From NCBI GenBank assembly GCA_015232575.1, contig JADFZL010000026.1, positions 13,688 to 77,687 on the forward strand: a stretch of 64,000 bases of DNA. Reading direction: 5' to 3'. Below are positions 1-64,000 of the stretch, one piece after another (within the stretch, counting starts at the first letter, position 1; each line of letters opens with the position of its first letter). Both the position numbers and the translations under genes were made by a program. The notes beneath the pieces are model-generated. The model was not told where the DNA came from. It saw nothing but the letters and a program-made list of their open reading frames with translations, and ran no database searches. This DNA is from Candidatus Rifleibacteriota bacterium (GTDB lineage Bacteria > Muiribacteriota > Ozemobacteria > Ozemobacterales > Ozemobacteraceae).

Positions 1-1893
1 GGTATAATTGGAATGGCTGGAATTTTGCAGGATACAGACCTTGATCCAGAGCAGCGGGAGTTTGCTGATACGATTAAGTCATGTTCTGAATCGCTTCTTA
101 CAATAGTAAATGACATTCTCGATTTTTCCAAAATTGAGGCGGGTAAGCTTGACATAGAAATAATACCTTTTGAAATCAGACTTGTGCTGGACGATCTGGT
201 TTCCCTCATGTCCGTAAAAGCAAAGGAAAAATGTATTGGTTTTACATGTACTCTTGATCCAAAAATTCCAAAGACCCTCCTCGGTGATCCAGGAAGAATT
301 AGACAAATTCTTTTTAACCTTGTCGGGAACTCAATCAAGTTTACTTCTAAAGGCGATGTCCTTGTTTATATCATTTCAGAAAACCAGACTGAAGACAAAA
401 TCAGATTGAAGTTTTCAGTAGCAGACACTGGAATAGGTATTCCTGAAGAAATGAAATCCCGTCTTTTCAAGCCCTTTTCACAAGTAGATGCGTCAACAAC
501 AAGAACTTTTGGTGGTACAGGACTCGGACTTGCAATTTGCAAAAGACTTGTTGAAATGATGAATGGTGATATTTCTTTTGAAAGCAAGCCGAATGAGGGT
601 TCAACGTTCTTTTTCACTGCAGAATTAGGTATCAGTAAAAAAATCGAATCTAAGGATGAACAAACCCTACCCAATCTTCATGGCAAAAAAATACTGATTG
701 TTGATGACAACTCAACGAATAGAAAAATCTTGTGCGAATTACTCAAGAATTGGCATTTCAAGTTTGAGGAAGCTTCTGATGCCAATGAAGCCATTTCTCT
801 GCTGAAAAGTGCAAAGCGCTCTGGCATGCCATTTGATCTGGCAATTCTTGACATGGTCATGCCACAAACTGATGGTGAAATGCTCGGAGCAAAGATAAAA
901 GAAGATCCGGAAATTTCAGACATTATAATCATCATGCTGACTTCTTTTGGACGGCGAGGAGATTTAGACAGACTTTCTAAAATTGGATTTGCCGGATATC
1001 TGAACAAACCAATTAAACCTTCCCAGCTTTTCGATTGCCTTGTCTCTGTTATTGGAAGCACCCCTTCAAACAGCTGCAATAAAATAGTTTCCACATTTCC
1101 TTTGACGCCTGAAAGAAAAAGACAGGTGAAAATCCTTCTTGCAGAAGACAACACTACTAATCAGAAGGTTGCAGTAAGAATCCTTCAAAATCTTGGTTAC
1201 AATGCAGATGTTGTAAATAACGGGAAAGAGGCGCTGAGAGCACTGGAAATCTCTGAGTATGACCTGATTCTGATGGATGTACAGATGCCTGAAATGGACG
1301 GTCTTTCAGCTACTTCCCTTATAAGAAGCGGTGCATCGGGTGAGAAAAAGAAATATGTTCCAATTATAGCAATGACCGCACATGCAATGCGTGGAGATAA
1401 AGACAGGTGCATTGAACATGGAATGGATGATTATCTTTCAAAACCGGTAAAACCCTCAGAATTATCCGAAATGATACAAAAATGGGCTCTTGGTAAAGCT
1501 GACAGTGAACTTAAACCGGCTGGTAAAACTTTTACACCAAGGGAAGAAATTTTCGATAAACCGGGAATGCTTGAAAGGCTTGGTAAAGACGATCTGCTTT
1601 TAAAGGAAATCATAGATGTTTTCCTTGATGACGTGCCTAAGCAACTTGATTCACTAGGAAAAGCAATAATTGAAAATGATTTCCTGAAACTTACAAAGTT
1701 TGCACATCGGTTAAAAGGAGCTGCAATGAATGTTGGGGCTATTTCACTTCATAAAGCGGCATTTCAGCTTGAGAAGGCGGCTGAGAAGAAAGACAGCAAT
1801 TTTACAAACGTTTCTTTTGAAAATGTAAAGATGGAATTCGAAGAATTTAAAAAAATGCTTTACATCACCGGAGTATTGCCCTCAATTCCTTAA
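1..1893 (+). CDS. hybrid sensor histidine kinase/response regulator, 5'-partial (HisKA - HATPase_c - REC - REC - Hpt)
   Basis: Reading frame is open from nt 1. HisKA-like dimerization helix (EQREFADTIKSCSESLLTIVNDILDFSKIEAGKL), ATPase G-boxes (DTGIGIPEE; GGTGLGLAICKRLVEMMNG), two receiver domains (KILIVDDNSTNRKIL...DLAILDMVMP; KILLAEDNTTNQKVA...DLILMDVQMPEMDG), C-terminal Hpt (HRLKGAAMNVGA). Confidence 0.85.
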   Translation, partial: GIIGMAGILQDTDLDPEQREFADTIKSCSESLLTIVNDILDFSKIEAGKLDIEIIPFEIRLVLDDLVSLMSVKAKEKCIGFTCTLDPKIPKTLLGDPGRIRQILFNLVGNSIKFTSKGDVLVYIISENQTEDKIRLKFSVADTGIGIPEEMKSRLFKPFSQVDASTTRTFGGTGLGLAICKRLVEMMNGDISFESKPNEGSTFFFTAELGISKKIESKDEQTLPNLHGKKILIVDDNSTNRKILCELLKNWHFKFEEASDANEAISLLKSAKRSGMPFDLAILDMVMPQTDGEMLGAKIKEDPEISDIIIIMLTSFGRRGDLDRLSKIGFAGYLNKPIKPSQLFDCLVSVIGSTPSNSCNKIVSTFPLTPERKRQVKILLAEDNTTNQKVAVRILQNLGYNADVVNNGKEALRALEISEYDLILMDVQMPEMDGLSATSLIRSGASGEKKKYVPIIAMTAHAMRGDKDRCIEHGMDDYLSKPVKPSELSEMIQKWALGKADSELKPAGKTFTPREEIFDKPGMLERLGKDDLLLKEIIDVFLDDVPKQLDSLGKAIIENDFLKLTKFAHRLKGAAMNVGAISLHKAAFQLEKAAEKKDSNFTNVSFENVKMEFEEFKKMLYITGVLPSIP

Positions 1894-1975
1894 AGAGCAC
1901 AAAGTGCTTTACCGCGGGGGTGGTCGGAAAAACTTGATCGACCGGTGAGAGGGTGTGCGTGCCCCTCTTATAAAT
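1894..1975 (+). repeat. X-type conserved intergenic element, copy 1 (three consecutive stem-loops: GAGCAC-aaa-GTGCTt; GGTCG-n12-CGACC; GAGAGGG-n8-CCCTCT; followed by TATAAA)
   Basis: Homologous over about 85 bp with 41546-41630. Stems are preserved with compensatory or wobble changes. Lies between the kinase stop codon and the next start. Confidence 0.6.
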
Positions 1976-1987
1976 GGAGACACTCAG

Positions 1988-2809
1988 ATGATCGCAATAA
2001 GAAATAAAAATACCATCAGAAATTCGACATGCATTGTTTTATTAACTGCTGTTTTCAGCTGGTCTTTCTGTATGCTGTCAATAGCAAACATCAGCCCTGA
2101 TACTTTAAGAATGCAATCTTCTCTTGAAAATGCGTTTCTGGTCGCATTCTCAAATAGCGATGCACTGAATTCGACCCGCGTATTTGACATACTCGGGTAC
2201 ACTGATGAACAAAAACGTACAATAACAAACGTGGTTCCAAAACCATCTTCACTGAGTGTATCATTCGAACCAGATTTAAGCGGTCCGGGGAAATTCAATT
2301 CCATTGAAGTTCTTTCCAGAAATACACATTTTTATAAATTGATAATTGATTCATGTAAACTGAATTTTAATAACGTTAATATCAATTCCCAATCACTTGA
2401 ATCAGGACGTATTCTATTTAACAACTTCGGGCAACTGGGGATCGAAACACGTGTCGCAACTACAGAAATATTGAAACTTTTTGAATATTTTTCTGATGCC
2501 AGAAAGATTTCAAATCTGAAAATGACGATGAAAAATTCTGAAATTCTTGTATCTGGAACAATAAAAAAAGGATTTTTTCCTGTGGAATTTCATTCTTATG
2601 GAAAACCTGTATTAGTTGGTAACGATAAAATAAATTTCAGATGCAGAAGACTCACTGTAAATGGCCTTCCCATGCCAAATGCAATAATTGAAAGCATCTT
2701 TTCAAAAATAAATCCGGTTTTTGATGTAAAAAGAACTTCTCTCAAACTTGTTCTGAAAAATGTCGAAGCAAAAGACGGATACATAATAACTAACGCTGAT
2801 TTGAGGTAA
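1988..2809 (+). CDS. hypothetical N-terminally membrane-anchored protein
   Basis: ORF with a hydrophobic N-terminus (CIVLLTAVFSWSFCMLSI) and a GGAGA Shine-Dalgarno about 7 nt upstream of ATG 1988. The track start (GTG 1955) lies inside the upstream hairpin and is less likely. No family recognised by eye. Confidence 0.55.
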   Translation: MIAIRNKNTIRNSTCIVLLTAVFSWSFCMLSIANISPDTLRMQSSLENAFLVAFSNSDALNSTRVFDILGYTDEQKRTITNVVPKPSSLSVSFEPDLSGPGKFNSIEVLSRNTHFYKLIIDSCKLNFNNVNINSQSLESGRILFNNFGQLGIETRVATTEILKLFEYFSDARKISNLKMTMKNSEILVSGTIKKGFFPVEFHSYGKPVLVGNDKINFRCRRLTVNGLPMPNAIIESIFSKINPVFDVKRTSLKLVLKNVEAKDGYIITNADLR

Positions 2810-2818
2810 AATAATTCA

Positions 2819-3556
2819 ATGACAGACAGAAGACTGTTTCGTATCGCCAGATCTCTCCATCAAAGGCAGCTTGACCTTATTATTGGTCTTGAAAAAGTTC
2901 ATGACCCGCACAACCTTGCTGCAATATTAAGAAGCGCAGATGCAACAGGAGTTGGAAAAGTTGTATGGGCACCAAACAATGAAAATCCGCTTCCACCCAA
3001 CCCGGAAGTCTCAAAAAGCAGCGAAAAATGGGTTGAACTTATCCAGACAACAAATTTTATTAATACCATGAAATCTTATAAAGATCAGGGGTTCAATATT
3101 GCAGCAACTCATCTGGGCAACACTTCCGTCGACTTCCGAACTCCAGACTGGTCGAAACCATGGGTTGTCATACTTGGCAATGAAAGGATCGGCTGCTCAA
3201 AGGAAATCCTGGAAATCTGTGACCTGAATATCCAGTTACCCATGATGGGACTTGTACAAAGTCTTAATGTTTCAGTTGCCACGGCGGTAATTCTTTATGA
3301 AATACAGCGTCAGAGGCAAAACAAGGGAATGTATTCACGTGTTTTACCTCCTGGTACAGTAAAAAGTCTTTTCGATTATTGGAAACTTGCAGAGGAAGGC
3401 ATTAAATTGGAAGATGTTCTTCAACCTCCGCCTTTTGAAATGGAAGTCCCTGATTCAGAACACCTTGATGGCAGAACAGCATTCCTTGAAAGAAGAAGAC
3501 TTGAAAAAGAGGCCAAACTTAAAAAAGCAGCTGAACACGTTGAGGAAATTCGATAG
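2819..3556 (+). CDS. trmH: TrmH/SpoU-family RNA 2'-O-methyltransferase
   Basis: SpoU motifs HDPHNLAAILRSADATGV and VVILGNERIGCSKEIL...LPMMGLVQSLNVSVATAVILYE. Confidence 0.8.
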   Translation: MTDRRLFRIARSLHQRQLDLIIGLEKVHDPHNLAAILRSADATGVGKVVWAPNNENPLPPNPEVSKSSEKWVELIQTTNFINTMKSYKDQGFNIAATHLGNTSVDFRTPDWSKPWVVILGNERIGCSKEILEICDLNIQLPMMGLVQSLNVSVATAVILYEIQRQRQNKGMYSRVLPPGTVKSLFDYWKLAEEGIKLEDVLQPPPFEMEVPDSEHLDGRTAFLERRRLEKEAKLKKAAEHVEEIR

Positions 3557-3602
3557 CCCTCAAAACTCCACGGTAACTCGGTAAATGGTGCGCATGCCCG
3601 TG

Positions 3603-3690
3603 CCATCTCGAACGAATGTGAGATATCTTATAAATACCAGATTTCTCCCTTCGGTCGAAATGACAAAATCAGAATTCTTGAGCTTAAGTT
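3603..3690 (+). repeat. Y-type conserved intergenic element, copy 1
   Basis: CATCTCGAACGAATGTGAGATATCTTATAAA...TTTCTCCCTTCGGTCGAAATGAC is nearly identical to 54157-54250 and to the reverse complement of 47107-47185. Confidence 0.6.
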
Positions 3691-3756
3691 GTACGCATGG
3701 GAAAATACCATGAGTTATTGCGCAGACGCTAGAAATGATTTAAAAAGGAAGCAGAA

Positions 3757-4242
3757 GTGTCATATATTGGTCAAGTAATTGAATTTAAAAACGATTCAGC
3801 TGTAATAGAGATAGGTGTTTTCAGTTCATGTAATAAATGCAGTGGATGCGGTGGTAAAAGCATTTTTGCAGGTTCGTCTGACAAGAAAAGAACTATTATC
3901 GCAAAGACCGGAAATCATTCGCTTCTGAAAGGTGACTTTGTTGAGGTTTCTCCAAAACCCGGCGCCCAATCAATGGCAGCACTTCTTGTATTTGGCATTC
4001 CATTATTCTTTTTCTTCATCGGACTTGTTTTCGGAACGTCTATACTTTCCATGTTCATTCAAATTGAGGCAAAAGACTGGATAAATCTTCTGCTTGGCTT
4101 TCAAGGATTGATAATGGGTTTTGCAGTATCTTTTCTGATAATAAAAATTGCCGGATTCGATTTTTTCATGCTTCAGGTAGAAAGAAAGATTTCCGAGGAA
4201 GAAATTAAAAACGCCGGGTCCTGTGATTTGGCTTCCCGCTAA
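3757..4242 (+). CDS. RseC/MucC-family protein (SoxR-reducing system / sigma-E positive regulator family)
   Basis: N-terminal G-V-x-E...CNKCSGCGG cysteine cluster followed by two hydrophobic helices, the typical RseC layout. Confidence 0.55.
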   Translation: MSYIGQVIEFKNDSAVIEIGVFSSCNKCSGCGGKSIFAGSSDKKRTIIAKTGNHSLLKGDFVEVSPKPGAQSMAALLVFGIPLFFFFIGLVFGTSILSMFIQIEAKDWINLLLGFQGLIMGFAVSFLIIKIAGFDFFMLQVERKISEEEIKNAGSCDLASR

Positions 4243-4808
4243 TAATTATTAACAACGTCTTCGGAGGGACGAAAACGCGGATCTTTTACTGCTTCGCTTT
4301 CTTCTTTTATTACAACAAGCACGGTCTGCTTATGTGATTGGGTCTTTCTACTGCCAGCTGGTTCAATTTCCGTAAGAATCTCAAGAATATAAGTACCCGT
4401 TGAGGTTGTATTTCCGGCAGTCGTCCCCTCAGAAATCTTAAATTCCTTGAGATGTTTTGTAAGGATTTGAGTTTTTCCATTTTCAACTCTTTCAAGTATG
4501 GGCGGAACAAACTTGTAGGAAATGTCCAAAAGGGCAACTCCTGATGGTTTTTTCAGTTCAAGTGTACTGTTTGAGTATTTAAAGGTACCCCTTCTGGCAG
4601 ACACGATATCTCTTTCAAGCGCTCTCAATGATATTTCGGCCTCGCCTGTCACAGCAGCTCTGGCTGCAGAAATAGACTGGTTCTCCTGAGCGCTTCTGAG
4701 AATGTAAAAAGCCCCTCCGCTGAGAATAACAAAAAGAAAAAGAGCGATAATGGTTTCGACAACAGTAAACGCCTTTTTGGTTAATCCTGAAGAACCCATA
4801 AAAAACAT
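4239..4808 (-). CDS. prepilin-type N-terminal cleavage/methylation domain protein (pseudopilin / minor pilin)
   Basis: N-terminus MFFMGSSGLTKKA|FTVVETIIALFLFVIL: class-III signal with Phe at +1, Glu at +5 and a hydrophobic helix. Confidence 0.7.
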   Translation of the reverse strand: MFFMGSSGLTKKAFTVVETIIALFLFVILSGGAFYILRSAQENQSISAARAAVTGEAEISLRALERDIVSARRGTFKYSNSTLELKKPSGVALLDISYKFVPPILERVENGKTQILTKHLKEFKISEGTTAGNTTSTGTYILEILTEIEPAGSRKTQSHKQTVLVVIKEESEAVKDPRFRPSEDVVNNY

Positions 4809-5224
4809 AATTCCTCTTTCTTCTTTTCGTTATTGTTTTTTGTCCAGCAAATTGTTGCTTTTATTTCAGAAATCGTCTTTTCAGAATTGTTGAATTTAGC
4901 TTTAACAAAGAGTTCAAAATCTTTTTGAGCTTTCTGAATATCAAGAATTTTCTGCAGATTCGTAATGTAAAACTGGCCGGGCATGTCAAATTCAGTTTGA
5001 GGAGCAAAAGACAGCTTCTGGAATTCCTTGTATGACTGGCTCATTACTTCGTTTTTCAAAGAATTCAGGATTTCCCTTGCCATAGCAAGCTTTGATGTTT
5101 CAACTGCTGTGGCAGAATATCCTGAGATGCTCTTGTAAATTGGAATCAGTCCAAGAATAAGGATAAAAATTGCAATTGTTATTTCCAAAATGGATAAACC
5201 AGAATCATATCTTCTGATATTCAC
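4781..5224 (-). CDS. prepilin-type N-terminal cleavage/methylation domain protein (pseudopilin / minor pilin)
   Basis: MNIRRYDSG|LSILEITIAIFILILGLI: G at -1, E at +5, hydrophobic helix. Confidence 0.7.
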   Translation of the reverse strand: MNIRRYDSGLSILEITIAIFILILGLIPIYKSISGYSATAVETSKLAMAREILNSLKNEVMSQSYKEFQKLSFAPQTEFDMPGQFYITNLQKILDIQKAQKDFELFVKAKFNNSEKTISEIKATICWTKNNNEKKKEELCFLWVLQD

Positions 5225-5242
5225 AAATAATCCCTCTTCAAA

Positions 5243-7693
5243 TTAATTCTTTGCATAGTCAAAGCGTGTCCACCTGGCACCAATTGAGCAGAAATATCTT
5301 TTCGGCTCATATTTCCCAACATCCCTCATCATTGCAAGCATCGTCGGAGAAAGCGAGTGAGATTCATAAAAAACCTCAATTCCATCAACCGATTTTCTAT
5401 CAAATTGATTAATAACTAAATTCCCTTTAATAGTCAAGTTATTTCCAGATTTATTCATTATACACTGATTTGAAAAACATGCTGCCTCAATAACACACGA
5501 ATTATGAACAAGAATAGCTCCTCTTCTGGCAATCAGTGAAAACACCGTTGGGGAATCTGAAGAATGCACTCGTCTTATATCAGCGTAAACATCGATCACA
5601 TCTTTTGCTACGAGAATTCCCCTACCCTTGACTTTCATTGGCGAACTGATTTTCAGATTTCCCTTGATATATGTAACACCATTACATAAGAATGTACCAT
5701 CTGCGTCAAAGCGCTGAGAGTCTGCCCAGAAATCTGATTCATTCTCATAAAAATAATTTGCCTTTTTTGCATACTGAAGCGGGCTGTACAAATTCGCCGG
5801 AAGATTAGCTGAAATATTTGGGTTCCAGCGGCTGGTGTCTGATGTGTCATAGGCAGGGTAATCCGGTAATCCGTATGGAACTTTTCCAATTTTATGGTTT
5901 GAATAAATCATTGTTTTATCGTCACTATAGTCATGTTCGGGTTGTACTTGCCCTGCAAATCGGGAATACTTCATGTCAAGATAACCTTCCAGTTTCAGTG
6001 AAAGTGGGTATTCGAGATGAAATTTTCCAAATAAAAGAACAGGGTTGGATAATTCTTCGTTAAATGAGATTATTTTCTTCAGTTCCTGACAACCTGGTCC
6101 GAATGTTTCTGAAAAATTGTCTAATTTTCCAGTATATGGAAAATCGAACCAGTAAAGCGGAGGTGGCGAATCACGCCAGGTTGCACTGAAAATACAGTTA
6201 AAAGTTTTAGCAGCTTTTTTATCCATTAACAGGGCATTGAACTCTGAAGAAAGTGGATCATTGGGAGTTCCAAGATAGATCGGTATTTCCATAGCTTTTG
6301 GTCCGGAATAATTCAGACGAACCATACCTGGAAAAGATGCAACCGACTCAAGGTTCGTAGTGGCATTTGCAGAAAAACCATCCGAAAGCTTTAAATACTC
6401 GCCACCTGGAAGATTATGTATTGTCATGGTAGCAGCCTGAGCTGGGTCCTGGAATTTCAGCTCGCTTCCTATTCCAGTCGGGACAGGGTCTGGTGATTCA
6501 ACAGCCCGTGAAGAATTGGCAACAAAGAAGGTATATTCCGGAGCGACCGGCATTGTATCTGAAACTTTTAAATCTTTTTCGGCAATCAGAATTCTTCTTA
6601 CAGGAACCAGATTAGCAGCAGGTTTGAATTCGACTATTGCCATGAAACGTATTTTCCCTGTTTTTTCAACAAAAGTATCATTTTTAAAGGAATTTGGTAC
6701 AGAATTTTTTATTACAGATGGAAGATTCTGAAATCGCAGACTGGCTGCCTGAAAAAGATAAGATGTGTTCCAGGAAATACTTTCCCAGCCAGTATTCATG
6801 AGTTTAGCGACAAGATTCGGCATTGAAAAGCTTCCGCCAACATCATCAAGTTTAAGGAATTTTTTGACAAGATCGTTGCAGTCTATTTCTCCATTCAGGG
6901 TCCATGTTAAAAGCGCTACATCAATTTCAATTTTATAGGCAATTACAGCAGGAGCTTTCTGCGAAAGGAAAAGTGTAACGTCCACAGCAGGAGGTCCTGG
7001 AACATCATGTGAAGGAGGTACAGGCAATTTGAAAGTCAATGTATAATCACTTGATAAATCGTTTTTAAGATTCTTGGGTGAACCACCTGAATATGAAAAT
7101 ATTGTGTCATAAAATTTGCCGGGATCGCCATGTGCCGGAGTTGATTTCTCTGAAATTCCGGTAACTGAATAATTTGGATCTTTCGAAGTTATTGCTGAGG
7201 CTGAAGAAATTAGTATATTCAGTGTTACTGAAGCAGTCCCGCCGAGATTTTGTATTACACTGCCGAGCGGTGAAAGAATTGGACAGGTTGAAGAATACTG
7301 ATAAGCAACCAAAAGATCGCTGTTAAGTTTTAATGGAGCATCAAGTCCGGATGTTGAACCAAGTGTTCCAGGAGTAACTCCGGCAGATGAATCAAGTAGA
7401 AGTGGCACCCGGAGAATCGCATACCATGGATTTGGAGCGGTTTTCTCATTATTCATGTGATCTTTTATGTATCGAATGCCAAGATCAACAGCGGCCTCAG
7501 CTAATGCTTCGGCTTTCTTTTCATTACTCAGTAATTTTGTTGAAAACCTTTTTGCAATAGTAGATCTTGAAAAGAAAAGAACTATTACCAGAAGAATAGC
7601 CAGAATACCAACAACAAAAATAAAAGCAGAACCAATTCGACACTTGCTTTTATTTTTGCAGAGTCTATTTAGTTGGTAATTTTCGATCTGCAC
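5243..7693 (-). CDS. large (816 aa) N-terminally anchored protein of the pseudopilin operon; C-terminal region looks beta-helix-like
   Basis: Single N-terminal TM (GSAFIFVVGILAILLVIVLFF). Co-oriented and overlapping with the upstream and downstream genes. No known family recognised. Confidence 0.6.
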   Translation of the reverse strand: MQIENYQLNRLCKNKSKCRIGSAFIFVVGILAILLVIVLFFSRSTIAKRFSTKLLSNEKKAEALAEAAVDLGIRYIKDHMNNEKTAPNPWYAILRVPLLLDSSAGVTPGTLGSTSGLDAPLKLNSDLLVAYQYSSTCPILSPLGSVIQNLGGTASVTLNILISSASAITSKDPNYSVTGISEKSTPAHGDPGKFYDTIFSYSGGSPKNLKNDLSSDYTLTFKLPVPPSHDVPGPPAVDVTLFLSQKAPAVIAYKIEIDVALLTWTLNGEIDCNDLVKKFLKLDDVGGSFSMPNLVAKLMNTGWESISWNTSYLFQAASLRFQNLPSVIKNSVPNSFKNDTFVEKTGKIRFMAIVEFKPAANLVPVRRILIAEKDLKVSDTMPVAPEYTFFVANSSRAVESPDPVPTGIGSELKFQDPAQAATMTIHNLPGGEYLKLSDGFSANATTNLESVASFPGMVRLNYSGPKAMEIPIYLGTPNDPLSSEFNALLMDKKAAKTFNCIFSATWRDSPPPLYWFDFPYTGKLDNFSETFGPGCQELKKIISFNEELSNPVLLFGKFHLEYPLSLKLEGYLDMKYSRFAGQVQPEHDYSDDKTMIYSNHKIGKVPYGLPDYPAYDTSDTSRWNPNISANLPANLYSPLQYAKKANYFYENESDFWADSQRFDADGTFLCNGVTYIKGNLKISSPMKVKGRGILVAKDVIDVYADIRRVHSSDSPTVFSLIARRGAILVHNSCVIEAACFSNQCIMNKSGNNLTIKGNLVINQFDRKSVDGIEVFYESHSLSPTMLAMMRDVGKYEPKRYFCSIGARWTRFDYAKN

Positions 7694-8538
7694 TTTAAAT
7701 CCTCCCGGATCTGATTAATCTTCCAGTCAAAGTATTTCTGTGCCTTTTCCTGAGCCATTTTTTTTTCTTCTACCAAGTACAATAATATTACACTTCTTTT
7801 CTGAAAATCGTTCATTGCCTGATAATATCGTCTCTGGTCTTTTATCCATTTGAAAAAATTTGTGTTTTTTTCAAGTCCGATGGCAGTTAGATCTTCTTTT
7901 GATTGAAGTTCACCAAGTTGCTGAAGATAATCAAAGTATTTTTCAGGATTACTTAATTCACGTGCACAGTTTGCCAGGTATTTGAGAGCAATACCTTTCA
8001 TTATTGGTGTTGATGAGGAATCTGAAAGCATCTGCAAAAATGAAGTTTCAGCCATTGAAAAGTCATTTTTCTCAGCAAAACTTTTTCCATCCCGGAATGA
8101 TTGACAAAGGCGCAATCTGTAAAGCTCACGTGTCTCAGTCGCAAGATTCGGATTATTTATCTGACTCAGGATAAAATTCTTACGGGCTTCTACGTTTTCC
8201 TTCTCAAAATTGTCGATTTTTTCCTGTGCAACTTTCAAAGCCTCAATATCAGCAGGGCTTAATTCATTAACTGGAGATATTCTTCCGGGCAAAATAGGTA
8301 TATGCTTTGTTTTTAAGGGAAGAGTATTAGAAGGATTCTCCGCATGAATTTCATCTGGAAGAAGCAGAGAAGGTGTTCCAGCACCCGAAGTAAGAAATGA
8401 TTCAGGAAGAATATTTGTCAAATCCTGGGGAAGTTCTTTCTTATCTTCAATAGCGTTCTGGTTGCTTCGAAAAACTAATAAATACATCCAGATTGCTGAC
8501 AAAATCAAAAAAGATACAATCAGGATTCTGTTTTGCAT
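7669..8538 (-). CDS. hypothetical membrane-anchored protein (first gene of the pseudopilin operon), possible TPR-like helical region
   Basis: N-terminal TM (ILIVSFLILSAIWMYLLVF). Overlaps the next gene by 25 nt. Confidence 0.55.
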   Translation of the reverse strand: MQNRILIVSFLILSAIWMYLLVFRSNQNAIEDKKELPQDLTNILPESFLTSGAGTPSLLLPDEIHAENPSNTLPLKTKHIPILPGRISPVNELSPADIEALKVAQEKIDNFEKENVEARKNFILSQINNPNLATETRELYRLRLCQSFRDGKSFAEKNDFSMAETSFLQMLSDSSSTPIMKGIALKYLANCARELSNPEKYFDYLQQLGELQSKEDLTAIGLEKNTNFFKWIKDQRRYYQAMNDFQKRSVILLYLVEEKKMAQEKAQKYFDWKINQIREDLKCRSKITN

Positions 8539-8639
8539 TATTCTGCAATTTCCTTAAACACTCTGAATTTTATGCCGCCTTCACCGCAACAATAAGACTA
8601 TTAATTTCCTATTACATTCTACCATTGAGAAACAAAAAA

Positions 8640-8676
8640 ACCAATAAAAAAACCCTCCGATTGCTCGGAGGGATCA
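8640..8676 (-). terminator. Rho-independent terminator of gene 8688-11069
   Basis: On the minus strand: CCCTCCG-agcaat-CGGAGGG (7-bp GC stem) followed by a T-run (TTTTTTTATTGGTTTTTTT). Confidence 0.75.
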
Positions 8677-8687
8677 AAAGTTTTAAA

Positions 8688-11069
8688 TTACTGACTCTGC
8701 TTTGTTTTCAGAGTATCATATTCTGCTTTGGCTTTATTCATTTCCTGTGCAACTTTCTGAGCGTCTTCCTGTCTGCCTTTTGCAATCATATCATTGTAGA
8801 GTCTGTAGAGTTCCTGATATTTTGCATAAGCAATCTGGACTTCTGAAGCATAAGTTCCAACAGGTTCTATTTCACTTGATGCCGAAACCTGCACATCCTG
8901 TATGTTTGCGGTTACTGGAATTTCGCTTGATCCTGCAACTGCACCAATTCCTACACTCTGACCCGGGTCAATTGTCGACTGATTATAAGGATTTGCTCCG
9001 GTAGGAGTCGCATAAGCCTGAGCTGGAATGCTGTCTTTGCCAAACAATTGCGCAATTTTATGAGCTGCCCAGTTTCCAACATAACCACCAACGATACCAC
9101 CTATTACTGTTCCTATCGGACCCAATGCAGAACCGAGTATTGCACCGGCTGTCGAACCAATTGTCTGTCCACCAACACCTATCCAGTCGATGTGTTTGAA
9201 AGCTTCTTTAATTGAGAATTTTCCATTTTTAAGATCACCGGCAAGATATGCTCCTACTGAACCACCAACGATTGAACCGAATGTCGGAGCAAGTGCTGAG
9301 AGAATACCACCTACAACCGGTACTGCTGTAAGGAATGGAACGAAGAATGATCCGGCAGCTGCACCAGTAACTGAACCAACAACACCACCTGCAAATTCTG
9401 CCGAACAAACAGTTTTTACAGCTTTCTTAAGACTTGGCTTTTCACCATTCATCATCTGAGTAACAAGATCAACACCAACAGTTATTCCAGCTGTCATAAG
9501 AAGATTCTTGGGGCTGAAACCTGACTTTACACTATCTTTAACATTCTGGAAACCCTGGTTAGTCATTGCCTTTCCAGCTTCATAACCCTGGCGTAATTTG
9601 CTGGATGTAACTTCTTTAAAACCAGGTTTTGATGAATCGCCCTGCTGTGAAGTCTGTGCTGGAACTCCATCGTCTCCAACCTGGCCATTCTGATTGCCCT
9701 GGTTGCCCTGGTTGTTCTGATTTCCTTGATTATTCTGATTACCCTGGCCTGGGTTTACACCATCATCACCGGTGTTCTGATTATACTGATTGCCCTGACC
9801 TGATTGGTTACCTTGTCCTGACTGGTTGCCTTGGCCACTCTGATTGCCCTGTCCTGACTGGTTGCCTTGACCAGATTGATTGCCCTGTCCGCTTTGATTT
9901 CCATGACCGGATTGGTTGCCCTGTCCGACCTGGCCTGACTGATTTCCTTGTCCTGACTGATTACCCTGCCCTGACTGATTTCCCTGCCCTGACTGATTTC
10001 CCTGTCCGGGAACATAACCATCGTCACCAGCAGTTCCCTGGTTATATTGGTTTCCCTGGCCTGATTGATTACCTTGGCCAGCTTGATTACCTTGGCCAGA
10101 CTGATTTCCCTGACCTGACTGGTTGCCTTGTCCGGCTTGATTACCCTGACCACTTTGATTGCCCTGTCCGGGAACATAACCATCATCAGTTGGGGTTGTG
10201 GTTGGTTTTGGTGTCTGACTTCCACGTCCAAAAAGTCTCGCAAAACGATCTTTGGCACTCTGTAAAGCATCGCCTATTTTACTACCGGTAGATTTTGCAA
10301 CTGTCTGACCAGACTGATTACCAGAATTAAAATTATCTCTTACATTCTGACCAAAGCTGCTGGCTTTATCACTAACTGCCTGCAAACCATCTTTTCCAGC
10401 CTGGTAAGTTTTATTACCAAAATTTTGTCCGCTTTCCCTGCCAGCGGTAAAACTATCTTTGATCTGGCTTCCATAGCCGCTGAGTTCATTCTTTATGAAA
10501 GAACCGGTGCTCTGATTTCCGCTCTGTCCAACGGTTGAAACTTTGCTGTCTGCTGCTGTAACGCCCTGAGAAACCTGAGCATTTTGTGTGGACTGGTTAA
10601 CCGGAACTGTTTGGCCACCTGCATTGGCATTATTGTACTGACCAGTCTGAACAGACTGATTTCCGGGAATATTCGCTTGACCGCCTGAATGATAAGGTGT
10701 TTGAACAGTCTGATTATTAGCTACTACACCTGCGCCCGACGGCGAAGTATTTACCTGAACTGGTTTCCCTGCACTTGTAGCTGCTGTAGTAGCGGCAGTT
10801 GATCCTGCAGAGGAATCGAAAAGAAGTTTGTAGTACTGACTCATTTCGAGTGCAATAGGTTTTCCATCAACATATCTTACGTTGTAATATGTTGTCCTGG
10901 TTCCAGTTTTAACAGGAACCCACTGTCCTGGGGTAATCTGGAAACTTGTACCATCAAGATTGGCAACAGTTGTACCCTGGTACGCCATCAATGGTGTTTC
11001 AAGAAGGAACCCAGCAATCAACACGATACACAACAACCTTGAAATTAGTCGAAGATGTTTTTGTTTCAT
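8688..11069 (-). CDS. secreted protein with Q/N-rich hexapeptide tandem repeats (GNQSGQ)n, glycine-zipper hydrophobic segments and a C-terminal coiled coil
   Basis: Signal peptide (LLCIVLIAGFLLETPLMAYQG). About 180 aa of GNQ(S/A)GQ repeats punctuated by DDGYVPGQ...GNQYNQ. GxxxG-rich segments (GGVVGSVTGAAAGSFF...; IGTVIGGIVGGYVGNWAA). Terminal helical heptads. Confidence 0.75.
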   Translation of the reverse strand: MKQKHLRLISRLLCIVLIAGFLLETPLMAYQGTTVANLDGTSFQITPGQWVPVKTGTRTTYYNVRYVDGKPIALEMSQYYKLLFDSSAGSTAATTAATSAGKPVQVNTSPSGAGVVANNQTVQTPYHSGGQANIPGNQSVQTGQYNNANAGGQTVPVNQSTQNAQVSQGVTAADSKVSTVGQSGNQSTGSFIKNELSGYGSQIKDSFTAGRESGQNFGNKTYQAGKDGLQAVSDKASSFGQNVRDNFNSGNQSGQTVAKSTGSKIGDALQSAKDRFARLFGRGSQTPKPTTTPTDDGYVPGQGNQSGQGNQAGQGNQSGQGNQSGQGNQAGQGNQSGQGNQYNQGTAGDDGYVPGQGNQSGQGNQSGQGNQSGQGNQSGQVGQGNQSGHGNQSGQGNQSGQGNQSGQGNQSGQGNQSGQGNQSGQGNQYNQNTGDDGVNPGQGNQNNQGNQNNQGNQGNQNGQVGDDGVPAQTSQQGDSSKPGFKEVTSSKLRQGYEAGKAMTNQGFQNVKDSVKSGFSPKNLLMTAGITVGVDLVTQMMNGEKPSLKKAVKTVCSAEFAGGVVGSVTGAAAGSFFVPFLTAVPVVGGILSALAPTFGSIVGGSVGAYLAGDLKNGKFSIKEAFKHIDWIGVGGQTIGSTAGAILGSALGPIGTVIGGIVGGYVGNWAAHKIAQLFGKDSIPAQAYATPTGANPYNQSTIDPGQSVGIGAVAGSSEIPVTANIQDVQVSASSEIEPVGTYASEVQIAYAKYQELYRLYNDMIAKGRQEDAQKVAQEMNKAKAEYDTLKTKQSQ
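9654..10187 (-). repeat. 18-bp tandem repeat array (encodes GNQSGQ), higher-order organised into three blocks
   Basis: The period-18 repetition CTGATTGCCCTGTCCTGA / CTGGTTGCCTTGACCAGA is visible directly in the DNA. The opposite-strand ORFs here are artefacts of the repeat. Confidence 0.85.
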
Positions 11070-11276
11070 AACATACTCCTGATTATTCTTATATTTTTTT
11101 TTCTCAATACCATAAAAAATGTACCCCCATGATTGATTTTACCCATTCTGAACGAAGGTTCCCCGTCTTCATTCAAAATCCCCCGGTGTACCTAACACCT
11201 TGTATTCAATTATAGCAGAGAACTTAAATTCCGCAACGTTTTCGTTAAACTTTTTTTGAAAAAATGTAATTTTTTG

Positions 11277-11305
11277 TTGACCAATTGTATAAACGCGGTT
11301 ATTAT
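11277..11305 (+). promoter_or_regulatory. candidate sigma70-type promoter (TTGACC-17-TATTAT) for the OYE gene
   Basis: TTGACC at 11277-11282, a 17-nt spacer, TATTAT at 11300-11305. The ATG is at 11317 with no Shine-Dalgarno, so the leader would be very short. Confidence 0.3.
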
Positions 11306-11316
11306 CAACTCCTGAT

Positions 11317-12417
11317 ATGAATAGACAAATATTCTCAAAGTTTCGCCTGAAAGATAAGGAATTCAAGAATCGTCTCTTCCTAGCCGCTCTGGCAACTCAA
11401 TACGCCGATAAAAATGGAAGAGTCACTGATTCAATGATTCAGTATTACATTCATTATGCTCTTACGGGTGTTGCTTTTCTGGTTGTTGAAGCAGCATCAG
11501 TTTCGAATGAAGGGCGTGGCTGGTCCAGACAACTTTCAGCAAATCATATTGATGCACTTCCGGGTTTAACACGTCTGGCAGATGAAATTGGCGAACGTGG
11601 CTCATTGCCAATCCTTCAACTTCATCATGCAGGAAGGCAGGCGCTTCCTTCAGACAAAAATAATATCGTGGTCGGACCATCTGCGATACGCTGTCCTGTG
11701 CTAAACAGGCCAGTAAGAGTATTATCCCCGAAAGAAATTTCACAACTGGTCGAAAAGTTTACTTTTTCCGCAGAACTGGCATATAAAGCCGGTTTTCAGG
11801 GCATTGAGCTTCATGGTGCTCATGGATACCTTTTACATCAATTTGTATCCCCAATCACAAACAAACGTGATGATGAATACGGTCTGAACAACCCTGAACC
11901 GTACAAGTTTCCACTGGAAGTCGTCAGATCATTGCGTCTTAATTTTCCAAAAATGTTAATTTTCTATAGAATATCAGCGAGGGACTATCTGCCAAAAGGC
12001 TTGACAATAGACAAAACTTTGCCTTTTGTACAACGTTTACTGGAAAATGGAGTTGACCTGATAAGCGTATCAGGTGGAATGTATCAGTCTCTCCACGGCC
12101 CTGAATCTATTGTTGGGCCATCCACTCCAATGGGAGTTTTTAGAAACGATTCCAGAGCAATTAAAGAATTTACAAAAGCTCCGATTGCTGTAACTGGAAA
12201 GATTCAATTTCCCTCACTGGCAGACGAGATAATCACCAACGGAGAAGCTGATTTGATCGGACTGGGAAGAATGATATTAAGAGACAACGACTGGGTAAGA
12301 AAAGCATCAGGTGAGGTTTTAGAACCAGTAAGAGAGTGCCTGCTCTGCAACAGATGCAATTACCACAAAAGAGGCTGCCCTGATGATTCAGATAAGCCTT
12401 TCTGGCTCAGGGAATAA
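11317..12417 (+). CDS. NADH:flavin oxidoreductase, Old Yellow Enzyme family
   Basis: OYE TIM-barrel motifs (FKNRLFLAALATQ..., LPILQLHHAGRQA, IELHGAHGYLLHQFVSP) with a C-terminal Cys cluster. Confidence 0.75.
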   Translation: MNRQIFSKFRLKDKEFKNRLFLAALATQYADKNGRVTDSMIQYYIHYALTGVAFLVVEAASVSNEGRGWSRQLSANHIDALPGLTRLADEIGERGSLPILQLHHAGRQALPSDKNNIVVGPSAIRCPVLNRPVRVLSPKEISQLVEKFTFSAELAYKAGFQGIELHGAHGYLLHQFVSPITNKRDDEYGLNNPEPYKFPLEVVRSLRLNFPKMLIFYRISARDYLPKGLTIDKTLPFVQRLLENGVDLISVSGGMYQSLHGPESIVGPSTPMGVFRNDSRAIKEFTKAPIAVTGKIQFPSLADEIITNGEADLIGLGRMILRDNDWVRKASGEVLEPVRECLLCNRCNYHKRGCPDDSDKPFWLRE

Positions 12418-12508
12418 TTGCACTGCAAGTCAACATTGATTTTTATATTGATATTCAGACAGATTTAGAGTAATTTTTCGCGATTCATTAATTTCGACAG
12501 GAGAAAAT

Positions 12509-13492
12509 ATGTTTTCAAAATTCAGATTAACCTTCGTTGTTCTTTTTTATGTATTTTCAGTGATACAGGCATCATATTCCCAGGGTTTACTTGATTTAAT
12601 CGGAACTCTCACAGGCGATCCCGGGAAAAAAGTTGAAGTATCTTATATTGAAGGTGATAAAGAGTCAAAGAATGAAATTCTGCTTATAAAAATTCATGGA
12701 GTCATTTCTGAATCAGAAGAAGAATCTTTCATGGATGTTAAAAAAGATATTATCGAATCAATAAAAAAAGATGTAAAGCTTGCCCTGAAAAGAGATAAAA
12801 TAAAAGCAATCCTGATTGAAGTTAATTCTCCCGGAGGCGAAGTTACCACCTGTGACGTTATTTATCACCACCTTTCCAAAATAAAAAGTGAAAAGAAACC
12901 CATTGTATGTTTGATCGGAACAATAGGTGCCTCTGGTGGTTATTATATTGCATGTGCTGCTGACAGGATTCTTGCACATCCGACATCAATCATTGGTAGT
13001 ATCGGTGTATTAATGCAGGGATTAAATATGGAAAAACTCGCCTCCCTAATCGGAATTAAGGATGTAACAATCAAGTCTGAACGCACTCCTAAAAAGGACA
13101 TTCTATCCCCTTTCAGAGAAATGACACCGGAAGAAAGATCTATGCTTACAAAAATTATTGATTCAATGTACGATCGTTTTCTTGATATAGTCGAAAAAGC
13201 AAGAGGTCTTGACCGAAAAGCACTTGAAAAGCTTGCTGATGGAAGTATTTTTACCAGTTCTCAGGCACTTGAAAAAAAACTGATTGATCAGATCGGATAT
13301 AGAGAAGATGCTTTCGAACAAGCCATGGAACTGGCAAAAATCTCTTCTGCAAAATTAGTCAAACGAAAAGTTAAAAAGAATGTCATTGAACTTTTTTCAG
13401 AACTGGCTGAAATGAATTCAAATCTGAAATATTTTCTTACAATGTTTGAAAAGTATTCTAATGGAAAAGCAGGATTTAATTTTTCATATTAG
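12509..13492 (+). CDS. sppA: signal peptide peptidase SppA (S49 family, 36K type)
   Basis: ILIEVNSPGGEVTTCD...GTIGASGGYYIACAADRILAHPTSIIGSIGV, with N-terminal signal/TM. Confidence 0.8.
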   Translation: MFSKFRLTFVVLFYVFSVIQASYSQGLLDLIGTLTGDPGKKVEVSYIEGDKESKNEILLIKIHGVISESEEESFMDVKKDIIESIKKDVKLALKRDKIKAILIEVNSPGGEVTTCDVIYHHLSKIKSEKKPIVCLIGTIGASGGYYIACAADRILAHPTSIIGSIGVLMQGLNMEKLASLIGIKDVTIKSERTPKKDILSPFREMTPEERSMLTKIIDSMYDRFLDIVEKARGLDRKALEKLADGSIFTSSQALEKKLIDQIGYREDAFEQAMELAKISSAKLVKRKVKKNVIELFSELAEMNSNLKYFLTMFEKYSNGKAGFNFSY

Positions 13493-13533
13493 TGTTACTG
13501 GATTTTTTAAAAAAAAGGTGTTAGAATACGCTT

Positions 13534-14400
13534 ATGGATAAGGATTTTTATAAAGTATTGGGTGTAAATGAAGGCGCAAGCCCTGATGAAATTAAAAGGG
13601 CTTATAAGTTGCTTGCACGAAAACATCATCCAGATACAAACAAAGATAAAAACAGTGAAGAACGATTCAAGGAAATATCCGAAGCTTACGAGACCCTTGG
13701 AAACCCTGAATCAAAGCGTGAATATGATCTTCGCAGAGAAGCCATGCGCCGAGGATACGGCGGGAGTGGCATGCGCTGGGAAACCAGAGGTTCGCCATTT
13801 GACTTCGAAAGCGATTTCCAGTCGCAGGGTGTTGAAGATTTGCTGAGTTCTTTTTTTGGTGGAAGAACCGGGAATTTTTCAAGAAGATCAGGTTTCGGAA
13901 CTTCGTCACCTGGTTTTCAGACCAGCGCCCCCAGAACTGCCGAACTGAAAGTACCGCTCAAGATGGCTTGTACCGGAGGAAGAATACTGGTGTCTGGTAT
14001 TCCAGGTGGTTCGAGACATGTTGAAATTCCACAGGGAAGTGTTCAGCACAGCGTTGTTCGCCTGAACCTTTCCGGAGGCCCTTTTGAATTAAAAATTCTG
14101 ATTGAGGATGAGCCACCTTTCACTCTGAAAGACGAAAAAAATATTGAAACTTCAATAAAAATAAATCTTGCTCAGGCACTTCTAGGTGGAAAAGTAAAAT
14201 TCCGGGATCCCAGAAACGCTGAATTTATCCTCACTATACCGCCTGGCAGTCAACCTGGCGATATATTAAAATTGAAAGGACTCGGGCTTTCGGGCGGTGA
14301 TCTGCTGGTAAAGCTTGATATAAGTGTTCCTAAAAACCTATCAGAAGAAGAAAAGCATCTCTTCACCGCTTTTGCCGTCAAAGCTGGTTTAATTGACTAG
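13534..14400 (+). CDS. J-domain protein (DnaJ/CbpA-like, no Zn-finger)
   Basis: DFYKVLGV...YKLLARKHHPDTN...EAYETLGNPESKREYD, plus a DnaJ C-terminal-like region. No CxxCxGxG motif. Confidence 0.75.
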   Translation: MDKDFYKVLGVNEGASPDEIKRAYKLLARKHHPDTNKDKNSEERFKEISEAYETLGNPESKREYDLRREAMRRGYGGSGMRWETRGSPFDFESDFQSQGVEDLLSSFFGGRTGNFSRRSGFGTSSPGFQTSAPRTAELKVPLKMACTGGRILVSGIPGGSRHVEIPQGSVQHSVVRLNLSGGPFELKILIEDEPPFTLKDEKNIETSIKINLAQALLGGKVKFRDPRNAEFILTIPPGSQPGDILKLKGLGLSGGDLLVKLDISVPKNLSEEEKHLFTAFAVKAGLID

Positions 14401-14464
14401 ATTTCCAGATACTTACGTAGTAATAGAAAGTTGAATTTCGTACAAATACCGGAGGGGATTAGAC

Positions 14465-16402
14465 GTGTTCTCAAAGCCCAATAATGTCAGGTTTTTCTGT
14501 CTCACTTTATTTTCATTCTTTGTGTTTCTGACATTTACAATCACCCCAGCCAATGCACGAACCCGACCTCTTAAAGGTTTATTTCTAATGCTTGATCCTG
14601 GTCACGGTGGAGCAGATACAGGTGCAATTGGTCCCGGTGGGCTTAACGAAAAAGACGTTAATCTGAGAGTGTCCAGATATCTCAAACAGTTGCTTCTGGC
14701 CGATGGCGCACGAGTAATGATGACACGTGAGGATGACACTTTTCTTTCTCTTCAGGAAAGAGTTGATATTCTTAACAGCCATAAGCTTGATCTTTTTGTG
14801 TCAATTCACCATAATGCGACCCTTGAAAAAGTTGTGAAAAATCGTGGAGAAGTTTTTTTTAATGCCTTTGATGATGCTATTTCCCGTGCTCTGGCACACA
14901 ATATAAGCGATAAAATTGTTCAAAATGGTCTTGCCACAGAATCACTGGCTATCCCTGGAGGTTTTTACCTTTTAAGGAACAGCAGGTGTCCATCTGTGTT
15001 AACTGAAGCAAGTTTTATGACTGTTCCAAAGAATGAAAAGATGTTGCGCACTGGCAAAGCTCTTACGCTGGAAGCTGAAATTATACGTCAGGCAATCAAA
15101 GAAGCGTTTGAAAAACCTCAGCTTAAAGTTGAAGCTGTGACATTGAATCCATCTGTAACAGACAGCCCTTATTTCAACATTATTTTTACATCCAACAAAC
15201 CAGTCATATTTGCTGAAATTCAATGTCTTGAGAATTCCAGCATTAAATTTGGATTCGAAAAACTTCCTTCATTTGGAAACTTCTATTGCCTCTACAACTA
15301 TTCTCCGTTACCGCCTGGATACTTCACACTCCTGACAAGGTTTAAATCTTCTGACAATTCTGTTTCCTTCCTTGAAAAATTAAAAATTCAGGTAAAAAGC
15401 GGCACAGAGCGAATTGTACTCAGACCCCTTTCAGAATATATCCCAAAAAACTTTATCGGAAGCTTTCCAGTTGTTCTTGCACTGGAAGACATCGATGGAA
15501 ATCCTCTGAAATCGAAGAAGGATTTTACCTTTTCTGTAAATGGCGTTTCAGGCAGCAAACTTGAAACTTCAGAAGATGGAAAAGCGCTGATTTTTCTCAA
15601 AATAGACAATAATTCGGGCGAAAAAATTGAACTGACAGTGAACTCAGAAGGGTTATCAACAACCACGATCTCTCTGCCTGTTTTACAAACTTCAAAAACT
15701 GTTGTAATGGGCAAAGCCATTTCAACACTTACAAAGTGTGGTTTAGAAAAAGTCAAAGTTAAATATGCTCCAAACAAAACCGTAAGTACAATTTATGGCG
15801 GTTATTTCTTTTTCGAAAGCGCACCTTTTTTCGGAAATCGCAAAATCGAATTCGTACCTCCTTATGGATATAATACAACTAACACCAATTTAAAACTCAG
15901 TGGTTCTGATTTTTGTTCTGTAAATGTAGATATATCTCCAGTTAATGGGAATTTATACGGAAAAAGAATTGCAATTCTTGCTGAACGTTCTCACGACAAC
16001 TGGATCCGCCCATTCGTGAAACAGCTCATGTATTCCGGAGTAGATGTTTTCAGGCTTAAAATACCTGAAGAAGCTGAAATGCCTGTTGCCGAAGCAATCA
16101 AACAGGCAAATCTTATCGACAACCTCTCGCTAGTTGTATCGGTTAAACATGAAAACTCAAAAAATCTTCTTTTAAGACATTATCACAGGGGTGGCACTGG
16201 AAAAAAGATACTGGAAGCATTAAAAGCAGAATATATGAAGAAGATTTCAAAATCAGTGTGCACCGTAACCGCAGGTTCTGACTATGAATTAGGTCACACA
16301 GGTGCGCCATCTATGGTTATCGTACTTCCAACGAAAGTAAGTGTTGAAAGAGCAAGGAAGATTATGGAGATATTGTATTCTGTAACAGGACGGAATATTT
16401 AG
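14465..16402 (+). CDS. N-acetylmuramoyl-L-alanine amidase (Amidase_3) with about 400-aa C-terminal extension of unknown function
   Basis: LMLDPGHGGADTGAIG...LFVSIHHNA...SVLTEASFMT. GTG start and signal peptide. Confidence 0.75.
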   Translation: MFSKPNNVRFFCLTLFSFFVFLTFTITPANARTRPLKGLFLMLDPGHGGADTGAIGPGGLNEKDVNLRVSRYLKQLLLADGARVMMTREDDTFLSLQERVDILNSHKLDLFVSIHHNATLEKVVKNRGEVFFNAFDDAISRALAHNISDKIVQNGLATESLAIPGGFYLLRNSRCPSVLTEASFMTVPKNEKMLRTGKALTLEAEIIRQAIKEAFEKPQLKVEAVTLNPSVTDSPYFNIIFTSNKPVIFAEIQCLENSSIKFGFEKLPSFGNFYCLYNYSPLPPGYFTLLTRFKSSDNSVSFLEKLKIQVKSGTERIVLRPLSEYIPKNFIGSFPVVLALEDIDGNPLKSKKDFTFSVNGVSGSKLETSEDGKALIFLKIDNNSGEKIELTVNSEGLSTTTISLPVLQTSKTVVMGKAISTLTKCGLEKVKVKYAPNKTVSTIYGGYFFFESAPFFGNRKIEFVPPYGYNTTNTNLKLSGSDFCSVNVDISPVNGNLYGKRIAILAERSHDNWIRPFVKQLMYSGVDVFRLKIPEEAEMPVAEAIKQANLIDNLSLVVSVKHENSKNLLLRHYHRGGTGKKILEALKAEYMKKISKSVCTVTAGSDYELGHTGAPSMVIVLPTKVSVERARKIMEILYSVTGRNI

Positions 16403-16407
16403 CTGAT

Positions 16408-17649
16408 ATGGCAAATGAACAAAAAAATGAAGTAGTTATCGATCAGGTATCAGAAGAATACCGCAAAGAAACCACGTGTCCAAGCTGTGGCAGGTTTGTT
16501 GGAGTTTTTACCAGGTGCCCTTATTGTCAAACTCTTACACAAAAAAGAATCTCTGTACGGATTTTCAAGATTATATCAGTAATCTTATCAACAGTTGGTT
16601 TGCTGCTTATCTTGTTTTTTGCGCGCACTATTAAAACTCCTGAAATTCAAATTTCACAACTTGGACCATTGAGCAATTTTGCCCACGTGAGAATAGTTGG
16701 AGAAGTTGATAAATCCATGGGAATTCACCCTGAATGGAAATCATTGAGCTTTATTCTCAGCCAACAGGATGCCAGTGGTAAAACATCTACCATAAGAGTT
16801 TCTGCATACTCGAAAGTTGCAGAAGAAATTGAGCGTCGCGGATTGATACCAAAAGATGGTGAGAAAATATCCGTTGAAGGGCAGGTCAGATTTCAGAAAG
16901 ACAATCCAGGGCTTCTTATAACTGCAGTAGAACATCTTAAAATCTTGTCTTCAAAACCGCAGATAAAAACCAATGAAGTTCTTGCAATCAGCCCTTCCGG
17001 AGTTGGAATTCAACACCTTGGCAGAACCGTAATAGTTACTGGAAAAGTCTTCGATGTCGCAGGTTATCCAAGCGGATTGACTGTAAGAATCGAGAATGGC
17101 TCAGATGGACTGATTGTATGGATACCATCTAAAGTTGCTGACAAAGCCCAGGCAGCGGTTCAGATTGGCGATACTATTGAAGCCAAGGGTCTTGTGAAAA
17201 AATATCGTGATACAATAGAAGTTGAAGTACAGGCAAGTGAGGGACTAAGAATATTAACCTCTGGTTCCGAAGCTTCCGGCACTCCTTCAGCAGAAAAAAT
17301 TGCCAGCGACAGTGAACTCTCCGATGATTCAAGTATGGAACCCAATTCAGATCAGGAAGATGATCTCAGACCTCTTTTTCATATCGCAAGTATAACTTCA
17401 GAGATGGTTGATAAAGAAGTCAGAATTTCGGGGATATTAAAGAAAATAGATGAATTTAAATCTGGCATAAAACTTCTTGTGCAAGACGACTCTGGCGAAA
17501 TCATAGTCTGGATTGACAACGATCTGGCTGCTGGAATGATTATTCCTTCAGCAGGTGCAAAAATTTCTGCAGAAGGCCCCGTGGAAATATTCAAAGACAA
17601 ACTCCAGATAAATCCAGTATCTCCTGAAGATTTTTCGGTTCTGCCGTAA
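16408..17649 (+). CDS. membrane-anchored protein with N-terminal zinc ribbon and three tandem OB-fold-like repeats
   Basis: CPSCGRF...CPYCQ, then a TM helix, then a three-times repeated VRIxGxV...IxVxG pattern. Confidence 0.5.
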   Translation: MANEQKNEVVIDQVSEEYRKETTCPSCGRFVGVFTRCPYCQTLTQKRISVRIFKIISVILSTVGLLLILFFARTIKTPEIQISQLGPLSNFAHVRIVGEVDKSMGIHPEWKSLSFILSQQDASGKTSTIRVSAYSKVAEEIERRGLIPKDGEKISVEGQVRFQKDNPGLLITAVEHLKILSSKPQIKTNEVLAISPSGVGIQHLGRTVIVTGKVFDVAGYPSGLTVRIENGSDGLIVWIPSKVADKAQAAVQIGDTIEAKGLVKKYRDTIEVEVQASEGLRILTSGSEASGTPSAEKIASDSELSDDSSMEPNSDQEDDLRPLFHIASITSEMVDKEVRISGILKKIDEFKSGIKLLVQDDSGEIIVWIDNDLAAGMIIPSAGAKISAEGPVEIFKDKLQINPVSPEDFSVLP

Positions 17650-17676
17650 TGCAACAACTATAAACAGGATAGTCAA

Positions 17677-19023
17677 ATGGATATTTTTGATCTGCTAATG
17701 CATCCACAAAACTTTGACCTCGTATATTACTGTGTGGTCGGAGTCATAGTTTCTCTTCTCATTTCTTTTCTTCCAGCTTTACACATTTATAATGTACTTG
17801 GAATATTTCTTTTGTTTGTCCTTAAATATGAAATGACAATGACTGGAATGCAATTGTCTGCACTTGCAATTGGAATGATTGTTGGTTATTCAATTCTGAA
17901 CACTGTTCCTTCAACTTACCTTGGTCCGGGCGACGAGAGTCTTTCATATTACATTCTTCCGGGAGCTCAATGGACAGCTCAGGGTAAAGGCTTTGAATCT
18001 ATCATTCTGACCGGTATTGGTGCATTGGGCGGAATTATAATGCTCGCGCTTCTTGCGCCTGCATTTCTTTACATACTTCCGGGACTGAAAAACATTACCA
18101 CTCCTCACATATTCTGGATAATTGGAACAGTAATTGCCTATATGCTGCTGTCTGAATGGCCCAAAGGTCTTTCTCAATCGCGCAACACCTGGACAAATTT
18201 TTTTGAAGGTTGGTTTTATCTTGGCGTAGGTATTGTAACCTTCTTTCTTTCAGGAATTCTGGGCTTTATTGTCATGGCAAAAACATTTGTCCCATTTGAG
18301 ATAGCCTTTCAAAGCATTACTCCTGTTTTTGTAGGTCTTTTTGCAATTCCATGGCTCATTACAAATATTATTAATGTCGGACCGCTACCCCACCAGCACA
18401 TATCCGATTCCGTCGATCTTGACTGGGAACTTCTAAGCCGCGGCACTTTCAGCGGATTTCTTGGAGGATTCTTTGCTGGGTTTGTACCAATTGTAACAGC
18501 CGGAATTGGCGGCCTGATATCTGGTCATGCAACTGCCCAACGCGACGGAAGGCTGTTTGTAATGTCTTATGGAACATGCAAAACAGTTTATTATGTTGGT
18601 TCATTTCTTCTTTTCTTTGTTCCCGGATTGAGTTTAACCAGGGGCGGCCTTGCATGGATAATTACTCCTCTCAGTCCAAACATTACACTGCAGGAATATG
18701 CCCTGTTTGTTGGATTGATGATTTTTTCAGCAGGCCTGTCATTTATTCTGCTGTTTCCATTTACAAGAATGGTTATCTGGATCACGAAACAAATAGATTA
18801 TCATATCATTTCTGTTGTCACACTTATTCTGATTGTTCCGGCAATTTATGCACTTACCGGTTTTGGCGGACTGGCTGTCATGACTGTCGCAACTGGAATC
18901 GGCCTTTTGCCTGTTATGTTTCAAGCAAGGAGAATGAATCTTATGGGTGTTCTTCTGCTTCCTGTGTGCATTAATATGGCTGGATATGGAAATTATTTTC
19001 TCGAACTGATGGGGTTGCTCTGA
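17677..19023 (+). CDS. polytopic integral membrane protein (possibly TctA/DUF112-like)
   Basis: At least 10 hydrophobic helices and Gly/Pro-rich motifs. Family assignment is uncertain. Confidence 0.5.
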   Translation: MDIFDLLMHPQNFDLVYYCVVGVIVSLLISFLPALHIYNVLGIFLLFVLKYEMTMTGMQLSALAIGMIVGYSILNTVPSTYLGPGDESLSYYILPGAQWTAQGKGFESIILTGIGALGGIIMLALLAPAFLYILPGLKNITTPHIFWIIGTVIAYMLLSEWPKGLSQSRNTWTNFFEGWFYLGVGIVTFFLSGILGFIVMAKTFVPFEIAFQSITPVFVGLFAIPWLITNIINVGPLPHQHISDSVDLDWELLSRGTFSGFLGGFFAGFVPIVTAGIGGLISGHATAQRDGRLFVMSYGTCKTVYYVGSFLLFFVPGLSLTRGGLAWIITPLSPNITLQEYALFVGLMIFSAGLSFILLFPFTRMVIWITKQIDYHIISVVTLILIVPAIYALTGFGGLAVMTVATGIGLLPVMFQARRMNLMGVLLLPVCINMAGYGNYFLELMGLL

Positions 19024-20099
19024 TGAAAGGCTTTACACACTTTATTTCCGGTATTGCTGTTGCAACTTTTTTTCCGGAAGCTGTTCACATGGCTTCGCAA
19101 GAGCATTCTTTCGTTCTCTGCCTTGGCGGAATAGCTGGAATACTTCCAGATACGCTTGATTTCAAGTTTGCACGATATTTTCATAAATCAGAATTTGAAG
19201 TCTGGCCAGACCCGAATAAGCTTGACGCAACCCAAATCGCATCTACTGTTGCAGCTGCCGTCGAACGAGCAGCGGTTAATGGAAGATCGACTGTTCAACT
19301 TCACACCATGCAGTTAGGAGCAAATCTGTGGCGTTCGTATACGCTCTGGTTTGATTCAGCATCAAGCGAGATAGTTGTTGAGATTGGCCCGATTGTTGAT
19401 ACCGGGCAGGTCCCCTTCCCCGGTTCCGAACCAAAAGAAAACAATATTGCACGAATCAAAACCAGTTGTCCGTTTTTTCAACCTTTTGATAAAAAGTCCT
19501 CTATTTCAATAATGAGCGGTCCGTGTTTTGAATTTGTAAAAAGAGATGACGGCAGAGTTGAGATCGTTTTTCTTCCCTGGCACCGCACATGGAGCCACAG
19601 CCTTACTCTTGCTTTCTGCATTTCCTTTGCGGTCGGATTATTTTCATTTTTTCTTGTCCCTCCATCGCTTCATCCAGACTTATATTCCATTCCAAGATGG
19701 CTGCTGTATCCGCTGATTTCATTTTCAGCTTTTGCAATGCATTTGCTTGAGGATTCAACTGGTTTTATGGGAAATAATCTGTTTTATCCTTTTACCAAAG
19801 ACCGTACAAAAGGTTGGGGATGGGTTAGCGCGGCAGAGGGAATACCCAATTTTTTCTGTGTCTGGCTTTCTTTTATATTTATTCTGTTTAATCTTGACCG
19901 TTTGAGATGGGCCCCGGACATAACACCGCCAGGAATAACAAGTTATCCTGCATATTTTTTCTTTTTTCTTATTTTACCGGTTGTAACAATGGTCACACTG
20001 TTTTTCAAATACGCCAGAGAAAAAAATGCGTCGGTTGAAGAAAAAGATTTTGATAGCCCTTCATCAAGTGACCGAGACACCGAAGTATCATCGACCTGA
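19023..20099 (+). CDS. membrane-bound metal-dependent hydrolase-like protein (DUF457/YdjM-like) with inserted soluble domain
   Basis: N-terminus MKGFTHFISGIAVATFF matches the MxxxTHxxxG DUF457 signature, with later His-rich motifs. TGATGA overlap with the upstream gene. Confidence 0.45.
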   Translation: MKGFTHFISGIAVATFFPEAVHMASQEHSFVLCLGGIAGILPDTLDFKFARYFHKSEFEVWPDPNKLDATQIASTVAAAVERAAVNGRSTVQLHTMQLGANLWRSYTLWFDSASSEIVVEIGPIVDTGQVPFPGSEPKENNIARIKTSCPFFQPFDKKSSISIMSGPCFEFVKRDDGRVEIVFLPWHRTWSHSLTLAFCISFAVGLFSFFLVPPSLHPDLYSIPRWLLYPLISFSAFAMHLLEDSTGFMGNNLFYPFTKDRTKGWGWVSAAEGIPNFFCVWLSFIFILFNLDRLRWAPDITPPGITSYPAYFFFFLILPVVTMVTLFFKYAREKNASVEEKDFDSPSSSDRDTEVSST

Positions 20100-20401
20100 T
20101 GTTTGTTTTTCAGCAAGGATGATAATTTTTCAGCACATTTTATTAACTTTTTCCTGTCGTTTCTACTATTTACCATAAATTATTGAGAAAATATTATCTA
20201 CTCAATAGTTTTGTGCAAATTGTAGAAACACCTTTCAACCGCTTGTGAACAGCGTGGCAAGATGTCACGTCTCCGAATTGCCCCAAAATATTAAGTTGAT
20301 ACAGAAAATACTTCTGTCTCAAAAAATATTATTCATAAACAGGTACGTTTATTGCTTGATATTCTTGTTCGGTTAAGAAATATTAAGATTGAGGTAATTT
20401 T

Positions 20402-21283
20402 ATGAAAAATTGGCGTATCAGGTTATCACTTTTTTCGGCAGTCATTATTTTTTCTGTTATTTTTCTTTCTGGCTGCGGAGGCGGCGGGGGATCAGGTGGT
20501 TCAGGTGGCGGAATAGGATTATATGAGGTTCCGTTTGTGAACAAATCAGCAGCAAGAATTTCAAGCCTTGGTGTAGGATATGATATTTCGGCATCTATTC
20601 AGGAAAGAAATAACCTCAATTTTGAACTTCTGAACATGAAAACTTATCGCTCTTTTTTCACAGGCCTTGGAACTGATATAAATCAGTCCAGTTATTTTTA
20701 TCAGGGTTCACCAGGTTTTATTTATGGTTATATGTTTGATTTTCCCGGGACAACAAGCGGAAATATTAAGAATGCACTGGTAAATGATTCCAGCTACAAC
20801 ATTTCAAGCAGAGATCCAAAAAGGCTTCAACCAAATGAGACAAGAACAATATCAACAAAGATTATGGTTGGGTATCCCGGTCAGAGTCGCCCATCTGGGT
20901 TTCTGGGAATTTTTATCACCAATAGTGAATACAAAGAATGGGTTTCACTTGGAAAACGCGGAATAAGATTTTACGTAACCTGGCAGGCTTTTGATGCAAA
21001 ATCAAACAATACATACAACATAGATGCTCCGTTGGAAGCATATTTCGATTACAATCTTACAACCGATCCTTATGACGGTGAAACTGATCCTTACAGCGGT
21101 GGGACCGGCAATACCGATCCTTACAACGGCGGAACTGGCAACACCGATCCTTACAACGGTGGAACCGGCAACACTGATCCTTACAGCGGTGGAACCGGCA
21201 ACACTGATCCTTACAGCGGCGGAAACAGTGGCACTGATCCTTACGCTCCCAGTTCAGGATACACAAATCCGTATAATCAATAA
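20402..21283 (+). CDS. lipoprotein with Gly/Ser linker and C-terminal (TDPYNGGTGN)x5 decapeptide repeats
   Basis: Lipobox LSGC, then GGGGGSGGSGGG, then five near-perfect decapeptide repeats at the C-terminus. Confidence 0.7.
   Translation: MKNWRIRLSLFSAVIIFSVIFLSGCGGGGGSGGSGGGIGLYEVPFVNKSAARISSLGVGYDISASIQERNNLNFELLNMKTYRSFFTGLGTDINQSSYFYQGSPGFIYGYMFDFPGTTSGNIKNALVNDSSYNISSRDPKRLQPNETRTISTKIMVGYPGQSRPSGFLGIFITNSEYKEWVSLGKRGIRFYVTWQAFDAKSNNTYNIDAPLEAYFDYNLTTDPYDGETDPYSGGTGNTDPYNGGTGNTDPYNGGTGNTDPYSGGTGNTDPYSGGNSGTDPYAPSSGYTNPYNQ
21060..21262 (+). repeat. 30-bp tandem repeats (ACTGATCCTTACAGCGGTGGAACCGGCAAC) x about 6
   Basis: GATCCTTA recurs every 30 bp from 21086 to 21236. Confidence 0.8.
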
Positions 21284-21297
21284 ATGTAAAAAATAAA

Positions 21298-21341
21298 AGC
21301 AAACAACATCAGGAAATATCCTACTGTTGTTTGTTTTTTTA
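21298..21341 (+). terminator. Rho-independent terminator
   Basis: CAAACAACA-loop-TGTTGTTTG followed by TTTTTTT. Confidence 0.65.
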
Positions 21342-21442
21342 TTTCCGGATTAATTTCTCAATTGTATAATCCGATAATGACTTATCGCAAAAAATTTTTA
21401 TGCAAAAAAAATAAAATATTTCACATCAGGAGTTCGGGGCAG

Positions 21443-22900
21443 ATGAAACAATCAGGACAAATGAAAAGCTGCAGTTTATTAATACTAATCGCTATGTGTT
21501 TTTGCTGTTCTTCAGCTTTTTCACAGGAAAACAGAATTACCGATATTCGCTTCTGGCAGAGCCCCGAAGAAGCCCAGATTGTCCTTGATCTCACCTGGAC
21601 TCCTGAAACATCGCCTGTTCGAGCAATGGAAGACGGATCATTTTTCTTTGATATCAATGACGGAAATTTTCGCCCCGGGCAAAAAACGTTCCCATTAAAC
21701 AATGCTTTTATTACTTCGCTTAAAGTTCAGGAATATCCAACAGGAATCGTAAGAATATCCTTTAAACTTCCACCATCAGTTCAATACAAGAACTTTCTTC
21801 TTCCAAGAGCATCATCAAAACCAGACCGCATTGTAATCCTTCTTGGTGAATCGCCTACTGCGCAGGCTCAGAGAAGAAACGATGAGCAGCTTGAAATTTC
21901 CAGATTGAAATCACAGAATGTAAAAATAGTTGTAATTGACCCCGGACATGGCGGTGAAGACCCTGGAGCAAGTCATAGCGGAATTGTTGAAAAAGATTAT
22001 GTACTGCGAATGGCAAAGCTGATAAAGGCCTACTTTGATAAAGATCCAAGATACAAAGCTGTTTTGACTAGAACCGGCGACTACATCATTCCGCTTCAGA
22101 GACGCTCACAAATAGCTGAACAACTTGAGGCAGATGCTTTTGTTAGTGTTCATGTAAATTACAACAGAAAGAAACATATCCGTGGAACTGAGGTTTACTA
22201 CGAATCAAATCGTGGAGCAGTAGGTGAAGCGGAAAGGCAAACCGCTGACCAGGAAAATCAGCAGGATCTGATTGGCGGTGTTTATGATTCTTATCCTCAA
22301 ATAAAAAACAAAAATAACTTTCTGAAACAACAGGCTGCAAATATGTTCAAAAGCAGTCAGTTCGCAGATAAAATGGATCAGTGTCTTGGTTCGGCAATTC
22401 AGGGTTTACCAAGCGCTGGAGTTAAAAGAGCAGGTTTCAAGGTTCTTCACTCGGTATCAATTCCGTCCATTCTTGTTGAACTTGGCTATACTTCAAACCC
22501 AACTGATTCATGGTATCTACGAAATGCCAATGGCCAACTGAGACTCGCATACTCAGTATATTTGGGTGTTAAGAATTTTCTTGAGGGAAAAATATACGAT
22601 GGTATAGACACAAATTACCTCCAGTTTGCTTCTAATGTCGAACATGAAAAAAAAGTTCGTGCAGAAAAAAACCGAGTTTCACGAGAAAAACGCGCTGCAA
22701 TGTTAAGAAACAGTCAAGCTTACAAGGTTAAAAAGGGAGATACTCTAAAAAAAGTTGCATCAAAATTTAACGTCAGAGTAAATACGATTATAGAAGTTAA
22801 CTCACTTGGAAAAAGAAGAAATCTCAAAACAGGTGAACTTTTAAAAATTCCTATGATGGCACAAAATAAAAGAAAAACGGATAAAAATAAAATAACATAA
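21443..22900 (+). CDS. AmiC-type N-acetylmuramoyl-L-alanine amidase (AMIN - Amidase_3 - LysM)
   Basis: Signal peptide MKSCSLLILIAMCF... AMIN-like N-terminal domain. IVVIDPGHGGEDPGA...FVSVHVN. C-terminal LysM (YKVKKGDTLKKVASKFNVRVNTIIEVN). The track start (TTG 21362) is less likely. Confidence 0.75.
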   Translation: MKQSGQMKSCSLLILIAMCFCCSSAFSQENRITDIRFWQSPEEAQIVLDLTWTPETSPVRAMEDGSFFFDINDGNFRPGQKTFPLNNAFITSLKVQEYPTGIVRISFKLPPSVQYKNFLLPRASSKPDRIVILLGESPTAQAQRRNDEQLEISRLKSQNVKIVVIDPGHGGEDPGASHSGIVEKDYVLRMAKLIKAYFDKDPRYKAVLTRTGDYIIPLQRRSQIAEQLEADAFVSVHVNYNRKKHIRGTEVYYESNRGAVGEAERQTADQENQQDLIGGVYDSYPQIKNKNNFLKQQAANMFKSSQFADKMDQCLGSAIQGLPSAGVKRAGFKVLHSVSIPSILVELGYTSNPTDSWYLRNANGQLRLAYSVYLGVKNFLEGKIYDGIDTNYLQFASNVEHEKKVRAEKNRVSREKRAAMLRNSQAYKVKKGDTLKKVASKFNVRVNTIIEVNSLGKRRNLKTGELLKIPMMAQNKRKTDKNKIT

Positions 22901-23054
22901 CCAAAAAATACAGATACACGCAAACTCTTGTTATTGAGAAGAAAGTAAAAAATCGCACGCTATTAATTTTTATTGACAGAAAGCTGAAACTGAATTATTT
23001 TCAAACAGATATACTGTGTGGTTGGGAAGAATATTTCGGTTTACGGATGGAAAA

Positions 23055-25325
23055 ATGAATTTTTTTGCTGATTTGAAAATCAAGACCAGATTATTTGTAA
23101 CAATGGTCATTGTTTCGATAATTCTTTTCGGGTTAAACTGGTACACTACCGGAAGAGTTCGCGATGCTGTTAAACAACAGATTCCCCTTCAGATAAAAAC
23201 AGTACTAGATGAAGAAGTAAAATTAATTGATAGTTTCGTTTTAAGAAACACTGAAACGCTGAAATATCTTTCTAAATTAAGCGCAACAAGTCAGTTTTTC
23301 ACATGGAGTCATCTTAAACCTGATGCCGAAGAATCTATTAACCAGTGGCGCGAGTCGCTCGTTTCGCTGACAAAGAATACTCTAAACACCGACGATGTCT
23401 CGAACAGATTTCATGAGATTTTTTTCTTTGGAAAAGACAATCAGGTTCTTCTTCACATGGGCAGTAATGGCAAACTCCTCCCTAACAGAAAAAATTCGAT
23501 TGACCCGATTGTCCCATATATTTCTATCGCAAGTATGCAACCCGAGGACATTTTTATATCACCTGTTTTTACCGTCGATATTGATGAAACACCAACAAGA
23601 ATAATGTATCTTGGGAAAACAATTACATATAACGACGAATCAATAGGTTTGATACTGGCCGGAGTATTGCTTGATTCCGTCTTCAGCAACATTCCGGGAA
23701 TACTTGAGAGTCTTGGTGGCGACACTGCCGTATTTACCATGGAGCCTTCGCAGGCCGGAGCCTATATCTGTCATAAAAATTTCAATTACATTCTTGATCC
23801 GCAGAGTAATATATTTGCAAATCAGGATGAGCCATTTTTACGGCAACCGCTTGAAGATTCAAAAAAACTGATGAGTTCAAAAATCACTGAAGCCACTTCA
23901 CTGGTAAGCGAATTTCTACAGGGTGATTTTTCACATCTGCTGGTAGTTACAATGCCTATCAGATCGACTAAGTGGGTAATCATGAGCGTTGTCAATACAA
24001 AGGGTTCTCTGAATACCCTTGACAAAGCTCAGGACTTTTCTATGTTTCTGATTATTTTCGGATTATGCATAATGACAGCGATAAACATGCTTGTAATAAG
24101 AGGCGTTGTTCTTTCGATTCAGGCTGTTTCCAGCGGTCTGGAAGAAATATCCAGAGGAAGAGGAGATCTTACCCGTAGACTTGGAACAATAGGGCACGAC
24201 GAAGTTACTGAGGTTTCAGAGAGATTTAACCGCTTCATTGCCTATATTCAGAGATTTCTTCTTCAGATTCAGGACATCATCAACCGCCTTTTCTCAATGG
24301 CTAACCAGATTTCTGATGCAACTGGCCAGGAAAACGATTCGATTCTCAAGATCCTTGGTAATACACAGAGAATAACAAAAGCTTCAAGACAATCTTCTAT
24401 TACACTCGAAAAAACTGCTGCTGCAATTCAGGAAATTTCAGCAAATTCTCAACTTGTTGCAAAGCGATCCAACCGCGCATTTGAGGAGTCTGTACAAAAC
24501 AGACTTAAAGCAGCTCAAGGCATGGAATCAGTAAGAGAAGCCTCTTCAACAATAAAAGGGATTGAACGTGCAGTTGGTGATTCATCACGTGTTCTTGAAG
24601 AACTTCGCGCTCAATCAAGAAAAATTGGTAAAATTGTTCTAACCATAACCGCTATTTCAAGACAGACGAATCTGCTGGCTTTAAATGCCGCAATTGAAGC
24701 TGCAAGAGCTGGTGAGCAAGGCAAGGGATTTGTTGTCGTTGCTGAAAACGTAAAAAAACTTGCAGAACAAAGTGCCAAGGCAGCTGAGGAAATCGGTGCA
24801 CTCATTGGAGAAATTCAGCAGAAAACAAATAAAGCAGTTGAAGAAATGAGTCTTGGTAAGGAAAAGGTCCAGGAAGGAGTTGGAATTATCAACCGCGCCG
24901 GCCTTCTTCTGGATGAAATAGGAGTTGCATCAGAAAATGTTAACCTGATGGTTCAGGATATAAGTAAATCAGGTGCAGAACAGAGCAAAAACATCGAATC
25001 AGTAAGCATGGCTGTCGAAAACCTTTCACTTTCAATAAAAACAACTACAAGCGAAGTCGACGAAGTTCTGCATTCACTTCAAACACAGAAAGACAACATT
25101 CAGGATCTCGCAAAAATTACAAAGCATCTCACCATGATATCAGACGACTTGAAACGAATGCTTTCTAATTTCATTTTGCAGGCCGACTTCGAAGCAAATG
25201 ATTTCCATCACCGCGGACCCAGCAGCAAAAAGCCACCTGCACTCCCTGTTCCTGTAAAAACTGAGAATAAAAGTGAAGTTGCCGGTGAATCCGTAAACAA
25301 TACCCCGGAAGTATCACCAGTCTGA
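23055..25325 (+). CDS. methyl-accepting chemotaxis protein (TM - periplasmic sensor - TM - HAMP - MCP signalling domain)
   Basis: Highly conserved MCP hairpin ([34 protein letters not shown]). Two TM segments flank an about 300-aa sensor region. Confidence 0.85.
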
Positions 25326-25328
25326 AAG

Positions 25329-25371
25329 TACAATAGGGCACGCAGTGAAAACGGCTTTGCGTGCCCTATTG
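25329..25371 (+). terminator. bidirectional Rho-independent terminator (14-bp perfect stem)
   Basis: ACAATAGGGCACGC-n15-GCGTGCCCTATTGT between convergent genes. Confidence 0.75.
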
Positions 25372-25393
25372 TCTGTAAACCAGCATTAAGTTT

Positions 25394-27949
25394 CTAAAAA
25401 TCTATCGGATTTCCTTCCAGATGGATCTTTTTGAATTCCAGCATACTTTTTATTTCATCTCTGAGTGTTTCAACCGGAGCACCCTTCTGCCCTGTAAATG
25501 CATCAACGAGAGTCTCTCTGCAATCGTCGGCAAGGCATTCAGAAACCACCTCAAGAGTACGTGATTTAATCGATTCAAACCTGTAACTTCTGCTCTCAGG
25601 ATCTTCAACTGATTCAAGTTCTGATGCTGCAGCTACTAATTCACGCAGATTCTTGTTTTTAGAGGAAATAAGCCATTCAATTACAGCAAGATTAAATTCT
25701 GGAGTGTTTAGTGAAGAGTTTGAAGAATAAAGTCTGTCATTGTATAAAGGTTCACCAACACATGCAACTCTTCCTGTTCCAAGGTCTTCGCATGCCGCAA
25801 TGGGAACCGGTAAAACTGGAGTATGTGATGCATATACGTAAGCATCATCAAGTCCATCATTGCTCAGGTTATATGTGTCATCATCACCAACGGCAAGCAG
25901 GTGGAGATTTTTAGAAGCAATCAATCCCTCATTTTTTGCATTTATCAAAGTGCAACAACCCCTGACGAGCAACTTTGAAACACCCTTTGTAAGCGGAGAC
26001 GGGAAATTTTTGATAAAAATTCCCCAGAGATATCCAATATTATCTGTCGGATCAAAGACTTCGTCATCATTAAACCGAATCAAGCTTCCAGCCGCCTTCA
26101 GAATTTCATTTAAAAACGCAGGATTACTTTTATTTCCGAAATCTGCCTTGCAATACATAAGAAGCGAGCCGCCCGCCGCAACATAATTACGAAACAAAGT
26201 TATCTCATCTGGTGAAAATTGTTTTTCGGGGTGAGGAATAATAACTGCAAAGACATTTTTTAAAGTACTTGAAGCCAATGCGCGAGACTCTGAAATGCTT
26301 TTAAACTCCAAGCCAAGCTTCTTTCCAAGATCCATTTTCATTCCGGAAAATACACCCATGTAGTAATCTTTATTTCCGTGGGCACAATCGACCAAAATAA
26401 GCCTTGAATTGATTTCAACATTAATTGAAGAAGTGTCTATAATTTTAGAATCTTTCTTGAGAACTGCGATAATTTCAACTGTACCAACCCATGAAATATT
26501 CGTTTCAAAGTCGAATTTTGAAGCTTTTCCTGCAGGAATCGTTATTCCATCTTTACTTCCAATCATATTTTCTGGAGTCATCGTATCATGATAAACTTCA
26601 AGACTCAGCCCTGAAATATCCTGTGTCGCTGAGTTTTTAAGACAGGAAGTAACCAAAAAGGGATTTTTCACATATAAAGCTGATTTAGAAACAAATAGTT
26701 TGTGAATAACAGGAAGAGCATCACCTTCTGCTGAAGGAGTTTTAAATTCACCAGTATCACTAACCAGCTGTTCAACCTGTCTGGAGTCACGGGAAAAGAT
26801 TATATACTGATAATTTGTGTCAGGCTTTAATCCTGTAATTGTTATTGTATGAATTTTTGCGGAATTCTGTATCAACTTCGACGAAGAATAATCTGCAGGA
26901 CCATACTTTATCTGGGTATTCGAATCTTTGTTAGTTTTCCACTGAAGAGTAATAGAATTCTGTGTAAGAGAAATAACCTTTGGTCTTTCGACTATTTCGA
27001 GAGGACTCTGATTACTTGTAAATTTAACTGTTTCACCATCTGTAATTGTCTCGACAGTGCCATCCTGATCAGTTCTAAACACCCTGGTTTTATGGAAAGC
27101 ATATTTATCCATTGTTTCCTGGTTGGGATGGCCAAAATGATTATCTTTTCCAACGCTTATTACTGCGTATTCAGGCTTTACAACATCCATAAATGGAAAA
27201 CCCGAAGAAGTTTTACTTCCATGATGAGGGGACTTCAATATCGTACACTTTAGCTTTTCGCGATATTCCCTGACTATTTTCTCTTCGGTATTTTTTTCTG
27301 CATCTCCGCTGAAAAGATAACTTACTTTTCCGGCATTCATTTTAACAACCAATGACTCATCATTTGCGGAAAATTTTACTGCTGGCGGAAGAGTGTCGCT
27401 GGCATTACCCTCTGAAGGGCTTCTCCTCTCAAGTTCACTTACAAACAAAACTTCTGTCTGAACTCCAGAACCCCAATTCAGATCAGAACCTACTTTCGCA
27501 CGATTATACGGAATTTTCTTTTCGTTAATTATTGTCAGAAGTTTCTGATAAAGTTGAGAATCACCACTAAAAGATTCTCCGCCATCTCCACTAAGAAAGC
27601 CGCATGAATAAACGAACTCGCCTATTTCAATTTCCTGAATCAGATCAATAAAACCGCCGAAGTGATCACGATGGGGATGTGAAATCACTGCCATGTCAAT
27701 TTTTGCGATTCCGGCTTTTTTCAGATAAGGGATAAGAACCTTGGTTGCGGTATCAAATCTATCATCACCAGCATCAATTAAAATGGTTTTATCTTTGGTT
27801 CTAATAAGGATAGAGTCACCTTGTCCAACATCGAGAAAAGTTACTCTGGCAAGCGAATCAGATTGTGCAAAACATGAAAAGCAACAAAAAAATACTGTGA
27901 TTATAGCTGCGAAAAGAAATCTCTGAATCGACAGGCGTTTAGTTAACAT
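25394..27949 (-). CDS. secreted MBL-fold hydrolase (ComEC-type lactamase_B domain) with fibronectin-III-like domain, 851 aa
   Basis: Signal peptide. VTFLDVGQGDSILIR...ILIDAGDD...VISHPHRDHFGG. FN3-like SITLQWKTNKDSNTQIKYGP...NYQYII. Confidence 0.65.
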   Translation of the reverse strand: MLTKRLSIQRFLFAAIITVFFCCFSCFAQSDSLARVTFLDVGQGDSILIRTKDKTILIDAGDDRFDTATKVLIPYLKKAGIAKIDMAVISHPHRDHFGGFIDLIQEIEIGEFVYSCGFLSGDGGESFSGDSQLYQKLLTIINEKKIPYNRAKVGSDLNWGSGVQTEVLFVSELERRSPSEGNASDTLPPAVKFSANDESLVVKMNAGKVSYLFSGDAEKNTEEKIVREYREKLKCTILKSPHHGSKTSSGFPFMDVVKPEYAVISVGKDNHFGHPNQETMDKYAFHKTRVFRTDQDGTVETITDGETVKFTSNQSPLEIVERPKVISLTQNSITLQWKTNKDSNTQIKYGPADYSSSKLIQNSAKIHTITITGLKPDTNYQYIIFSRDSRQVEQLVSDTGEFKTPSAEGDALPVIHKLFVSKSALYVKNPFLVTSCLKNSATQDISGLSLEVYHDTMTPENMIGSKDGITIPAGKASKFDFETNISWVGTVEIIAVLKKDSKIIDTSSINVEINSRLILVDCAHGNKDYYMGVFSGMKMDLGKKLGLEFKSISESRALASSTLKNVFAVIIPHPEKQFSPDEITLFRNYVAAGGSLLMYCKADFGNKSNPAFLNEILKAAGSLIRFNDDEVFDPTDNIGYLWGIFIKNFPSPLTKGVSKLLVRGCCTLINAKNEGLIASKNLHLLAVGDDDTYNLSNDGLDDAYVYASHTPVLPVPIAACEDLGTGRVACVGEPLYNDRLYSSNSSLNTPEFNLAVIEWLISSKNKNLRELVAAASELESVEDPESRSYRFESIKSRTLEVVSECLADDCRETLVDAFTGQKGAPVETLRDEIKSMLEFKKIHLEGNPIDF

Positions 27950-28184
27950 TACTCTATACTCCTTAAATTTTACTCTATTTACTTAACTCTAAAAAATATG
28001 CAAAAACCACTTCATTGTGGATATTTTATCCAATACACCAAATCTCGGAATACTCCGATTAGTTCATTTTTAGATTGTATGAAATATTATTAATTCTGTC
28101 CAGTATGTACATTAAAAAAAAATGTTGATTAATACTGAAAACTTTGAGAGAATGTATCAAATCTAAATTCTGAAGAGGTATAAA

Positions 28185-29636
28185 ATGAGTGCAAATCTTT
28201 CTGATTTTTTGAAGGGAGTTTCTCTATTTTCCGCTCTTTCCGACGATCAAATCAAAACCGTCCTCGGACGGGTAGAAGTGGTAAAATATGTTCGAGACGC
28301 GGTTATTTGTAAAGAAGGCGAAAAAGCTGACTCAATGTTTGTTATCAAGTCCGGAATTGTCCAGATTTTTTGCGATGATGGACACAGCGGAAGAAAGATT
28401 CTCACACATTTAAAACTTGGAGAATATTTTGGTGAAATGTCTCTTCTTACAGATGATCCGCGGACTGCCAGTGCTAGCGCGCTGGCTGAAACAGAATTGA
28501 TAAAAATAAACAAAGATGACTTTCAGATGCTGCTTAAAAGCATTCCTGAAGTTGCTTTAACAATTATCAGAACTCTCTGCGACCGCCTTGCCAAAGCAAA
28601 TATCGGAACAAGTAATGCGAAGAAATTTAATGTCTTTGCAGTAATGGGTCCGGATACTTCTTCCGGAAAAAGCTTCTTTGCAAGAAATCTTGCTGCAGCA
28701 TTCAAAGAACTTCTTGAAAAGAGCATTTTACTTTATGATCCAAATCTGCGTGATGACAGAGTTGCAAAAAACCTTGGCATTCCTGCCCACTCAAGAATTA
28801 TTGATGAGCTTGTCGACAGAGAAAAAATAACTGACATTCACAAATACGTTGCTCAGTCACCAAGCGGCACTCTTACAATAGTTCCACAGGAAAATGGCCT
28901 TACCGACCTGAGATTAAAAGAATTCCATACTTTCTCCATAATGAAAACAGTATTAGAAAGTTTTGAATTCATAGTAATAGACAGCAGTTCAATGTTCACA
29001 AAGGTTACCAAAGAGATTGTACAATCCTGCGACAAAATTATATATCTGATATCCAGCAAAAATGTATCCATTGGTGGATTGATTGATCATTTTGAAGAAA
29101 CACGGCGAACATGGAAAGTTGACCCGTCGAAAGTGATATATGGAGTTAACCATCTGACTGATGATCCATCTAAAGAGAGTATTATTACTGAAAAAGACCG
29201 AAATTATATAAGATTTGAACTGCCATACGTGAAAGCTCTTGCCACCAGAAGAGAACCTGATGAAAAAGTTTTGATTCAGAGAGAATCTGATGCTCCCATG
29301 GTTAAAGCATTAAGACAAATAGCCGAAGATGTTCTTTTCGATCAGGAAATCAAGCTGTTCCTGCCACAATTTTCTGAAGATCCAACGAAGTCGTCTCTTG
29401 CCAAAAGATGGACTGAAAGTGGATTAAACGAGCTTTCTGCCGTAATAAGAAATCTCGCGATTACCGAGGGAGCAACCTGGGAAAATCAGAAAGGCATTTA
29501 TCTGCATGGAAAAACAGCTAAATGGTTGCTTAATACTATTGTGCCTGCAGTAGTAGATTTTGCAAATCGATTCAAACAGGAATTCAAAATTGAAAAAACC
29601 AGTATTTCAATAAACAGACAGGAAAGCATCATCTGA
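28185..29636 (+). CDS. cyclic-nucleotide-binding domain fused to a ParA/MinD-like P-loop ATPase-like domain
   Basis: CAP-family cNMP motif (GEYFGEMSLL...RTASA) at aa 1-130. Then VFAVMGPDTSSGKSF (Walker A-like) and FIVIDSSS (Walker B-like). Confidence 0.6.
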   Translation: MSANLSDFLKGVSLFSALSDDQIKTVLGRVEVVKYVRDAVICKEGEKADSMFVIKSGIVQIFCDDGHSGRKILTHLKLGEYFGEMSLLTDDPRTASASALAETELIKINKDDFQMLLKSIPEVALTIIRTLCDRLAKANIGTSNAKKFNVFAVMGPDTSSGKSFFARNLAAAFKELLEKSILLYDPNLRDDRVAKNLGIPAHSRIIDELVDREKITDIHKYVAQSPSGTLTIVPQENGLTDLRLKEFHTFSIMKTVLESFEFIVIDSSSMFTKVTKEIVQSCDKIIYLISSKNVSIGGLIDHFEETRRTWKVDPSKVIYGVNHLTDDPSKESIITEKDRNYIRFELPYVKALATRREPDEKVLIQRESDAPMVKALRQIAEDVLFDQEIKLFLPQFSEDPTKSSLAKRWTESGLNELSAVIRNLAITEGATWENQKGIYLHGKTAKWLLNTIVPAVVDFANRFKQEFKIEKTSISINRQESII

Positions 29637-29741
29637 GAACTTGTGTTTGAACTGGTTTTAACCACGGAATATACTGACGAACACGGAATTGTACTTTGAA
29701 GAGTATATAGTTTTTTGAACTTACCCTGCATGATATTGCAG

Positions 29742-29791
29742 TAAAAAAGAGCTTGTGGCAAAGTTTTGAACTTCGCAACAAGCTCTTTTTC
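29742..29791 (+). terminator. bidirectional terminator (A-run, AGAGCTTGT...ACAAGCTCT, T-run)
   Basis: 9-bp stem flanked by AAAAAA and TTTTT between convergent genes. Confidence 0.55.
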
Positions 29792-29802
29792 AATATTTTC
29801 TA

Positions 29803-31695
29803 TCAGAGTTTTCTTATCTTTTCAAGCCAGGTATTCAGCTCCAGAGAATTATTCTGAGTAGCTTCAAACTTAAGTAAATCGGTCAGTTTATTTTTCAGAG
29901 AATAGAGATTGTTTTTTCCTTCCCTGCCTGAGCTCTGATATATTTCAACAAAATCTTCAAATGGCCAGTACTCGTTATCTTCAATTGAGTATCTTACAGT
30001 CTCAAGAATGTCTTCTTCCTGATTATTCAAGTGGTCAATCTTTGCCGGAAGTTCTGCAGATTCAACTGATGCTGAAATATCAATATCCGGATTCATCCCT
30101 GGAATTCTGCTTAACAAGGGTTCGTTCTGAGAAGCAATCATTTCAACAACTGATCTCATAACCTTTTTATTCATTTTTGAACGTGCAACAACGACATTAG
30201 ATGAAGTCGATGGTCTGTTATTTTTTATTGTTACGGAAAAAGATATTGGAGCTGCAGGAGCACTTACGGCAAATGCCATTTCTATTTTTCCAACAGGACC
30301 ACGGTTTACAACTATTACCTGAAGGGAATCATGCTGTCCTGCAGGAGTTTTGAGAATCTGGTCTGTTTTACAATTATTCAATGTAAGCCATTCCATTTTT
30401 TTGGGAACCCTGTTTTTTGAATCCTGGAGTATTGCTGCTATTGCATAACTGTTTGAACTTTTACTCTGATCGTCGGCTTGCTGTTTTGCGCCCTGAAATG
30501 AAATCATTATTGGACCGGTAATTCCCTGAAGATTAAATCTGAAAGCCCTTGCTGACCACGGCTTGACAGAGCTTTTTACAGAAAAAGGCTGGCGATTAAA
30601 TATTCTTGTTGATGAAAGACGAATTCCAGGGTAAAAATTCTTATAACTGAACAAACCTTTTGCAAATGAAGGGTCATTAACAAAGCAGGCAACACAGAAA
30701 TTGCTGAAGATTCCCTGAAAAGAAATCGGAATATTTTTACTTTTAAACGCTTTGAGAATTCCTGCGGAACCATCGAGGTCACATTCAACAATGGTTCTAA
30801 GCAATGATTTTCTGCTGGCCTGGTCTGATGCAAGCTGAGTTGCCAGATAAAGACCATACATGTATACCTGCCCATAATTAGCTATCATCGTTGATTCGCT
30901 CCAGGCAAGCATATTGTTGTCGGAATTTCTCCAGAATGACAATACCTGCTGCGGATGGCCAAAACCGTTAAGAAAAGAAGCAAGCTGAGACATACTTTCG
31001 TTTATCCAGTTGTGTTCCATAGCATCATGATGCCAGTGAATCATGTGTTGAAGCTCATGAGCAACAACACTCATATATTCTTTCTTCTCTGGATTTGATG
31101 GATAAATGTCAAGATACAGCATTTCCCGCTGATTACTCATAGGTTCTTTTTCTTTTGAATATTCATCGCCGGCAAAAAAATAACCGGATGTATAATTTAA
31201 CTGTGATTTTGAAGGGTCGAAGCCGTCACGAATATCCAGAAAGAAAAGGCAAATCTTCGGATCACCGTCAATTCCGGGGTTCCATTCTTTTCCAAAATAT
31301 GAAGTAGTTGTCGGGTAAATATATTCATCAAACTGATAGACAATTTTATTCAAAACCTGTTCACTGAGGTTTTTTCCCTGTTCAAGATATATATAACAAT
31401 TTTTTCCAATTTTCTTTAAAACAGCCGGGATTTTTTCGAATTCCATCTTTCCAATGTTAAAGCAGTTGAACTGCTCGACATCACCAACTTGTTTTGGCCT
31501 TACATCAGCATTTTGAACGAAACCTTTGGTGCGCAGTTCAAATTCAGAAAGAGTTTCTTTAGCCTCTTCTTTAGCCAAACGCTTTACACGTTCTTCAAAA
31601 AGATGCGTTGCATCAAAGCCCTCGAAGGCGAAAGTTTGAACAACTATCACTGAGTAGAGAAAAAGGATAGTCAATATTTTATTATTCATTTTCAT
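29803..31695 (-). CDS. secreted zinc metallopeptidase (HEXXH)
   Basis: Signal peptide. VAHELQHMIHWHHD zinc-binding motif. 630 aa. Confidence 0.55.
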   Translation of the reverse strand: MKMNNKILTILFLYSVIVVQTFAFEGFDATHLFEERVKRLAKEEAKETLSEFELRTKGFVQNADVRPKQVGDVEQFNCFNIGKMEFEKIPAVLKKIGKNCYIYLEQGKNLSEQVLNKIVYQFDEYIYPTTTSYFGKEWNPGIDGDPKICLFFLDIRDGFDPSKSQLNYTSGYFFAGDEYSKEKEPMSNQREMLYLDIYPSNPEKKEYMSVVAHELQHMIHWHHDAMEHNWINESMSQLASFLNGFGHPQQVLSFWRNSDNNMLAWSESTMIANYGQVYMYGLYLATQLASDQASRKSLLRTIVECDLDGSAGILKAFKSKNIPISFQGIFSNFCVACFVNDPSFAKGLFSYKNFYPGIRLSSTRIFNRQPFSVKSSVKPWSARAFRFNLQGITGPIMISFQGAKQQADDQSKSSNSYAIAAILQDSKNRVPKKMEWLTLNNCKTDQILKTPAGQHDSLQVIVVNRGPVGKIEMAFAVSAPAAPISFSVTIKNNRPSTSSNVVVARSKMNKKVMRSVVEMIASQNEPLLSRIPGMNPDIDISASVESAELPAKIDHLNNQEEDILETVRYSIEDNEYWPFEDFVEIYQSSGREGKNNLYSLKNKLTDLLKFEATQNNSLELNTWLEKIRKL

Positions 31696-31901
31696 TTTAT
31701 TTTTTTACTTCCCTGCTGATGAATTTTTTTCAGGAATAGTTGCAAAACAATAAATATACGATCAACAATTATCATTATAATAATAAAAGTAATAATCCGC
31801 CAGTATTTCAAAATATCACTTCTAATTGGCAAATATATAAGCATGATGCAAGATTATAGTTTGTCTGACAGATATTTTTTTGTCAAAAATTTACTTACTC
31901 A

Positions 31902-32591
31902 TTGACTAGAGAATTGAGTCATGCTAAGATTCCCCACATGTCAACAAAAATTCGAATGATTCTTCTTGGGATTGCTGTACTGATACTGTTACTTGTTATT
32001 GCCGGAGTTGCTTACAGGGCAAGTAAAAAAGGCCATACAGAAGGAGATGGCAGCAAACAAACTGAAACAGCGGATGCGCATGGAACAGCAACAGCTCCAC
32101 AAGGAACAGGAGAGACTCCAGCATCTCACGGTTCTGAAACTGCCAGCAGCCATGGAAGCACTGCTGCTCCGACTGAAACAAAGGAACCTTCTTCTTCACA
32201 CGGATCAACCAAAGAGCCTGCCAACGCTAAGCCTGCAGATGCACACGGCTCTGCTCCAGCAGGAAAAACTCCTGCTGCTGGTGATACATCACGTTTTTCG
32301 CTTGGTGATTTCACAGCACCAGCCAGAGATGAAGAAGTGCATTATATTAAAATTGAGGTCGAGCTTGAATTTACTGGTGACCTGGAGAAAGAATTAACCA
32401 GAAGAAAAAATGAATTGCGCGATGCTGTAACGACAATAATAATGAAACTGACTATTCAACGAGCAAAAGAAGATTATATTGACAGATTTCTCCATCAGGA
32501 AATCCAGAACAAATTGAATGAAATTCTTGGAACCAGCGGCACAAAAAACCGGATAATCAGAATCTACATTCCTTCCTTTCTGGTAAACTAA
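31902..32591 (+). CDS. fliL: flagellar basal-body-associated protein FliL with His/Gly/Ser-rich insertion
   Basis: TM helix. C-terminal FliL domain (FSLGDFTAPAR...IKIEVELEF...RIIRIYIPSFLVN). The start may be ATG 31941. Confidence 0.75.
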   Translation: MTRELSHAKIPHMSTKIRMILLGIAVLILLLVIAGVAYRASKKGHTEGDGSKQTETADAHGTATAPQGTGETPASHGSETASSHGSTAAPTETKEPSSSHGSTKEPANAKPADAHGSAPAGKTPAAGDTSRFSLGDFTAPARDEEVHYIKIEVELEFTGDLEKELTRRKNELRDAVTTIIMKLTIQRAKEDYIDRFLHQEIQNKLNEILGTSGTKNRIIRIYIPSFLVN

Positions 32592-32670
32592 TCATCTGCA
32601 TCAGTCGATAATCCTTATAACAAGTTTTTTGTTAATCAAAGTATCATAAATTTGAGAGTTTGCTGGAAAT

Positions 32671-33714
32671 ATGGTTGAAACCTTATCACAGAATGAAATA
32701 GATGCTCTGCTTTCTGCGCTGAACGCAGGCGGAAGTCCTGCTCCAGATGCGGGTGGCGGTGGCGGAGGCGGCGGTGGAGCCGGTTTTTCTGGAAAAGGTG
32801 AAGCAGAGCGACCACAAAAAAAAGGAAAACTGTATGATTTCAAAAGACAGACAAAGTTTTCCAAAGAACAGATGGGTACAATCCAGCTTATCCATGAAAC
32901 ATTTGCCCGACTTGTTGGAACATATTTATCAACTGAACTGAGAGCCTATGCTCAGGCAAACATCGTTTCAGTTGATCAGTTGACATTCGAAGAACTTCTT
33001 CGTTCAATTTATTCGCCAACTTTTATTACAGGCTTCAGATCAGAAAAACTTGATGGAAAAGCACTTATAGATATAAATTTAAATGTAGTATTCACAATTC
33101 TGGACAGATTACTTGGTGGAAATGGTACACCGCTGGGCACTCTCAGGCAGCTGACAGAAGTAGAAAATCAGATAATGCAGAGAATAATGACACGTATTCT
33201 TGCCTTGCTCAGAGAAGCCTGGATAAACGTCGTAGACTTAACTCCCAGTATTGAATTTATCGATTCAAATCCGCAGTTTGCACAAATTGTCCCACCCGGA
33301 GACATGGTACTCGCTGTTGTATCAGAAATAAAAATACACGATGTAACGGGCCTGATGAATCTCTGCGTTCCATATAATACGATAGAATCGGTTGCATCAA
33401 AGCTGAACGCTGCCTCGTGGTTTGCAGCCATAAGAAAAGAACCGCTTTCGACAAACATCAAAGCTATTACTCATCAGGTAAGAAAAATTGATCTTCCATT
33501 TGTGGTTGAGCTTGGCACTGCAACACTTTCGCTGAATGACATCCTGAATCTACATCGCGGCGACATTTTAGTAACCGATCGTCTTGTTAAGCAGGATCTT
33601 GATATCAAAGTTGGAAATCTTATCAAATACAGGGGCCGTCCTGGTGTAATGGGAAAGAAAATGGCGGTCTCAATCACTCAGGTCATTGAAAATCCCGAGG
33701 AGGAGTTACCGTGA
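32671..33714 (+). CDS. fliM: flagellar motor switch protein FliM
   Basis: N-terminal [10 protein letters not shown] CheY-binding peptide and FliM middle domain. Contains a poly-Gly insert ([12 protein letters not shown]). Confidence 0.85.
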
Positions 33715-35153
33715 CAGATTTATTGTCTCAGGAAGAAATTGATGCTCTATTAAGAAGTGGTGGAAGTATGGGAGGCGGAGAAGAAACAACACCGCCGCCA
33801 TCGGCTCCGCCACCCTCTTCGCCGCCTCCACCTCCAAGACAGCCCCCTGTTTCCGCTTCGCCGCGTCCGCCGCAGCAGGCGGCTTCGCAAGCATCTCATG
33901 GTGGAGCAAGCAGGTCCCCTGCAGGTTCAGATGTATCTGCAGTTCTTTCTCCTGAAGAAAAAGAAAAGCTGACAGAAGTCGCAAAGCTTTCAATGGGTGC
34001 TACATCTTCTGTTCTTCAAATGCTCCTGAACAGGCAAGTTGATCTTTCCCTTTCCCAGATGCGAATTATGACCCAGGATGACCTTGCATCTGAGTTCCAG
34101 GGAAACGATATGATAATTGCAAAAATTTCATACGTTGAAGGTTTTGCTGGAAATTCATATCTATTGCTTGAAAAACCGGTCTCAGCAATCATCGGCGACC
34201 TGATGATGGGTGGTGATGGTGCAAATCCAGAATTTCAGGAAATGCACAAATCTGCCGTCGGCGAAATGATGAACCAGATGATGGGGAAGACTACTACGAC
34301 CCTGTCAGAAATTTTTAAAAAACGTGTTGACATTAACCCACCTAACGTGGATTTAATAAATTTCCAATCAGCCCCTCCGCAGATGGAAGACTTCAAGCCT
34401 GGTGCAAAATTTCTACGAATGGGATATCATCTCAAGGTTGGTCAGGAAATAAATTCTGAGATGATTCAGCTTCTACCGCTTGATTTTGCTAAAAGCATGG
34501 CCTCTGATTTAGCTCAACCATCGAAACCAGTAGCAAAAAAGCCAGTTCCCCCACCCCCTCCAATGAGCTCTGGCGCACCTGAACAACAGCAACCAGCTCA
34601 AATGATGCCTCCTGGCGGTATGCAAGGAATGCCCGGGATGGGCGGAATGCCTGGAATGGGTGGTATGCCTGGAATGGGCGGTATGCCTGGAATGGGCGGT
34701 ATGCCCGGCATGGGAGGTATGCCTGGAATGGGTGGTATGCCCGGCATGGGCGGTATGCCTGGAATGGGTGGCATGCCTGGAATGGGCGGTATGCCCGGAA
34801 TGGGTGGCATGCCTGGAATGGGCGGTATGCCCGGAATGCAGGCGGCGAACCCCGCGGAATTTGGAATGTTTCAGATGCCAGGCGGAATTGGCCTGCAATC
34901 GAACATTGATCTTCTGCTTGATGTTCCTCTTCAAATAACAGTTGAATTGGGACGAACAAAAATGTTAATAAAAGATGTACTTGAATTAGGTATAGGTTCT
35001 GTTGTAGAGTTAAATAAATTGGCAGGTGAGGCAGTTGAAGTTCTGGTTAATAATAAACTGATTGCCAAGGGCGAAGTTGTTGTTATTGACGAGAATTTTG
35101 CCGTAAGAATAACAAGTATTGTTAATCCGCAAGATCGATTGCAGGCTATCTGA
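33711..35153 (+). CDS. fliY: flagellar motor switch protein FliY (CheY-binding peptide - CheC-like domain - FliN/SpoA domain) with Pro-rich and (MPGMGG)n inserts
   Basis: [10 protein letters not shown] at the N-terminus. CheC-like middle domain. C-terminal FliN domain ([33 protein letters not shown]). GTG start overlapping the fliM stop. Confidence 0.8.
34617..34850 (+). repeat. 18-bp tandem repeat x about 12 (ATGCCYGGNATGGGNGGN, encoding MPGMGG)
   Basis: ATGCC recurs every 18 bp from 34629 to 34827. Confidence 0.85.
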
Positions 35154-35173
35154 ACAGGAGGATACCCAATCCG

Positions 35174-35536
35174 ATGGGGAAAACAGTTTTAATAGTTGAT
35201 GACGCAGCATTCATGAGAATGATGATACGCGACATCCTGTCAAAAAATGGCTATGAGGTTCTTGGTGAGGCTCAGACCGGCAAGGAAGCAGTTGAGTTGT
35301 ATAAAAAGCTTAAGCCGGATTTGGTTACCATGGATATTACCATGCCGGAGATGAATGGCATTGACGCGGTTAAAGCAATAAAAAGCCTTGATCCCGGTGC
35401 CAGAATCGTAATGTGCAGTGCCATGGGGCAGCAGGCAATGGTAATTGATGCTATTCAGGCAGGTGCAAGAGATTTTGTCGTCAAACCATTCCAGCCAAAT
35501 CGGGTTATTGAAGCAGTTCAAAAAGCTCTTCGCTGA
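35174..35536 (+). CDS. cheY: chemotaxis response regulator CheY
   Basis: Single REC domain, 120 aa, LIVDDAAFMR...DITMPEMNG...KPF. Confidence 0.85.
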   Translation: MGKTVLIVDDAAFMRMMIRDILSKNGYEVLGEAQTGKEAVELYKKLKPDLVTMDITMPEMNGIDAVKAIKSLDPGARIVMCSAMGQQAMVIDAIQAGARDFVVKPFQPNRVIEAVQKALR

Positions 35537-35591
35537 AAACTGTATCATTAACTTACGGAAAACTGATTTTTACCTCAGAAAAAAACGACCA

Positions 35592-36323
35592 GTGAGGTTG
35601 TTTTTTTTCGGGGCGTTTTTTGTTTTCCTTTGTTTCTCGTCCTTTGCTCAAAATCTTTCGTCCTCTTCAAAACCTCTGAAAGCCAAAGAACAGGGAAATA
35701 AAAGCAAAGAAGTCGAACAGACTGAATTTGTCTCTAGTGTCACGTCCGCTGTAATAGAACCAAAAAAAGACTCTCTGGAAGCTTCTTCAGAAAAAGAACT
35801 TGATAAAAAAAAATCATTCCCTGCTGAAAATGATTTGATTTTTCCTGCAACTGATTCAGCAAACCTCAGAAAGATTCCCGAGTCTGACCCTCTTTCAACT
35901 GCGGTGAACATACTTTGTTCTTTCGCATTTATCATTACTCTTATGCTTGCATTATCATGGTATCTGCAGAACAAGGGTGTATGCAAAGGCAGCGATTTTG
36001 GAAGAACCCTCTGTGTTATTCCGCTTGATCACAAACACTTCATTTATATTGTCAACATTGTTGGAAAAATACTTGTCCTTGGAGTTACGGATCATCAGAT
36101 TAATCTTCTCTGCGAAATAACAGATCAATCTGCCATTGATGAATTGAATATAAAATCTTCAGATACTTCCAACAAAGTTGGTGTTGAACGAATTTTCAGT
36201 ATTTTCAGCAATGCAAAAAAGAATTTATCTGGAAATAATGAACCATTTTCAGAAATCATGAGACACGTAAACATTGCTAAAAACCAGATTGACGATATAA
36301 AATCAAGAAAAGAATCTAATTGA
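35592..36323 (+). CDS. fliO: flagellar biosynthesis protein FliO/FliZ
   Basis: Signal-like N-terminus, TM helix, then LVLGVTDHQINLLCEI, which matches the FliO signature (E. coli LVLGVTAGQINLLHKL). GTG start chosen to avoid the overlap with cheY in the track ORF. Confidence 0.7.
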   Translation: MRLFFFGAFFVFLCFSSFAQNLSSSSKPLKAKEQGNKSKEVEQTEFVSSVTSAVIEPKKDSLEASSEKELDKKKSFPAENDLIFPATDSANLRKIPESDPLSTAVNILCSFAFIITLMLALSWYLQNKGVCKGSDFGRTLCVIPLDHKHFIYIVNIVGKILVLGVTDHQINLLCEITDQSAIDELNIKSSDTSNKVGVERIFSIFSNAKKNLSGNNEPFSEIMRHVNIAKNQIDDIKSRKESN

Positions 36324-36337
36324 AAGGCAACAGTGTT

Positions 36338-37474
36338 ATGGAAAATTCATCAGAATCACCTTCAAAAGTTTATACAATTGGTCTCAGAGCAAAAAAACCT
36401 TCTGAATCAACGGCAAAAAAGATTGAAACACTAGCTAAAGCTGTTGGAATGGACTCATTCGATTGGAAGAATAAACTTGTTGCAGTAAAAACTCATTTTG
36501 GAGAACGCGGAAATTCTTCTTTCCCGCGTGGAACTTTCATAAGACCGCTGATAGACATGGTTAAATCCACTGGTGGCAAGCCTTTTCTTGCCGAAACAGC
36601 AACGTTATATACCGGAAGCAGAAGTAATGCGGTAGATCATATTGAAACAGCACTCCTGCATGGTTTTGGATACGAAGTTACAGGGGCGCCGATTTTTATT
36701 TGTGACGGACTTACCGGCCGGGATGCTCATCTTGTAAACATTTCCAAGAAACACATGAAAGAAGTATCGGTTGCATCAGGAATATATGAATCAGACGCTC
36801 TTATTGTAGTTTCACATTTCAAGGGACACGAGGTCGCAGGTTTCGGCGGAGCTGTTAAGAATCTTGGAATGGGCTGCTGTTCAAGATCTGCAAAACTTGC
36901 AATGCACTCTGGTCTCAAACCATCTGTAATCGAAAAATTGTGTGTAAAATGTGGAAACTGCCTGAGCTGGTGTTCTGTCAAGGCTATTTCCCAGGCAGAT
37001 TCTTCAAAGCCTGCAAAAATCGATCAAAAAAAGTGTCAAGGCTGCGGAGAATGTCTTGTTGCATGCCGTGTTGGTGCAATTAAAATAAACTGGGATGCAG
37101 ATGCTGCAAATGTCACTGAAAAAATGGTAGAGCACGCTTATGGCGTTGTACAGAACAAAAAAGGGAAAGCATTCTATTTTAATTTCCTGATTGATATTAC
37201 TCCACTTTGCGATTGCTATGGTTTTTCAGATTCACCAATTGTTCCAAACATTGGTTTTGCAGCATCAACAGACCCTGTTGCTCTGGATGCAGCTTCCGAA
37301 GACTGGGTAAACAGCCAGCAGGGATTAAAAAATTCTTCTCTCAAAGGTGGATTTGAACACGATCAAGCTAAGTTTCCACATGTTCACGAGAAAATAAACT
37401 GCTCGGTTCAGCTAAAATATGCAGAAGAAATCGGACTTGGATCAAAAAAATATGAGCGAGTTGAACTCGACTGA
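36338..37474 (+). CDS. DUF362-family iron-sulfur protein with two 4Fe-4S ferredoxin motifs
   Basis: CVKCGNCLSWC and CQGCGECLVACRVGAI. Confidence 0.65.
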   Translation: MENSSESPSKVYTIGLRAKKPSESTAKKIETLAKAVGMDSFDWKNKLVAVKTHFGERGNSSFPRGTFIRPLIDMVKSTGGKPFLAETATLYTGSRSNAVDHIETALLHGFGYEVTGAPIFICDGLTGRDAHLVNISKKHMKEVSVASGIYESDALIVVSHFKGHEVAGFGGAVKNLGMGCCSRSAKLAMHSGLKPSVIEKLCVKCGNCLSWCSVKAISQADSSKPAKIDQKKCQGCGECLVACRVGAIKINWDADAANVTEKMVEHAYGVVQNKKGKAFYFNFLIDITPLCDCYGFSDSPIVPNIGFAASTDPVALDAASEDWVNSQQGLKNSSLKGGFEHDQAKFPHVHEKINCSVQLKYAEEIGLGSKKYERVELD

Positions 37475-40091
37475 ACTGAATAACACGATTGATGATGCTG
37501 ATAAGGGGCTCACGCCTCTTATGCAGCAGTTTTTCGAAATAAAATCCCGGCATCCCGGTGCATTACTTCTTTTCAGATGCGGAGACTTTTATGAAACCTT
37601 CTTTGAGGACGCTGTAACAGCATCAAAAGAGCTTTCCATAACTCTTACTGCAAGAGGCAAACATAAAGGAACACCAGTACCTCTTGCAGGCGTTCCGTAT
37701 CACAGCATTTCAGGACATATTGCAAAGCTGGTCAAAAAGGGTCTTACCGTCGCAATATGTGAGCAGCTTGAAAATCCAAAAAATGCCAAAGGAATCGTCA
37801 AAAGAGATGTCGTAAGAATAATTACTCCGGGAACTCTTTCTGACCCGCAGTTTTTAGATGAAAATGCAAATAATTACCTGGTATCGCTTTCTGTCAAAGC
37901 TGGAAAATTCTTTCTCGCAGCAGCCGAACTTTCAACTGGAGAACTCATAACAACAACCGGTGATGCTGATGAAATGAGGCTTCTATCTGACGAGTTCACC
38001 AGATTGAATCCAAGCGAAATCCTTATAATGGAAGGCACTGCAGAAGAATTTCTGCCTGGCACAATTCCATGGAAACACCTTAAATGCCAGGTTCATGCCA
38101 AAAAAACATCTGAAAATGAGTCAGTTTCAACTTTATGCGAAATATTCAAATCAGAGCCTAAAGCTCGTTTTTTGTCAATGTCGCCCCTGGAATTGAGGAC
38201 CCTTGCAATTCTGGGAGACTATCTTCTTGAAACACAGAAGTGCTCGCTGAATCATTTATCTTTTCCGGTTCCATATAAAATCGGTGATGGCATGGTTCTT
38301 GATGAGGCAACATTACGAAATCTTGAACTGCTGCCAGAAGGAAGACAGAGCGGATTAGGCGGAACACTATTTGAAGTTTTGAACAGAACAAAAACTTCAA
38401 TGGGAGCAAGGTTTTTCAAAAGGTGGCTGGTTAAGCCGCTCATTAACGTTGAAAACATTTTAATTCGACAGAAAAAGATATCTTTTCTTTTTGAAAATTC
38501 GCTTCTTCTCGAAGAAATTCGGGAAACACTTGACAGAATGCCAGATTTAGAGCGTATTTTGGCAAAAATAGTACTTGGCGGTAGAAATCCGAGAGATTTT
38601 ATTGCCCTCGGACAAGGACTCGGAAAACTTCCCAGATTGCGTGAATTGCTTGAAAACTCTATTTTCAGTGAATTTCTTTCTGACATTTCTCTTTCAGATG
38701 AGCTTTCGCATAAAATCATCGGAACAATTGATCAGAATCCGCCTGTAAATATTTCTGACGGCGGAGTTATTGCAACCGGAATAAACTCTGGTCTTGACGA
38801 TCTCAGAAGGCTTATGAGCGACGGCGATTCCTGGCTGAGAGAGTATGAAGAAAAAGAAAGAGAAAGAACTGGTCTGAAAACTCTTAAAGTCAGAAAGAAC
38901 AGTGTCTTTGGATATTTCATTGAAATATCCAAAAGTATGGCAGAAAAGGCTCCTGTAGAGTATGTAAGAAAACAGACTCTTGTTAATGGAGAACGCTATA
39001 TTACTGCAGAATTGAAAGATTATGAGACTAAAGTTTTTTCTGCATCCGAAAGAGCCGTTCAAATAGAAAAAGAAATATTTGAACAACTTGCAGAAGCCAT
39101 TAAGGAAAGTGTAAAACCTCTTCAAAAAGCTGCAAACAGAATCGCTGAGCTTGATACGATCTGTTCCCTTGCCAGAATTGCTCTTGAAAAAAGATATGTT
39201 AAGCCTGAAATATCAAATGATTCAGGATTAAAAATCATAAAAGGAAGACATCCTGTTGTTGAAGCCTTCCTTGGGCCGGGACAATTTATTTCAAATAGTC
39301 TGGTACTGGACGACAAAAAAAAACAGGCGATAATAACAGGCCCTAACATGGCAGGAAAGTCAACTTTTCTAAGGCAGAACGCTCTAATTATTCTTCTGGC
39401 ACAAATAGGTTCTTATGTTCCGGCAGAGTCGGCGAAAATTGGAATTGTTGACCGAATTTTCACACGTGTAGGTGCCTTTGATAACCTCATTCGCGGACAG
39501 TCAACCTTTATGGTTGAAATGATGGAAACGGCTACAATTTTAAAAAATGCCTCTGAGAGCAGCTTTCTTATTCTTGATGAAATCGGCAGGGGAACTTCAA
39601 CGTTTGATGGATTATCTCTTGCGTGGGCGATTCTGGAATACATCGCATCGCATTTTAAAGCGCGTCTGCTTTTTGCGACGCATTATCATGAACTCACCGA
39701 TCTTTCTAATATTCATAAATCTATATTCAATCTGAATGTAGCGGTTGCACACGAAGATATCAAAGGCGACCTGGTTTTTCTGCACGAAATCCATGAGGGC
39801 GCGGCAGACAAATCTTACGGAATTGATGTTGCAAGAATTGCCGGAGTTCCGAAATCTGTAATTGACAGAGCACGGGAAATTCTTTTCGAAATTGAAAAGC
39901 GTGAAGATTGCTCTATCGAAAAAACAACCTCGGCCATCAGAAAAAGAAACAAACCTGTGCCGATACAACTTTCGCTTTTCGCTGCAAATGATGAAATCAT
40001 TGATATTATCAGGAATATTAATATTGATGAAATGACTCCATTGCAAGCCCTGAACCAGCTGAAGAAACTTCAGACAATGGTAGATGAATAA
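37452..40091 (+). CDS. mutS: DNA mismatch repair protein MutS
   Basis: Mismatch-binding N-terminus (LTPLMQQF...GDFYETFFEDA). ABC ATPase (GPNMAGKSTFLRQ; STFMVEMMET; LDEIGRGTST). Confidence 0.9.
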   Translation: MSELNSTELNNTIDDADKGLTPLMQQFFEIKSRHPGALLLFRCGDFYETFFEDAVTASKELSITLTARGKHKGTPVPLAGVPYHSISGHIAKLVKKGLTVAICEQLENPKNAKGIVKRDVVRIITPGTLSDPQFLDENANNYLVSLSVKAGKFFLAAAELSTGELITTTGDADEMRLLSDEFTRLNPSEILIMEGTAEEFLPGTIPWKHLKCQVHAKKTSENESVSTLCEIFKSEPKARFLSMSPLELRTLAILGDYLLETQKCSLNHLSFPVPYKIGDGMVLDEATLRNLELLPEGRQSGLGGTLFEVLNRTKTSMGARFFKRWLVKPLINVENILIRQKKISFLFENSLLLEEIRETLDRMPDLERILAKIVLGGRNPRDFIALGQGLGKLPRLRELLENSIFSEFLSDISLSDELSHKIIGTIDQNPPVNISDGGVIATGINSGLDDLRRLMSDGDSWLREYEEKERERTGLKTLKVRKNSVFGYFIEISKSMAEKAPVEYVRKQTLVNGERYITAELKDYETKVFSASERAVQIEKEIFEQLAEAIKESVKPLQKAANRIAELDTICSLARIALEKRYVKPEISNDSGLKIIKGRHPVVEAFLGPGQFISNSLVLDDKKKQAIITGPNMAGKSTFLRQNALIILLAQIGSYVPAESAKIGIVDRIFTRVGAFDNLIRGQSTFMVEMMETATILKNASESSFLILDEIGRGTSTFDGLSLAWAILEYIASHFKARLLFATHYHELTDLSNIHKSIFNLNVAVAHEDIKGDLVFLHEIHEGAADKSYGIDVARIAGVPKSVIDRAREILFEIEKREDCSIEKTTSAIRKRNKPVPIQLSLFAANDEIIDIIRNINIDEMTPLQALNQLKKLQTMVDE

Positions 40092-40099
40092 AAAAAATT

Positions 40100-40125
40100 T
40101 GAACCTTTAGTTTCACTGAAGCGTA
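40100..40125 (+). promoter_or_regulatory. candidate ECF-type promoter (TGAACC-16-CGTA)
   Basis: Resembles the ECF/SigW-type consensus TGAAAC-N16-CGTA. Lies about 25 nt upstream of the AGGAGA Shine-Dalgarno of the anti-sigma gene. Confidence 0.4.
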
Positions 40126-40149
40126 ATAAATTTCAGGAGAACGAAAAAT

Positions 40150-40716
40150 ATGAATTGTGAAACTATAAAAAATAAATTGTGTGACCCTGAGAATCAATCT
40201 TTAACTCAGAATGAGAAACAGCATATTCAATCCTGTCCGTCATGCAAAAAAACATATAACGCAGAATACAAACTGCTGACGGGGTTTTCGTGCCTGAAAA
40301 GTTACGACTCCTGTCCTCCAAATTTAACCCAGAATATAATGTCCAGATTGAAATCAACACAACCTGCCTCTGAACCTTCAAGCTCAAGTTTTCAATATTC
40401 AGCGATGTCTCTGCCTGTTACTCTTACAATAGTTGGTGTACTCTGCGGAAGTATGTATTTCTATTCAAGCCATGGAAAGCTGAATCTTTCAAAGGGAAAA
40501 CCAGAAGCTCCGCTTACGCAGACCGGTACAGGTTCCGATTTCAGTCTTCAACAAAATATCGAAGAGAAAAATATACAGGCAAAAGCAACCGAAACTGTAA
40601 ATCTCATGAACACTAATGTAAATATTCAACCGCAAACAGGTTTAAAAGTAGGCCAGTCCTCTGAAAAGCACAATGACATAGTAGTACAACCCTCAACGCC
40701 AGTTTCGCCAGAATGA
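40150..40716 (+). CDS. zf-HC2 anti-sigma factor (membrane-spanning)
   Basis: H-x3-C-x2-C (HIQSCPSC) plus an upstream Cys, then a TM helix. Confidence 0.6.
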   Translation: MNCETIKNKLCDPENQSLTQNEKQHIQSCPSCKKTYNAEYKLLTGFSCLKSYDSCPPNLTQNIMSRLKSTQPASEPSSSSFQYSAMSLPVTLTIVGVLCGSMYFYSSHGKLNLSKGKPEAPLTQTGTGSDFSLQQNIEEKNIQAKATETVNLMNTNVNIQPQTGLKVGQSSEKHNDIVVQPSTPVSPE

Positions 40717-40818
40717 TTATATTGAGATATCTTTCATAAATTGATATGATGATATTATGTCAAAAATGAGGTGTTCAATCATAAATAAATATTCAAAAAT
40801 ATATGGGCTGATAATGAA

Positions 40819-41373
40819 ATGACTGATTCAGAAACCGATTATATTATCAGGGCAAAAAAAGGCGATCTCAAAGCATTTGAGCGATTGGTTTCCAGCTATC
40901 AGAAAAAAGTGTTTACCTATCTTTTTCACTTCACTGGTGATCAAAGTAATGCTGAAGATTTGACTCAGGAGACTTTTATTTTATTTTTTCGGAAGATTCA
41001 ACAATATGATGCTTCCAGAGCCCTGTTATCATGGTTGATTACAATAGCAAAAAATATTGCAATTTCATCCTGTCGCAAAAGGAAGCCTGTAACACTTGCT
41101 CCGGAATGTTTTTTATTGATGCCTTCTGAAAAGCGAAATTCACCAGAAGACCAGGCAGAATCGAGGGAACTTGCTCTCGAGGTGCAGAAAGCACTTCAAA
41201 GTCTATCAGAAGAATCAAGGGAAGTATTAATTATGAAATATATTATGGATTTCTCAATAGAAGAAATAGCAAAACACCAGGGAATACCTGCTGGTACGGC
41301 AAAATCCAGACTCTTTAAAGCCAGAAGCGACATCAAAAATATAATTCTGAAGGAAAACGTTTCTGAATCATGA
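40819..41373 (+). CDS. ECF-family RNA polymerase sigma factor
   Basis: Region 2 (FERLVSSYQKKVFTYL...EDLTQETF) and region 4 helix-turn-helix (IEEIAKHQGIPAGTAKSRLFKAR). Confidence 0.8.
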   Translation: MTDSETDYIIRAKKGDLKAFERLVSSYQKKVFTYLFHFTGDQSNAEDLTQETFILFFRKIQQYDASRALLSWLITIAKNIAISSCRKRKPVTLAPECFLLMPSEKRNSPEDQAESRELALEVQKALQSLSEESREVLIMKYIMDFSIEEIAKHQGIPAGTAKSRLFKARSDIKNIILKENVSES

Positions 41374-41545
41374 TTTAATGAATTGTTTGGGCCAAATCTA
41401 AATAAGAATTCGTGGAAATTAAGGGTGATGCACTGGCTGAAGAACTCTTTACCTGCATCTGAGAACACGTAAGTCTTAAATCTATGAAAAAGCGTCATAC
41501 AAATTTGAACACAGGTTGCGCGAACACCAGAAGATGCGTCCCATG

Positions 41546-41630
41546 AGAGCACATAGTGCTCGAACGCTGGGAGTGAGACGGTCGAACTTGTTCGACCGGC
41601 GAGAGGAGGCGCATGCCCCCTCTCTAAAAG
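41546..41630 (+). repeat. X-type conserved intergenic element, copy 2 (GAGCAC-ata-GTGCTC; GGTCGAA-cttg-TTCGACC; GAGAGG-n11-CCTCTC; TCTAAAAG)
   Basis: Aligns with 1894-1975. Stem 2 is extended by compensatory base pairs. Confidence 0.6.
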
Positions 41631-41658
41631 TAAATAAAATAATTTAAAGGAGAGATAT

Positions 41659-42528
41659 ATGAAATTTAGAAACAGGTTTATGTGTGGATTCGTGTGTTTC
41701 GTTTTCGCTGCTGCCCAGATTTTCTCTTCGGGCATATTATTGGCAGAGACTTCAAAGGAAGTCACAGCTGATAACATTACAAATTCAGTTAATGATGCAG
41801 GAAAAACTGTAAATTCAACCAAATCACAGATGGGAAGCGTTCAGAACGAGCTTGACAGCGCAACAAAAAAAGCCCAGGATGCCGATAATGCAGAGGCCCG
41901 CAGGGCTATTGATGACATCAACAAGGCTCAATCCGATATAACAACTGCAAATCAGAACATTGACAAGTTACAGAACCAAATGTCAGGAGTTGGAACTGCT
42001 GCACAATCTGTTGCTAATGGCCTGCAAGCCGTTGGAAACGTAACGAGCCTCAATCAACTTGCAGAAACTCAATCAAAGGTTCAGAAAGGTCTTGTAAAAG
42101 TAGGAAGAGTCCTTCAACAAGTCGGCTCCATGATAAAAACGATTGGAACCGCCTTGATGGCTATCGGACAAGCCCTATCAGCAACAGGGTTTGGTGCAGC
42201 AGCCGGGGCAGCTATGATTGCTGCTGGAAAAGTCATGTATGCAGCCGGTTATGCAATTGAAGTTGTGGGAACTGCCATGGACAAACTCGGTTCTGACGCA
42301 GCAAATGCCGATAAAATTTTTACTACTGGTGCAAATTCATTATTTTCTGCTGCAAAAAATGGTTATGCGCAGGGAAGAGTTGAAGCTGATCAAGTTGCAG
42401 CAAATGCAAAACAAAAAGTTGACAGTGCAAAAACCGCCATTAGTAATGTTTCAAGCTCAGTGTCTCAGGCAACATCCGGAGATCCGGTAATTGTTAATCC
42501 ACCATCTTCACCTTCAAATCCGGAATAG
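41659..42528 (+). CDS. secreted Ala/Gln/Gly-rich alpha-helical protein with Gly/Ala-zipper segment
   Basis: Signal peptide, then low-complexity helical sequence (TGFGAAAGAAMIAAGKVMYAAGYAIEVVG). Confidence 0.6.
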   Translation: MKFRNRFMCGFVCFVFAAAQIFSSGILLAETSKEVTADNITNSVNDAGKTVNSTKSQMGSVQNELDSATKKAQDADNAEARRAIDDINKAQSDITTANQNIDKLQNQMSGVGTAAQSVANGLQAVGNVTSLNQLAETQSKVQKGLVKVGRVLQQVGSMIKTIGTALMAIGQALSATGFGAAAGAAMIAAGKVMYAAGYAIEVVGTAMDKLGSDAANADKIFTTGANSLFSAAKNGYAQGRVEADQVAANAKQKVDSAKTAISNVSSSVSQATSGDPVIVNPPSSPSNPE

Positions 42529-42664
42529 TAGAATAGTTTACCAAGCATCGCCTCAACAAGACAGCCTTTCATCTCCCAGATAGAAACCAAGTATAAGAAA
42601 TTAAGGGAGAGGAAGATTGTGATTGTTGAGGCATGGTTCGTTTAAACAGCGCGAAATTATTTTA

Positions 42665-44521
42665 ATGAAAATTTCTGACAAAATTGCGGCAATGTTAGAT
42701 CAGTTGCCTGGAAAACCTGGTGTTTATATTATGAAGGACAACCAGGGAGATATTATTTACGTCGGAAAGTCTCGAAACCTTAAAAAGCGCGTTTCTTCAT
42801 ATTTCAAGTTGAAGAGCCGCGACAGCAAGACAGTCAGGCTTGTATTAAACATTGAAACATTTGAAATAATTGTTACTTTTAATGAAATTGAAGCTCTGAT
42901 ACTTGAAAACAATCTCATTAAAAAGCATAAACCACGCTACAATGTCAGACTCAAAGACAGTAAGACGCATCCGTATCTGGCAATAACACTGAAAGAAGAG
43001 TTTCCACGAGTAATAAAGGTCAGAAAAGTTTATTACAATGACGGAAACAAATATTTCGGGCCCTTTCCTGATGAGAGCGGCTTAAGATTTGTAATGGACG
43101 TTATCAGCCGTGTTTTTAAGTTGTGTACATGTACTTCGCCGGTCGATTCGAAAAGAAAAAAAAATCACGGATGTCTGAAATATTCAATTGGAACGTGTCT
43201 CGGGCCATGTCTCGATAAAATTTCCAGAAAAGATTATCATGTAAATGTCAAAAGTCTGCTGAAATTTCTAAGCGGCAGAAAGATTCCGAATCTTGAAGAA
43301 ATGAAAAACAGAATGGCTCTTCTTTCTTCTGAATACCGTTTTGAGGAAGCCGCTGTTCTGAGAGACACTATTTCTGCACTTGAAGGATTCTTTACAAGAC
43401 AGAAAGTTGAAATGCAGAAACCCTATAACAATGATTTCTGGGGAATTGCGGAATCAAAAAATCATATTGTCGTTTCAGTTTTCTTTCTGCGTGGCGGAAA
43501 ACTGCTGGGCAACAGAACAATTCCGTTTGAAAGAAACACTGATGATTCAACAGAGAAAATAATCGGAAATCTGATGTGTCAATTTTACAGCACTAATTTG
43601 ATTCCACCAGCTATTATTATGAATAAAAAACCTTTCCCATTCGATGCAATTCTCGGTTTTCTGAGGAATAAATCATCAAAAGAAATCAGAATTGTACAAA
43701 TAAAAAAAGGCAGCAGAAAAAAACTCCTTGAAATGGCCGAGGAAAATGCTCTTGAATCAATGCGAAACATTGAATCAACAACAGAAGTCAAATTATCTGC
43801 CGGTGTCATTGATCTTGAAAAGCAACTGAATCTGCCAAAAGTTCCAATGAGAATTGAATGCATTGATATTTCACATAACCATGGTGAAGACTGCGTTGCA
43901 TCGCTGGTCGTTTTCTCGAATGGAGAACCAAGAAAAAGCGACTACAGAAAATATTATATACGCAATACTACTGGAATTGATGATCCGGCATCGATTAATG
44001 AAGTCGTTGATCGAAGACTGAAAAGACTTATTAAAGAAAAACAGAGCTTTCCTGATCTTCTGATTGTCGATGGTGGCGCTGGTCAGGTCAGTGCAGCCAG
44101 AAAAGCATTGCTTGAAAACAATGTCAACATACCACTTTTTGGACTTGCCAAACGTGAAGAAATTCTTTATTCCATTGAAAAAACACAGATTAAGCTCCCA
44201 ATAACCTCACCCGGAATGAGAATTCTGATCAGATTGAGAGATGAAGCCCACAGATTTGCAAACACTTTTCAGAGAACCTCAAAAATTAAAAGAGTTGTAA
44301 GATCATCGCTGCTTTCTCTTCCGGGGGTCGGCATTAAAACCCTGCAGAAAATCATCTCCGTTTTTGGCTCATTAAATAAAATAAGCACTGTTTCTCTCAA
44401 AGAATTCAGAGAAAGATGTTCTCTGCAGGAAAAAATCGCCGAGCTAATTTATAATACCATTACCCCGCCAGCATCTGACCGGCCTGATAAGCCTGTTCCA
44501 AAAGTTCAGGACGGTCCTTGA
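42665..44521 (+). CDS. uvrC: excinuclease ABC subunit C UvrC
   Basis: GIY-YIG (PGVYIMKDNQGDIIYVGKSRNLKKRVSSYF), UvrBC-interaction and RNaseH-like/HhH C-terminal regions. Confidence 0.85.
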   Translation: MKISDKIAAMLDQLPGKPGVYIMKDNQGDIIYVGKSRNLKKRVSSYFKLKSRDSKTVRLVLNIETFEIIVTFNEIEALILENNLIKKHKPRYNVRLKDSKTHPYLAITLKEEFPRVIKVRKVYYNDGNKYFGPFPDESGLRFVMDVISRVFKLCTCTSPVDSKRKKNHGCLKYSIGTCLGPCLDKISRKDYHVNVKSLLKFLSGRKIPNLEEMKNRMALLSSEYRFEEAAVLRDTISALEGFFTRQKVEMQKPYNNDFWGIAESKNHIVVSVFFLRGGKLLGNRTIPFERNTDDSTEKIIGNLMCQFYSTNLIPPAIIMNKKPFPFDAILGFLRNKSSKEIRIVQIKKGSRKKLLEMAEENALESMRNIESTTEVKLSAGVIDLEKQLNLPKVPMRIECIDISHNHGEDCVASLVVFSNGEPRKSDYRKYYIRNTTGIDDPASINEVVDRRLKRLIKEKQSFPDLLIVDGGAGQVSAARKALLENNVNIPLFGLAKREEILYSIEKTQIKLPITSPGMRILIRLRDEAHRFANTFQRTSKIKRVVRSSLLSLPGVGIKTLQKIISVFGSLNKISTVSLKEFRERCSLQEKIAELIYNTITPPASDRPDKPVPKVQDGP

Positions 44522-45017
44522 CCATGCCCAGCTTAGTCAAACCATTGCCGATAATGATTTTTTTAACATTAAAACCCAGCATCTGCATAGCTTTTGAAAC
44601 AGAAGTGAAATATGGTAGAAAAGCCTTTTCATCAGCATTTCCCTGGCTGAAGATAAAGATGCAGTCTTTTCCTTCTCCCAGGCGGTGTGTGAAATCATCA
44701 TTTAAATAACAGAAGAATCTGTCTATCAGAAGTTTCATCTGTCCGGTCATTTCAAACATATATACTGGAGTTCCAAAGATAATTCCATCGCAATCAGGAA
44801 TATCTTCAAGAATCTGTCTTGCATCATCCTTAACGGCACACCAGCGAGTTTTTCTGCATGACATGCACGCCTGGCAGCCTTTCAAAACAAGTGAATTCAG
44901 ATAGAATTCTCTTACATCTGCTTTTTTGGATACTGCTCCCTGAATTGCACGATTTACAAGGATAGAAGTGTTTCCATTTTTGTTCGGACTACCAAGAAAA
45001 GAAATTATTTTTTTCAT
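44460..45017 (-). CDS. flavodoxin-like NAD(P)H-dependent FMN reductase / iron-sulfur flavoprotein family
   Basis: KKIISFLGSPNKNGNTS...CQAC..C..C...GIIFGTPVY. Convergent 3' overlap with uvrC. Confidence 0.65.
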   Translation of the reverse strand: MKKIISFLGSPNKNGNTSILVNRAIQGAVSKKADVREFYLNSLVLKGCQACMSCRKTRWCAVKDDARQILEDIPDCDGIIFGTPVYMFEMTGQMKLLIDRFFCYLNDDFTHRLGEGKDCIFIFSQGNADEKAFLPYFTSVSKAMQMLGFNVKKIIIGNGLTKLGMVKDRPELLEQAYQAGQMLAG

Positions 45018-45111
45018 TTTGCCCTCCGGCACTTTTTCCGTTATTATATCATTGTTATATAATACGATTGCAAAAAAAGAAATTGAAGCAATAATAAATT
45101 AAGGAGAATTT

Positions 45112-46980
45112 ATGGAAAACAACACTTCCCTGATTAAAGAATTAAAACACAGAGCCGCCAGGATAAGATGCATGTCGATGAAGTCAACTTCAGAAGCTGG
45201 TTCGGGACATCCGACGTCATGTCTTTCAGTAGCAGATATTCTATCGGTTCTCTTTTTCAAGGTCATGAAATATGATCCGAAAAACCCTGCTTCTAATGCG
45301 AATGACAGACTTGTCCTGTCAAAGGGACATGCTGCACCGGCGTTGTATGCTGCCTGGGCAGAAGCTGGTTATATGAAGGAAGAAGATGTTTATACGCTGA
45401 GAAAAATGAACTCAGATATTGAAGGACACCCGATGCCTTGTCTGCCCTTTGTTGACGTTGCCACCGGATCACTTGGTCAGGGTCTGTCGGTCGGCCTCGG
45501 AGTTTCTATTTTTCAAAGCAGTGTTCTTAAAGGCGATCAGAGAACTTACGTAATACTCGGTGATGGCGAATTAGCTGAAGGTTCTGTCTGGGAATCATTT
45601 TCTCTGGCAGCTAAACTGAAAACTGAAAATCTAGTGGCAATTATTGACGTAAACCGTCTCGGACAAAGCAGAGAAACGATGCATGGACACGATCTTACAA
45701 GTTATGCAAAGAAAATTGAAGCTTTTGGCTGGGAAGCCTACGTGATTGACGGGCATAATATTTCAGAAATTATTCAGGCTTTTGAAAAAGCTCTGAAAGT
45801 TCATGGAAAGCCAGCATGTATTATTGCAAAAACATTCAAGGGCAAAGGTGTATCTTTCATGGAAAATTCAGACGGCTGGCATGGAAAACCTCTGAAAAAA
45901 GGTGATGAACTTCAGAAGGCACTTCTCGAAGTTGAACCTGATCTTATGAAATCGCCACCGGCTCCTGCCATCTCAGTTCCTCAGCAGCCAAAAGTAAAAG
46001 TTACATTCGACAAAAAAACTCCTGTTGTACTACCGAAAATTCTACCTCCGTTCGAAGATGGAAAAAGTTTTGCTACCAGACAGGCGGTTGGCAAAGCCCT
46101 TGTCGCACTTGGAGAAAGCGATAGCAGAGTGTGGGTAATTGACGGAGACACTGGCAATTCAACTTATGCAGATGAATTTGGTGTGAAATTTCCTGAAAGA
46201 TTTGTTGAATGTTATATTGCTGAACAAAACATGGCTGGCATCTCAGCCGGGCTGGCATCCAGAGGGGCAATTCCTTTTGCGGTAACATTTGGAGCATTCT
46301 GGAGCAGAGCTTTTGACCAGATAAGAATGGCGGCACTTTCAGGCCTGAATGTAAAGATTCTTGGAACACACGCCGGAATTTCAATCGGTGAAGACGGACC
46401 ATCGCAGATGGCACTTGAAGATCTGGCTTCGTTCAGAACTCTTCAAAACAGTGCTGTGTATTATCCATCAGATGCAATATCTGCTTATTACTGCATTCTG
46501 AATCTTGCTGCACACAATGGTCCTGGTTATGTAAGGCTTTCAAGAATGGCAACTCCGATGCTTTACAAAAAAGACGAAGTGTTTCCAGCTGGCGGATTAA
46601 AAGTTCTTAACAAATGTGATTCTCCAAAACTTACCGTTATTACAAGCGGTGTAATAATTCATGAAGCATTGAAAGCAATCAAATCAGCGGGCAGCGATTC
46701 CCAGGTTCAGCTTGTTGACCTGTATTGTCTGAAACCATTTCCAAAAGAAGAGATTCGAAAACTTATCTCTAAGAGCAACGGTGCTGTAGCAGTATTCGAA
46801 GAACATGCTCCGGAAGGCGGAATTGGCGAAGCGGTAATGTCTGCTGCTGCGGGTGAAATAAAGAAAATGACGCATGTAGCCGTGAACAAAGTCCCAAGAT
46901 CTGGAACACCAAATGAGTTACTTGATTCATTCGGACTTTCTTCTGAAAAGATTGCTGCGACGATAAAAAGCCTGATTTGA
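45112..46980 (+). CDS. tkt: transketolase
   Basis: TPP-binding N-terminus (GSGHPTSCLS...LSKGHAAPALYA...GSLGQGL), Pyr and C-terminal domains in one 622-aa chain. Confidence 0.8.
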   Translation: MENNTSLIKELKHRAARIRCMSMKSTSEAGSGHPTSCLSVADILSVLFFKVMKYDPKNPASNANDRLVLSKGHAAPALYAAWAEAGYMKEEDVYTLRKMNSDIEGHPMPCLPFVDVATGSLGQGLSVGLGVSIFQSSVLKGDQRTYVILGDGELAEGSVWESFSLAAKLKTENLVAIIDVNRLGQSRETMHGHDLTSYAKKIEAFGWEAYVIDGHNISEIIQAFEKALKVHGKPACIIAKTFKGKGVSFMENSDGWHGKPLKKGDELQKALLEVEPDLMKSPPAPAISVPQQPKVKVTFDKKTPVVLPKILPPFEDGKSFATRQAVGKALVALGESDSRVWVIDGDTGNSTYADEFGVKFPERFVECYIAEQNMAGISAGLASRGAIPFAVTFGAFWSRAFDQIRMAALSGLNVKILGTHAGISIGEDGPSQMALEDLASFRTLQNSAVYYPSDAISAYYCILNLAAHNGPGYVRLSRMATPMLYKKDEVFPAGGLKVLNKCDSPKLTVITSGVIIHEALKAIKSAGSDSQVQLVDLYCLKPFPKEEIRKLISKSNGAVAVFEEHAPEGGIGEAVMSAAAGEIKKMTHVAVNKVPRSGTPNELLDSFGLSSEKIAATIKSLI

Positions 46981-47106
46981 AAAATAGAACCTGGGGTTTA
47001 ACCACGGAAAACACGGAATTTAAACTTGAAAATTATTTGTACCTATCCAATAAATGGTGTATTATCTTCCCCGAATTATTGAGAAGATACGAATATTTGT
47101 AAGTTG

Positions 47107-47185
47107 ACAACTTTGCTGTCTTTTCGACCGAAGGGAGAAATCCTGCTTTTATAAGATCTCTCACATTCGTTCGAGATGACAGCTT
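47107..47185 (-). repeat. Y-type conserved intergenic element, copy 3 (inverted orientation)
   Basis: The reverse complement reads CTGTCATCTCGAACGAATGTGAGAGATCTTATAAAAGCAGGATTTCTCCCTTCGGTCGAAAAGAC. Confidence 0.6.
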
Positions 47186-47258
47186 AATTCAAGGTTAACA
47201 GGCAAATTTGACCGCTTTATTTGAAACTGACTACTGAATAGATAAGGCAGGGTAAGCG

Positions 47259-48593
47259 TTGAGAATAGCGTTAATAAAGCCTTCGTTTGGTGAGACATTT
47301 GGCAAACGTTACAGTTCCATGGCAATGATGGAACCACTGACGTTTGCCGTCCTTGCCGGTTTAACTCCGGCAAAGCATGAACTATTCTTTTTTGATGAGC
47401 GCATCGAAAATATCGACTTTGACAAAGGCTATGATCTGGCGGCAATTTCAGTTGAAACTTTTTCTGCAAGACGTTCTTCGCAGATTTACAATGAATTCCG
47501 AAAACGAAACATTCCCGTTATTTCGGGCGGTTTTCATCCAACTCTCATCCCTGAGGAAGTCACTTCATACTCAGATGTTGTTGCGATAGGCGAAGCAGAG
47601 AATATCTGGCCTCAAATTCTTGCTGACGCAGAAAACAATAAGCTTCAGAAAATATACCGCTCACAGAATTTGTCTTCCCAATTTTCTGTTGTTACGGACA
47701 AGTCTGTTTTTAACGGGAAGAAGTACCTTCCGATTTCATTAGTACAATTTAATCAAGGCTGCATACACAATTGTGATTTCTGTTCAGTACGACAATTCTA
47801 TTCAGGGAAAACCAGACAGCGTGCTATCGATGAGGTTTTAAGAGAAATTTCTGCACAGAAAAAGAATTTTATTTTTTTTGTTGACGACAACATAATTTCC
47901 CATAAAGATGCTATAAAAAAGCTCCTCAGAGAACTCAAGGGAATGAATCTGAGGTGGACAGCCCAGTCAAGTCTTGCTGTTGCAGAAGACGATGAATTGC
48001 TGCAACTGGTAGTTGAAAGCGGCTGTTTTTCACTGATTATTGGCCTGGAATCACTGAACCCGATGAACCTTGAAAAGATGAATAAAGGCTGGGCAAAGCA
48101 CTTTGGCGGATACAAAGGTGCATTGGATAAGCTTAAAGATCACGGTATAATGGTTTATGGAACTTTCGTTTTTGGTTATGATTTTGATGATATTGATTGT
48201 TTTTCCAGAACTGCTGATTTTGCAATTGAAAGAAAACTGTTTATGGCCAATTTTAATATATTGCAGCCTTTTCCAGGGACACCGGTTTATGAAACACTTA
48301 AGAGTCAGAATCGTCTTATTTTTGAAAAATGGTGGCTCGATAAGCGCTATAGTTGGAATCAGACAGCATTCATTCCTCTCAGAATGACACCTGAGCAATT
48401 ATCTGAGGGCGTTACAAGTGTACGCAAAAAGTTTAATTCGATATCCGGAATTTTCCAGCGGGCAATTGATCTGAAAGCAAATTTAAGTGATCTTTTCAGT
48501 GCGATGATATATTTTACAGGAAACGTTGTATCGAGGCATGATATCCACAGAAAAACCAATCTGAAACTCGGATTCAAAGATGAGAAAATATAA
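47259..48593 (+). CDS. B12-binding-domain radical SAM protein (paralog 1)
   Basis: N-terminal cobalamin-binding-like domain and CxxxCxxC (CIHNCDFCSV). TTG start. Confidence 0.7.
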   Translation: MRIALIKPSFGETFGKRYSSMAMMEPLTFAVLAGLTPAKHELFFFDERIENIDFDKGYDLAAISVETFSARRSSQIYNEFRKRNIPVISGGFHPTLIPEEVTSYSDVVAIGEAENIWPQILADAENNKLQKIYRSQNLSSQFSVVTDKSVFNGKKYLPISLVQFNQGCIHNCDFCSVRQFYSGKTRQRAIDEVLREISAQKKNFIFFVDDNIISHKDAIKKLLRELKGMNLRWTAQSSLAVAEDDELLQLVVESGCFSLIIGLESLNPMNLEKMNKGWAKHFGGYKGALDKLKDHGIMVYGTFVFGYDFDDIDCFSRTADFAIERKLFMANFNILQPFPGTPVYETLKSQNRLIFEKWWLDKRYSWNQTAFIPLRMTPEQLSEGVTSVRKKFNSISGIFQRAIDLKANLSDLFSAMIYFTGNVVSRHDIHRKTNLKLGFKDEKI

Positions 48594-48596
48594 AAT

Positions 48597-49958
48597 ATGA
48601 AAGATAAAATCAGAGTCGTTTTCATAAAACCCAATATGGGCCTGGTTTACGGAAAGCCATACTACGACCGTGGACGCATGGAACCGCTTACTTTTGCTGT
48701 CTTGGCAGGAATGCTTTCTGATGATGTTGAATGCATCCTTTATGATGATCGGTTTGAAAAAATTTATTATGACAAACCGGCTGATCTGGTTGCCATAAAT
48801 GTTGAAATTTATACTGCGAGAAGAGCTTATGAAATTTCGGCTGAATTCAGGAAACGTGGAGTAAAAGTCATTCTTGGCGGATATCACGTTTCAATGCTTC
48901 CAGAAGAAGCGATGGAACATGCTGACGCTATAATGACAGGCGACGCTGAACAGATATGGCCACAAGTGGTTAGCGATGCTGCTGCCGGTAATCTGAAAAA
49001 GATGTACAATGGAGTTTTCCCGCCAGTTTTATCTGGAATAAAAACCAGATGGGAAATTTTTGAAAACAAATCTTATCTTCCGATCAGGTTGACACAGTTC
49101 AGCAGAGGCTGCAGTAATCACTGCAAGTTTTGTGCAACAGGTACCATATACAAAAGAACTCATGTCTGCCGGCCTCCAGAGGAAGTTGTTGCAGAACTTG
49201 CAGTTCAGAAAAACAAGTTTGTTTTCTTTGTTGATGACAATATTATTGCTGAACCTGAAACAGCAAAAGAGCTTTTCAGAAGACTTATACCGTTGAAAAA
49301 AAGGTGGATAGGACAGGCAAGTCTGAATTTCACAAACGACCCTGAATTGATGGATCTCATGCAAAGAAGCGGGTGTGCCGGTCTTGTAATCGGATTTGAA
49401 ACTGTGAATCCGGAAAACCTTGCACTTATGGAAAAAAACTGCAATCTTCAACTTGAAAGCTATGATGACGCCATTGAAAAAACACGCAAAATGGGACTTA
49501 TGCTGTGGGCAGCTTTTTTGATCGGGTACAACCATGACGATATAAACAGTATACGAAAAACTGTACAATGGGCTATAGACCGAAAGTTCTGTTTTGCTGC
49601 ATTTAATATCCTCAGCCCATACCCGAGCACTGTCGTTTACGATGAAATGAAAGCTCAAAACAGGCTTTTGTATGATAAATGGTGGCTCGACGACCGTTAT
49701 CATTTTGGAGATGCCGTTTTCAAACCGACAAGAATGACACCGGATGAACTAACGGAAGCTTGTTTCTGGGCTCGCAGGCGTTTCAACAACCCACTGACAA
49801 TTTTAAAAAGAGTTCTTGATTTCCAGACAAACGCCAAAGACCTCTGGAGCATTGCAACATATTTTGCATACAATCCACTATTCCGCCGCGAATTGTTCAA
49901 AAAACACGGAATGATACTCGGATACCGTAATAAACACACGAGTCACCAGGGCGAGTAA
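48597..49958 (+). CDS. B12-binding-domain radical SAM protein (paralog 2)
   Basis: Collinear similarity to the upstream gene (MEPLTFAVLAG, CSNHCKFCATG, KWWLDDRY). Confidence 0.7.
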   Translation: MKDKIRVVFIKPNMGLVYGKPYYDRGRMEPLTFAVLAGMLSDDVECILYDDRFEKIYYDKPADLVAINVEIYTARRAYEISAEFRKRGVKVILGGYHVSMLPEEAMEHADAIMTGDAEQIWPQVVSDAAAGNLKKMYNGVFPPVLSGIKTRWEIFENKSYLPIRLTQFSRGCSNHCKFCATGTIYKRTHVCRPPEEVVAELAVQKNKFVFFVDDNIIAEPETAKELFRRLIPLKKRWIGQASLNFTNDPELMDLMQRSGCAGLVIGFETVNPENLALMEKNCNLQLESYDDAIEKTRKMGLMLWAAFLIGYNHDDINSIRKTVQWAIDRKFCFAAFNILSPYPSTVVYDEMKAQNRLLYDKWWLDDRYHFGDAVFKPTRMTPDELTEACFWARRRFNNPLTILKRVLDFQTNAKDLWSIATYFAYNPLFRRELFKKHGMILGYRNKHTSHQGE

Positions 49959-50057
49959 GAAAAGAACTTGTTATTTGATGCTGATTTTTAAGATTTTCTG
50001 ATATTTTTCTAAATAAGCATTCCTGTCATTAAAAAGAAATAAATATTCTTATGTTAA

Positions 50058-50098
50058 AACTATTGGAACAAAAATACTATTTATTCTGTTTTACAAAT
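50058..50098 (+). promoter_or_regulatory. TTGGAACAAA promoter motif (copy A) upstream of the ECF sigma gene
   Basis: CTATTGGAACAAAAATACTATTTATT lies 41 nt upstream of the ATG. GGAAC is the typical ECF -35 core. Confidence 0.45.
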
Positions 50099-50110
50099 TA
50101 GAGGGGAAAA

Positions 50111-50662
50111 ATGAGCTTGGAAATAAACAAGGTAAACCCCGGAATTTTGTTAGACGAACAGTTAATAAAAGATTTTCAGAAAGGTTCTGAAGAGGCATTT
50201 GAAGTGCTCTTCGACAGATATTTTCAAAAAATCTTTTGTTATACTTTTTCTTTTTTGAAAGATCATGAAGAAGCAAAAGACTTAACGCAGGAAATATTCT
50301 ATAAATTATACAAAGGGTTGAAAACTTATCAGGAACAAGGGAAATTCAAAAGTTGGATGTATTCTGTCGCAAGACTGACAATCATTAACAGATTCAGAAA
50401 GAAGGGAAAGGAAATAGTCTCTTGTGACCAGGAACTCGTTGAGACAACAGGAATGTCCGATTCGGACAACTCTTCCGGGGGTAATGATTACTTGTCATCT
50501 CTTTCAATTGTCGAAAGAGAAATTATTTCCCTGAGAATTCTGGAAAAACTACCTTACGAAAAAATATCTGAAATTACATCCCTTTCTACCAGCTATTTGA
50601 GGAAAGTTGTTTTCAGAATATTAAATAGGTTCAGATCAGAGGTTTCAAAAAATGAAATGTAA
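50111..50662 (+). CDS. ECF-family RNA polymerase sigma factor
   Basis: Region 2 (FEVLFDRYFQKIFCYTF...DLTQEIF) and region 4 (LPYEKISEITSLSTSYLRKVVFR). Confidence 0.8.
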   Translation: MSLEINKVNPGILLDEQLIKDFQKGSEEAFEVLFDRYFQKIFCYTFSFLKDHEEAKDLTQEIFYKLYKGLKTYQEQGKFKSWMYSVARLTIINRFRKKGKEIVSCDQELVETTGMSDSDNSSGGNDYLSSLSIVEREIISLRILEKLPYEKISEITSLSTSYLRKVVFRILNRFRSEVSKNEM

Positions 50663-51623
50663 TAAAGCCTACAACTGGTTTGAAAATGAAATCAATTCAG
50701 ATCAGGATAATTCTTTTTCTGAAATACAGGAACATGCTGATAAATGCATTGAGTGCAAAAATTTTCTGAAAAATCTGAACTCTATTGAAAGAGAGATTTC
50801 CACATGGAAATTAAGCGAAACAGAGTTTACAAATACCAAATCTAAGTTTTTTGCCGGTTTAAAGAAAAGTGACATTGAAGCAACACCTGAAAAGCATCTC
50901 ATTTCCGGGAAAGTATTGTTATTGTTAACCGCAGTAACATTTTCCACTATTGCACTTTTCACTGAATATCACAAAACACCAATATCTCAGAATACGTCCG
51001 AAAATACGTCCGAAACTGCACCCCAAATTTCTGTTACCGGAAAACAGGCAGTTCTTTTCAAAAAGAATGGTATCCGAATTCCATTATTAAATGAGCCCGT
51101 GCAGGTAAAAGAATCATCGTATTTTCTGGAATTCTCAGATGGTGCGACTCTGGATTTTCAAAAAGCAGGAAAAGTTGAACTCTCCGGCAAAGGAACAATA
51201 CTTCTATCATCTGATGGATTCTCAACAAGCGATGGTAATTTTTCTGTTAATTTTCAGTCAACAAAAACAGATTTAAAGATATATCTTCCGACCGTCATAC
51301 TTAAATCAAACAATGCCGGAATAAATCTCAAGCTAACTTCTGGAAACGGCTACGCTGAAATTTCGAAAGGAAAAGCAGAGTTGTTGTCTCTCTCAACCGA
51401 GTCAGTTATTTCTGCATTTGAAACTGGTGAGAAAATAGTGATTTCATCTGGAACATCCACTAAAACTTCAGAAATTCCTGATGGTGTAAGAATCCCCAAA
51501 ACACATGAATCTTCAAGTTCGGTACAAGAAGAAAAAAATAACACGATTCAGAATAAGAAACATCCACCGAAAAAAACCGGAGAAATTGTCAATGACTCAC
51601 TTTTCGACCAAAGCGAAAAGTAA
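50652..51623 (+). CDS. zf-HC2 anti-sigma factor with TM and periplasmic domain
   Basis: HADKCIECK (H-x3-C-x2-C), TM helix, 11-nt overlap with the sigma gene. Confidence 0.65.
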   Translation: MKCNKAYNWFENEINSDQDNSFSEIQEHADKCIECKNFLKNLNSIEREISTWKLSETEFTNTKSKFFAGLKKSDIEATPEKHLISGKVLLLLTAVTFSTIALFTEYHKTPISQNTSENTSETAPQISVTGKQAVLFKKNGIRIPLLNEPVQVKESSYFLEFSDGATLDFQKAGKVELSGKGTILLSSDGFSTSDGNFSVNFQSTKTDLKIYLPTVILKSNNAGINLKLTSGNGYAEISKGKAELLSLSTESVISAFETGEKIVISSGTSTKTSEIPDGVRIPKTHESSSSVQEEKNNTIQNKKHPPKKTGEIVNDSLFDQSEK

Positions 51624-51714
51624 GAATTTTTCGACTTATTTATTGGTTAAACGCGGGTTGGAGAGTTTCTGATTAAATTGAATGCAAAATTTCAGAATAC
51701 TTTGCTTTATTAAA

Positions 51715-51775
51715 AATATTGGAACAAAAAAGCATTATTTTGCAATTTATTACTTAGGAAGTAAATTTAAAAAAT
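51715..51775 (+). promoter_or_regulatory. TTGGAACAAA promoter motif (copy B), extended 58-bp conserved block
   Basis: AAAAATATTGGAACAAAAAAGCATTATTTTGCAATTTATTACTTAGGAAGTAAATTT is near-identical to 62428-62485. Confidence 0.5.
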
Positions 51776-51793
51776 TATTTTCGGAGGGTAACA

Positions 51794-53989
51794 ATGAAAT
51801 TCTCATTCAAAGTGACTGCATTTCTTTTCTTCTCTCTTCTGATTGGCTCTGTTGGTTTCGCTGACGACCTCGGGTCGCTTCAGCAGTTGAGATTAAAAAG
51901 AAGCTGGAAACCTCTGATCGAATTATCTCAAACTGTAATTGCCCGGGAAGAAGCAAAAAAATCTGATCCTGATGCGGCAAGTGGTGATGGCATGCTTCTC
52001 CGATTTGCTTATGAAGGATTATACGAAGGACTGGTAGGCACATCAAGATTTACAGAAGCGCGTGACCTGACTGATAAAATTATTAACAGATTTACGGCAA
52101 CGAGTGAACCGAAAGTTGACACCCCAAGTTATCAGTCTTTGTGGAAATTATGGCAATATCGCGCAAAATCGTTCATTACTGTTCAGGATCAATTATTAAA
52201 AGATAAAATTACTTTTTTAAAGATGGCGCGAGATGCCTTTATCTGGCAAAATAACAACTTGAATGCCATTTTGACCAATCTGGTCAGACATAACAACAAT
52301 TTGAAATCCTTTGAATGCAGAATTCTTAATGCATCCCAGGTGATTGATATTGGAAAATCCATGGAGGGTTGGGCAAATACGATTTCAAATTACGAACAGC
52401 ATACAGACGATGTAATTTGCAACCAGAGAATCAGTTTGTTAGACAGATATGAAAAGAAGGGAATCAAATTAACTTCTGAAATGCTTGATTCTCTTGATTC
52501 TGAATCGCTGACAAAGAAGGAATATGTAGATCAGGTTCTCTTATCAAACCAGCTTATCGCAAGTTGCAGCAGCTTAATGTCTTCAAACTGGAAGTATCTG
52601 CGTGGACAAAAGTATGTTGGATTATACGTTCATGGAAAAGATTTTGAAAGACTTATTGATAATATGAATTCCAGTTTTGAAGATTTTGAAAGATTCCAGC
52701 AGATTAATGAAAAGAGAGTGTTCGCTTTGGATTTCTCCGGATCATATAAAGAATTCCAGAATCGATGCTCAATGGTTAAATTTGCAGATACGATTGCCAT
52801 ATTAAAAAATGTTCCGTTTAGTGGTTCTTCTGATGAAGGCATCAGAATTGAGAATTTACGAAGGTATATTCAGGATAATTCAGCAACCCAAGTTATTACT
52901 TTTTTTGCATCTACTGCAGCAAGAAGTCTTGGAAGCTCCCTTGAAAGCATGTTTTCCGGAATTGAGAATAAGTGGATGGCAGTATCAGGTTTTCTGAAAG
53001 CGAACTCCATACCTGGAGACATGGACTCTGACGGCCAATATTCAGACAATGACATGAAATTGTTCAGGGGCTATTTTGATTCATTTCCAATAATCCTTGC
53101 CAGTACAACAAATTCAGTCATTCACAACATGAATCTGAATGGAGACGCAATCATAAGCCTTGCGGACTATTCCCTCCTGGTGGAAGCTGTAAATGGAAAT
53201 CGCAAGTTTTTCCCGTGTGATTCTGATAACAGAATGGGAGATTTGTCCGGAAATGGTTCACTGGATGAAAATGATGTAGCAAAATTTGCCTATCTTTGCT
53301 TCAATCGCCCCTCTCCAAAGGGCGATATCTTCAGAATCATGAATATTAATAAGCGCAATGTTCCGCAGATACAAGATGTTGTTTCATTGATTGTCAGAAT
53401 GATATTTGAAAACAGTTATGCAATGGGTCGCATCATGACCGACGTGAAATACAATGGTAACAATGTGAATTTCCTTGCGGAAAAACCGGTTCTTGACGTA
53501 AATAAAGACAACAAGATATCTCTTGCTCAGGACTTTGAACTGATGATGCGTCAAGTAGCCTTTCTCTCTGGCACTCCAGTTCCAACAGGTGCGATTGGAA
53601 ATCTTAATAAAGATGAAGATCTTGGCTCTTCAGATCTGTTCCTGTTCGTGTATCATTCATGGGATCTTTTCAAATCATATTTTAAAACTGAAACACCTTT
53701 CAAATGGTTCACTTCAAATGAATATCCAAAATACCAGGCTTATATGTATGATAGATGCAAACTTCTGAATAACAGAAATATCTGCGGACACAAAAACTGT
53801 TCCAATATGTGCAAGGAAACTTTACCTGAGTTAGTTTTCAAAAGAAATGGAGGAGCCCTTGTTGTTACCTTAGCAGGCTACAAAGAACATACATCAATAT
53901 CTTCAACTACACAGGCTCCTGAAGCACCAAAACCTGCCCCTCAGAGCTCTACTCAAAACAATGGCATTGGAAGCAGTGAAGACCTCTGA
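51794..53989 (+). CDS. secreted protein with dockerin-like Ca-binding repeats
   Basis: Signal peptide. DMDSDGQYSDNDMKLF..., LNGDAIISLADYSLL..., DLSGNGSLDENDVAKF... (D-x-D/N-x-DG-x...D pattern). Confidence 0.6.
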   Translation: MKFSFKVTAFLFFSLLIGSVGFADDLGSLQQLRLKRSWKPLIELSQTVIAREEAKKSDPDAASGDGMLLRFAYEGLYEGLVGTSRFTEARDLTDKIINRFTATSEPKVDTPSYQSLWKLWQYRAKSFITVQDQLLKDKITFLKMARDAFIWQNNNLNAILTNLVRHNNNLKSFECRILNASQVIDIGKSMEGWANTISNYEQHTDDVICNQRISLLDRYEKKGIKLTSEMLDSLDSESLTKKEYVDQVLLSNQLIASCSSLMSSNWKYLRGQKYVGLYVHGKDFERLIDNMNSSFEDFERFQQINEKRVFALDFSGSYKEFQNRCSMVKFADTIAILKNVPFSGSSDEGIRIENLRRYIQDNSATQVITFFASTAARSLGSSLESMFSGIENKWMAVSGFLKANSIPGDMDSDGQYSDNDMKLFRGYFDSFPIILASTTNSVIHNMNLNGDAIISLADYSLLVEAVNGNRKFFPCDSDNRMGDLSGNGSLDENDVAKFAYLCFNRPSPKGDIFRIMNINKRNVPQIQDVVSLIVRMIFENSYAMGRIMTDVKYNGNNVNFLAEKPVLDVNKDNKISLAQDFELMMRQVAFLSGTPVPTGAIGNLNKDEDLGSSDLFLFVYHSWDLFKSYFKTETPFKWFTSNEYPKYQAYMYDRCKLLNNRNICGHKNCSNMCKETLPELVFKRNGGALVVTLAGYKEHTSISSTTQAPEAPKPAPQSSTQNNGIGSSEDL

Positions 53990-54011
53990 TTTTCAGAATT
54001 TTCTAAAAAAC

Positions 54012-54050
54012 CAGACCTGTCCAGTTTACATTCTGATCTGGACAGGTCGT
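54012..54050 (+). terminator. terminator hairpin (11-bp perfect stem GACCTGTCCAG / CTGGACAGGTC)
   Basis: Immediately after the stop codon. The T-tract is weak. Confidence 0.5.
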
Positions 54051-54156
54051 TAGATTTCTGTTTCAATATATCGTTTTTGTTAAACCGAAATTTGCCTTCT
54101 AAGTAGGCAAAATCTTAAAGAAGGAAGCAAATTTGCGTGTTAACATTTGGGTGGGC

Positions 54157-54250
54157 TGTCATCTCGAATAAATGTGAGATATCTGATAAAAGCGAGATTT
54201 CTTCCTTCAGTCGAAATGATATAGTAGAAATTCTGAAGCTTAAATGACTC
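54157..54250 (+). repeat. Y-type conserved intergenic element, copy 2
   Basis: CTGTCATCTCGAATAAATGTGAGATATCTGATAAAAGCGAGATTTCTTCCTTCAGTCGAAATGAT...GAAATTCTGAAGCTTAAATGAC. Confidence 0.6.
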
Positions 54251-54329
54251 CTTTATTAAGATTTGCTGTACAAAGGTAACTATGGGTTTGAGAGTTTATG
54301 ATTAAGTACGAGTCGGATATGGGAAAGAG

Positions 54330-57050
54330 ATGCAACAAATGATCATACGGAGCAGCATAAATGTTCTTGAATATGTAAGAGTACGTGGTATTGTTCTTCC
54401 GATTATTATTGCAATTTTCGCATGTCTCGCAACCTTTTTTTTCTCGCTTAATATGATCAGTCGCAGTCATCTTAATAAGATGCAATACCATGAAATTGAA
54501 GAAGTAGTATCCACAATTGGAAATGATGGTGCCAGATATCTTTCATACTCATTCGAAGACGTTTCACATCTTTCACCTGAAAATAAAGCTAAATTCGATA
54601 AATCATTCGGAAGTCTTTTTTCATCAAATTCACTTAGACCACAAACTATCACATCTGATCAATCAGATTTTTTAAGGGACGTAAAAATTGAGTTTCAGAG
54701 TCTGCTTGAATCATATAATTACAATTATCCCGACCGTCTTTCAAAGCTGTTTTCTCCTTTTGGAAATCACCCGGTTTGCATGAGAATGCAGTTAACCATT
54801 GAACAATCACCAAAGCTCATTCCAACAGGTTTGGTTAATAACATAAGAAATACAGTTCTTCACGAAATACTAAAATGTCCTATCAATGCAATGAATAGCG
54901 AGGAACTTCAGAAATATTCATTTGCCGCGGGAAAAGATGAAACAGAAAAAAATGGTACAATGAAATTTTCCTGCACAGTTTACTTCAGAGGTGTTGCCAG
55001 AGAAGTAACTTTGTCAAAGCAATTCAAGGTTATCAGTATGGTTCCGGGTCCATATTCCCGTTTTACCCTTTTTGCTCCCTCAACACCTGATACAGAAGCT
55101 TATAATGTTATTGAGAACACCTATGCTGGTAATTATCACAGCGATTCGTCATCATATAGCGGTCATAAGAGACTATTACTGATAAATGGAACGGATACCT
55201 TCAGTATAGGTGATGATCCACAATCGACTCTGAATTCACTTTCCAGTGATCTAATAGACTCAGCATCAATGCTTCAGAATCGAGGATGGGTTTTTCTGGG
55301 GAAGCCTCCTCAGGGATGCTTGCGATTAAATATTCCTGCTGGTTTTTTCCCACCAGATCCTGCTTTTCCCATTAATTCACTTTTTGAGGAGCATCCGTCT
55401 CAAATAAACGATGGAATTGGAGGTCAGATATACCTTACCTGGCCACAAAAGATATTAGATTCATCTTCTAATTTTAAACTGGCTGATACTCCAATCGAAA
55501 TTGATGATACCACAATATTTAATCTTGATTCAACAAAGGATGAAAAGCTGCTTTCAAGACTTCTTGGTTTTTTTGTCAAGCAGGGTTCATCCGGTGGCGC
55601 ACACGAGCTTGAACTCTGGCACAAACCAGATCCGACAAAATCTTCAGAAATGGTACCTTTACAGCGGACAGACTGTAAAACATCCTGGATTATGCCATTT
55701 GGCGATAGGCAATATATTTCACGTACCCTGCTCGTGGGTGAAGTACTCGCAAATTTTCTTCAGGTATACATGCTGAATCTTGACAAGAGTATTGCTCCGC
55801 CACAGAAAAATTATGGACTGATAAGAAGATATCTTGGAGCAGACGTTGATCGGGACTATTTTCTGCGTTTTCTGGTTCCTGATTGCTACTGGATTGGTCC
55901 CCTTCCTCCGCCAACTTATGAAAGCTTCATCAATTCGACCGTTCCACACCACCCAAAAGAAGTGCTGGATTCCATTTCTCCGAAAGTAGCACAATTTCCC
56001 CAGCAATCCTTTTGTGGAGTTCCGTTTAACCTTTTATTTGACTGTATGCAGTATTCAGACAGACCTGAATTTATCACCTGGGAAACACTTCCAAACTCGT
56101 CTGGCATTGGAAATATTTTCAACAAAAAAGCCGTTCCAGGTATTCCTGGAAATAAAGTACTAAATGAAGGCATCGGTCCAAATGATTCAACACTACTTGC
56201 ACCGAACACCTTCTGGAAAAACATTCAGCCCGACACAATTCAACTCTGGAAATCAGAGGCAGCAAACTCAATTGCACTTGGTAAAATTGATCGCTGGACA
56301 TATTATTACGGGAATCTGAGCAAACTTCATTTTAACAAATTTAACGCTTCCCCCAACGTTGCAGATAATCTGATTGAAAAATGGGGACTTTTTTCCAGAG
56401 TTACAAATATCATTGATCTGGATAATCCAGATATCCCCCCGGGAAAAGAAATGGCTTACCTGAAAGCGATGGGAATAATTGAAGATGCCGTAATGCCTTC
56501 CGGTGAAAAAGTTTATCGTCTGAACCATTCAGGAGTCTACATGTTTCTGAATAATTCCCCTGCAAGAAATCTGGTTCTGGACCGTCCAATGATATTGAAC
56601 AATTCAGCTATGTTCATTCTTCAAAGGGGAGATTTTGTTATAAAATACGGTGTACAATCACAAGAAACAGACAAAGACGGCATTCCAAAATACCTTTTTT
56701 CGTTTATTGCTCTTGATGGTCATATTCAATTGCCTCCAATTCCCGGAAAATATGCAAAACCTCTTCACGCTTATCTCGTGGCACTGAACAATTCTGTAGA
56801 TGGACACGGAGGAACCATTAAGAACTATGACGGAGCAAGCGGAAATTCCTGCCAGATCTATGTTATCGGAGGCATAGCAGCATTTACTATCGCACCATCA
56901 ACACTTGGAAGAACCATGTTTTCTGATTTTAAAGGCGGAGGGATAATATTGTACAACAGCAATTTCAACCCATGCCTGCCAGCAAATAATGAAAGATATA
57001 AGCTTATCATAGAACAGAGTGATCTTGGAATTATTGTTACAAAGGGTTGA
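54330..57050 (+). CDS. large (906 aa) N-terminally anchored protein, first gene of a second pseudopilin operon
   Basis: TM helix (VLPIIIAIFACLATFFFSL). Followed directly by two prepilin-type genes. Confidence 0.6.
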   Translation: MQQMIIRSSINVLEYVRVRGIVLPIIIAIFACLATFFFSLNMISRSHLNKMQYHEIEEVVSTIGNDGARYLSYSFEDVSHLSPENKAKFDKSFGSLFSSNSLRPQTITSDQSDFLRDVKIEFQSLLESYNYNYPDRLSKLFSPFGNHPVCMRMQLTIEQSPKLIPTGLVNNIRNTVLHEILKCPINAMNSEELQKYSFAAGKDETEKNGTMKFSCTVYFRGVAREVTLSKQFKVISMVPGPYSRFTLFAPSTPDTEAYNVIENTYAGNYHSDSSSYSGHKRLLLINGTDTFSIGDDPQSTLNSLSSDLIDSASMLQNRGWVFLGKPPQGCLRLNIPAGFFPPDPAFPINSLFEEHPSQINDGIGGQIYLTWPQKILDSSSNFKLADTPIEIDDTTIFNLDSTKDEKLLSRLLGFFVKQGSSGGAHELELWHKPDPTKSSEMVPLQRTDCKTSWIMPFGDRQYISRTLLVGEVLANFLQVYMLNLDKSIAPPQKNYGLIRRYLGADVDRDYFLRFLVPDCYWIGPLPPPTYESFINSTVPHHPKEVLDSISPKVAQFPQQSFCGVPFNLLFDCMQYSDRPEFITWETLPNSSGIGNIFNKKAVPGIPGNKVLNEGIGPNDSTLLAPNTFWKNIQPDTIQLWKSEAANSIALGKIDRWTYYYGNLSKLHFNKFNASPNVADNLIEKWGLFSRVTNIIDLDNPDIPPGKEMAYLKAMGIIEDAVMPSGEKVYRLNHSGVYMFLNNSPARNLVLDRPMILNNSAMFILQRGDFVIKYGVQSQETDKDGIPKYLFSFIALDGHIQLPPIPGKYAKPLHAYLVALNNSVDGHGGTIKNYDGASGNSCQIYVIGGIAAFTIAPSTLGRTMFSDFKGGGIILYNSNFNPCLPANNERYKLIIEQSDLGIIVTKG

Positions 57051-57057
57051 CCAGATT

Positions 57058-57561
57058 ATGAAAAAAGCTGTTACATTTGTTGAAGTTATAATAAGCATGG
57101 CAATAGTTGCAATTATTGTTTTTCCATTTCTTGATTTAATGTATTCCTCAAAAAAGAACGCCACAGGCTCAATGTGTGAGCTTCTTGCAACGCACTATTC
57201 TCATGAAATTACCGATCAGCTTGTAATGCTTGGAACATCAATTGGCTATAAAACTCTATGCAGCCAATCGAGTCTCTCAATGAAAGATCTGCTTGAAAGT
57301 CTGAATGATAAACTTCTGGAAAAAGAAAAGATGGCACGTCTTCCACTTAAAAATCTTGATGTTTCAATTCTGGTATCACCAATGGCGCGTTTCTTTGAAG
57401 AAAGAAAAATTACTGTTGAAGAAATACCGGGTAACAGACAGTTAGTAAAGGGGGATTACTTTAAAGTAGTTGTAAAAATCGGTTGGAAATTACCTTCTGT
57501 ACAATTAGACTCCAACACCAGTTACCATGAGGAAGTGGTGTTTTTGAGAAAAACCTTATGA
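57058..57561 (+). CDS. prepilin-type N-terminal cleavage/methylation domain protein (pseudopilin)
   Basis: MKKA|VTFVEVIISMAIVAIIVF: E at +5, hydrophobic helix. Confidence 0.7.
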   Translation: MKKAVTFVEVIISMAIVAIIVFPFLDLMYSSKKNATGSMCELLATHYSHEITDQLVMLGTSIGYKTLCSQSSLSMKDLLESLNDKLLEKEKMARLPLKNLDVSILVSPMARFFEERKITVEEIPGNRQLVKGDYFKVVVKIGWKLPSVQLDSNTSYHEEVVFLRKTL

Positions 57562-58316
57562 AAGCGATTAAATCTGCAAAAATTAGCGAAAATTCAGATT
57601 ACATGAAACAAAATTTATTCAGATCATTCGCTGTTGAAAACAGAGCTTTTACCATTGTTGAGCTTTGTGTAACAATATTGATTGCTGCCTCCATATTGTA
57701 TTTTACTCAAAGTTTTTTTATTTCCGGAGTTAAGCACAGTATTTCAATTACAGAATATCTTGATTCAATTGATCAGGCAAATAAACTGATCTTCTCTATC
57801 CGTCACGATCTTCTCAACTGCAAATCCGTAATAACTCCCGATGATTCCGGAAATCCTATTGAAGCACTTCTGAGCTGTGGTTCGCCAGAACTCCCATCTT
57901 CAGAAACAACGGTATATCCATCCATGCTCATAATCAGCATTGGGGACAACGCAACAATTTCATACCAGATAAACTTTCAAAAGCCTGATGTGACAGGAGT
58001 TGCAAGAATTGAAGAAGAAAAGAAAATAAGTGATAATTCGATATCCAGAAATGTAACCTGGTTTTCGGTTTCAAAAATTCGCACTTTCAAGGTTATTGTA
58101 CTGAAAAACACACATAAAATTGAAAATGTCGGTATGAATACCCGGCATCTTTATCTTGAAATGGAAGTTTGTCCAATGAAAAAATCTGGTGAAACAGATG
58201 AAGAAAATAAAAGGAAGAGTGCAAAACTTATCAATACCATTTCCCCTAATTCATTAGGTTATTCCACCTGGAATTATCATCTTCCAACCAACGGGGAAAG
58301 AATTACGACACCATAA
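57558..58316 (+). CDS. prepilin-type N-terminal cleavage/methylation domain protein (pseudopilin)
   Basis: ...NRA|FTIVELCVTILIAASILYF. The start may be ATG 57603. Confidence 0.65.
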   Translation: MKAIKSAKISENSDYMKQNLFRSFAVENRAFTIVELCVTILIAASILYFTQSFFISGVKHSISITEYLDSIDQANKLIFSIRHDLLNCKSVITPDDSGNPIEALLSCGSPELPSSETTVYPSMLIISIGDNATISYQINFQKPDVTGVARIEEEKKISDNSISRNVTWFSVSKIRTFKVIVLKNTHKIENVGMNTRHLYLEMEVCPMKKSGETDEENKRKSAKLINTISPNSLGYSTWNYHLPTNGERITTP

Positions 58317-58351
58317 TTCATACAATTCAAATAATTACCAGGAGAAAATTT

Positions 58352-58765
58352 ATGAAAATAATATTGTCAATCGTATTATCTTGTTTCATTGCTATTTCAC
58401 CACAAACTGCATCAGCAAGCACTGAGAAGAAAAATCTTTCAGAAGATTGCGATTTATTAATTCCCAATAATACCGGTGGATTAAAAAAAAGAAAAGCAAC
58501 AGAACTTTCAAAGAACAGAAAGCAAAAAGTCCAGGTTAAAACTGTTACTTCAAAAATTAAAGACCCGACAACCGGATTGATTCTTACGATAGAAAGTGTC
58601 ATTCCAATTTACTCAACAGCATCAGACACAGCAAGTATTTTTCAAAACAACGGTTCAGATGATGAAGAAAAAATATCGCCAGAAAAATCAAAACCTTGTC
58701 CATACTTTAAAATGTATTTTTACAATCAAAAATCAAGCAAAATTCTTGTTCCAGGATATAAGTAA
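58352..58765 (+). CDS. small secreted hypothetical protein
   Basis: Signal peptide MKIILSIVLSCFIAISPQTASA. Confidence 0.5.
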   Translation: MKIILSIVLSCFIAISPQTASASTEKKNLSEDCDLLIPNNTGGLKKRKATELSKNRKQKVQVKTVTSKIKDPTTGLILTIESVIPIYSTASDTASIFQNNGSDDEEKISPEKSKPCPYFKMYFYNQKSSKILVPGYK

Positions 58766-58796
58766 TTCTAACGTCGGAATCGGGGAATAATCGCTA

Positions 58797-59876
58797 ATGT
58801 TAAGAAAGATCAACGAAGCAACTTCAGAAGAGAAAATTAAGATTATCAATTCTCTTGAAAAAGACCAGCCCGATGTTGGAATCATTCTGACAGATCTGTT
58901 AAATTCTGCAACCATTGAAAATGCAGTTAAATGTGAGATTCTTAAAGTAGCAGAGAAACTTGGATATTCAAACTTGGTTCCCTGGGCAAAAAACAATGTT
59001 GATTCAACAGACAATTCATTGAAATTTTCCTGTCTGAACTATCTTGCTTGTTATTCCCAATATGACGCAATGCTGACTCTCTACGGTTTTTTAACATCAT
59101 CTGACAATAATAATATCGATATTTCAAAAAGGATTTTATCAATAACCAAATCCAGAAAAATTGTTTCACAGATTTCAGAATTTTTTAATTCTTTTGATGA
59201 CGAAAAACATACTATTGCAAAACTTCTTCTCACAAATCTGGATTTTTCAGATATGAATTTTTGTGAAATTCTTATTGAAGAGTTTTTAAAACAACCTTCA
59301 ACTGACTTTTTTGTTGAAATTCAAATCTTTATGAGAAATCTCAAAATTCAGGATAGATCCAGACTGCTAAACAAACTTGCAGAAGTACCTTCTTTTCCAA
59401 TAAGTAGTGAGGCTCTTCTTTTTAGACACAAACTCATTTCCGACTTCAAGTGCGAAACCTTTCCAGTTGATTCTCCCGCTGAAACGCAAATACGTGAAGT
59501 CTCGAATTCAAAGAAAAACATCTCTCATACTTCAAATATAGCTGCCATTTCTGCAATCATTGTATTAGCAATCATAATTCTTCGCGTTTCTTTTTCGGAG
59601 AACCCAGATCAAAAAGTTTCCAGAAATTATTCCTATCAATTTTCAGAAATCACTTCCAAACCAGTCAAAATGGAAGGAACAGTTGTTGAATACCGCAATC
59701 AGTCAGGTTTATATCTAATTCACATGGAAAAAGGAGGCAACCTCCTTCTTCAGGTTCCCGAACCCATTTCAAAAGGAATACTGTTGCCCCGTGAAAAAAT
59801 TATCTTTTATTTTACTCCGATAAGAGTAAACTCAGAGGGAATAACCATTGCAAAATGTACCAGTGTTTCCTGGTAA
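58797..59876 (+). CDS. hypothetical single-pass membrane protein (helical N-domain, TM, C-terminal beta-rich domain)
   Basis: TM helix IAAISAIIVLAIIIL near aa 240. Confidence 0.5.
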   Translation: MLRKINEATSEEKIKIINSLEKDQPDVGIILTDLLNSATIENAVKCEILKVAEKLGYSNLVPWAKNNVDSTDNSLKFSCLNYLACYSQYDAMLTLYGFLTSSDNNNIDISKRILSITKSRKIVSQISEFFNSFDDEKHTIAKLLLTNLDFSDMNFCEILIEEFLKQPSTDFFVEIQIFMRNLKIQDRSRLLNKLAEVPSFPISSEALLFRHKLISDFKCETFPVDSPAETQIREVSNSKKNISHTSNIAAISAIIVLAIIILRVSFSENPDQKVSRNYSYQFSEITSKPVKMEGTVVEYRNQSGLYLIHMEKGGNLLLQVPEPISKGILLPREKIIFYFTPIRVNSEGITIAKCTSVSW

Positions 59877-59923
59877 AATCATTTTCAATTAATTTATGGG
59901 CTTGTTGTACAATTACATTATCG

Positions 59924-59949
59924 TTAGTCCAAAGACCTTGTGGACGTTT
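59924..59949 (+). repeat. 26-bp direct repeat, left copy (TTAGTCCAAAGACCTTGTGGACGTTT)
   Basis: 24/26 identical to 60827-60852. Confidence 0.8.
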
Positions 59950-60826
59950 GTTAGTATTACGAAATGTGTCAATCTTTTTGAGACAGTTCAAGAAAAAAAT
60001 TCAGGGCAATATCCTGACTGAATAAAGACCTATTCTCCAGATACTTACTTCGCCTCTTGTCGTCATGGACGCCAAAAGCTTACCCTTTTCTATACGAAAT
60101 TTTTTTCTTACTGCCCTCACCTTCGACGAACAGTACGGAATCCTGAATCTGAGGAATGCAAAAGGAGCACCCAATAAACTGACCGATCTTTTCCGCCTCC
60201 CCTTCCTTTTCTTTGAAGTGCTGGCGGCGAAATGCGTGTGACAATTCATACATCGTTCCGTCCTGCCAAACGGCAACGAGACGGTATGCCCAATATGTTC
60301 CGTATCGACCGCTGATCTTTTCCCCCTGGAATCCAAGGCCCAATATGCCTTCAAAGGGCTTGAAGGATAGCTCTCTGGAAAAGCCCCTGAATGAAATAAT
60401 CCCGTAAATGCCTTTGCGTTTCTGGTCAATACAGACATCATCCCGAGCAAAATTCCTGAGAAAGATCAGCAGAATTCCCATTCCCATTACCAAGTGTCCG
60501 AGAGGCGCCCACCACCGGTCGAAAGACGAGGTGTGGGGCATCACGCTCATCAGATAACAATACCCACTGACCCCCAAGACGAGCCAGGGAAGGACAAGCA
60601 GGATTCCCAGACGATGATATCCAAAGCCTATCGTCATTCTGCCTCTGGCTGAATCGAGATGAATTTCTGTCTGAGGTAATACGGTCATCATGATAACATC
60701 CTCCTGAAAATACTCTCCGGTTATACTGCTAGACTTGCAGAACTCACTACAACTTTGATAATTACCCCATTATCAGACAAGTTTTACCTGTTTCGTTTAG
60801 ATCATATTTGTTTTTTAAAATTATCA
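59950..60826. mobile_element. GC-rich (about 50%) 0.9-kb islet bounded by 26-bp direct repeats; candidate horizontally acquired cassette
   Basis: Base composition contrasts sharply with flanks of 35% GC or less. Contains a single gene. No recombinase gene present. Confidence 0.4.
60080..60691 (-). CDS. hypothetical membrane protein (2 TM + soluble domain) within the GC-rich islet
   Basis: 203-aa ORF with GC-rich codon usage. Helices LGILLVLPWLVLGVSGYCYLM and LGHLVMGMGILLIFL. Confidence 0.6.
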   Translation of the reverse strand: MMTVLPQTEIHLDSARGRMTIGFGYHRLGILLVLPWLVLGVSGYCYLMSVMPHTSSFDRWWAPLGHLVMGMGILLIFLRNFARDDVCIDQKRKGIYGIISFRGFSRELSFKPFEGILGLGFQGEKISGRYGTYWAYRLVAVWQDGTMYELSHAFRRQHFKEKEGEAEKIGQFIGCSFCIPQIQDSVLFVEGEGSKKKISYRKG

Positions 60827-60852
60827 TTAGTTCAGAGACCTTGTGGACGTTT
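60827..60852 (+). repeat. 26-bp direct repeat, right copy (TTAGTTCAGAGACCTTGTGGACGTTT)
   Basis: See left copy. Confidence 0.8.
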
Positions 60853-60991
60853 ATACGTTCAGGCTGAAAGTTGCATCTTTTCATGGTGCATCAGGATTAT
60901 CAATGGTCACAACACCTCCTTTTGCATTTTGAGCAGCTTCGGCCTATTTGTGCAATACAGGCATGTCTGAGATTAGACTGTTTTTTCGAAA

Positions 60992-61531
60992 TCACTTTTC
61001 AATATTCACTTCTTTTATTGAGTGTAACATGAAATAGAAATCCAGATATTCATCTTTTACGACTTCTATAATTGCCTTAACCTTTAATTCGGAAAACTTT
61101 CCTGCGTCTTTTGCTTTCTCACCTTTTCGGCCAATATAAGGCTTCAACGCATTGTAAACAAACCATCCCTGATCGCTTCTGAAAGGACCTTGATCGCTAC
61201 GCAATAAACAATCAATTTCTTTCGCATTAGCCTGAAGATATTTCATCGCTTCTAAATCGGGTTTATTTTGCTTTGAAAAACCTGGAACAGGAACACTTTG
61301 CATTGAAACGACTTCGCCTGTTATCCGCTTAACAATTTTAGAGATTGAATAAGCAGAATCGGTTGAATTAAATAGATTGTTACTGATAGCACATTTAACA
61401 TCGGTAATTCTCATAATGACTTCAAAGTAGCTTGTCAGATTGCTTTCTGCATAGCTGATACCATTAATTAGCAACAGTCCAATCACAACCAACGAAACCA
61501 TAACACTTTGGAATTTCTGTCCAGTAAGCAT
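60992..61531 (-). CDS. secreted hypothetical protein
   Basis: Signal peptide (VMVSLVVIGLLLINGISYA). Confidence 0.55.
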   Translation of the reverse strand: MLTGQKFQSVMVSLVVIGLLLINGISYAESNLTSYFEVIMRITDVKCAISNNLFNSTDSAYSISKIVKRITGEVVSMQSVPVPGFSKQNKPDLEAMKYLQANAKEIDCLLRSDQGPFRSDQGWFVYNALKPYIGRKGEKAKDAGKFSELKVKAIIEVVKDEYLDFYFMLHSIKEVNIEK

Positions 61532-61579
61532 ATATTATCTCCTTTATTATTTTTCACCAACTATTATATTAAACAATCC

Positions 61580-61605
61580 ATTTTTTGGATTTGTTCCAAT
61601 TTATT
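61580..61605 (-). promoter_or_regulatory. TTGGAACAAA promoter motif (copy D, minus strand)
   Basis: Minus-strand AAATTGGAACAAATCC lies about 60 nt upstream of ATG 61531. Confidence 0.4.
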
Positions 61606-61850
61606 TTCTTTTTTATTTTGTCCATCGTACAAAGTCATAAATTTCTTCAAACAAATAGGAATGGATGAAAGAAAGCCCAGCGAATCTGCCGACTTCTACA
61701 TTGTCAATATCGCCGGAGTCAAAAAGCTGCCTGGCTTTTTGCTTACTGATTTTTTCCTCGGCTTATGCCAAGTCAACCTGATTCAACCTGATCGGTGATC
61801 TTTAATTTGTTTTCTAATATCATAGGGCACCTCCTTCAATCTCCGCAATA

Positions 61851-62375
61851 GTGATGTCAATATCGGTTGATTGCTATATGTTCATCGGTGAGAAGTTGTT
61901 ATTCGGAAAAAATCTGCCTGAGCTACTCTTTTTAGAGAACCCACTTGATTTTTATTCTATTTTTTGTGCCAAATTTGTGATAAATCCACGCGAGCTTGAT
62001 TGCACAATTTATTTACTCGTTGATTTAGTAGAGCTCGTTTCAGCGGAAGTCGGACGTCTCTGCGGAACAATCTTAAACTTCCGCATTTTGTACAGACCAG
62101 AATGGGAATTTTCTTTCCCTCCTGCACCGGAACAGGAATTCTCGAAGTTTGATACAAAAACATTCGAATTCAAAGAAATTCTTTGCCTCTGCCGGGACTT
62201 AAAAAGCCGTAACATCGTGCCCTCTTCATTGGACAGCGCCAGCGTCATGCAAAAGAACCATGAAGGTTACCCTGAGTCCCATTTAAGTGATTGGCGGTTG
62301 TCAAAGAATCGCTGCAGTGACTTTTTCAGACAACCCTTAAACTGCTGGTTTTGGTGCCTGCAGGGGATGACATAA
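61851..62375 (+). CDS. hypothetical protein (weak)
   Basis: 174-aa ORF with no recognisable features. Competing antisense ORFs exist. Confidence 0.3.
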   Translation: MMSISVDCYMFIGEKLLFGKNLPELLFLENPLDFYSIFCAKFVINPRELDCTIYLLVDLVELVSAEVGRLCGTILNFRILYRPEWEFSFPPAPEQEFSKFDTKTFEFKEILCLCRDLKSRNIVPSSLDSASVMQKNHEGYPESHLSDWRLSKNRCSDFFRQPLNCWFWCLQGMT

Positions 62376-62427
62376 TTTCATGGGCTATTGTACCGCAGAA
62401 AAAAACTTACAAAATAAATAAAATAAA

Positions 62428-62488
62428 AATATTGGAACAAAAAGGAGTATTTTTGCAATTTATTAGGTAGGAAGTAAATTTTCTAATG
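62428..62488 (+). promoter_or_regulatory. TTGGAACAAA promoter motif (copy C), extended 58-bp conserved block
   Basis: AAAAATATTGGAACAAAAAGGAGTATTTTTGCAATTTATTAGGTAGGAAGTAAATTT. Confidence 0.5.
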
Positions 62489-62516
62489 ATATAAATTATT
62501 TCTTGGAGGAAATATA

Positions 62517-63542
62517 ATGTCTATAATAAACAAGATTCTTATTCTTTCCACATTTTTGGGTATTATAGGAAACCTGTTTGCAGTTGAACCGTCATTATTA
62601 GTAAGAAGCTACGTTAATGGAGCAGAAGGAGCTGCTGATGCAACCAATGTTACAAATATGTGGCACCAAACCAATCATTCCGTTCAAGCGCATAGAGGCT
62701 ATACCTATGCAATAGATGCCGCCAAAACTCCCGAAGATATGATCTTGATTATAACTTCAATGTCAGGCCGACAAGAAAGCAGAACTGGAATCGGTTTTCC
62801 ATGCAACTATGCTTACGATAAAATCACCTCAAACCTTGGCGTTTACTTCCGAGATCTTGAAACAGCAAAAACAATATTGTTGATTTCTTCACAAGAGCAC
62901 CGGAGAAACGTCTTTTCTTGCCCCTCCTCGGAAATTCAGAAAAAATGGCAGGATTATCTTGTGGTAAATTATGGAAATTCTTTTCGAGAAGCGATGGATA
63001 ACGCAAAGAGTTTCGCCGAGATTTCCCTTGGCTTTACCATGGCTTTTTGCAAAAGAGCTCGGGAACTTGCGAATACTCCTAAAGAGCTGCATGAAATTTA
63101 TCAATTTCTCTCCTCAGATGAAACTTTAAAAAGAACTCCCCTCTGCAAGGAATTGTTCAAACTTGTCCCGGAAGGCGAAATAGCTTTATCAGAATTCAAT
63201 AAAAATGCCATTGAAGCTTCTCTGATTAAAGAACAAAAAAATCTGGAAATAATTCAGAATCGGATTAAAGTGACTCAAAAAATGCAGGATCCCAACCCAA
63301 GCTTATCGGATAAACTGGCTTATCGCACCACAGGCTTAGGAATGAGAGGTGATCCACCCGAAAAAGTTCTGCCGGTCCTACGGACCAGAGAATCCGAATA
63401 TGAAAATCTGGTAGCAAAACTAACAAAGCAACTTTCGGAACTCAATACCCTTATTGACGAGAAAAAGGAAGAACTTGCCAATTATTCCGCAGTTATTCCG
63501 GTTACAGTTAAAGCTGATGGAAATTCACCATTTGCTGAGTAG
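62517..63542 (+). CDS. secreted hypothetical protein
   Basis: Signal peptide (ILILSTFLGIIGNLFA). GGAGG Shine-Dalgarno. Confidence 0.6.
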   Translation: MSIINKILILSTFLGIIGNLFAVEPSLLVRSYVNGAEGAADATNVTNMWHQTNHSVQAHRGYTYAIDAAKTPEDMILIITSMSGRQESRTGIGFPCNYAYDKITSNLGVYFRDLETAKTILLISSQEHRRNVFSCPSSEIQKKWQDYLVVNYGNSFREAMDNAKSFAEISLGFTMAFCKRARELANTPKELHEIYQFLSSDETLKRTPLCKELFKLVPEGEIALSEFNKNAIEASLIKEQKNLEIIQNRIKVTQKMQDPNPSLSDKLAYRTTGLGMRGDPPEKVLPVLRTRESEYENLVAKLTKQLSELNTLIDEKKEELANYSAVIPVTVKADGNSPFAE

Positions 63543-63784
63543 TTGACGGAATGTATTCACGAGAAAAAAATGAACATGTATTCTAACTTAAACATAAAGG
63601 AGACAAGAGAAAAATTGTATGAAGTACAATGTGGTCAACCAAGTTGTTGCTGAAAAGATTATGAAAGGGAAGTAAAATCGTTCCCCGATTTGGCAGAATA
63701 GTACTAGGCTGCCCAAACTTATCCTAATAAAATTTGGTAATTTTTAGCCTTGACTTTAGGCATCATAAAAAACAGGAGAAACTT

Positions 63785-64000
63785 ATGAATAGCAAAAAAA
63801 TATTCACTGTCAGAATTTCTGCAATTATACTATTAATGATCTCATTCGGATTCAGTACAATACTGTTGTCCAGTGATCTAAATGAATTGGTACACAGCGG
63901 GGGAATATTCGGTGTCAAAGGAGAAATTGAGGTTGTTCTCAAATGGGGAGACCCTGTCCTGCGAAGAGATTCAATTTCAGAAATATATAAAGACAAACCT
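63785..64000 (+). CDS. 3'-partial CDS, secreted or membrane protein (runs off the window)
   Basis: AGGAGA Shine-Dalgarno, then ATG 63785. MNSKKIFTVRISAIILLMISFGFSTILLS... is open to the end of the window. Not in the ORF track because it has no stop. Confidence 0.5.
   Translation, partial: MNSKKIFTVRISAIILLMISFGFSTILLSSDLNELVHSGGIFGVKGEIEVVLKWGDPVLRRDSISEIYKDKP

Follow-up and report, generated by a model that had tools for sequence, protein, structure and literature searches.

A conserved Riflebacteria protein family that joins a predicted cyclic-nucleotide sensor to a degenerate MinD/CpaE-type domain

TadZ/CpaE proteins are ATP-binding dimers that act as assembly or localization factors (PMC13170226; bioRxiv 10.64898/2026.07.08.737194) and carry a Walker-A-like motif of the form K/RGGxGxS/T (bioRxiv 10.64898/2026.07.08.737194). 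They combine an N-terminal receiver-like (REC) domain with an atypical ATPase domain of the MinD type. Members of the ParA/MinD family form ATP-sandwich homodimers and run a partner-stimulated ATPase cycle (PMC11407121). Fusions of a REC sensor to a CpaE/TadZ module are thus already known as localization or assembly factors; a version that binds cyclic nucleotides (cNMPs) is apparently undescribed in the searchable literature. Our literature searches returned no description of a fusion between a cNMP-binding (CNB) domain and a ParA/MinD/CpaE domain, an absence that is no proof of novelty. The outputs of bacterial cAMP and cGMP described so far are transcription factors, channels, acetyltransferases, and defense effectors.

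Here, we analyzed a gene that encodes such a fusion within a 64,000-nt stretch of Candidatus Rifleibacteriota DNA (hereafter, the window; G+C content of ∼39%). Our preferred reading, to which we assign a probability of about 50%, is that the product would be a lineage-specific cytoplasmic cNMP receptor, whose output would reside not in a DNA-binding domain but in a degenerate MinD/CpaE-type domain followed by a ferredoxin-like one.

Architecture and relatives of the fusion protein

The gene is a complete ORF on the plus strand (28185..29636), with the same boundaries as in the initial annotation. It runs from an ATG start to a TGA stop, encodes 483 amino acids, and is preceded by a Shine-Dalgarno-like AAGAGG read from the sequence (28173..28178, plus strand; 6 nt before the ATG). 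Promoter and terminator counts around the gene equaled the shuffle expectation, and Rfam and tRNA scans yielded no matches in the window. An identical protein (P0001) from a Candidatus Riflebacteria MAG is annotated as "cyclic nucleotide-binding domain-containing protein," which places the window in an Ozemobacteraceae-like Riflebacteria genome. The predicted structure (mean pLDDT of 86; pTM of 0.66, with an uncertain relative arrangement of the domains) consists of three folded parts, which correspond to residues 1-139, 149 to ∼385, and ∼386-483. In an alignment of 56 family members, the mean majority-residue frequency was highest in the SIMIBI core (0.83), followed by the CNB domain (0.79), the C-terminal domain (0.62), and the linker, which scored lowest (0.60). 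The protein is a conserved three-part molecule made of a cNMP sensor, a degenerate MinD/ParA-type domain, and a small extra domain. Pfam, alignment, and structure modeling recovered both domains claimed initially, i.e., a CAP-type cNMP-binding domain and a SIMIBI ParA/MinD-like P-loop domain; their order stands as described, but the third, ferredoxin-like domain had been overlooked.

The CAP/CRP-type CNB domain (28185..28601, plus strand) spans residues 1-139, including a long amphipathic C-helix at residues 121-139. It matches the Pfam model cNMP_binding (PF00027) over residues 33-118 with 80.8 bits (cutoff, 27.5; E=7.2e-23), and it was the only part of the protein matched to PDB chains in a single-sequence search. 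Both the FGE...R[ST]A cassette and the eight-stranded beta-barrel with C-helix that define such domains were found. In the phosphate-binding cassette FGEMSLLTDDPRTAS (28428..28472, plus strand; residues 82-96), F82, G83, E84, R93, and A95 are invariant among the 56 members. Residues of the FGE...R[ST]A cassette contact the ribose and the cyclic phosphate. The CRP-like C-helix runs into the SIMIBI domain via a flexible linker (28602..28628, plus strand; residues 140-148), which is the least conserved segment and is modeled with low confidence (low-confidence stretch at residues 137-147, with pLDDT of <50 at 137-144).

The C-terminal domain (29340..29633, plus strand; residues 386-483) has a ferredoxin-like beta-alpha-beta-beta-alpha-beta(-beta) topology. 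Its conserved residues are Q387, P394, R408, W409, E416, G442, W447, N450, K464, E466, F467, and N477. In the predicted structure, the protein ends in a beta-strand of this folded domain, no C-terminal amphipathic membrane-targeting helix was found, and the last 30 residues contain no Tyr.

Full-length orthologs form ∼57 clusters at 90% identity, are 45 to 69% identical, and almost all measure 481 to 483 aa. Their sources are all Riflebacteria/Ozemobacteraceae or metagenomes and, among the matches listed, at least six Riflebacteria genomes serving as GTDB species representatives encode one. The 100 nearest representatives outside the family include 52 with an N-terminal receiver domain and a SIMIBI domain starting near residue 140, 13 with a CNB domain, and a single one with a Wzz domain. 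The predicted REC-SIMIBI layout of those 52 proteins, the closest sequence relatives, is CpaE/TadZ-like. With CNB instead of REC, replaced catalytic residues, and an added output domain, the window protein seems to be a derived branch of the sensor-fused CpaE-like proteins.

Using local HMMs and motif extraction, we sorted the CNB-SIMIBI fusions into classes A and B. Class A (465 to 490 aa) comprises this family and P0059, P0089, P0090, P0092, P0094, P0095, P0097, P0099, and P0104, and shares with the window protein all three domains, a non-Lys (usually acidic) residue at the signature position, a DPx switch I, and a DSSS Walker B; the C-terminal domain was detected by HMM in P0089, P0090, P0092, and P0095. 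Even the P-loop Lys is replaced by Arg or Gln in several class A members. Unlike the window protein, class B fusions (410 to 450 aa; P0113, P0155, P0202, and others, together with a Rifleibacterium amylolyticum protein encoded at locus L020) keep the canonical KGGxGK[ST] and DLDLxFGD motifs and lack the C-terminal domain. In a third group, a degenerate SIMIBI domain is followed by a patatin lipase (P0060, P0183, L014 from Omnitrophota, and L015 from Moduliflexus). Genes of this group (L014, 2180-4237; L015, 7953-10022) encode proteins of ∼680 to 700 aa with CNB, SIMIBI, and C-terminal patatin-like phospholipase domains and a strongly degenerate Walker A (e.g., SNRRHTGCT or SHQRQIGRT), apparently another uncharacterized cNMP-linked type. 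Near the distant class A relative P0059 (UBA6191 contig), locus L003 encodes a multidomain FHA-GAF-class III cyclase-PilZ protein (1682-3829), along with Ser/Thr kinases and VWA proteins; among the loci examined, only this one has a nucleotide cyclase no more than 10 kb away.

A degenerate nucleotide site in the SIMIBI domain

The SIMIBI nucleotide-binding domain of the MinD/ParA/CpaE type (28629..29339, plus strand; residues 149-385) has the MinD/ParA fold and was modeled as a real P-loop alpha/beta domain, folded separately after the linker. Two Pfam families proposed at the outset as a check on it, AAA_31 (20.4 bits versus a threshold of 27) and CbiA (16.1 versus 25.4), stayed below their gathering thresholds, in contrast to cNMP_binding. 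The region downstream of the CNB domain matches the P-loop NTPase fold, and the protein did not prove to belong to a characterized family of unrelated function. Matches beyond the CNB domain required a PDB profile search built on residues 141-483, in which FleN/FlhG was the best solved sequence relative (E=4.6e-5). HMM alignment to FleN paired GPDTSSGKS with GGKGGVGKT, LLYDPNLRDD with LLDADLGLAN, and FIVIDSSS with LVVDTAAG.

Within Walker A (GPDTSSGKS; 28647..28673, plus strand; residues 155-163), G161 and K162 are invariant among the 56 members and S163 is conserved in at least 90% of them. The GG pair is replaced by Thr-Ser, and the position of the signature lysine is taken by Asp157 (at least 90% conserved), which aligns with the signature Lys of FleN, as expected from the absence of this deviant-Walker-A residue reported in the initial annotation. 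Switch I/Walker A' (ILLYDPNLRD; 28725..28754, plus strand; residues 181-190) contains the invariant D185, P186, and N187. This triplet aligns with DAD of FleN, and N187 stands where MinD, Soj, FlhG, and FleN have the catalytic Asp; the two deposited FleN variants 8pb9 and 8p53 read DAAL, not DADL, at the equivalent position. Equivalent substitutions in MinD (D40A), Soj (D44A), and FlhG (D60A) reportedly abolish hydrolysis. Walker B (EFIVIDSSS; 28965..28991, plus strand; residues 261-269) has invariant D266, S267, and S268, and further invariant motifs of the SIMIBI domain are family specific (RLKEFHT, DSSS..TKVTKE, and SSKNVS). As the most conserved part of the protein, with invariant motifs of its own, the SIMIBI domain is under strong selection for a property other than the canonical ATPase cycle. 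The phosphate- and Mg-ligating residues K162, S163, D185, and D266 are retained but the signature Lys and the catalytic Asp are gone, so that the domain probably binds a nucleotide and hydrolyzes it slowly or not at all. Slow hydrolysis could still be possible with Asn in the catalytic position, and true ATPase activity would be in keeping with the invariant Lys162 and Ser163 of the core family.

Similarity to BY-kinases raises the alternative of a cNMP-regulated BY-kinase-like autokinase or protein kinase. The top curated-model matches, both partial, were indeed the BY-kinase model TIGR03018 (NCBIfam; residues 131-295; E=2.8e-11; 43.1 bits) and EpsG TIGR03029 (E=6e-9; 35.4 bits), and BceF, Etk, CapAB, and Wzc appeared in the PDB profile search. 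The signature Lys is likewise absent from BY-kinases, and the Walker A' of the window protein, hhhhDxNxR, is close to hhhhDxDxR. However, the two scores fall far under the respective cutoffs (230.65 and 313.8 bits), the second Asp of Walker A' is an Asn (LLYDPNLR), and Walker B reads DSSS, not DxxP. Moreover, the last 30 residues, which form part of a folded domain, hold no tyrosine cluster, Wzz occurs in 1 of the 100 nearest relatives versus 52 for REC, and no polysaccharide-export genes adjoin the gene. We thus regard kinase activity as quite unlikely.

The Walker A sequence also presumably shares its spacing and Asp-Thr positions with the dethiobiotin synthetase P-loop, GTDTEVGKT. An active enzyme with a BioD/CobQ-type P-loop (GxDTxxGK[ST]) under cNMP control, e.g., one resembling ATP-dependent ligases or amidotransferases, would fit the strong conservation of unusual motifs close to the active site, which could then form a substrate-binding site. 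Neither sequence nor structure searches back the P-loop likeness, and we consider such an enzyme very unlikely.

Genomic context in the window and at ortholog loci

The CNB-SIMIBI gene is a single-gene unit, with both adjoining genes on the opposite strand. The divergent neighbor (25394-27949, minus strand) encodes a metallo-beta-lactamase (MBL)/fn3 protein of 851 aa with a signal-peptide-like N terminus, an fn3/purple-acid-phosphatase-N-like domain, and a GIFT/ABC_transp_aux-like region. The convergent downstream neighbor (29803-31695, minus strand) encodes a 630-aa HExxH protein (motif VVAHELQHMIHW) with a signal-peptide-like N terminus. This protein matches neither Pfam nor PADLOC models and may be a secreted but as yet unclassified metalloprotease; its gene sits in the slot held by an M48 peptidase at most ortholog loci. 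As described initially, the window contains an MCP gene (23016-25325, plus strand) 3 kb upstream and a fliL-fliM-fliY-cheY-fliO cluster (31902-36323, plus strand) 2.3 kb downstream, the latter separated from the CNB-SIMIBI gene by the opposite-strand gene. The FliL homolog (31902-32591, plus strand; weak "Mucin" Pfam match) bears an unusually long low-complexity insert (approximately residues 40-125), rich in Ala/Thr/Ser/Gly/His, between its N-terminal membrane segment and the FliL domain. From fliM on, the genes form a compact flagellar switch cluster (32671-36323, plus strand), in which the fliY-type gene encodes 480 aa with a CheC-like and a FliN C-terminal domain, and a single-domain CheY-like receiver (35174-35536) is overlapped by a long FliO-like ORF (292 aa); an unrelated DUF362/4Fe-4S gene and mutS follow directly. 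Elsewhere in the window, three regions (5243-11069, minus strand; 51794-57050 and 57019-59876, plus strand) hold several large lineage-specific ORFs without a Pfam match at E<=1e-5 (816, 289, 793, 731, 906, 180, 252, and 359 aa), and two adjoining radical-SAM genes (47259-49958, plus strand; 444 and 453 aa, the second with a B12-binding domain) suggest a tandem pair of related enzymes. The window contains no flhA, flhF, or flhG, no nucleotide cyclase or CNB-SIMIBI paralog, and no ComM, TPR, or M48 matches.

We compared this arrangement with 13 ortholog loci (L001, L002, L004-L008, L010, L011, and L086-L089). None has the window's flanking genes next to the ortholog, and none has an adjoining flagellar or chemotaxis gene, the nearest one being a CheA gene 8 kb off at L005; tad genes flank the gene neither in the window nor at any of the 13 loci. 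The recurrent order is instead pta/ackA, TPR, ComM(YifB), CNB-SIMIBI, M48 peptidase (convergent), Mur ligase, and M16 peptidase. A Mg-chelatase-like gene of the ComM/YifB type is found no more than 5 kb away at 8/13 loci (including L004, L005, L007, L008, L087, L088, and L089), in most cases directly upstream in the same orientation after a gap of 55 to 115 bp, and an M48 peptidase adjoins the ortholog in ∼8/13. This recurrent block is a housekeeping block that has been rearranged in the window genome. Gene context indicates no target, nor a specifically flagellar one.

These data bear directly on the function offered by the initial annotation, namely, the positioning or counting of flagella or chemoreceptor arrays by an active, cNMP-gated ParA/MinD/FlhG-like ATPase. 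The MinD/ParA/FlhG-type fold, FleN/FlhG as the best solved relative, and the nearby MCP and fliL-fliM-fliY-cheY-fliO genes would all suit this role, and FlhG binds C-ring proteins of the FliM/FliY type (PMC11407121). On the other hand, Asp157 and Asn187 replace the signature Lys and the catalytic Asp, the C terminus is folded into a separate domain instead of a membrane-targeting helix, both adjoining genes are on the opposite strand, and no ParB/MinE/FlhF-like partner gene adjoins. Since the window's flanking genes do not recur beside the ortholog at the 13 loci, nor does any flagellar gene adjoin it there, flagellar proximity is a one-genome coincidence. On the basis of this comparison, we reject a flagellar or chemotaxis link derived from gene context, and we consider the proposed positioning ATPase unlikely.

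The neighborhood of the orthologs is also relevant to a second alternative, which concerns the target and is compatible with the preferred receptor reading, i.e., that the protein is a cNMP-responsive regulator or adaptor for DNA uptake or natural transformation. In Haemophilus and Vibrio, competence is known to be controlled by cAMP-CRP, and ComM acts as a helicase in transformation. Besides ComM proximity at 8 of the 13 loci, the distant CNB-SIMIBI gene of R. amylolyticum (L020) diverges from a cluster with ComEC, within which a homolog of the MBL part of the window's 851-aa neighbor is encoded (L020 2423-3289; 32% identity over 314 aa; E=4.5e-38). These findings hint at a DNA-uptake link, although plain synteny explains them equally well. 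As ComM belongs to the larger housekeeping block, its proximity may simply reflect ancestral gene order. In addition, ComM is missing from the window, the MBL neighbor is a secreted multidomain protein and not ComEC, and the sample is small. A role in DNA uptake is thus improbable as matters stand. A TPR partner was considered and discarded; the Rifleibacterium relative is followed after 5 bp by a TPR gene, but this gene and the TPR neighbor of the orthologs are not homologous.

A defense-system identity was also considered and rejected, since the PADLOC matches span the generic CNB domain alone (residues 23-153). Neither the window nor any ortholog locus has an adjoining cyclase, the protein lacks a toxic effector domain (TIR or TM), and the gene is conserved, single copy, and vertically inherited (45 to 69% identity at constant length), with housekeeping synteny and no defense island. 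An anti-phage role as a Pycsar-like effector that responds to a cyclic (pyrimidine) nucleotide is thus extremely unlikely. A gene of the PycTM (Pycsar transmembrane effector) family is located ∼8 kb downstream of the closest ortholog (L005, 19564-20094).

Proposed mechanism and comparison with known systems

The protein is probably a signaling switch or adaptor, and under the preferred receptor reading it would operate in four steps. Judging from the residues, cAMP or cGMP would first bind the N-terminal CNB domain at its intact phosphate-binding cassette. By similarity to the CRP/FNR fold, the long amphipathic C-helix would then dimerize and pass the ligand-induced movement on through the linker; the paired helices would hold two SIMIBI domains together, and their ligand-driven movement would alter how these domains are juxtaposed. 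Having Asp157 in place of the signature lysine needed to close the ATP sandwich dimer, and Asn187 in place of the catalytic Asp, the SIMIBI domain would bind a nucleotide, barely hydrolyze it, and work as a conformational switch or adaptor, much as reported for TadZ/CpaE, with a dimer geometry set by the CNB dimer and cNMP, not by an ATPase cycle. Finally, our guess for the output step is that the conserved surface motifs RLKEFHT, TKVTKE, and SSKNVS would engage a partner together with the ferredoxin-like domain. We infer cNMP binding, nucleotide binding, nonhydrolysis, and dimerization alike from residues and predicted folds. More speculatively, and with considerable doubt, the protein may be the founding member of an undescribed receptor class, in which a CRP-like cNMP-binding dimer directly controls a nonhydrolyzing MinD/CpaE switch and cNMP would replace the dimerization cycle driven by ATP and the signature lysine. 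Such a receptor would be a coincidence detector of cNMP and ATP, signaling via the ferredoxin-like output to a machine, possibly for DNA uptake (given the ComM/ComEC neighborhood) or an envelope apparatus.

Features that define ParA/MinD proper, FlhG, TadZ/CpaE, and the BY-kinases were each looked for and found lacking, which excludes the protein from all four groups. Compared with ParA/MinD, it lacks the deviant Walker A KGGxxGK[ST], the catalytic Asp of the switch-I DxD, and the C-terminal matrix-binding amphipathic helix. FlhG/FleN are typically encoded in a flagellar cluster next to flhF; here, the window has no flhF and none of the 13 loci has an adjoining flagellar gene. Unlike FlhG/FleN and MinD, the window protein has additional N- and C-terminal domains and its orthologs lie outside flagellar or division clusters. 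With BY-kinases (Wzc, Etk, CapB, and EpsG) it shares the SIMIBI branch, the missing signature lysine, and a Walker A'-like hhhhDxNxR, but not the Tyr cluster, the DxxP Walker B, a Wzz/transmembrane activator, or a polysaccharide locus. It is not a CRP/FNR-type transcription factor because it has no HTH; SIMIBI and ferredoxin-like domains stand in for the winged-helix DNA-binding domain of those receptors. In comparison with CpaE/TadZ, the sensor is a CNB domain, switch I reads DPN instead of DLDLQFGD, a ferredoxin-like C-terminal domain is added, and there is neither a tad/cpa locus (window and 13 loci) nor a C-terminal amphipathic helix. Walker A reads GPDTSSGKS instead of K/RGGxGxS/T and retains the canonical P-loop Lys while lacking the signature Lys, whereas TadZ shows the opposite pattern. 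The practical impact of these findings is limited by an uncultured host phylum and the lack of a confident target. The reciprocal degeneration relative to TadZ, under strong purifying selection, would offer a useful natural experiment on how ParA/MinD folds are repurposed as noncatalytic switches and, were the mechanism true, bacterial cAMP/cGMP would gain a new class of output, the direct control of a SIMIBI-type protein switch. In its proposed mode of action, the protein most resembles a CRP-type cNMP receptor fused to a CpaE/TadZ-like module.

Follow-up and report, generated by a model that had tools for sequence, protein, structure and literature searches.

An in-frame coding minisatellite in fliY and the Met/Pro/Gly-rich linkers of the flagellar switch protein in Riflebacteria

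The closest described counterparts of the protein considered here are the FliY proteins of Bacillus subtilis and Thermotoga maritima, in which a CheY-binding peptide at the N-terminus is followed by a CheC-like middle domain, a linker and a FliN domain, and whose genes are found in the order fliL-fliM-fliY-cheY. The T. maritima protein is 343 residues long, and the units of the flagellar C-ring contain three FliN-type domains per FliM (PMC4832279). The FliY literature that we examined makes no mention of a repeat array in either of the two proteins. Full-text searches on FliY linker repeats, on Met-rich or low-complexity FliY and on the flagella of Riflebacteria yielded nothing on such a feature, and no experiments on any FliY linker were found in the literature searched. 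In the 64-kb window (the whole stretch of DNA that was analyzed), both the architecture and the gene order are the same as in B. subtilis and T. maritima. However, the described FliYs are shorter, whereas the linker found here comprises some 135 residues and includes a perfect hexapeptide array. A second difference concerns the first CheC active site, where this clade has Lys instead of Asn.

Judged by its sequence, the product of the open reading frame is FliY, which is predicted to act as a CheY-P phosphatase and to form part of the C-ring. The whole product scores 327.9 bits against NCBIfam NF005995 ('flagellar motor switch phosphatase FliY'), where the equivalog cut-off is 218, and the gene resides in a flagellar operon with the local order fliL-fliM-fliY-cheY-fliO, the last gene being fliO-like (Table 1). 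The N-terminus carries, at residues 5-14, a motif of the type LSQxEIDALL, and alignment A1 shows no variation at L5, Q7, E9, I10, A12, L13 and L14; based on established knowledge of FliM and FliY, we take this motif to be a CheY-binding peptide. The middle domain matches the corresponding domain of T. maritima FliY in the PDB (4hyn_A, residues 77-263, E = 3.8e-30) and includes Pfam CheC at residues 178-213. Its second active-site motif, S181-x3-E185-x2-N188...P210, conforms to (D/S)-x3-E-x2-N-x22-P and is invariant in the same alignment, and the first site has Lys92 in place of the expected Asn. The C-terminal FliN/SpoA domain is recognized by TIGR02480 (fliN, residues 398-473, 101.7 bits versus a cut-off of 84), by Pfam FliMN_C (residues 401-471, E = 1.4e-24) and by the FliN structures 1yab and 1o6a (residues 398-479, E = 1e-28). 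The product of the adjacent cheY gene is presumably both the substrate and the ligand of FliY. There were no Rfam matches in the window.

Table 1. Position of the genes, domains and repeat elements in the window (aa, residues of FliY)
Feature	Position	Strand	Remarks
fliL	31902..32591	+	Pfam FliL; first in local gene order
fliM	32671..33714	+	Pfam FliM and FliMN_C; directly upstream of fliY, stop overlaps fliY start by 4 nt
fliY ORF	33711..35153	+	GTG start, 480 aa; switch protein and predicted CheY-P phosphatase; Pfam CheC and FliMN_C, NCBIfam NF005995
N-terminal motif	33723..33752	+	aa 5-14; putative CheY-P-binding peptide common to FliM
CheC-like middle domain	33939..34520	+	aa 77-270; 4hyn_A match, AlphaFold2 pLDDT >90
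Whole interdomain tether	34521..34931	+	aa 271-407; predicted unstructured (AlphaFold2; alignment A1)
Degenerate 5' edge of array	34617..34628	+	GMQG; opens uninterrupted Gly-X-Y run
Core array	34629..34826	+	11 in-frame 18-bp units ATGCCNGGNATGGGNGGN = (MPGMGG)11, aa 307-372
Latest duplication in array	34755..34826	+	two 36-bp double units, 34755-34790 and 34791-34826, one base apart
Degenerate 3' unit	34827..34844	+	MPGMQA
FliN/SpoA C-ring domain	34902..35147	+	aa 398-479; TIGR02480 and 1yab/1o6a
cheY	35174..35536	+	Pfam Response_reg; directly downstream of fliY

The array was correctly located by the original prediction, both in its coordinates (34617-34850) and in its placement between the CheC-like and FliN domains. 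Tandem Repeats Finder describes it by a period of 18, 11.7 copies, 85% matches and 0% indels (34629-34838), and its score of 308 tops that of all other arrays with an 18-bp period in the window. It is also the best lag-18 segment of the entire window, with 166 of 198 positions identical at that lag, where 30% is expected from composition (binomial P = 2.6e-55). The array that had been counted as twelve near-identical units is real, and resolves into 11 perfect units and two partial ones. Seven distinct DNA versions occur among the 11 units, and these differ exclusively at positions 6, 9, 15 and 18, i.e. at all four 4-fold degenerate sites, the other 14 positions being invariant, so that the earlier observation of wobble at third positions only was exact. 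Units two apart are more similar than neighbours, which gives the array a 36-bp higher-order period. The longest exact run measures 26 nt at an offset of 18 and 42 nt at an offset of 36, the latter being part of the most recent duplication. Its units are arranged head-to-tail, have a length divisible by three and follow the frame of the open reading frame, as is characteristic of a true coding minisatellite. The open reading frames on the minus strand or in other frames (34489-34959, 34509-34934, 34598-34810 and 34660-34938) were rejected as genes, as they are stop-free artefacts of the repeat.

The divergence of the units at synonymous sites only points to purifying selection on the peptide. 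At least seven substitution events have occurred among the 11 units, all of them at the four 4-fold degenerate sites (P = 2.7e-5 if unconstrained). This test counts the array of the window alone and uses all 11 consecutive units; a codon-position test on the arrays of other loci was discarded, as it is conditioned on identical peptides and thus provides no independent evidence of selection. The array constitutes a clean example of peptide-level selection on a coding minisatellite. Moreover, because the units have diverged at synonymous sites, the array is less prone to slippage than a perfect repeat and forms a poorer substrate for it than the classical contingency loci. Considering the 85% identity between units and the limited length of the exact runs, the label of slippage 'hotspot' was overstated.

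AlphaFold2 predicts that the FliY tether is disordered. The model, a monomer built on a 23-sequence alignment, shows no secondary structure in residues 271-407, and the pLDDT is around 61 for residues 271-290 and stays below 50 almost throughout residues 288-407. The tether consists, in order, of a Lys/Pro-rich start with PPPPP, a Gln-rich stretch, the MPGMGG array and a conserved segment of 13 residues. The array, together with its two degenerate units, makes up the central two-thirds of this tether of about 135 residues and predicted disorder, which would join the CheY-binding peptide and the CheC-like phosphatase domain to the FliN domain at the base of the flagellar C-ring. Such a tether could act as an entropic leash that governs how concentrated the phosphatase is around the switch. 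Every unit gained or lost would change how far the phosphatase and the CheY-capture module can reach, in small steps of some 2 nm of contour length each.

A comparison with related species revealed that a Met/Pro/Gly(/Gln) tandem-repeat linker is present in every FliY of the candidate phylum Riflebacteria (22 of 22 homologues in the alignment and some 30 loci that were retrieved). The four residues Met, Pro, Gly and Gln constitute 77-89% of the linker, except for one divergent lineage (L003, 52%), and Met accounts for about 22% of the linker residues across 61 clade members, despite the different units. The linker length ranges from 63 to 138 residues, and depending on the lineage the repeat unit has 4, 5, 6, 7 or 9 residues (12-27 bp, always multiples of three). 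At the DNA level, examples of such arrays are 10.8 copies of 12 bp in L006, 10.7 copies of 21 bp in L010 (Ca. Ozemobacter sibiricus), 7.2 and 7.7 copies of 27 bp in L044 and L014, respectively, and 5.1 copies of 36 bp in L016. The DNA arrays of the different lineages are independent, and all of their periods are multiples of three. Across the clade, the linkers are conserved in composition and loosely so in length, and each lineage has a repeat unit of its own. A whole candidate phylum that builds its flagellar-switch tether from fast-turnover Met/Pro/Gly repeats appears not to have been described before.

The turnover becomes visible between close relatives. Within a related species group of Riflebacteria (L114, L115 and L116), the loci are 94-98% identical over 1.9 kb and the sole indels, of 15 and 60 nt, correspond to one and four units inside an (MPGMG)n array. 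Since these genes differ by whole-unit indels only, in-frame change of copy number is real in this fliY family, and the proposal that such changes alter the length of the linker holds in its in-frame part for the arrays of these relatives. The same was observed at the protein level. The flanking domains of P0007 and P0023 are 100% identical and their linkers count 113 and 93 residues, and the number of MPGMG units is the only difference between P0015, P0014 and P0020. These copy-number differences rest on metagenome assemblies, which can mis-size repeats, although one independent pair, L116 and L117, which stem from separate samples and were assembled by different programs, is identical. The repeats would be born, expanded and contracted in each lineage via whole-unit slippage or unequal recombination, and selection would preserve the composition and confine the length to some 60-140 residues.

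We consider it likely that these data are best explained by a flexible FliY tether that is encoded by an in-frame minisatellite and subject to whole-unit changes in copy number, which would tune the length of the tether, always in frame, and never switch the gene off. The original prediction had also foreseen out-of-frame changes, by which slipped-strand mispairing would frameshift fliY and turn motility on and off. In fact, a tandem repeat does reside inside an essential motility gene and related arrays do vary in copy number, but unit slippage cannot break the frame because the unit measures 18 bp and all related periods are multiples of three. In addition, the array has no homopolymers longer than 3 nt, its units have been scrambled synonymously, and not a single frameshifted linker was encountered among about 75 homologous proteins and loci, which represent relatives and not the same species. 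A contingency locus is thus close to refuted and hardly deserves any credence, which removes a false lead: the array is no switch for phase variation of motility. It is more conceivable, although still improbable, that the array is real and its copy number an artefact of assembly, either collapsed or expanded. The array, at about 230 bp, exceeds typical short reads, and the window probably derives from a draft genome or a metagenome assembly of an uncultured lineage, its closest relatives all being metagenome-assembled genomes. Nevertheless, the units are marked by synonymous differences and two independent assemblies of a relative gave identical arrays. The copy number in the window was probably assembled correctly, because the longest exact repeat of 42 nt is shorter than the k-mers normally used in final assembly, such that k-mers of at least 55 should follow a unique path. 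No same-species sequence across the array was found in 185,579 GTDB species genomes, in JGI metagenomes or in protein searches. In the same genomes and metagenomes, no relative exceeded about 65% amino-acid or 72% nucleotide identity across fliY, and a second protein search with the 300 residues of FliY that precede the repeat returned no closer relative. The exact FliY and FliM proteins have no database record; the exact CheY was found solely in a sister species of 93% nucleotide identity, present in SRR6837582/ERZ27286469, whose two 1-kb contigs begin 8 nt before the fliY stop and hence miss the array.

The remaining alternatives concern the peptide and the messenger. A role as plain spacer leaves the methionine content of the clade linkers unexplained. 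Ordinary flexible linkers are not rich in Met, and since Met has been kept at about 22%, the tether peptide may do more than tether. For instance, the roughly one hundred Met-rich tethers per motor could build up a disordered layer of weakly hydrophobic 'bristles' along the C-ring base. Such a layer would self-associate or bind partners, for example CheY, FliH, or chaperones and substrates of export, in the way that the Met-rich tails of Hsp70 (GGMP), GroEL (GGM), SRP54 and p23 contact hydrophobic clients. Besides the constant share of Met, the synonymous-only divergence is in line with selection on the peptide itself, and Met/Gly- or GMP-rich linkers are also found in unrelated FliY lineages (P0068 and Paenibacillus). 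The nearest look-alikes of the array peptide in a search of 5.8 billion proteins were SRP54 fragments, i.e. M-domain tails, and p23-like tails. GGMP repeats are a recognized feature of parasite Hsp70 and are reported to affect the chaperone function of PfHsp70-1 and its binding to Hop (PMC7926355). However, the resemblance to chaperone tails is compositional and not one of homology, and the wide variation in length and unit would rather be expected of a spacer under loose constraint, which makes a Met-rich functional module rather unlikely. A more rigid structure could be based on the 25 uninterrupted Gly-X-Y triplets, GMQ-(GMP-GMG)11-GMP-GMQ, at residues 303-377, a run longer than the 20 triplets that we took as the minimum for collagen-like periodicity. 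The run is unique, as the longest ones in 61 clade proteins and 14 loci comprise 2-8 triplets, and the array segment has no PDB sequence matches other than collagens and a fibril protein that is collagen-like (8zxl_X, E = 2e-34). Given the stoichiometry of the C-ring unit cited above, three tethers could lie side by side, and three neighbouring FliY chains could wind into a rigid triple-helical rod. Yet alternate triplets read Gly-Met-Gly, Pro represents only one in six residues and there are no charged residues, all of which is unfavourable for the stability of collagen. Furthermore, a trimerization domain is not evident in the CheC-like and FliN flanks, and AlphaFold2, in a monomer run only, gives no structure. 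The 4-, 5-, 7- and 9-residue units of the relatives break the Gly-X-Y register, and a collagen-like domain as a conserved function of FliY was rejected on this ground. The run is most likely a by-product of the six-residue unit, and the rod must be regarded as very improbable. A joint reading, in which Met-rich chemistry and not length is selected, with a brush within the C-ring or at its base whose density is tuned by copy number and possibly the 25-triplet rod in addition, seems improbable to us; if true, a collagen-like rod of three FliY chains per C-ring unit would mark the first time that a flagellar motor is found to contain an element of the collagen type. Finally, the at least 24 in-frame AUGs upstream of the FliN domain could serve as internal starts for a FliN-only product. 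Such a product is reported for SctQ/Spa33, and in T. maritima, fliY seems to give rise to a FliN-like fragment by internal initiation as well (PMC4832279). The linker is unusually rich in AUG, and the operon around fliY has no separate fliN gene, the rest of the genome lying beyond the 64-kb window. Nevertheless, an AGGAGG-type Shine-Dalgarno sequence is absent in and after the array, unlike upstream of cheY, and no purine-rich, Shine-Dalgarno-like element is conserved before the conserved Met386 or Met389 codons across 30 loci. The RNA of the array is neither unusually structured nor unstructured (minimum free energy z = -1.4 versus dinucleotide shuffles, not significant). Internal initiation is thus also highly unlikely.

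The clade offers a natural allelic series, with tethers of 63-138 residues and varied units, in which the length and chemistry of the tether can be related to a CheY-P phosphatase that is anchored in the C-ring. In practical terms the significance is limited, since the organism has not been cultured and the gain or loss of one unit is predicted to have a small effect.

With the contingency loci of Neisseria, Haemophilus, Campylobacter and other bacteria the FliY array shares a tandem DNA repeat within a gene that is, in principle, prone to slippage. However, those loci have perfect repeats of 1-8 nt that are not divisible by three and shift the frame, whereas the array has an imperfect unit of 18 nt that keeps it, and it neither works like a contingency locus nor belongs to that class. 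The bacterial collagen-like proteins Scl1/Scl2 and BclA have in common with the array a Gly-X-Y periodicity that is encoded by a tandem DNA repeat, but they differ from it in that the array is low in Pro, has Gly-Met-Gly as alternate triplets, carries no charge and is not accompanied by a trimerization domain. Peptide words nearly identical to those of the array occur in Hsp70 (GGMP), in the M-domain of SRP54/Ffh, in p23-like proteins and in the (GGM)n tail of GroEL. These tails are terminal and belong to proteins that are not homologous to FliY, whereas the FliY repeat is an internal interdomain linker, to which their role in contacting clients and co-chaperones could be extended by analogy only. 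The array also resembles the bacterial coding VNTRs for disordered linkers, which likewise consist of head-to-tail units with a length divisible by three, encode a biased, unstructured peptide and, like the FliY-type arrays, differ by whole units between close relatives. Low-complexity regions in prokaryotes have been described to arise when short repeats proliferate (PMC10120016). The well-known examples of such VNTRs are mostly found in surface or secreted proteins, whereas the array described here lies in the cytoplasmic core of the flagellar switch and its peptide appears to be under purifying selection: a minisatellite of an ordinary kind in a new place.

The comparative evidence is clear for whole-unit turnover of such repeats in the FliY linker and for selection at the level of the encoded peptide. 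The array itself belongs to an ordinary class of elements: it is a coding minisatellite, in frame, for a linker predicted to be disordered. Tandem Repeats Finder (period 18, 11.7 copies, 85% matches, 0 indels, score 308) and in-frame translation both recovered it where the original prediction had placed it (34617-34850), with 11 successive ATGCCNGGNATGGGNGGN units that each yield MPGMGG in the frame of the enclosing ORF. Its lag-18 self-identity amounts to 166/198 positions versus the 30% expected by composition (P = 2.6e-55), and it forms the top lag-18 segment of the whole 64-kb window. The description of third-position wobble only was exact: the units vary solely at their four four-fold-degenerate sites, unit positions 6, 9, 15 and 18. 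The G+C content of 63% (versus 39% for the window) is imposed by the Met, Pro and Gly codons. The RNA structure of the array is unremarkable (z = -1.4), and ORFs over it on the opposite strand or in other frames were dismissed as repeat artefacts.

Coordinates of the fliY array and of other features of the window
Feature	Position	Strand	Description
fliY ORF	33711-35153	+	GTG start, 480 aa
Tandem Repeats Finder array	34629-34838		
Eleven MPGMGG units	34629-34826		
Degenerate unit GMQG	34617-34628		5' edge of array
Degenerate unit MPGMQA	34827-34844		3' edge of array
FliY Pro-rich insert	33795-33900		aa 29-63
FliY first CheC-type motif	33975-33986		E89-V-A-K92
cheY	35174-35536		
FliO-like ORF	35445-36323	+	from first possible start
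FliL	31902-32591		
FliM nine-Gly run	32752-32783		
GQGNQS protein	8688-11069	-	793 aa; repeats 9690-10171
Lipoprotein-like ORF	20402-21283	+	293 aa; repeats 21083-21244

The enclosing ORF scores above the NCBIfam equivalog cut-off for FliY (NF005995, 327.9 bits versus 218) and is neighboured by fliL, fliM, cheY and a FliO-like gene. The protein opens with a CheY-binding motif and has Pfam matches to CheC (aa 178-213) and FliMN_C (aa 401-471); aa 77-263 match the solved middle domain of T. maritima FliY (4hyn) and aa 398-479 the FliN structures 1yab/1o6a. The array codes for aa 307-372 and lies, as proposed, in the linker between the CheC-like and FliN domains. In an AlphaFold2 model built from a 23-sequence alignment, the pLDDT of the CheC-like domain is above 90, whereas aa 271-407 are mostly below 50 and without secondary structure; the FliN domain is also modelled at low confidence, as would be expected when an obligate oligomer is predicted as a monomer.

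Elsewhere in FliY, the first CheC-type active-site motif (E-x2-N) has Lys in place of Asn, as in nearly all Riflebacteria FliYs (the exception, protein P0001, has VANLS), and the second site (E185/N188) is intact, which probably leaves these FliYs with one catalytic site. The N-terminal Pro-rich insert is ~20 residues longer than in 22/22 aligned relatives, and a PPPPP run (aa 282-286) opens the linker. By analogy with B. subtilis FliY, in which an SPP motif makes translation EF-P-dependent (PMC6613710), these poly-proline runs would impose the same dependence. Read from its first possible start, the FliO-like ORF shares ~90 nt with the 3' end of cheY, and its true start probably lies further downstream. 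The flagellar genes end after this ORF, fliP/Q/R being absent there, and are followed by a DUF362 Fe-S protein and mutS.

The closest protein matches (60-70% identity) are all FliYs from MAGs assigned to Candidatus Riflebacteria, Rifleibacteriota or Ozemobacteraceae. In this clade, each FliY has a linker of tandem repeats rich in Met/Pro/Gly(/Gln), whose units depend on the lineage and include MPGQ, MPGMG, MPGMPGA, MPGMGMPGQ, MPGMGMQGQ and MPNMMPNMMPGQ. The DNA arrays are separate, with units of 12, 15, 21, 27 and 36 bp, each divisible by three, and some match the regularity of the window array (locus L010, 21 bp x 10.7 copies, 84% matches; locus L044, 27 bp x 7.2 copies, 92%). Judged from these sequences, the repeat tether is thus a constantly rebuilt family trait and no oddity of the window genome. 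Linker Met averages 22% in 61 clade members versus 9% in 56 more distant FliYs (mostly Firmicutes), and the median linker length is alike, ~108 residues. Met/Gly- or GMP-rich repeats also occur in certain distant FliYs: P0068, a 506-aa FliY of another lineage (30% identical), has a 177-residue linker of Met/Gly repeats, (GNPMMGGQMGGM)n, and Paenibacillus FliYs have repeats of the YGMPGMPPYGMP type. Repeat linkers rich in Met thus seem to have had more than one origin in FliY. A literature search gave no description of such a repeat in the FliY linker, and this seems to be a repeat of a known kind at a site not described before.

In one clade group the folded domains of FliY are 98-100% identical and the linkers span 93-130 residues; the proteins P0015, P0014 and P0020 differ solely in the number of MPGMG units. 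At the DNA level, the loci L114, L115 and L116 share 94-98% identity across 1.9 kb, and their sole indels, of 15 and 60 nt, lie inside the array. L116 is identical in sequence to L117, though the two derive from different samples and assemblers. Unit number is thus not uniform among related species, so the original prediction withstands this comparison, and the indels indicate that homologous arrays change copy number in frame, by whole units, over short evolutionary distances. As to the window sequence itself, the exact FliY and FliM are absent from a 153-billion-gene index, and no relative closer than ~65% was found in GTDB species genomes, JGI metagenomes or a protein search with the 300 residues preceding the repeat. 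The exact CheY was found only on two contigs of a sister species (93% nucleotide identity), both of which begin 8 nt ahead of the stop codon of fliY. These contigs (L001/L002, ~1 kb each, compared with window 35148-36206; SRR6837582 via Logan, ERZ27286469 via ENA) begin at one and the same base. Their cheY DNA differs from that of the window by synonymous changes only, and the N-terminal spacer of the downstream FliO-like protein shows strong divergence and a 30-nt indel.

The 11 units encode one peptide, but their DNA comes in seven versions. To account for these, seven or more substitution events are required, all at the four synonymous sites, a pattern with P = (12/54)^7 = 2.7e-5 if substitutions were unconstrained; this argues for purifying selection on the array peptide and against a brand-new neutral product of slippage. 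Similarity is higher between units two apart than between adjacent units, which gives the array a higher-order period of 36 bp. The latest event was a double-unit duplication (34755-34790 and 34791-34826, one mismatch), which produced the longest exact repeat of 42 nt. The proposal of a slippage hotspot holds in part: stretches of 26-42 nt that match exactly leave room for slippage, but, from what is known of slipped-strand mispairing, the array should be a far worse substrate than a repeat without mismatches. Phase variation of motility by out-of-frame change had also been proposed. The 18-bp unit, like every clade unit, preserves the frame on slipping, the array has no homopolymers longer than 3 nt (the longest of the gene, A6 runs, lie outside it), and a linker frameshift is absent from all of the ~75 homologous proteins and loci. 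Together these rule out a phase-variation switch, and what stands of the interpretation is in-frame whole-unit turnover, as seen in homologous arrays.

Other low-complexity coding repeats are present in the window. Another 18-bp coding minisatellite, larger than that of fliY, lies in a protein with a signal-peptide-like N-terminus, ~35 GQGNQS copies (with 36/54/81-bp higher-order periods) and a Gly-zipper-like C-terminal region with a weak match to PF13488. A lipoprotein-like ORF that begins LSGCGGGGGSGG and has no Pfam matches ends in at least five copies of TDPY(S/N)GGTGN (30-bp unit, 5.4 copies, 87% matches). FliM has a nine-Gly run after its N-terminal CheY-binding motif and FliL a long spacer rich in Ser/Thr/Ala/His/Gly that contains SHGS(T/E)A quasi-repeats, so the flagellar proteins of this genome commonly carry low-complexity inserts.

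The six-residue unit places Gly at every third position over 25 triplets (aa 303-377), versus only 2-8 in relatives, and the PDB sequence matches of the segment are collagens. Nevertheless, a collagen-like triple helix in the FliY linker is unlikely, since the run of Gly-X-Y triplets is confined to the window lineage, the periodicity being missing in relatives, and the segment contains Gly-Met-Gly triplets, is low in Pro and lacks charged residues and a trimerisation domain. Internal initiation yielding a FliN-only product has been suggested for Thermotoga fliY and shown for Spa33 (PMC4832279). Such a product is unsupported here, as no Shine-Dalgarno-like element is found within or 3' of the array, nor a conserved one ahead of conserved Met codons across 30 loci.

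Among the readings of the linker, a disordered leash is the best supported. In this reading the FliN domain would be held fast in the C-ring base, and ~135 flexible residues would suspend from it the CheY-binding peptide and the CheC-like phosphatase, keeping the phosphatase locally concentrated around the switch, the site of CheY-P binding. FliY is a switch-located CheY-P phosphatase in B. subtilis and T. maritima (PMC7355467). Each hexapeptide is estimated to add ~2 nm of contour length but just a few tenths of a nanometre of mean span, so that gaining or losing a few units is expected to be almost neutral, in line with the spread of 63-138 residues among relatives. The leash leaves the conserved Met richness unaccounted for. 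In a 5.8-billion-protein set the array peptide matched mainly SRP54 M-domain tails and p23-like tails that share peptide words with it, and GGMP repeats are known from parasite Hsp70, where they are functionally relevant (PMC7926355). By analogy with these proteins, the tether could additionally make weak hydrophobic contacts.

Follow-up and report, generated by a model that had tools for sequence, protein, structure and literature searches.

ECF sigma factors share a set of hallmarks, namely an AAC core in the -35 element of the promoters that they read, a co-transcribed anti-sigma factor and positive autoregulation, and a CGT -10 element is no longer defining in later ECF classifications (PMC8103513). 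For the actinobacterial SigE/SigH factors the promoter consensus is GGAAC-N18-GTT, and the SigR/SigH groups use GTT (PMC10012870). Here, we analyzed a 64 kb stretch of DNA (hereafter the window) from Candidatus Riflebacteria and compared a sigma factor locus contained in it with these systems and with the RpoE-RseA and SigW-RsiW pairs. To our knowledge, this phylum is known solely from metagenome-assembled genomes. An earlier sequence-only reading of the window had proposed an autoregulated ECF sigma factor controlling a local set of exported proteins, and the sequence-level tests run all agree with this proposal. We estimate a probability of about two in three that the locus encodes an ECF sigma/anti-sigma pair that regulates its own operon together with a small co-located regulon.

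The sigma factor gene (50111-50662, forward strand; HQM10_25075, the tag being interpolated from neighbouring locus tags) encodes a protein of 183 aa. Pfam profiles assigned residues 33-100 to Sigma70_r2 (E 9e-16) and residues 128-175 to Sigma70_r4 and found neither region 3 nor region 1.x, which corresponds to the two-domain ECF architecture of regions 2 and 4 joined by a short linker in a protein of about 180-200 aa. The protein passes the ECF superfamily model TIGR02937 (sigma70-ECF) with 71.8 bits at a cutoff of 42.9, and no NCBIfam equivalog or subfamily model reached its own cutoff. By sequence, the nearest solved structures are AlgU, SigW and RpoE. A search of one genome each of 185,579 species returned only ECFs that were 22-30% identical over alignments spanning most of the protein, and among 5.8 billion proteins, searched at word-index sensitivity, the sigma factor retrieved only itself.

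The downstream gene (50652-51623, forward strand; HQM10_25080) shares 11 nt with the end of the sigma gene and codes for a 323-aa protein having a single predicted transmembrane stretch (hydrophobic residues ~87-105) C-terminal to a Cys/His motif (MKC3...EH28ADKC32IEC35). This motif has the composition of a ZAS domain, with HxxxCxxC (H28, C32, C35) and a further Cys (C3) about 25 residues upstream, and the C-terminal part of the protein is probably located outside the cytoplasm. Because the C..HxxxCxxC motif is combined with a single-pass membrane topology and an overlap with the sigma gene, the 323-aa protein is a probable anti-sigma factor. In having one membrane pass and Cys-(x24)-HxxxCxxC near its N-terminus, the protein resembles RsiW. 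Family profiles (Pfam zf-HC2 or NCBIfam) gave no match even at E values up to 10 with the isolated N-terminal 72 residues, Pfam, NCBIfam and PDB searches with the protein were equally negative, a word-index protein search retrieved only the protein itself, and a single-sequence AlphaFold2 model was unusable (pLDDT ~36). The sigma half of the proposed sigma/anti-sigma pair is thus borne out by TIGR02937, while the anti-sigma half stands as probable from motif and topology, HMM, PDB and structure prediction having added no support.

The sigma operon is connected to three other genes by an 11-mer, ATTGGAACAAA, that occurs exactly four times and in identical form in the window, at 50062, 51718 and 62431 on the forward and at 61600 on the reverse strand (sites A, B, D and C, respectively); these counts cover 64 kb of the genome, and the word could be common elsewhere. 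Likewise, TTGGAACAAA has exactly four matches in the window (50063, 51719 and 62432, forward; 61599, reverse), compared to a mean of 0.58 in shuffled controls, none of which (0/100) reached four. One-mismatch variants of ATTGGAACAAA elsewhere in the window (n=3) are not above chance. Given that 424 different 10-mers have at least four copies in this AT-rich window, recurrence by itself is unremarkable, and it is the intergenic location that singles out the ATTGGAACAAA word. All four copies are intergenic, with intergenic DNA amounting to about 10% of the window (6.5 kb), and in this DNA ATTGGAACAA, TTGGAACAAA and ATTGGAACAAA are the sole 10- or 11-mers having at least four copies; in Markov simulations of intergenic DNA, a 10-mer with at least three G/C reached four copies in 5 of 500 cases. 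Each copy has the same orientation as the next gene, with GGAAC-to-ATG distances of 46 (A), 73 (B), 66 (C) and 83 nt (D), an A-rich tract precedes the word, and all sites fall inside 12.4 kb beginning at the sigma gene. Four of the nine intergenic GGAAC occurrences in the window belong to these sites, and the AAC core expected in the -35 element of an ECF promoter is found within an invariant 11-mer in each case. The claim that a GGAAC-containing motif precedes these four genes is therefore confirmed by four exact, co-oriented intergenic copies.

Downstream of the word, the sites can be arranged in a fixed register consisting of GGAACA, 17 nt, a T-rich -10 hexamer, 6 nt and the A of a common TAG, with GTTTTA, GTTTAA or AATTTA as candidate hexamers. 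In this register, the putative autoregulatory promoter of the sigma operon, site A (50055-50112, forward; ATTGGAACAAA at 50062-50072), would start transcription near 50100, the putative promoter cassettes B (51711-51768, forward; ATTGGAACAAA at 51718-51728) and D (62424-62481, forward; ATTGGAACAAA at 62431-62441) near 51756 and 62469, and the putative promoter C (61543-61607, reverse; ATTGGAACAAA at 61600-61590) near 61562, the exact -10 element being equally a prediction. The candidate -10 differs between pairs of sites, with GTTT in A and C vs AATTTA in B and D. Sites A (50065-50090) and C (61597-61572) fit the actinobacterial GGAAC-N18-GTT exactly; however, GGAAC-N17-19-GTT has 19 matches in coding DNA, so the GTT match is non-discriminating. 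The canonical CGT -10 is absent at all four sites, with no CG dinucleotide within 40 nt downstream of GGAAC. Conservation 3' of the word in the fixed register is weak, comprising 8 invariant columns of 35, a value equalled by 10% of slid registers.

Taken together, the locus resembles RpoE-RseA and SigW-RsiW in its two-domain sigma factor with these closest solved relatives, in the overlapping downstream gene, in the AAC -35 core and in the promoter copy in front of its own operon (PMC8103513). It differs from them in that the -10 is neither of the CGT nor of the TCAAA type, the probable anti-sigma has no HMM match, site-1 or site-2 protease genes are not found nearby, and close relatives of the proposed regulon members were not found. 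The actinobacterial SigE/SigH/SigR systems (GGAAC/T-N18-19-GTT; ZAS anti-sigmas RshA/RsrA) are approached by the exact promoter fit of A and C (PMC10012870) and by the HxxxCxxC of the partner protein. In contrast to these systems, the expected GTT is replaced by AAT at sites B and D, and the match of the sigma factor to M. tuberculosis SigH is weak (E 7e-7). Moreover, the partner described here is membrane-anchored, unlike RsrA and RshA, which act as soluble redox sensors.

Sites B, C and D precede genes for three putatively exported proteins, as judged from hydrophobic, signal-peptide-like N-termini, and close relatives were found for none of the three. The first (731 aa, HQM10_25085; 51794-53989, forward) retrieved only itself in a word-index protein search and carries a divergent tandem dockerin/EF-hand-like module at residues ~385-537. 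Its direct match to Pfam Dockerin_1 (residues 448-496) remains below the cutoff (16.4 vs 22.9 bits), but residues 385-537 match 20 proteins with E values down to 4e-14, Dockerin_1 is strong in all ten of these relatives that were scanned, and in P0003, P0004 and P0005 it lies inside the stretch aligned with the 731-aa protein. The 'dockerin-like' label given to the protein previously is thus supported by transitive homology. The second (179 aa, HQM10_25120; 60992-61531, reverse) and the third protein (341 aa, HQM10_25130; 62517-63542, forward) match no known family in profile searches; the single-sequence AlphaFold2 model of the former was unusable (pLDDT ~36), and the C-terminal third of the latter has only sub-threshold matches to coiled-coil families. 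An analogy is offered by clostridial SigI-RsgI, where an alternative sigma factor with a transmembrane anti-sigma controls cellulosome (dockerin-bearing) genes. If the 323-aa protein is an anti-sigma factor, the likeness would consist in its membrane anchoring with a probable extracellular part and in dockerin-type modules on secreted targets, whereas SigI lacks the two-domain ECF architecture, neither an RsgI nor a carbohydrate-binding domain could be detected here, and the dockerin match is below the Pfam threshold. The 731-aa transcription unit probably ends at a terminator (54014-54048, forward) formed by a GC-rich hairpin of 11 bp with a T-rich tail on its 3' side. A second pseudopilin operon had been placed within the cluster, and a pseudopilin-like operon does lie there (54330-59876), but it lacks the motif; with no GGAAC upstream and the strong hairpin before it, we rejected it as a regulon member.

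From these sequence features we infer promoter binding, sigma release and transcription according to the following scheme. The 323-aa protein would normally hold the 183-aa sigma factor at the membrane via its N-terminal Cys/His (ZAS-like) domain, until the extracytoplasmic part of the protein senses, or is acted on by, a signal from the envelope or the cell exterior and the sigma factor is freed. The freed sigma would guide RNA polymerase to four promoters having GGAAC inside the invariant ATTGGAACAAA as the -35 element. One of these should drive the sigma/anti-sigma operon and create positive feedback, and the other three should each drive one gene for an exported protein (731, 179 and 341 aa), the largest of which would bring in a dockerin-like Ca-binding module.

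The four sites might instead be ECF promoters serving another ECF sigma factor, encoded elsewhere in the genome, in which case site A would reflect a cascade and not autoregulation. A bacterium often has numerous ECF sigmas whose GGAAC -35 elements overlap (PMC10012870), our view is limited to 64 kb of the genome, and a second ECF/ZAS-like pair is indeed present in the window, 9 kb away (40150-41373). This neighbouring pair, however, has its own motif, GAACC-N16-CGTA, with no ATTGGAACAAA nearby, in line with each ECF having promoters of its own. The grouping of all four sites within 12.4 kb from the 50111-50662 sigma gene and the prediction that about 55% of ECFs are autoregulated (PMC8103513) also argue against a different sigma factor, and we consider this explanation unlikely.

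Alternatively, ATTGGAACAAA could be the site of an ordinary transcription factor, activating or repressing, that acts beside housekeeping promoters, and not a sigma -35 element. Such an arrangement would be compatible with the absence of a canonical ECF -10 and with a perfect TATAAT further downstream in site C (25 nt after TTGGAA), and two extra conserved blocks common to B and D, TTTTGCAATTTATTA and TAGGAAGTAAATTT, the latter at the predicted start, could serve as operators. Yet the word is asymmetric, present in one copy per site and always co-oriented with the gene, it holds the ECF -35 core directly 5' of an ECF sigma operon, and profile searches found no other regulator gene in the cluster. 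Furthermore, no sigma-70-like -35/-10 pair was called at the sites: none of the 44 consensus matches (TTGACA-16..18-TATAAT, at least 9/12) in 49500-64000 coincides with a site on the relevant strand, and housekeeping sigma-70 promoters at the sites were rejected on this basis. In view of these data, a transcription factor site appears quite improbable.

Sites B and D are more closely related to each other than by the 11-mer, as they share a sharp-edged block of 58 nt (51711-51768 and 62424-62481) with 51 identical positions (88%). This near-identical block had been reported by the sequence-only reading and is real, but it links the second and fourth copies of the motif and not, in that reading's order, 'B and C'. 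The AT-rich palindrome described within it, TTACTT-AGG-AAGTAA, is perfect in the 51.7 kb copy only and disrupted at 62.4 kb, where the sequence reads TTAGGT-AGG-AAGTAA. Because the palindrome of B is lost in D, we rejected a conserved 5'-UTR hairpin, and an Rfam search of the window found no known RNA. Gene duplication does not account for the block either, since the proteins encoded downstream are unrelated. The similarity among the sites could still be a remnant of a local non-coding duplication, or chance, having no regulatory meaning: B and D are as alike as after a recent duplication, the window is AT-rich with its 424 recurring 10-mers, and the surroundings of site C are rearranged, containing a Fic pseudogene that is truncated as well as flanking direct repeats. 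Against this stand the rarity of a word with four intergenic copies in the simulations, the consistent orientation and start-codon distance at all four sites, and the fact that A and C have only word and register, and no duplicated segment, in common with B and D. In addition, the seven mismatches between B and D form two clusters, five of them in the spacer, and spare the -35 and the two downstream blocks (P ~0.0008, assuming uniform placement in a post hoc test). We therefore regard duplication or chance as highly improbable. Finally, a sigma-54 promoter reading (TGGCAC-N5-TTGCA), suggested by the resemblance of TTGGAAC to TGGCAC and by a GC 10 nt after GG in site B, was rejected as practically negligible, given that GG and GC in B are one base too close together, GC is missing at -12 from A, C and D, and no enhancer-binding protein gene is nearby.

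Within the preferred reading of an autoregulated ECF pair, the sigma factor could found an undescribed ECF subgroup that reads a T-rich -10 without CGT and, separately, the 58-nt cassette could carry a second, sigma-independent element (TAGGAAGTAAATTT), an extension that we put forward with low confidence. The outcome would be control by two inputs, or the element would mark a promoter cassette copied to positions in front of new genes. If the autoregulated pair is real, it would provide the first sigma-promoter pair and defined mini-regulon for Candidatus Riflebacteria and a regulatory context for four 'hypothetical' proteins, including a probable anti-sigma with no profile match, and synthetic biology could gain a part in the form of an orthogonal ECF/promoter pair whose -10 is unusual. 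The locus would then be an ordinary stress-type ECF switch in a poorly known lineage, leaving the knowledge of how ECFs work unchanged.

Genome, protein and metagenome searches found no orthologous locus and thus yielded no phylogenetic footprint. A metagenome scan with a nearby transketolase-family enzyme recovered relatives that are 64-70% identical, and the 80 metagenome loci of these relatives showed no synteny, no homologue of any cluster gene and no motif. Among all loci retrieved, the motif is present in a single copy, in an unrelated genome locus (L004).

The window with the putative ECF system examined here belongs to a Candidatus Riflebacteria metagenome-assembled genome (locus tags HQM10_250xx) and lies on a contig of 83.8 kb. 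The window is ordinary chromosomal DNA (G+C ~39%, coding ~90%) with clear Shine-Dalgarno sites in front of genes, and carries flagellar genes, MutS, UvrC, a transketolase-family enzyme, amidases and two B12-radical-SAM genes. The sigma gene at 50111-50662 encodes 183 aa comprising sigma-70 regions 2 and 4 only; the product passed the ECF superfamily model, passed none of the ECF subgroup models, and has AlgU, SigW and RpoE as closest solved relatives. Overlapping it by 11 nt, the gene at 50652-51623, annotated in GenBank as hypothetical, encodes a 323-aa probable anti-sigma with the N-terminus MKC3...EH28ADKC32IEC35, a single hydrophobic stretch (residues ~87-105) and a Ser/Thr-rich region of 220 C-terminal residues, predicted at low confidence to be mostly beta-strands. 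This Cys/His motif and topology are those of membrane-bound, zinc-binding (ZAS-type) anti-sigma factors such as RsiW. The protein has no Pfam, NCBIfam or PDB match and its AlphaFold model was unusable; searches recovered no relatives of either protein and no syntenic locus. The two B12-binding radical-SAM genes (47259-49958) lie in tandem immediately upstream of the sigma operon, and the 152-nt gap ahead of the first promoter site shows no hairpin terminator.

The word TTGGAACAAA occurs exactly four times in the window, at 50063 (+), 51719 (+), 61599 (-) and 62432 (+). These sites, A to D, precede the sigma operon, a 731-aa gene (51794-53989), a 179-aa gene (60992-61531, minus strand) and a 341-aa gene (62517-63542), each oriented towards the next gene, at 46, 73, 66 and 83 nt from its ATG, and all four have A-rich tracts upstream. 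Together with a flanking A, the word forms an 11-mer invariant across all copies. Shuffled windows contained 0.58 copies on average and never reached four (0/100), while one-mismatch variants elsewhere in the window stayed at chance level. Recurrence by itself proves little, because 424 10-mers reach at least four copies in this AT-rich window (~213 in Markov simulations). A stronger control confined the word counts to the window's 6.5 kb of intergenic DNA, where only ATTGGAACAA, TTGGAACAAA and ATTGGAACAAA among 10-/11-mers have four copies; just 5 of 500 simulated intergenic sets gave any four-copy 10-mer with at least three G/C. Intergenic GGAAC occurs nine times, four of them being sites A to D. 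The four-copy motif proposed by the sequence-only reading is thus real.

Numbered from the first G of GGAAC, the sites share T26, T27, A29 and TAG at 35-37. At A and C the sequence is GGAAC-N18-GTT, as in the promoter consensus of SigE/SigH from actinobacteria (PMC10012870), whereas B and D carry AATTTA there instead. Over three independent sites, 8 of 35 downstream columns are invariant (P = 0.005 vs random intergenic DNA). These features hint at a standard geometry of GGAACA, 17 nt, a T-rich hexamer, 6 nt and the A of TAG, with predicted starts near 50100 (A), 51756 (B), 61562 (C) and 62469 (D); the assignment is weak, since 10% of slid registers equal the column count and GGAAC-N17-19-GTT has 19 matches across the window, most of them inside genes. 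The putative -10 is non-canonical, CGT being absent from all four sites, and none fits the sigma-70 consensus.

A near-identical 58-nt block had been assigned to copies B and C; the block exists (51711-51768 vs 62424-62481, 51/58 identical) but joins the second and fourth copies, B and D. Its seven mismatches are grouped in two clusters, and five lie in the spacer. As they spare the -35 block, TTTTGCAATTTATTA and TAGGAAGTAAATTT (P ~0.0008, post hoc), selection on promoter elements fits better than recent neutral duplication. Perfectly conserved at the predicted start in sites B and D only (51756-51769 and 62469-62482), TAGGAAGTAAATTT may be an operator or an element of the initial transcript; its palindrome, also described earlier, is intact in the 51.7-kb copy and broken in the 62.4-kb copy.

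ECF systems are marked by a sigma of two domains, an anti-sigma transcribed together with it, an AAC core in the -35 element and positive autoregulation (PMC8103513). Three of these hallmarks are present in the sequence, the anti-sigma as a probable one, and site A implies the fourth; therefore a standard sigma/anti-sigma switch with autoregulation and three targets is the most likely mechanism (probability roughly 0.68). The membrane protein would sequester the sigma until a signal frees it to transcribe its own operon and three monocistronic exported-protein genes. The claim of an ECF pair with a local regulon was probably correct, bar minor corrections. The system type is very well known; modest extra interest comes from its lineage, its orphan proteins, the lack of a canonical -10 and the promoter cassette that B and D share.

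As an internal control we used a second ECF pair of reversed gene order, in which the gene for a 188-aa protein (40150-40716; C3..H25xxxC29xxC32, one transmembrane stretch) comes before that for a 184-aa ECF sigma (40819-41373). Ahead of the pair, at 40101-40125, stands GAACC-N16-CGTA, a canonical ECF promoter unlike sites A to D in sequence; the organism thus has classical ECF promoters, and the motifs of the two pairs are distinct. That a different ECF sigma reads the same four sites is improbable, and slightly more so is that the word is the site of a conventional transcription factor. Repeats without meaning, a reading favoured by the many recurrent 10-mers and opposed by the exclusively intergenic, co-oriented placement, are less probable still. 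Sigma-54 promoters can be dismissed, their spacing being unmatched at all four sites.

The three targets of the proposed switch have hydrophobic, signal-peptide-like N-termini, are not paralogues of one another and are all singleton 'hypothetical proteins', relatives of the 179- and 341-aa proteins having been checked by exact-sequence cluster look-up only. The 731-aa protein matches Dockerin_1 below threshold. Among 1.84 billion representatives, a full HMMER search with it brought up 20 relatives, which align solely to residues 385-537, and none outside this module. All 10 scanned relatives carry strong Dockerin_1/EF-hand domains, which in the closest ones fall inside the aligned region, so the label 'dockerin-like' is fair.

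The pseudopilin-like operon, placed in the same cluster by the sequence-only reading, is a neighbour rather than a demonstrated regulon member: the 340-nt region upstream lacks GGAAC, and ahead of it, at 54014-54048, stands a GC-rich hairpin of 11 bp (z = -4.4) whose tail is rich in T. The operon consists of five orphan genes (54330-59876): one for a 906-aa protein whose N-terminus includes a hydrophobic stretch, two whose products have N-termini of the prepilin type (57019-57561, weak N_methyl match; 57558-58316, containing AFTIVE), and one each for a 137-aa protein with a signal peptide and a 359-aa protein with a transmembrane stretch at its C-terminus. Neither a secretion ATPase nor a platform gene adjoins the operon.

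Beyond this operon, a 33-nt direct repeat (59917-59949 and 60820-60852, 91% identical, 17-nt core AGACCTTGTGGACGTTT exact) flanks a gene of higher G+C content (60080-60691), which lies on the minus strand and encodes a 203-aa membrane protein. On that strand, each copy of the repeat resembles TCCACA-16-GATAAT and could be a promoter duplicate or insertion scar. Next to site C lies an N-terminal fragment of a Fic-family gene (61607-61823, minus strand). Once a 10-nt tandem duplication (CAGGTTGAAT/CAGGTTGACT) and an in-frame TAA are taken out, it aligns with residues 8-68 of PDB 5nv5 (E 8e-21). Homology stops after ...EEIYDF, some 20 nt upstream of site C, as though the remaining Fic gene had given way to the promoter and the 179-aa gene. 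Elsewhere, the 9-mer TATTGAGAA (six copies in the window vs a shuffle mean of 1.4) has four intergenic copies, at 11101 (-), 20181, 22932 and 47077; the genes downstream, the radical-SAM pair among them, are unrelated, and the 9-mer may be another regulatory word. Finally, the 480-aa gene adjoining fliM (33711-35153) contains an 18-nt tandem coding repeat (34647-34822, ATGCCTGGAATGGGCGGT...) with eight copies of a 14-nt core, encoding MPGMGG.

Follow-up and report, generated by a model that had tools for sequence, protein, structure and literature searches.

A GC-rich single-gene islet between imperfect 33-nt direct repeats in the chromosome of a Candidatus Riflebacteria bacterium

Gene content and composition of the locus

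The locus described here lies in a 64-kb stretch of DNA (the window) from the metagenome-assembled genome of a 'Candidatus Riflebacteria bacterium'. The DNA of the window, which averages 0.392 GC, is that of an ordinary chromosome. It encodes MutS, UvrC, a transketolase/DXS-like enzyme, FliM/FliN, amidases, DnaJ, an ECF sigma factor and B12-radical-SAM enzymes, with a local GC skew that tracks gene orientation. Two direct repeats at 59917-59949 and 60820-60852 bracket one gene on the minus strand (HQM10_25115, 60080-60691), hereafter the cargo gene, which encodes a 203-aa membrane protein. Two native genes that converge on each other flank this islet, which occupies the spacer between them. 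The left neighbour (HQM10_25110, 58797-59876, plus strand, GC3 0.283) encodes 359 amino acids and carries a terminator-like hairpin at 59858-59875, while the right neighbour (HQM10_25120, 60992-61531, minus strand, GC3 0.322) encodes 179 amino acids and is preceded by a GGAAC promoter-like repeat. The same repeat, TTGGAACAAAA, is common to the 179-aa, 341-aa, ECF sigma factor and 731-aa genes and is missing from the cargo gene. In-silico removal of one repeat copy together with the intervening DNA leaves a spacer of approximately 210 bp between the neighbours; a spacer between convergent genes is a neutral place for an insertion.

All three proteins are sparsely represented in sequence collections. 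Matches at 100% to the cargo and to both neighbour proteins were limited to the NCBI entries HQM10_25110, HQM10_25115 and HQM10_25120, and the 359-aa and 179-aa proteins returned only themselves from a search of 5.8 billion protein clusters. For the upstream 906-aa gene, a search of 185,579 species genomes revealed no related locus.

An earlier note on this DNA had described the islet as GC-rich, at about 50%. GC content is indeed raised between the repeats, at 0.448 compared to 0.334 and 0.361 in the 1-kb flanks, but it does not reach 50% and the excess is confined to the cargo ORF, which has a GC content of 0.485 with 100-nt windows of up to 0.54-0.60. The non-coding DNA within the repeats is host-like, with GC contents of 0.385 and 0.336 that make it as AT-rich as the intergenic DNA of the host. 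Because the excess is restricted to the ORF, the anomaly is the gene and not the whole interval. Codon-usage statistics, which the earlier note had proposed as a check on its claim of GC-rich codons, bear that claim out: the cargo GC3 of 0.549 compares with a mean of 0.335 (sd 0.05) for 48 ORFs in the window (z = 5.4), while GC1 and GC2 are ordinary. In addition, the codon-bias distance of the cargo gene from the pooled genes is 0.424, the second highest of the 48 and well outside the 0.21-0.33 of ORFs of similar length. These results show that the cargo gene is compositionally foreign. Elsewhere in the window, GC bumps at 9-11 kb and 32-35 kb correspond to native genes with tandem 9- and 18-nt coding repeats.

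The interval between the repeats also contains a set of expression signals, all on the minus strand. A Shine-Dalgarno motif, AGGAGG, can be read from the sequence at 60700-60705, 8 nt upstream of the cargo ATG (60691), and is separated from the right-hand repeat by a leader of about 120 nt. Inside that repeat, at 60820-60847 and approximately 130 nt upstream of the ATG, a promoter scan found a sigma-70-like match of the form TCCACA-16 nt-GATAAT, and the same promoter-like match occurs within the left-hand repeat (59944-59917). At the other end of the gene, a terminator-like hairpin, TCAGG-ATATTGC-CCTGA followed by a T-run, lies 63 nt past the stop codon (59994-60017). Since promoter-like site, Shine-Dalgarno motif, ORF and terminator all fall within the repeats, these motifs together predict a complete transcription unit between them, and thus a self-contained islet. 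The promoter match should be taken as a lead only, because the two sites found in 59700-61100, both of them within the repeats, do not exceed the 3.2 +/- 2.1 obtained from shuffled sequences.

The cargo protein and its relatives

The 203-aa ORF is a real gene, since relatives exist at 48% and 33% identity. A word-indexed protein search with the cargo matched only the protein itself, and an exhaustive HMMER search of 1.84 billion cluster representatives (50% identity) recovered 15 proteins at E <= 0.001. The best of these are P0002 (48% identity, E 1e-45) and P0003 (33% identity, E 2e-24). About a dozen weaker relatives, located on contigs of 1-2.5 kb, have the motif G.K...KYG.YW.YR.VAV..G....S.WRR in common. 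The cargo had no family match in Pfam, NCBIfam, PHROGs or PADLOC; a profile search of PDB sequences gave nothing below E 0.19, comparison with a viral fold library nothing below E 0.02, and tblastn against plasmid and phage records no match. The cargo therefore defines a very rare, unannotated bacterial protein family. With respect to genomic context, P0002 adjoins a ccdA/ccdB toxin-antitoxin pair and P0003 adjoins a divergent XRE-type regulator, and neither of these two usable loci has comparable flanking repeats; an alignment of the 15 sequences proved too diverged to serve for finding loci.

The earlier note had recognised a single gene for a protein with two transmembrane segments, and this description held. 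A confident structure model of the cargo places transmembrane helices at residues 29-50 and 56-79, forming a two-helix hairpin that is followed by a PH-like beta domain, so that the cargo is predicted to be a membrane-anchored PH-like protein. The closest fold to the model is EROS/CYBC1. EROS and Ycf4 have been linked as membrane chaperones, and the modelled cargo would have both the transmembrane hairpin and the PH-like domain fold in common with EROS/Ycf4-like membrane PH-domain proteins. In contrast to EROS/CYBC1 and the Ycf4-type chaperones, the cargo is bacterial, shows only about 10% sequence identity to them and has no Pfam family in common with them. An assignment to the EROS/Ycf4-like proteins as a sequence family failed in the Pfam, NCBIfam and PDB profile searches described above. 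The model thus suggests that the transmembrane hairpin and PH-domain architecture of the eukaryotic chaperone EROS also occurs in a rare bacterial family.

The 33-nt direct repeats

The 26-bp direct repeats reported by the earlier note are present where it had placed them, and they extend a further 7 nt to the left, giving repeats of 33 nt. Copy 1 (59917-59949, the left, attL-like junction in the reading discussed below) reads ATTATCGTTAGTCCAAAGACCTTGTGGACGTTT and copy 2 (60820-60852, the right, attR-like junction) reads ATTATCATTAGTTCAGAGACCTTGTGGACGTTT. The repeats are imperfect, with 30/33 positions identical and a start-to-start distance of 903 nt, and their consensus is ATTATC[G/A]TTAGT[C/T]CA[A/G]AGACCTTGTGGACGTTT. 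All three mismatches lie within the left 16 nt, and the longest exact common run is the remaining 17 nt, AGACCTTGTGGACGTTT. The 26-mer matched twice in the window compared to an expectation of 0 from 100 shuffles. Beyond these two copies the best match to the 33-mer in the 64-kb window was 21/33, so that a degenerate third copy is absent, and we found no match to exact or codon-degenerate patterns of it in collections of genomes, metagenomes and viral contigs. Similarly, blastn comparison of the non-coding parts of the islet with the rest of the window and with the loci of the relatives returned only chance-level words.

Relative to the stop codons of their neighbouring genes, copy 1 is 41 nt and copy 2 140 nt further on, copy 1 beginning 32 nt past the terminator tail of the 359-aa gene. 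The 17-nt identical block opens with AGACCTT, which is situated between the imperfect inverted hexamers GTCCAA and GTGGAC. Inverted symmetry within the 33-mer amounts either to the 5-nt pair GTCCA/TGGAC, 9 nt apart, or to an imperfect 8-3-8 palindrome, GTCCAAAG-ACC-TTGTGGAC, that is degraded in copy 2. The inverted symmetry of the putative core is weak; by our estimate a 5-nt pair would arise by chance in a 33-mer with a probability of about 0.15. Beyond the repeats themselves, in-register identity over the 40 nt on each side was 16/40 and 15/40, compared to a null value of 10.6 +/- 2.9. On the plus strand, both copies encode the peptide LSLVQRPCGRL, as parts of small ORFs at 59855-60025 and 60755-60970. 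In this frame the three mismatches are synonymous third-position transitions, and together with the first difference after the repeat they are spaced by multiples of 3.

We also considered whether the repeats could mark where an RNA gene ends. Searches with ARAGORN and with Rfam at its gathering thresholds detected no tRNA, tmRNA or Rfam RNA in the window, and lowering the Rfam threshold to E <= 10 revealed nothing credible as an RNA-gene integration target. In addition, the predicted RNA folds of the adjoining spacers were not better than those of shuffled sequences (z +0.34 and -1.10), and we rejected this candidate on the basis of these results.

Possible origins of the islet

A Pfam scan that covered the islet and 45 large ORFs of the window detected no integrase or transposase, in agreement with the earlier note, which had proposed a non-autonomous insertion such as a cassette or an Xer-mobilised element. 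A foreign gene, repeats not attributable to chance around one transcription unit and the lack of a mobility gene together make a non-autonomous or decayed insertion the best-supported general reading, whereas the cassette and Xer mechanisms received no support. More specifically, we tentatively favour the view that the repeats are attL/attR-type junctions of a horizontally acquired integrative element, either non-autonomous or decayed. A single-gene unit of approximately 0.9 kb with its promoter-like site, ribosome-binding site, ORF and terminator would have been acquired horizontally and inserted into the ~210-bp spacer between the two convergent native genes, leaving the 33-bp imperfect direct repeats as the junctions of the insertion. 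One repeat copy would then represent mostly the chromosomal site and the other mostly incoming DNA, with the crossover taking place within the 17-nt identical block, in the manner of attB x attP giving attL and attR. We infer both that the repeats are recombination junctions and that they were produced by a conservative site-specific recombinase. Since no recombinase is encoded, the islet would either have been integrated in trans as a cassette, by a recombinase supplied from elsewhere, or be what is left of a larger integrative element that has lost its integrase, similar to a CIME.

Several observations are consistent with the att-type reading. What the repeat pair encloses is precisely the single gene of foreign composition, and linking the pair to the insertion event is therefore economical. 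The accessory character of the neighbourhood, described below, also fits. Moreover, the copies differ at 3/33 positions while the cargo GC3 is still unameliorated, which argues for two separate origins (attB-like and attP-like) rather than for a duplication that has diverged, and the mismatches are all on one side of the 17-nt block, as would be expected for a crossover in that block. The arrangement of AGACCTT between inverted hexamers would also correspond to the layout of a tyrosine-recombinase core, albeit with weak symmetry. Against this, no empty site, circular junction or second instance was found in the collections searched, the 64-kb window contains no integrase, and the site is at neither an RNA gene nor the 3' end of a gene. 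The AT-rich, host-like composition of the non-coding DNA within the repeats and the lack of comparable repeats around the closest relatives also count against it, and the positions of the mismatches equally fit a promoter spacer or synonymous third codon positions.

Among described elements, the islet most invites comparison with CIMEs (cis-mobilizable elements), which are decayed ICEs or IMEs that keep attL and attR and lack the genes for integration and transfer (PMC5704250). Like a CIME, the islet is foreign DNA between imperfect direct repeats of att size, and it contains cargo only, a single ORF with no integration or transfer genes. Unlike CIMEs, it is much smaller, at 0.9 kb and one gene, and it is found neither at the 3' end of a tRNA gene nor at that of a protein gene, the usual locations of CIMEs. 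The viral, metagenome and genome collections yielded no cognate integrase-bearing element and no matching att site, and assignment of the islet to the CIMEs is thus incomplete. Nevertheless, under the att-type reading the islet resembles a scar left by an integrated element that was small or has decayed, and scars of this kind are known.

The main rival explanation, which we consider unlikely, is that the 33-mer is a promoter, perhaps overlapped by a palindromic operator, that has been kept by its function and is not a recombination scar. Transcription would run leftward, from copy 2 into the cargo mRNA and from copy 1 into a short antisense RNA against the 3' end of the 359-aa gene, and the foreign gene would have come by another route or by a short-homology, Campbell-type crossover through the common element. 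What gives this explanation its standing are the mismatches, all three of which fall in the 16-nt promoter spacer and leave both hexamers intact, the 8-3-8 palindrome, which is of the type bound by dimeric regulators, and the slightly raised flanking identity, which could be the trace of a longer, old duplication with a constrained core. Consistent with it, the minus strands of the two copies provide the sole sigma-70-like matches in 59700-61100, copy 2 lies about 130 nt upstream of the cargo ATG, and the window contains another promoter-like intergenic repeat family. However, the promoter scan did no better than shuffles (2 found, 3.2 expected), the palindrome is degraded in copy 2, and only two copies are present in 64 kb. 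Copy 1, in addition, faces the 3' end of a convergent gene and has no ORF or structured RNA to transcribe, and the bracketing of exactly one foreign gene is left unexplained. A promoter or operator function need not exclude recombination through the same element.

The repeats could alternatively be a long target duplication, produced by a non-site-specific insertion, for example through staggered breaks or repair synthesis, and later diverged at three positions. Direct repeats immediately around an insertion in a neutral convergent spacer, with no recombinase in the window, would fit such an event, which we nevertheless regard as improbable. Target duplications are usually 2-15 bp, we know of no transposition system that gives one of 33 bp, and no terminal inverted repeats are present just inside the direct repeats. 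A neutral duplicate with 9% divergence would also sit uneasily with a cargo GC3 that remains 5 sd away from the host value. The lack of inverted repeats along the inner margins of the direct repeats, together with the 33-bp length that a duplication would need, likewise led us to reject an insertion sequence, MITE or transposon with a passenger gene. A non-autonomous element of the IS200/IS605 type (PATE), for which similar subterminal hairpins in the same orientation would be expected at both ends, was rejected as well: the only candidate is the 5-bp stem of copy 1, which is mismatched in copy 2 and missing from the minimum-energy fold of that copy.

We consider it very unlikely that the islet is an integron-type cassette, with the repeats as attC sites, or the product of XerCD integration at a dif-like site (IMEX), the two mechanisms named in the earlier note. 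Like integron cassettes, the islet is a non-autonomous single ORF, and about 0.9 kb with one ORF between similar short sequences is a typical cassette size; ccdA/ccdB-type toxin-antitoxin pairs are common in cassette arrays, and the closest cargo relative, P0002, adjoins one. Like IMEX, it has no recombinase of its own and is bounded by a pair of ~30-bp direct repeats, and its position at a point where gene orientations converge would also fit this explanation. However, an attC site is an imperfect palindrome of about 57-141 nt (R''-L''/L'-R') that folds as single-stranded DNA, and when 111 nt around each repeat were folded as single DNA strands in either orientation the energies were only -10.2 to -6.0 kcal/mol, no better than those of shuffles (z -1.65 to -0.16). 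The R' core GTTRRRY is absent from both copies, as copy 1 reads GTTAGTC, with T where R is required, and copy 2 reads ATTAGTT, in which GTT is lost. No IntI or other tyrosine recombinase was found among the Pfam matches of the 45 large window ORFs, there are two repeat copies only and no further attC-like repeats that would form an array, and, unlike a cassette gene, the cargo comes with a promoter-like site and a terminator. An IMEX repeat of about 28-30 bp has inverted arms of about 11 bp around a 6-8-bp centre, and the dif consensus has 11-6-11 arms with ATAA/TTAT inner arms; the 33-mer shows neither this architecture nor these inner arms, and its inverted symmetry is limited to the 5-nt pair or the imperfect 8-3-8 palindrome. 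A cassette hypothesis of a different kind, which we regard as improbable, is that the 33-mer is the recombination site of an undescribed, integron-independent cassette system in Riflebacteria, in which individual self-expressed genes of about 1 kb would be inserted and excised in trans by a chromosomal recombinase and the sites would double as promoters.

The synonymous, third-position mismatches spaced by multiples of 3 raise the further idea that the repeat is a coding remnant, derived either from paralogous small genes or from a gene end duplicated at integration, both copies encoding LSLVQRPCGRL. We attach very little weight to it, as three mismatches would fall in the same codon phase by chance in about 1/9 of cases. 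Neither small ORF has a ribosome-binding site, the left one runs into the terminal part of the 359-aa gene, a codon-degenerate pattern of the peptide had no match in the metagenome and viral collections, and similarity beyond the 11 residues is negligible. Least credible of all is an artefact in the form of a chimeric join in the contig. A metagenome-assembled source and an insert unlike its surroundings in composition would fit such a join, but a chimera would require that one repeat occur at either end and would have had to place a precise and complete gene unit in an intergenic spacer. The 17-nt exact run is also shorter than the k-mers usually employed in de Bruijn assembly, which makes a chimera unlikely.

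If the repeats are true att-type junctions, as we tentatively propose, few site-specific insertions without an integrase that have been described outside integrons would be as small as the islet, and its source would be a phylum whose mobile elements are almost undocumented. The 33-mer would in that case offer an entry point to the responsible recombinase elsewhere in the genome.

The wider neighbourhood of the islet contains further acquired DNA. The divergent 179-aa and 341-aa genes have between them, 1 kb to the right of the islet, a Fic gene that is truncated and frameshifted (~61822-61620, minus strand) and corresponds to residues 8-68 of the Fic structure 5nv5 (E 5e-20). Adjoining this pseudogene is a 174-aa ORF (61851-62375) whose codon usage deviates more than that of any other ORF in the window, with a GC3 of 0.474 and a codon-bias distance of 0.459. 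The Fic pseudogene and this second codon-usage outlier place the islet in a small patch of acquired, partly decaying accessory DNA, where acquired sequence is interleaved with native lineage-specific genes. On present evidence the islet is a single and ordinary-looking member of that patch.

A promoter-like repeat around the islet

A 58-nt intergenic repeat containing TTGGAACAAAA occurs at 50055-50112, 51711-51768 and 62424-62481, with an inverted partial copy at 61590-61619, the copies being 66-88% identical to the reference copy. Copies of this repeat lie upstream of the gene for an ECF sigma factor itself (50111), a 731-aa gene and a 341-aa gene, and the inverted copy lies upstream of the 179-aa gene that flanks the islet on the right. 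ECF-type promoters carry GGAAC at -35, and the repeat looks like a promoter of this type, which would place lineage-specific genes around the islet in one small regulon.

To the left of the islet, plus-strand genes of 731, 906, 180, 252, 137 and 359 aa run from 51794 to 59876. No family could be detected for these genes, the one exception being a weak prepilin N-methylation motif in the product of the 180-aa gene; the 359-aa gene has no relatives in the protein database and the 906-aa gene none in the species-genome collection. Under the ECF promoter-like repeat, these genes may form a pilus- or secretion-like cluster specific to the lineage.

A Fic remnant and a codon-usage outlier right of the islet

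On the minus strand at 61620-61822 we identified a truncated and frameshifted Fic (AMP-transferase) pseudogene, which matches residues 8-68 of the Fic structure 5nv5 (E 5e-20) and lacks the catalytic part. It reads MILENKLKITDQVESG*, followed by a 49-residue continuation in a different frame, and it stops at the point where the 179-aa gene's promoter-like repeat starts. The remnant forms a divergent pair with a plus-strand 174-aa ORF (61851-62375), which has the window's most deviant codon usage (GC3 0.474, codon-bias distance 0.459) and no match in Pfam, NCBIfam, PHROGs, PADLOC or PDB sequences. This ORF could be another gene of foreign origin, or one in decay. Both members of the pair lie together between the arms of an inverted repeat of 30 nt (61590-61619 and 62412-62441).

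Islet repeats and relatives of the cargo gene

Comparison of 59917-59950 with 60820-60853 showed that the three mismatches between the 33-bp direct repeats bounding the islet, together with the first subsequent difference, are spaced by 6, 3 and 18 nt. Read in the plus-strand frame encoding LSLVQRPCGRL, all four are synonymous transitions; the three mismatches also fall within the spacer of a minus-strand promoter-like match, and the differences are too few to choose between the coding-frame and promoter-spacer readings.

The cargo, the membrane-protein gene inside the islet, has two closest relatives. One adjoins a ccdA/ccdB toxin-antitoxin pair on a Hainich aquifer contig (L001, 603-1162), and the other adjoins a divergent XRE-family HTH gene (L002, 386-601). 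These neighbours hint that the cargo family is carried along with accessory or mobile DNA.

Other repeats in the window

A further intergenic repeat of 87-92 nt is present in three copies in the 64-kb window (3601-3687, 47119-47210, which is inverted, and 54128-54243). The copies are 80-89% identical, contain internal hairpin-like segments and gave no match in Rfam; they may be REP-like or MITE-like elements or else encode a structured RNA. Long tandem coding repeats (9/18-nt and 30-nt periods) occur at 9690-10200, 34580-34870 and 21046-21274, within ORFs of 793 aa, 480 aa (FliN/CheC-like) and 293 aa respectively, and those at 9690-10200 and 34580-34870 account for the window's other GC-rich bumps.
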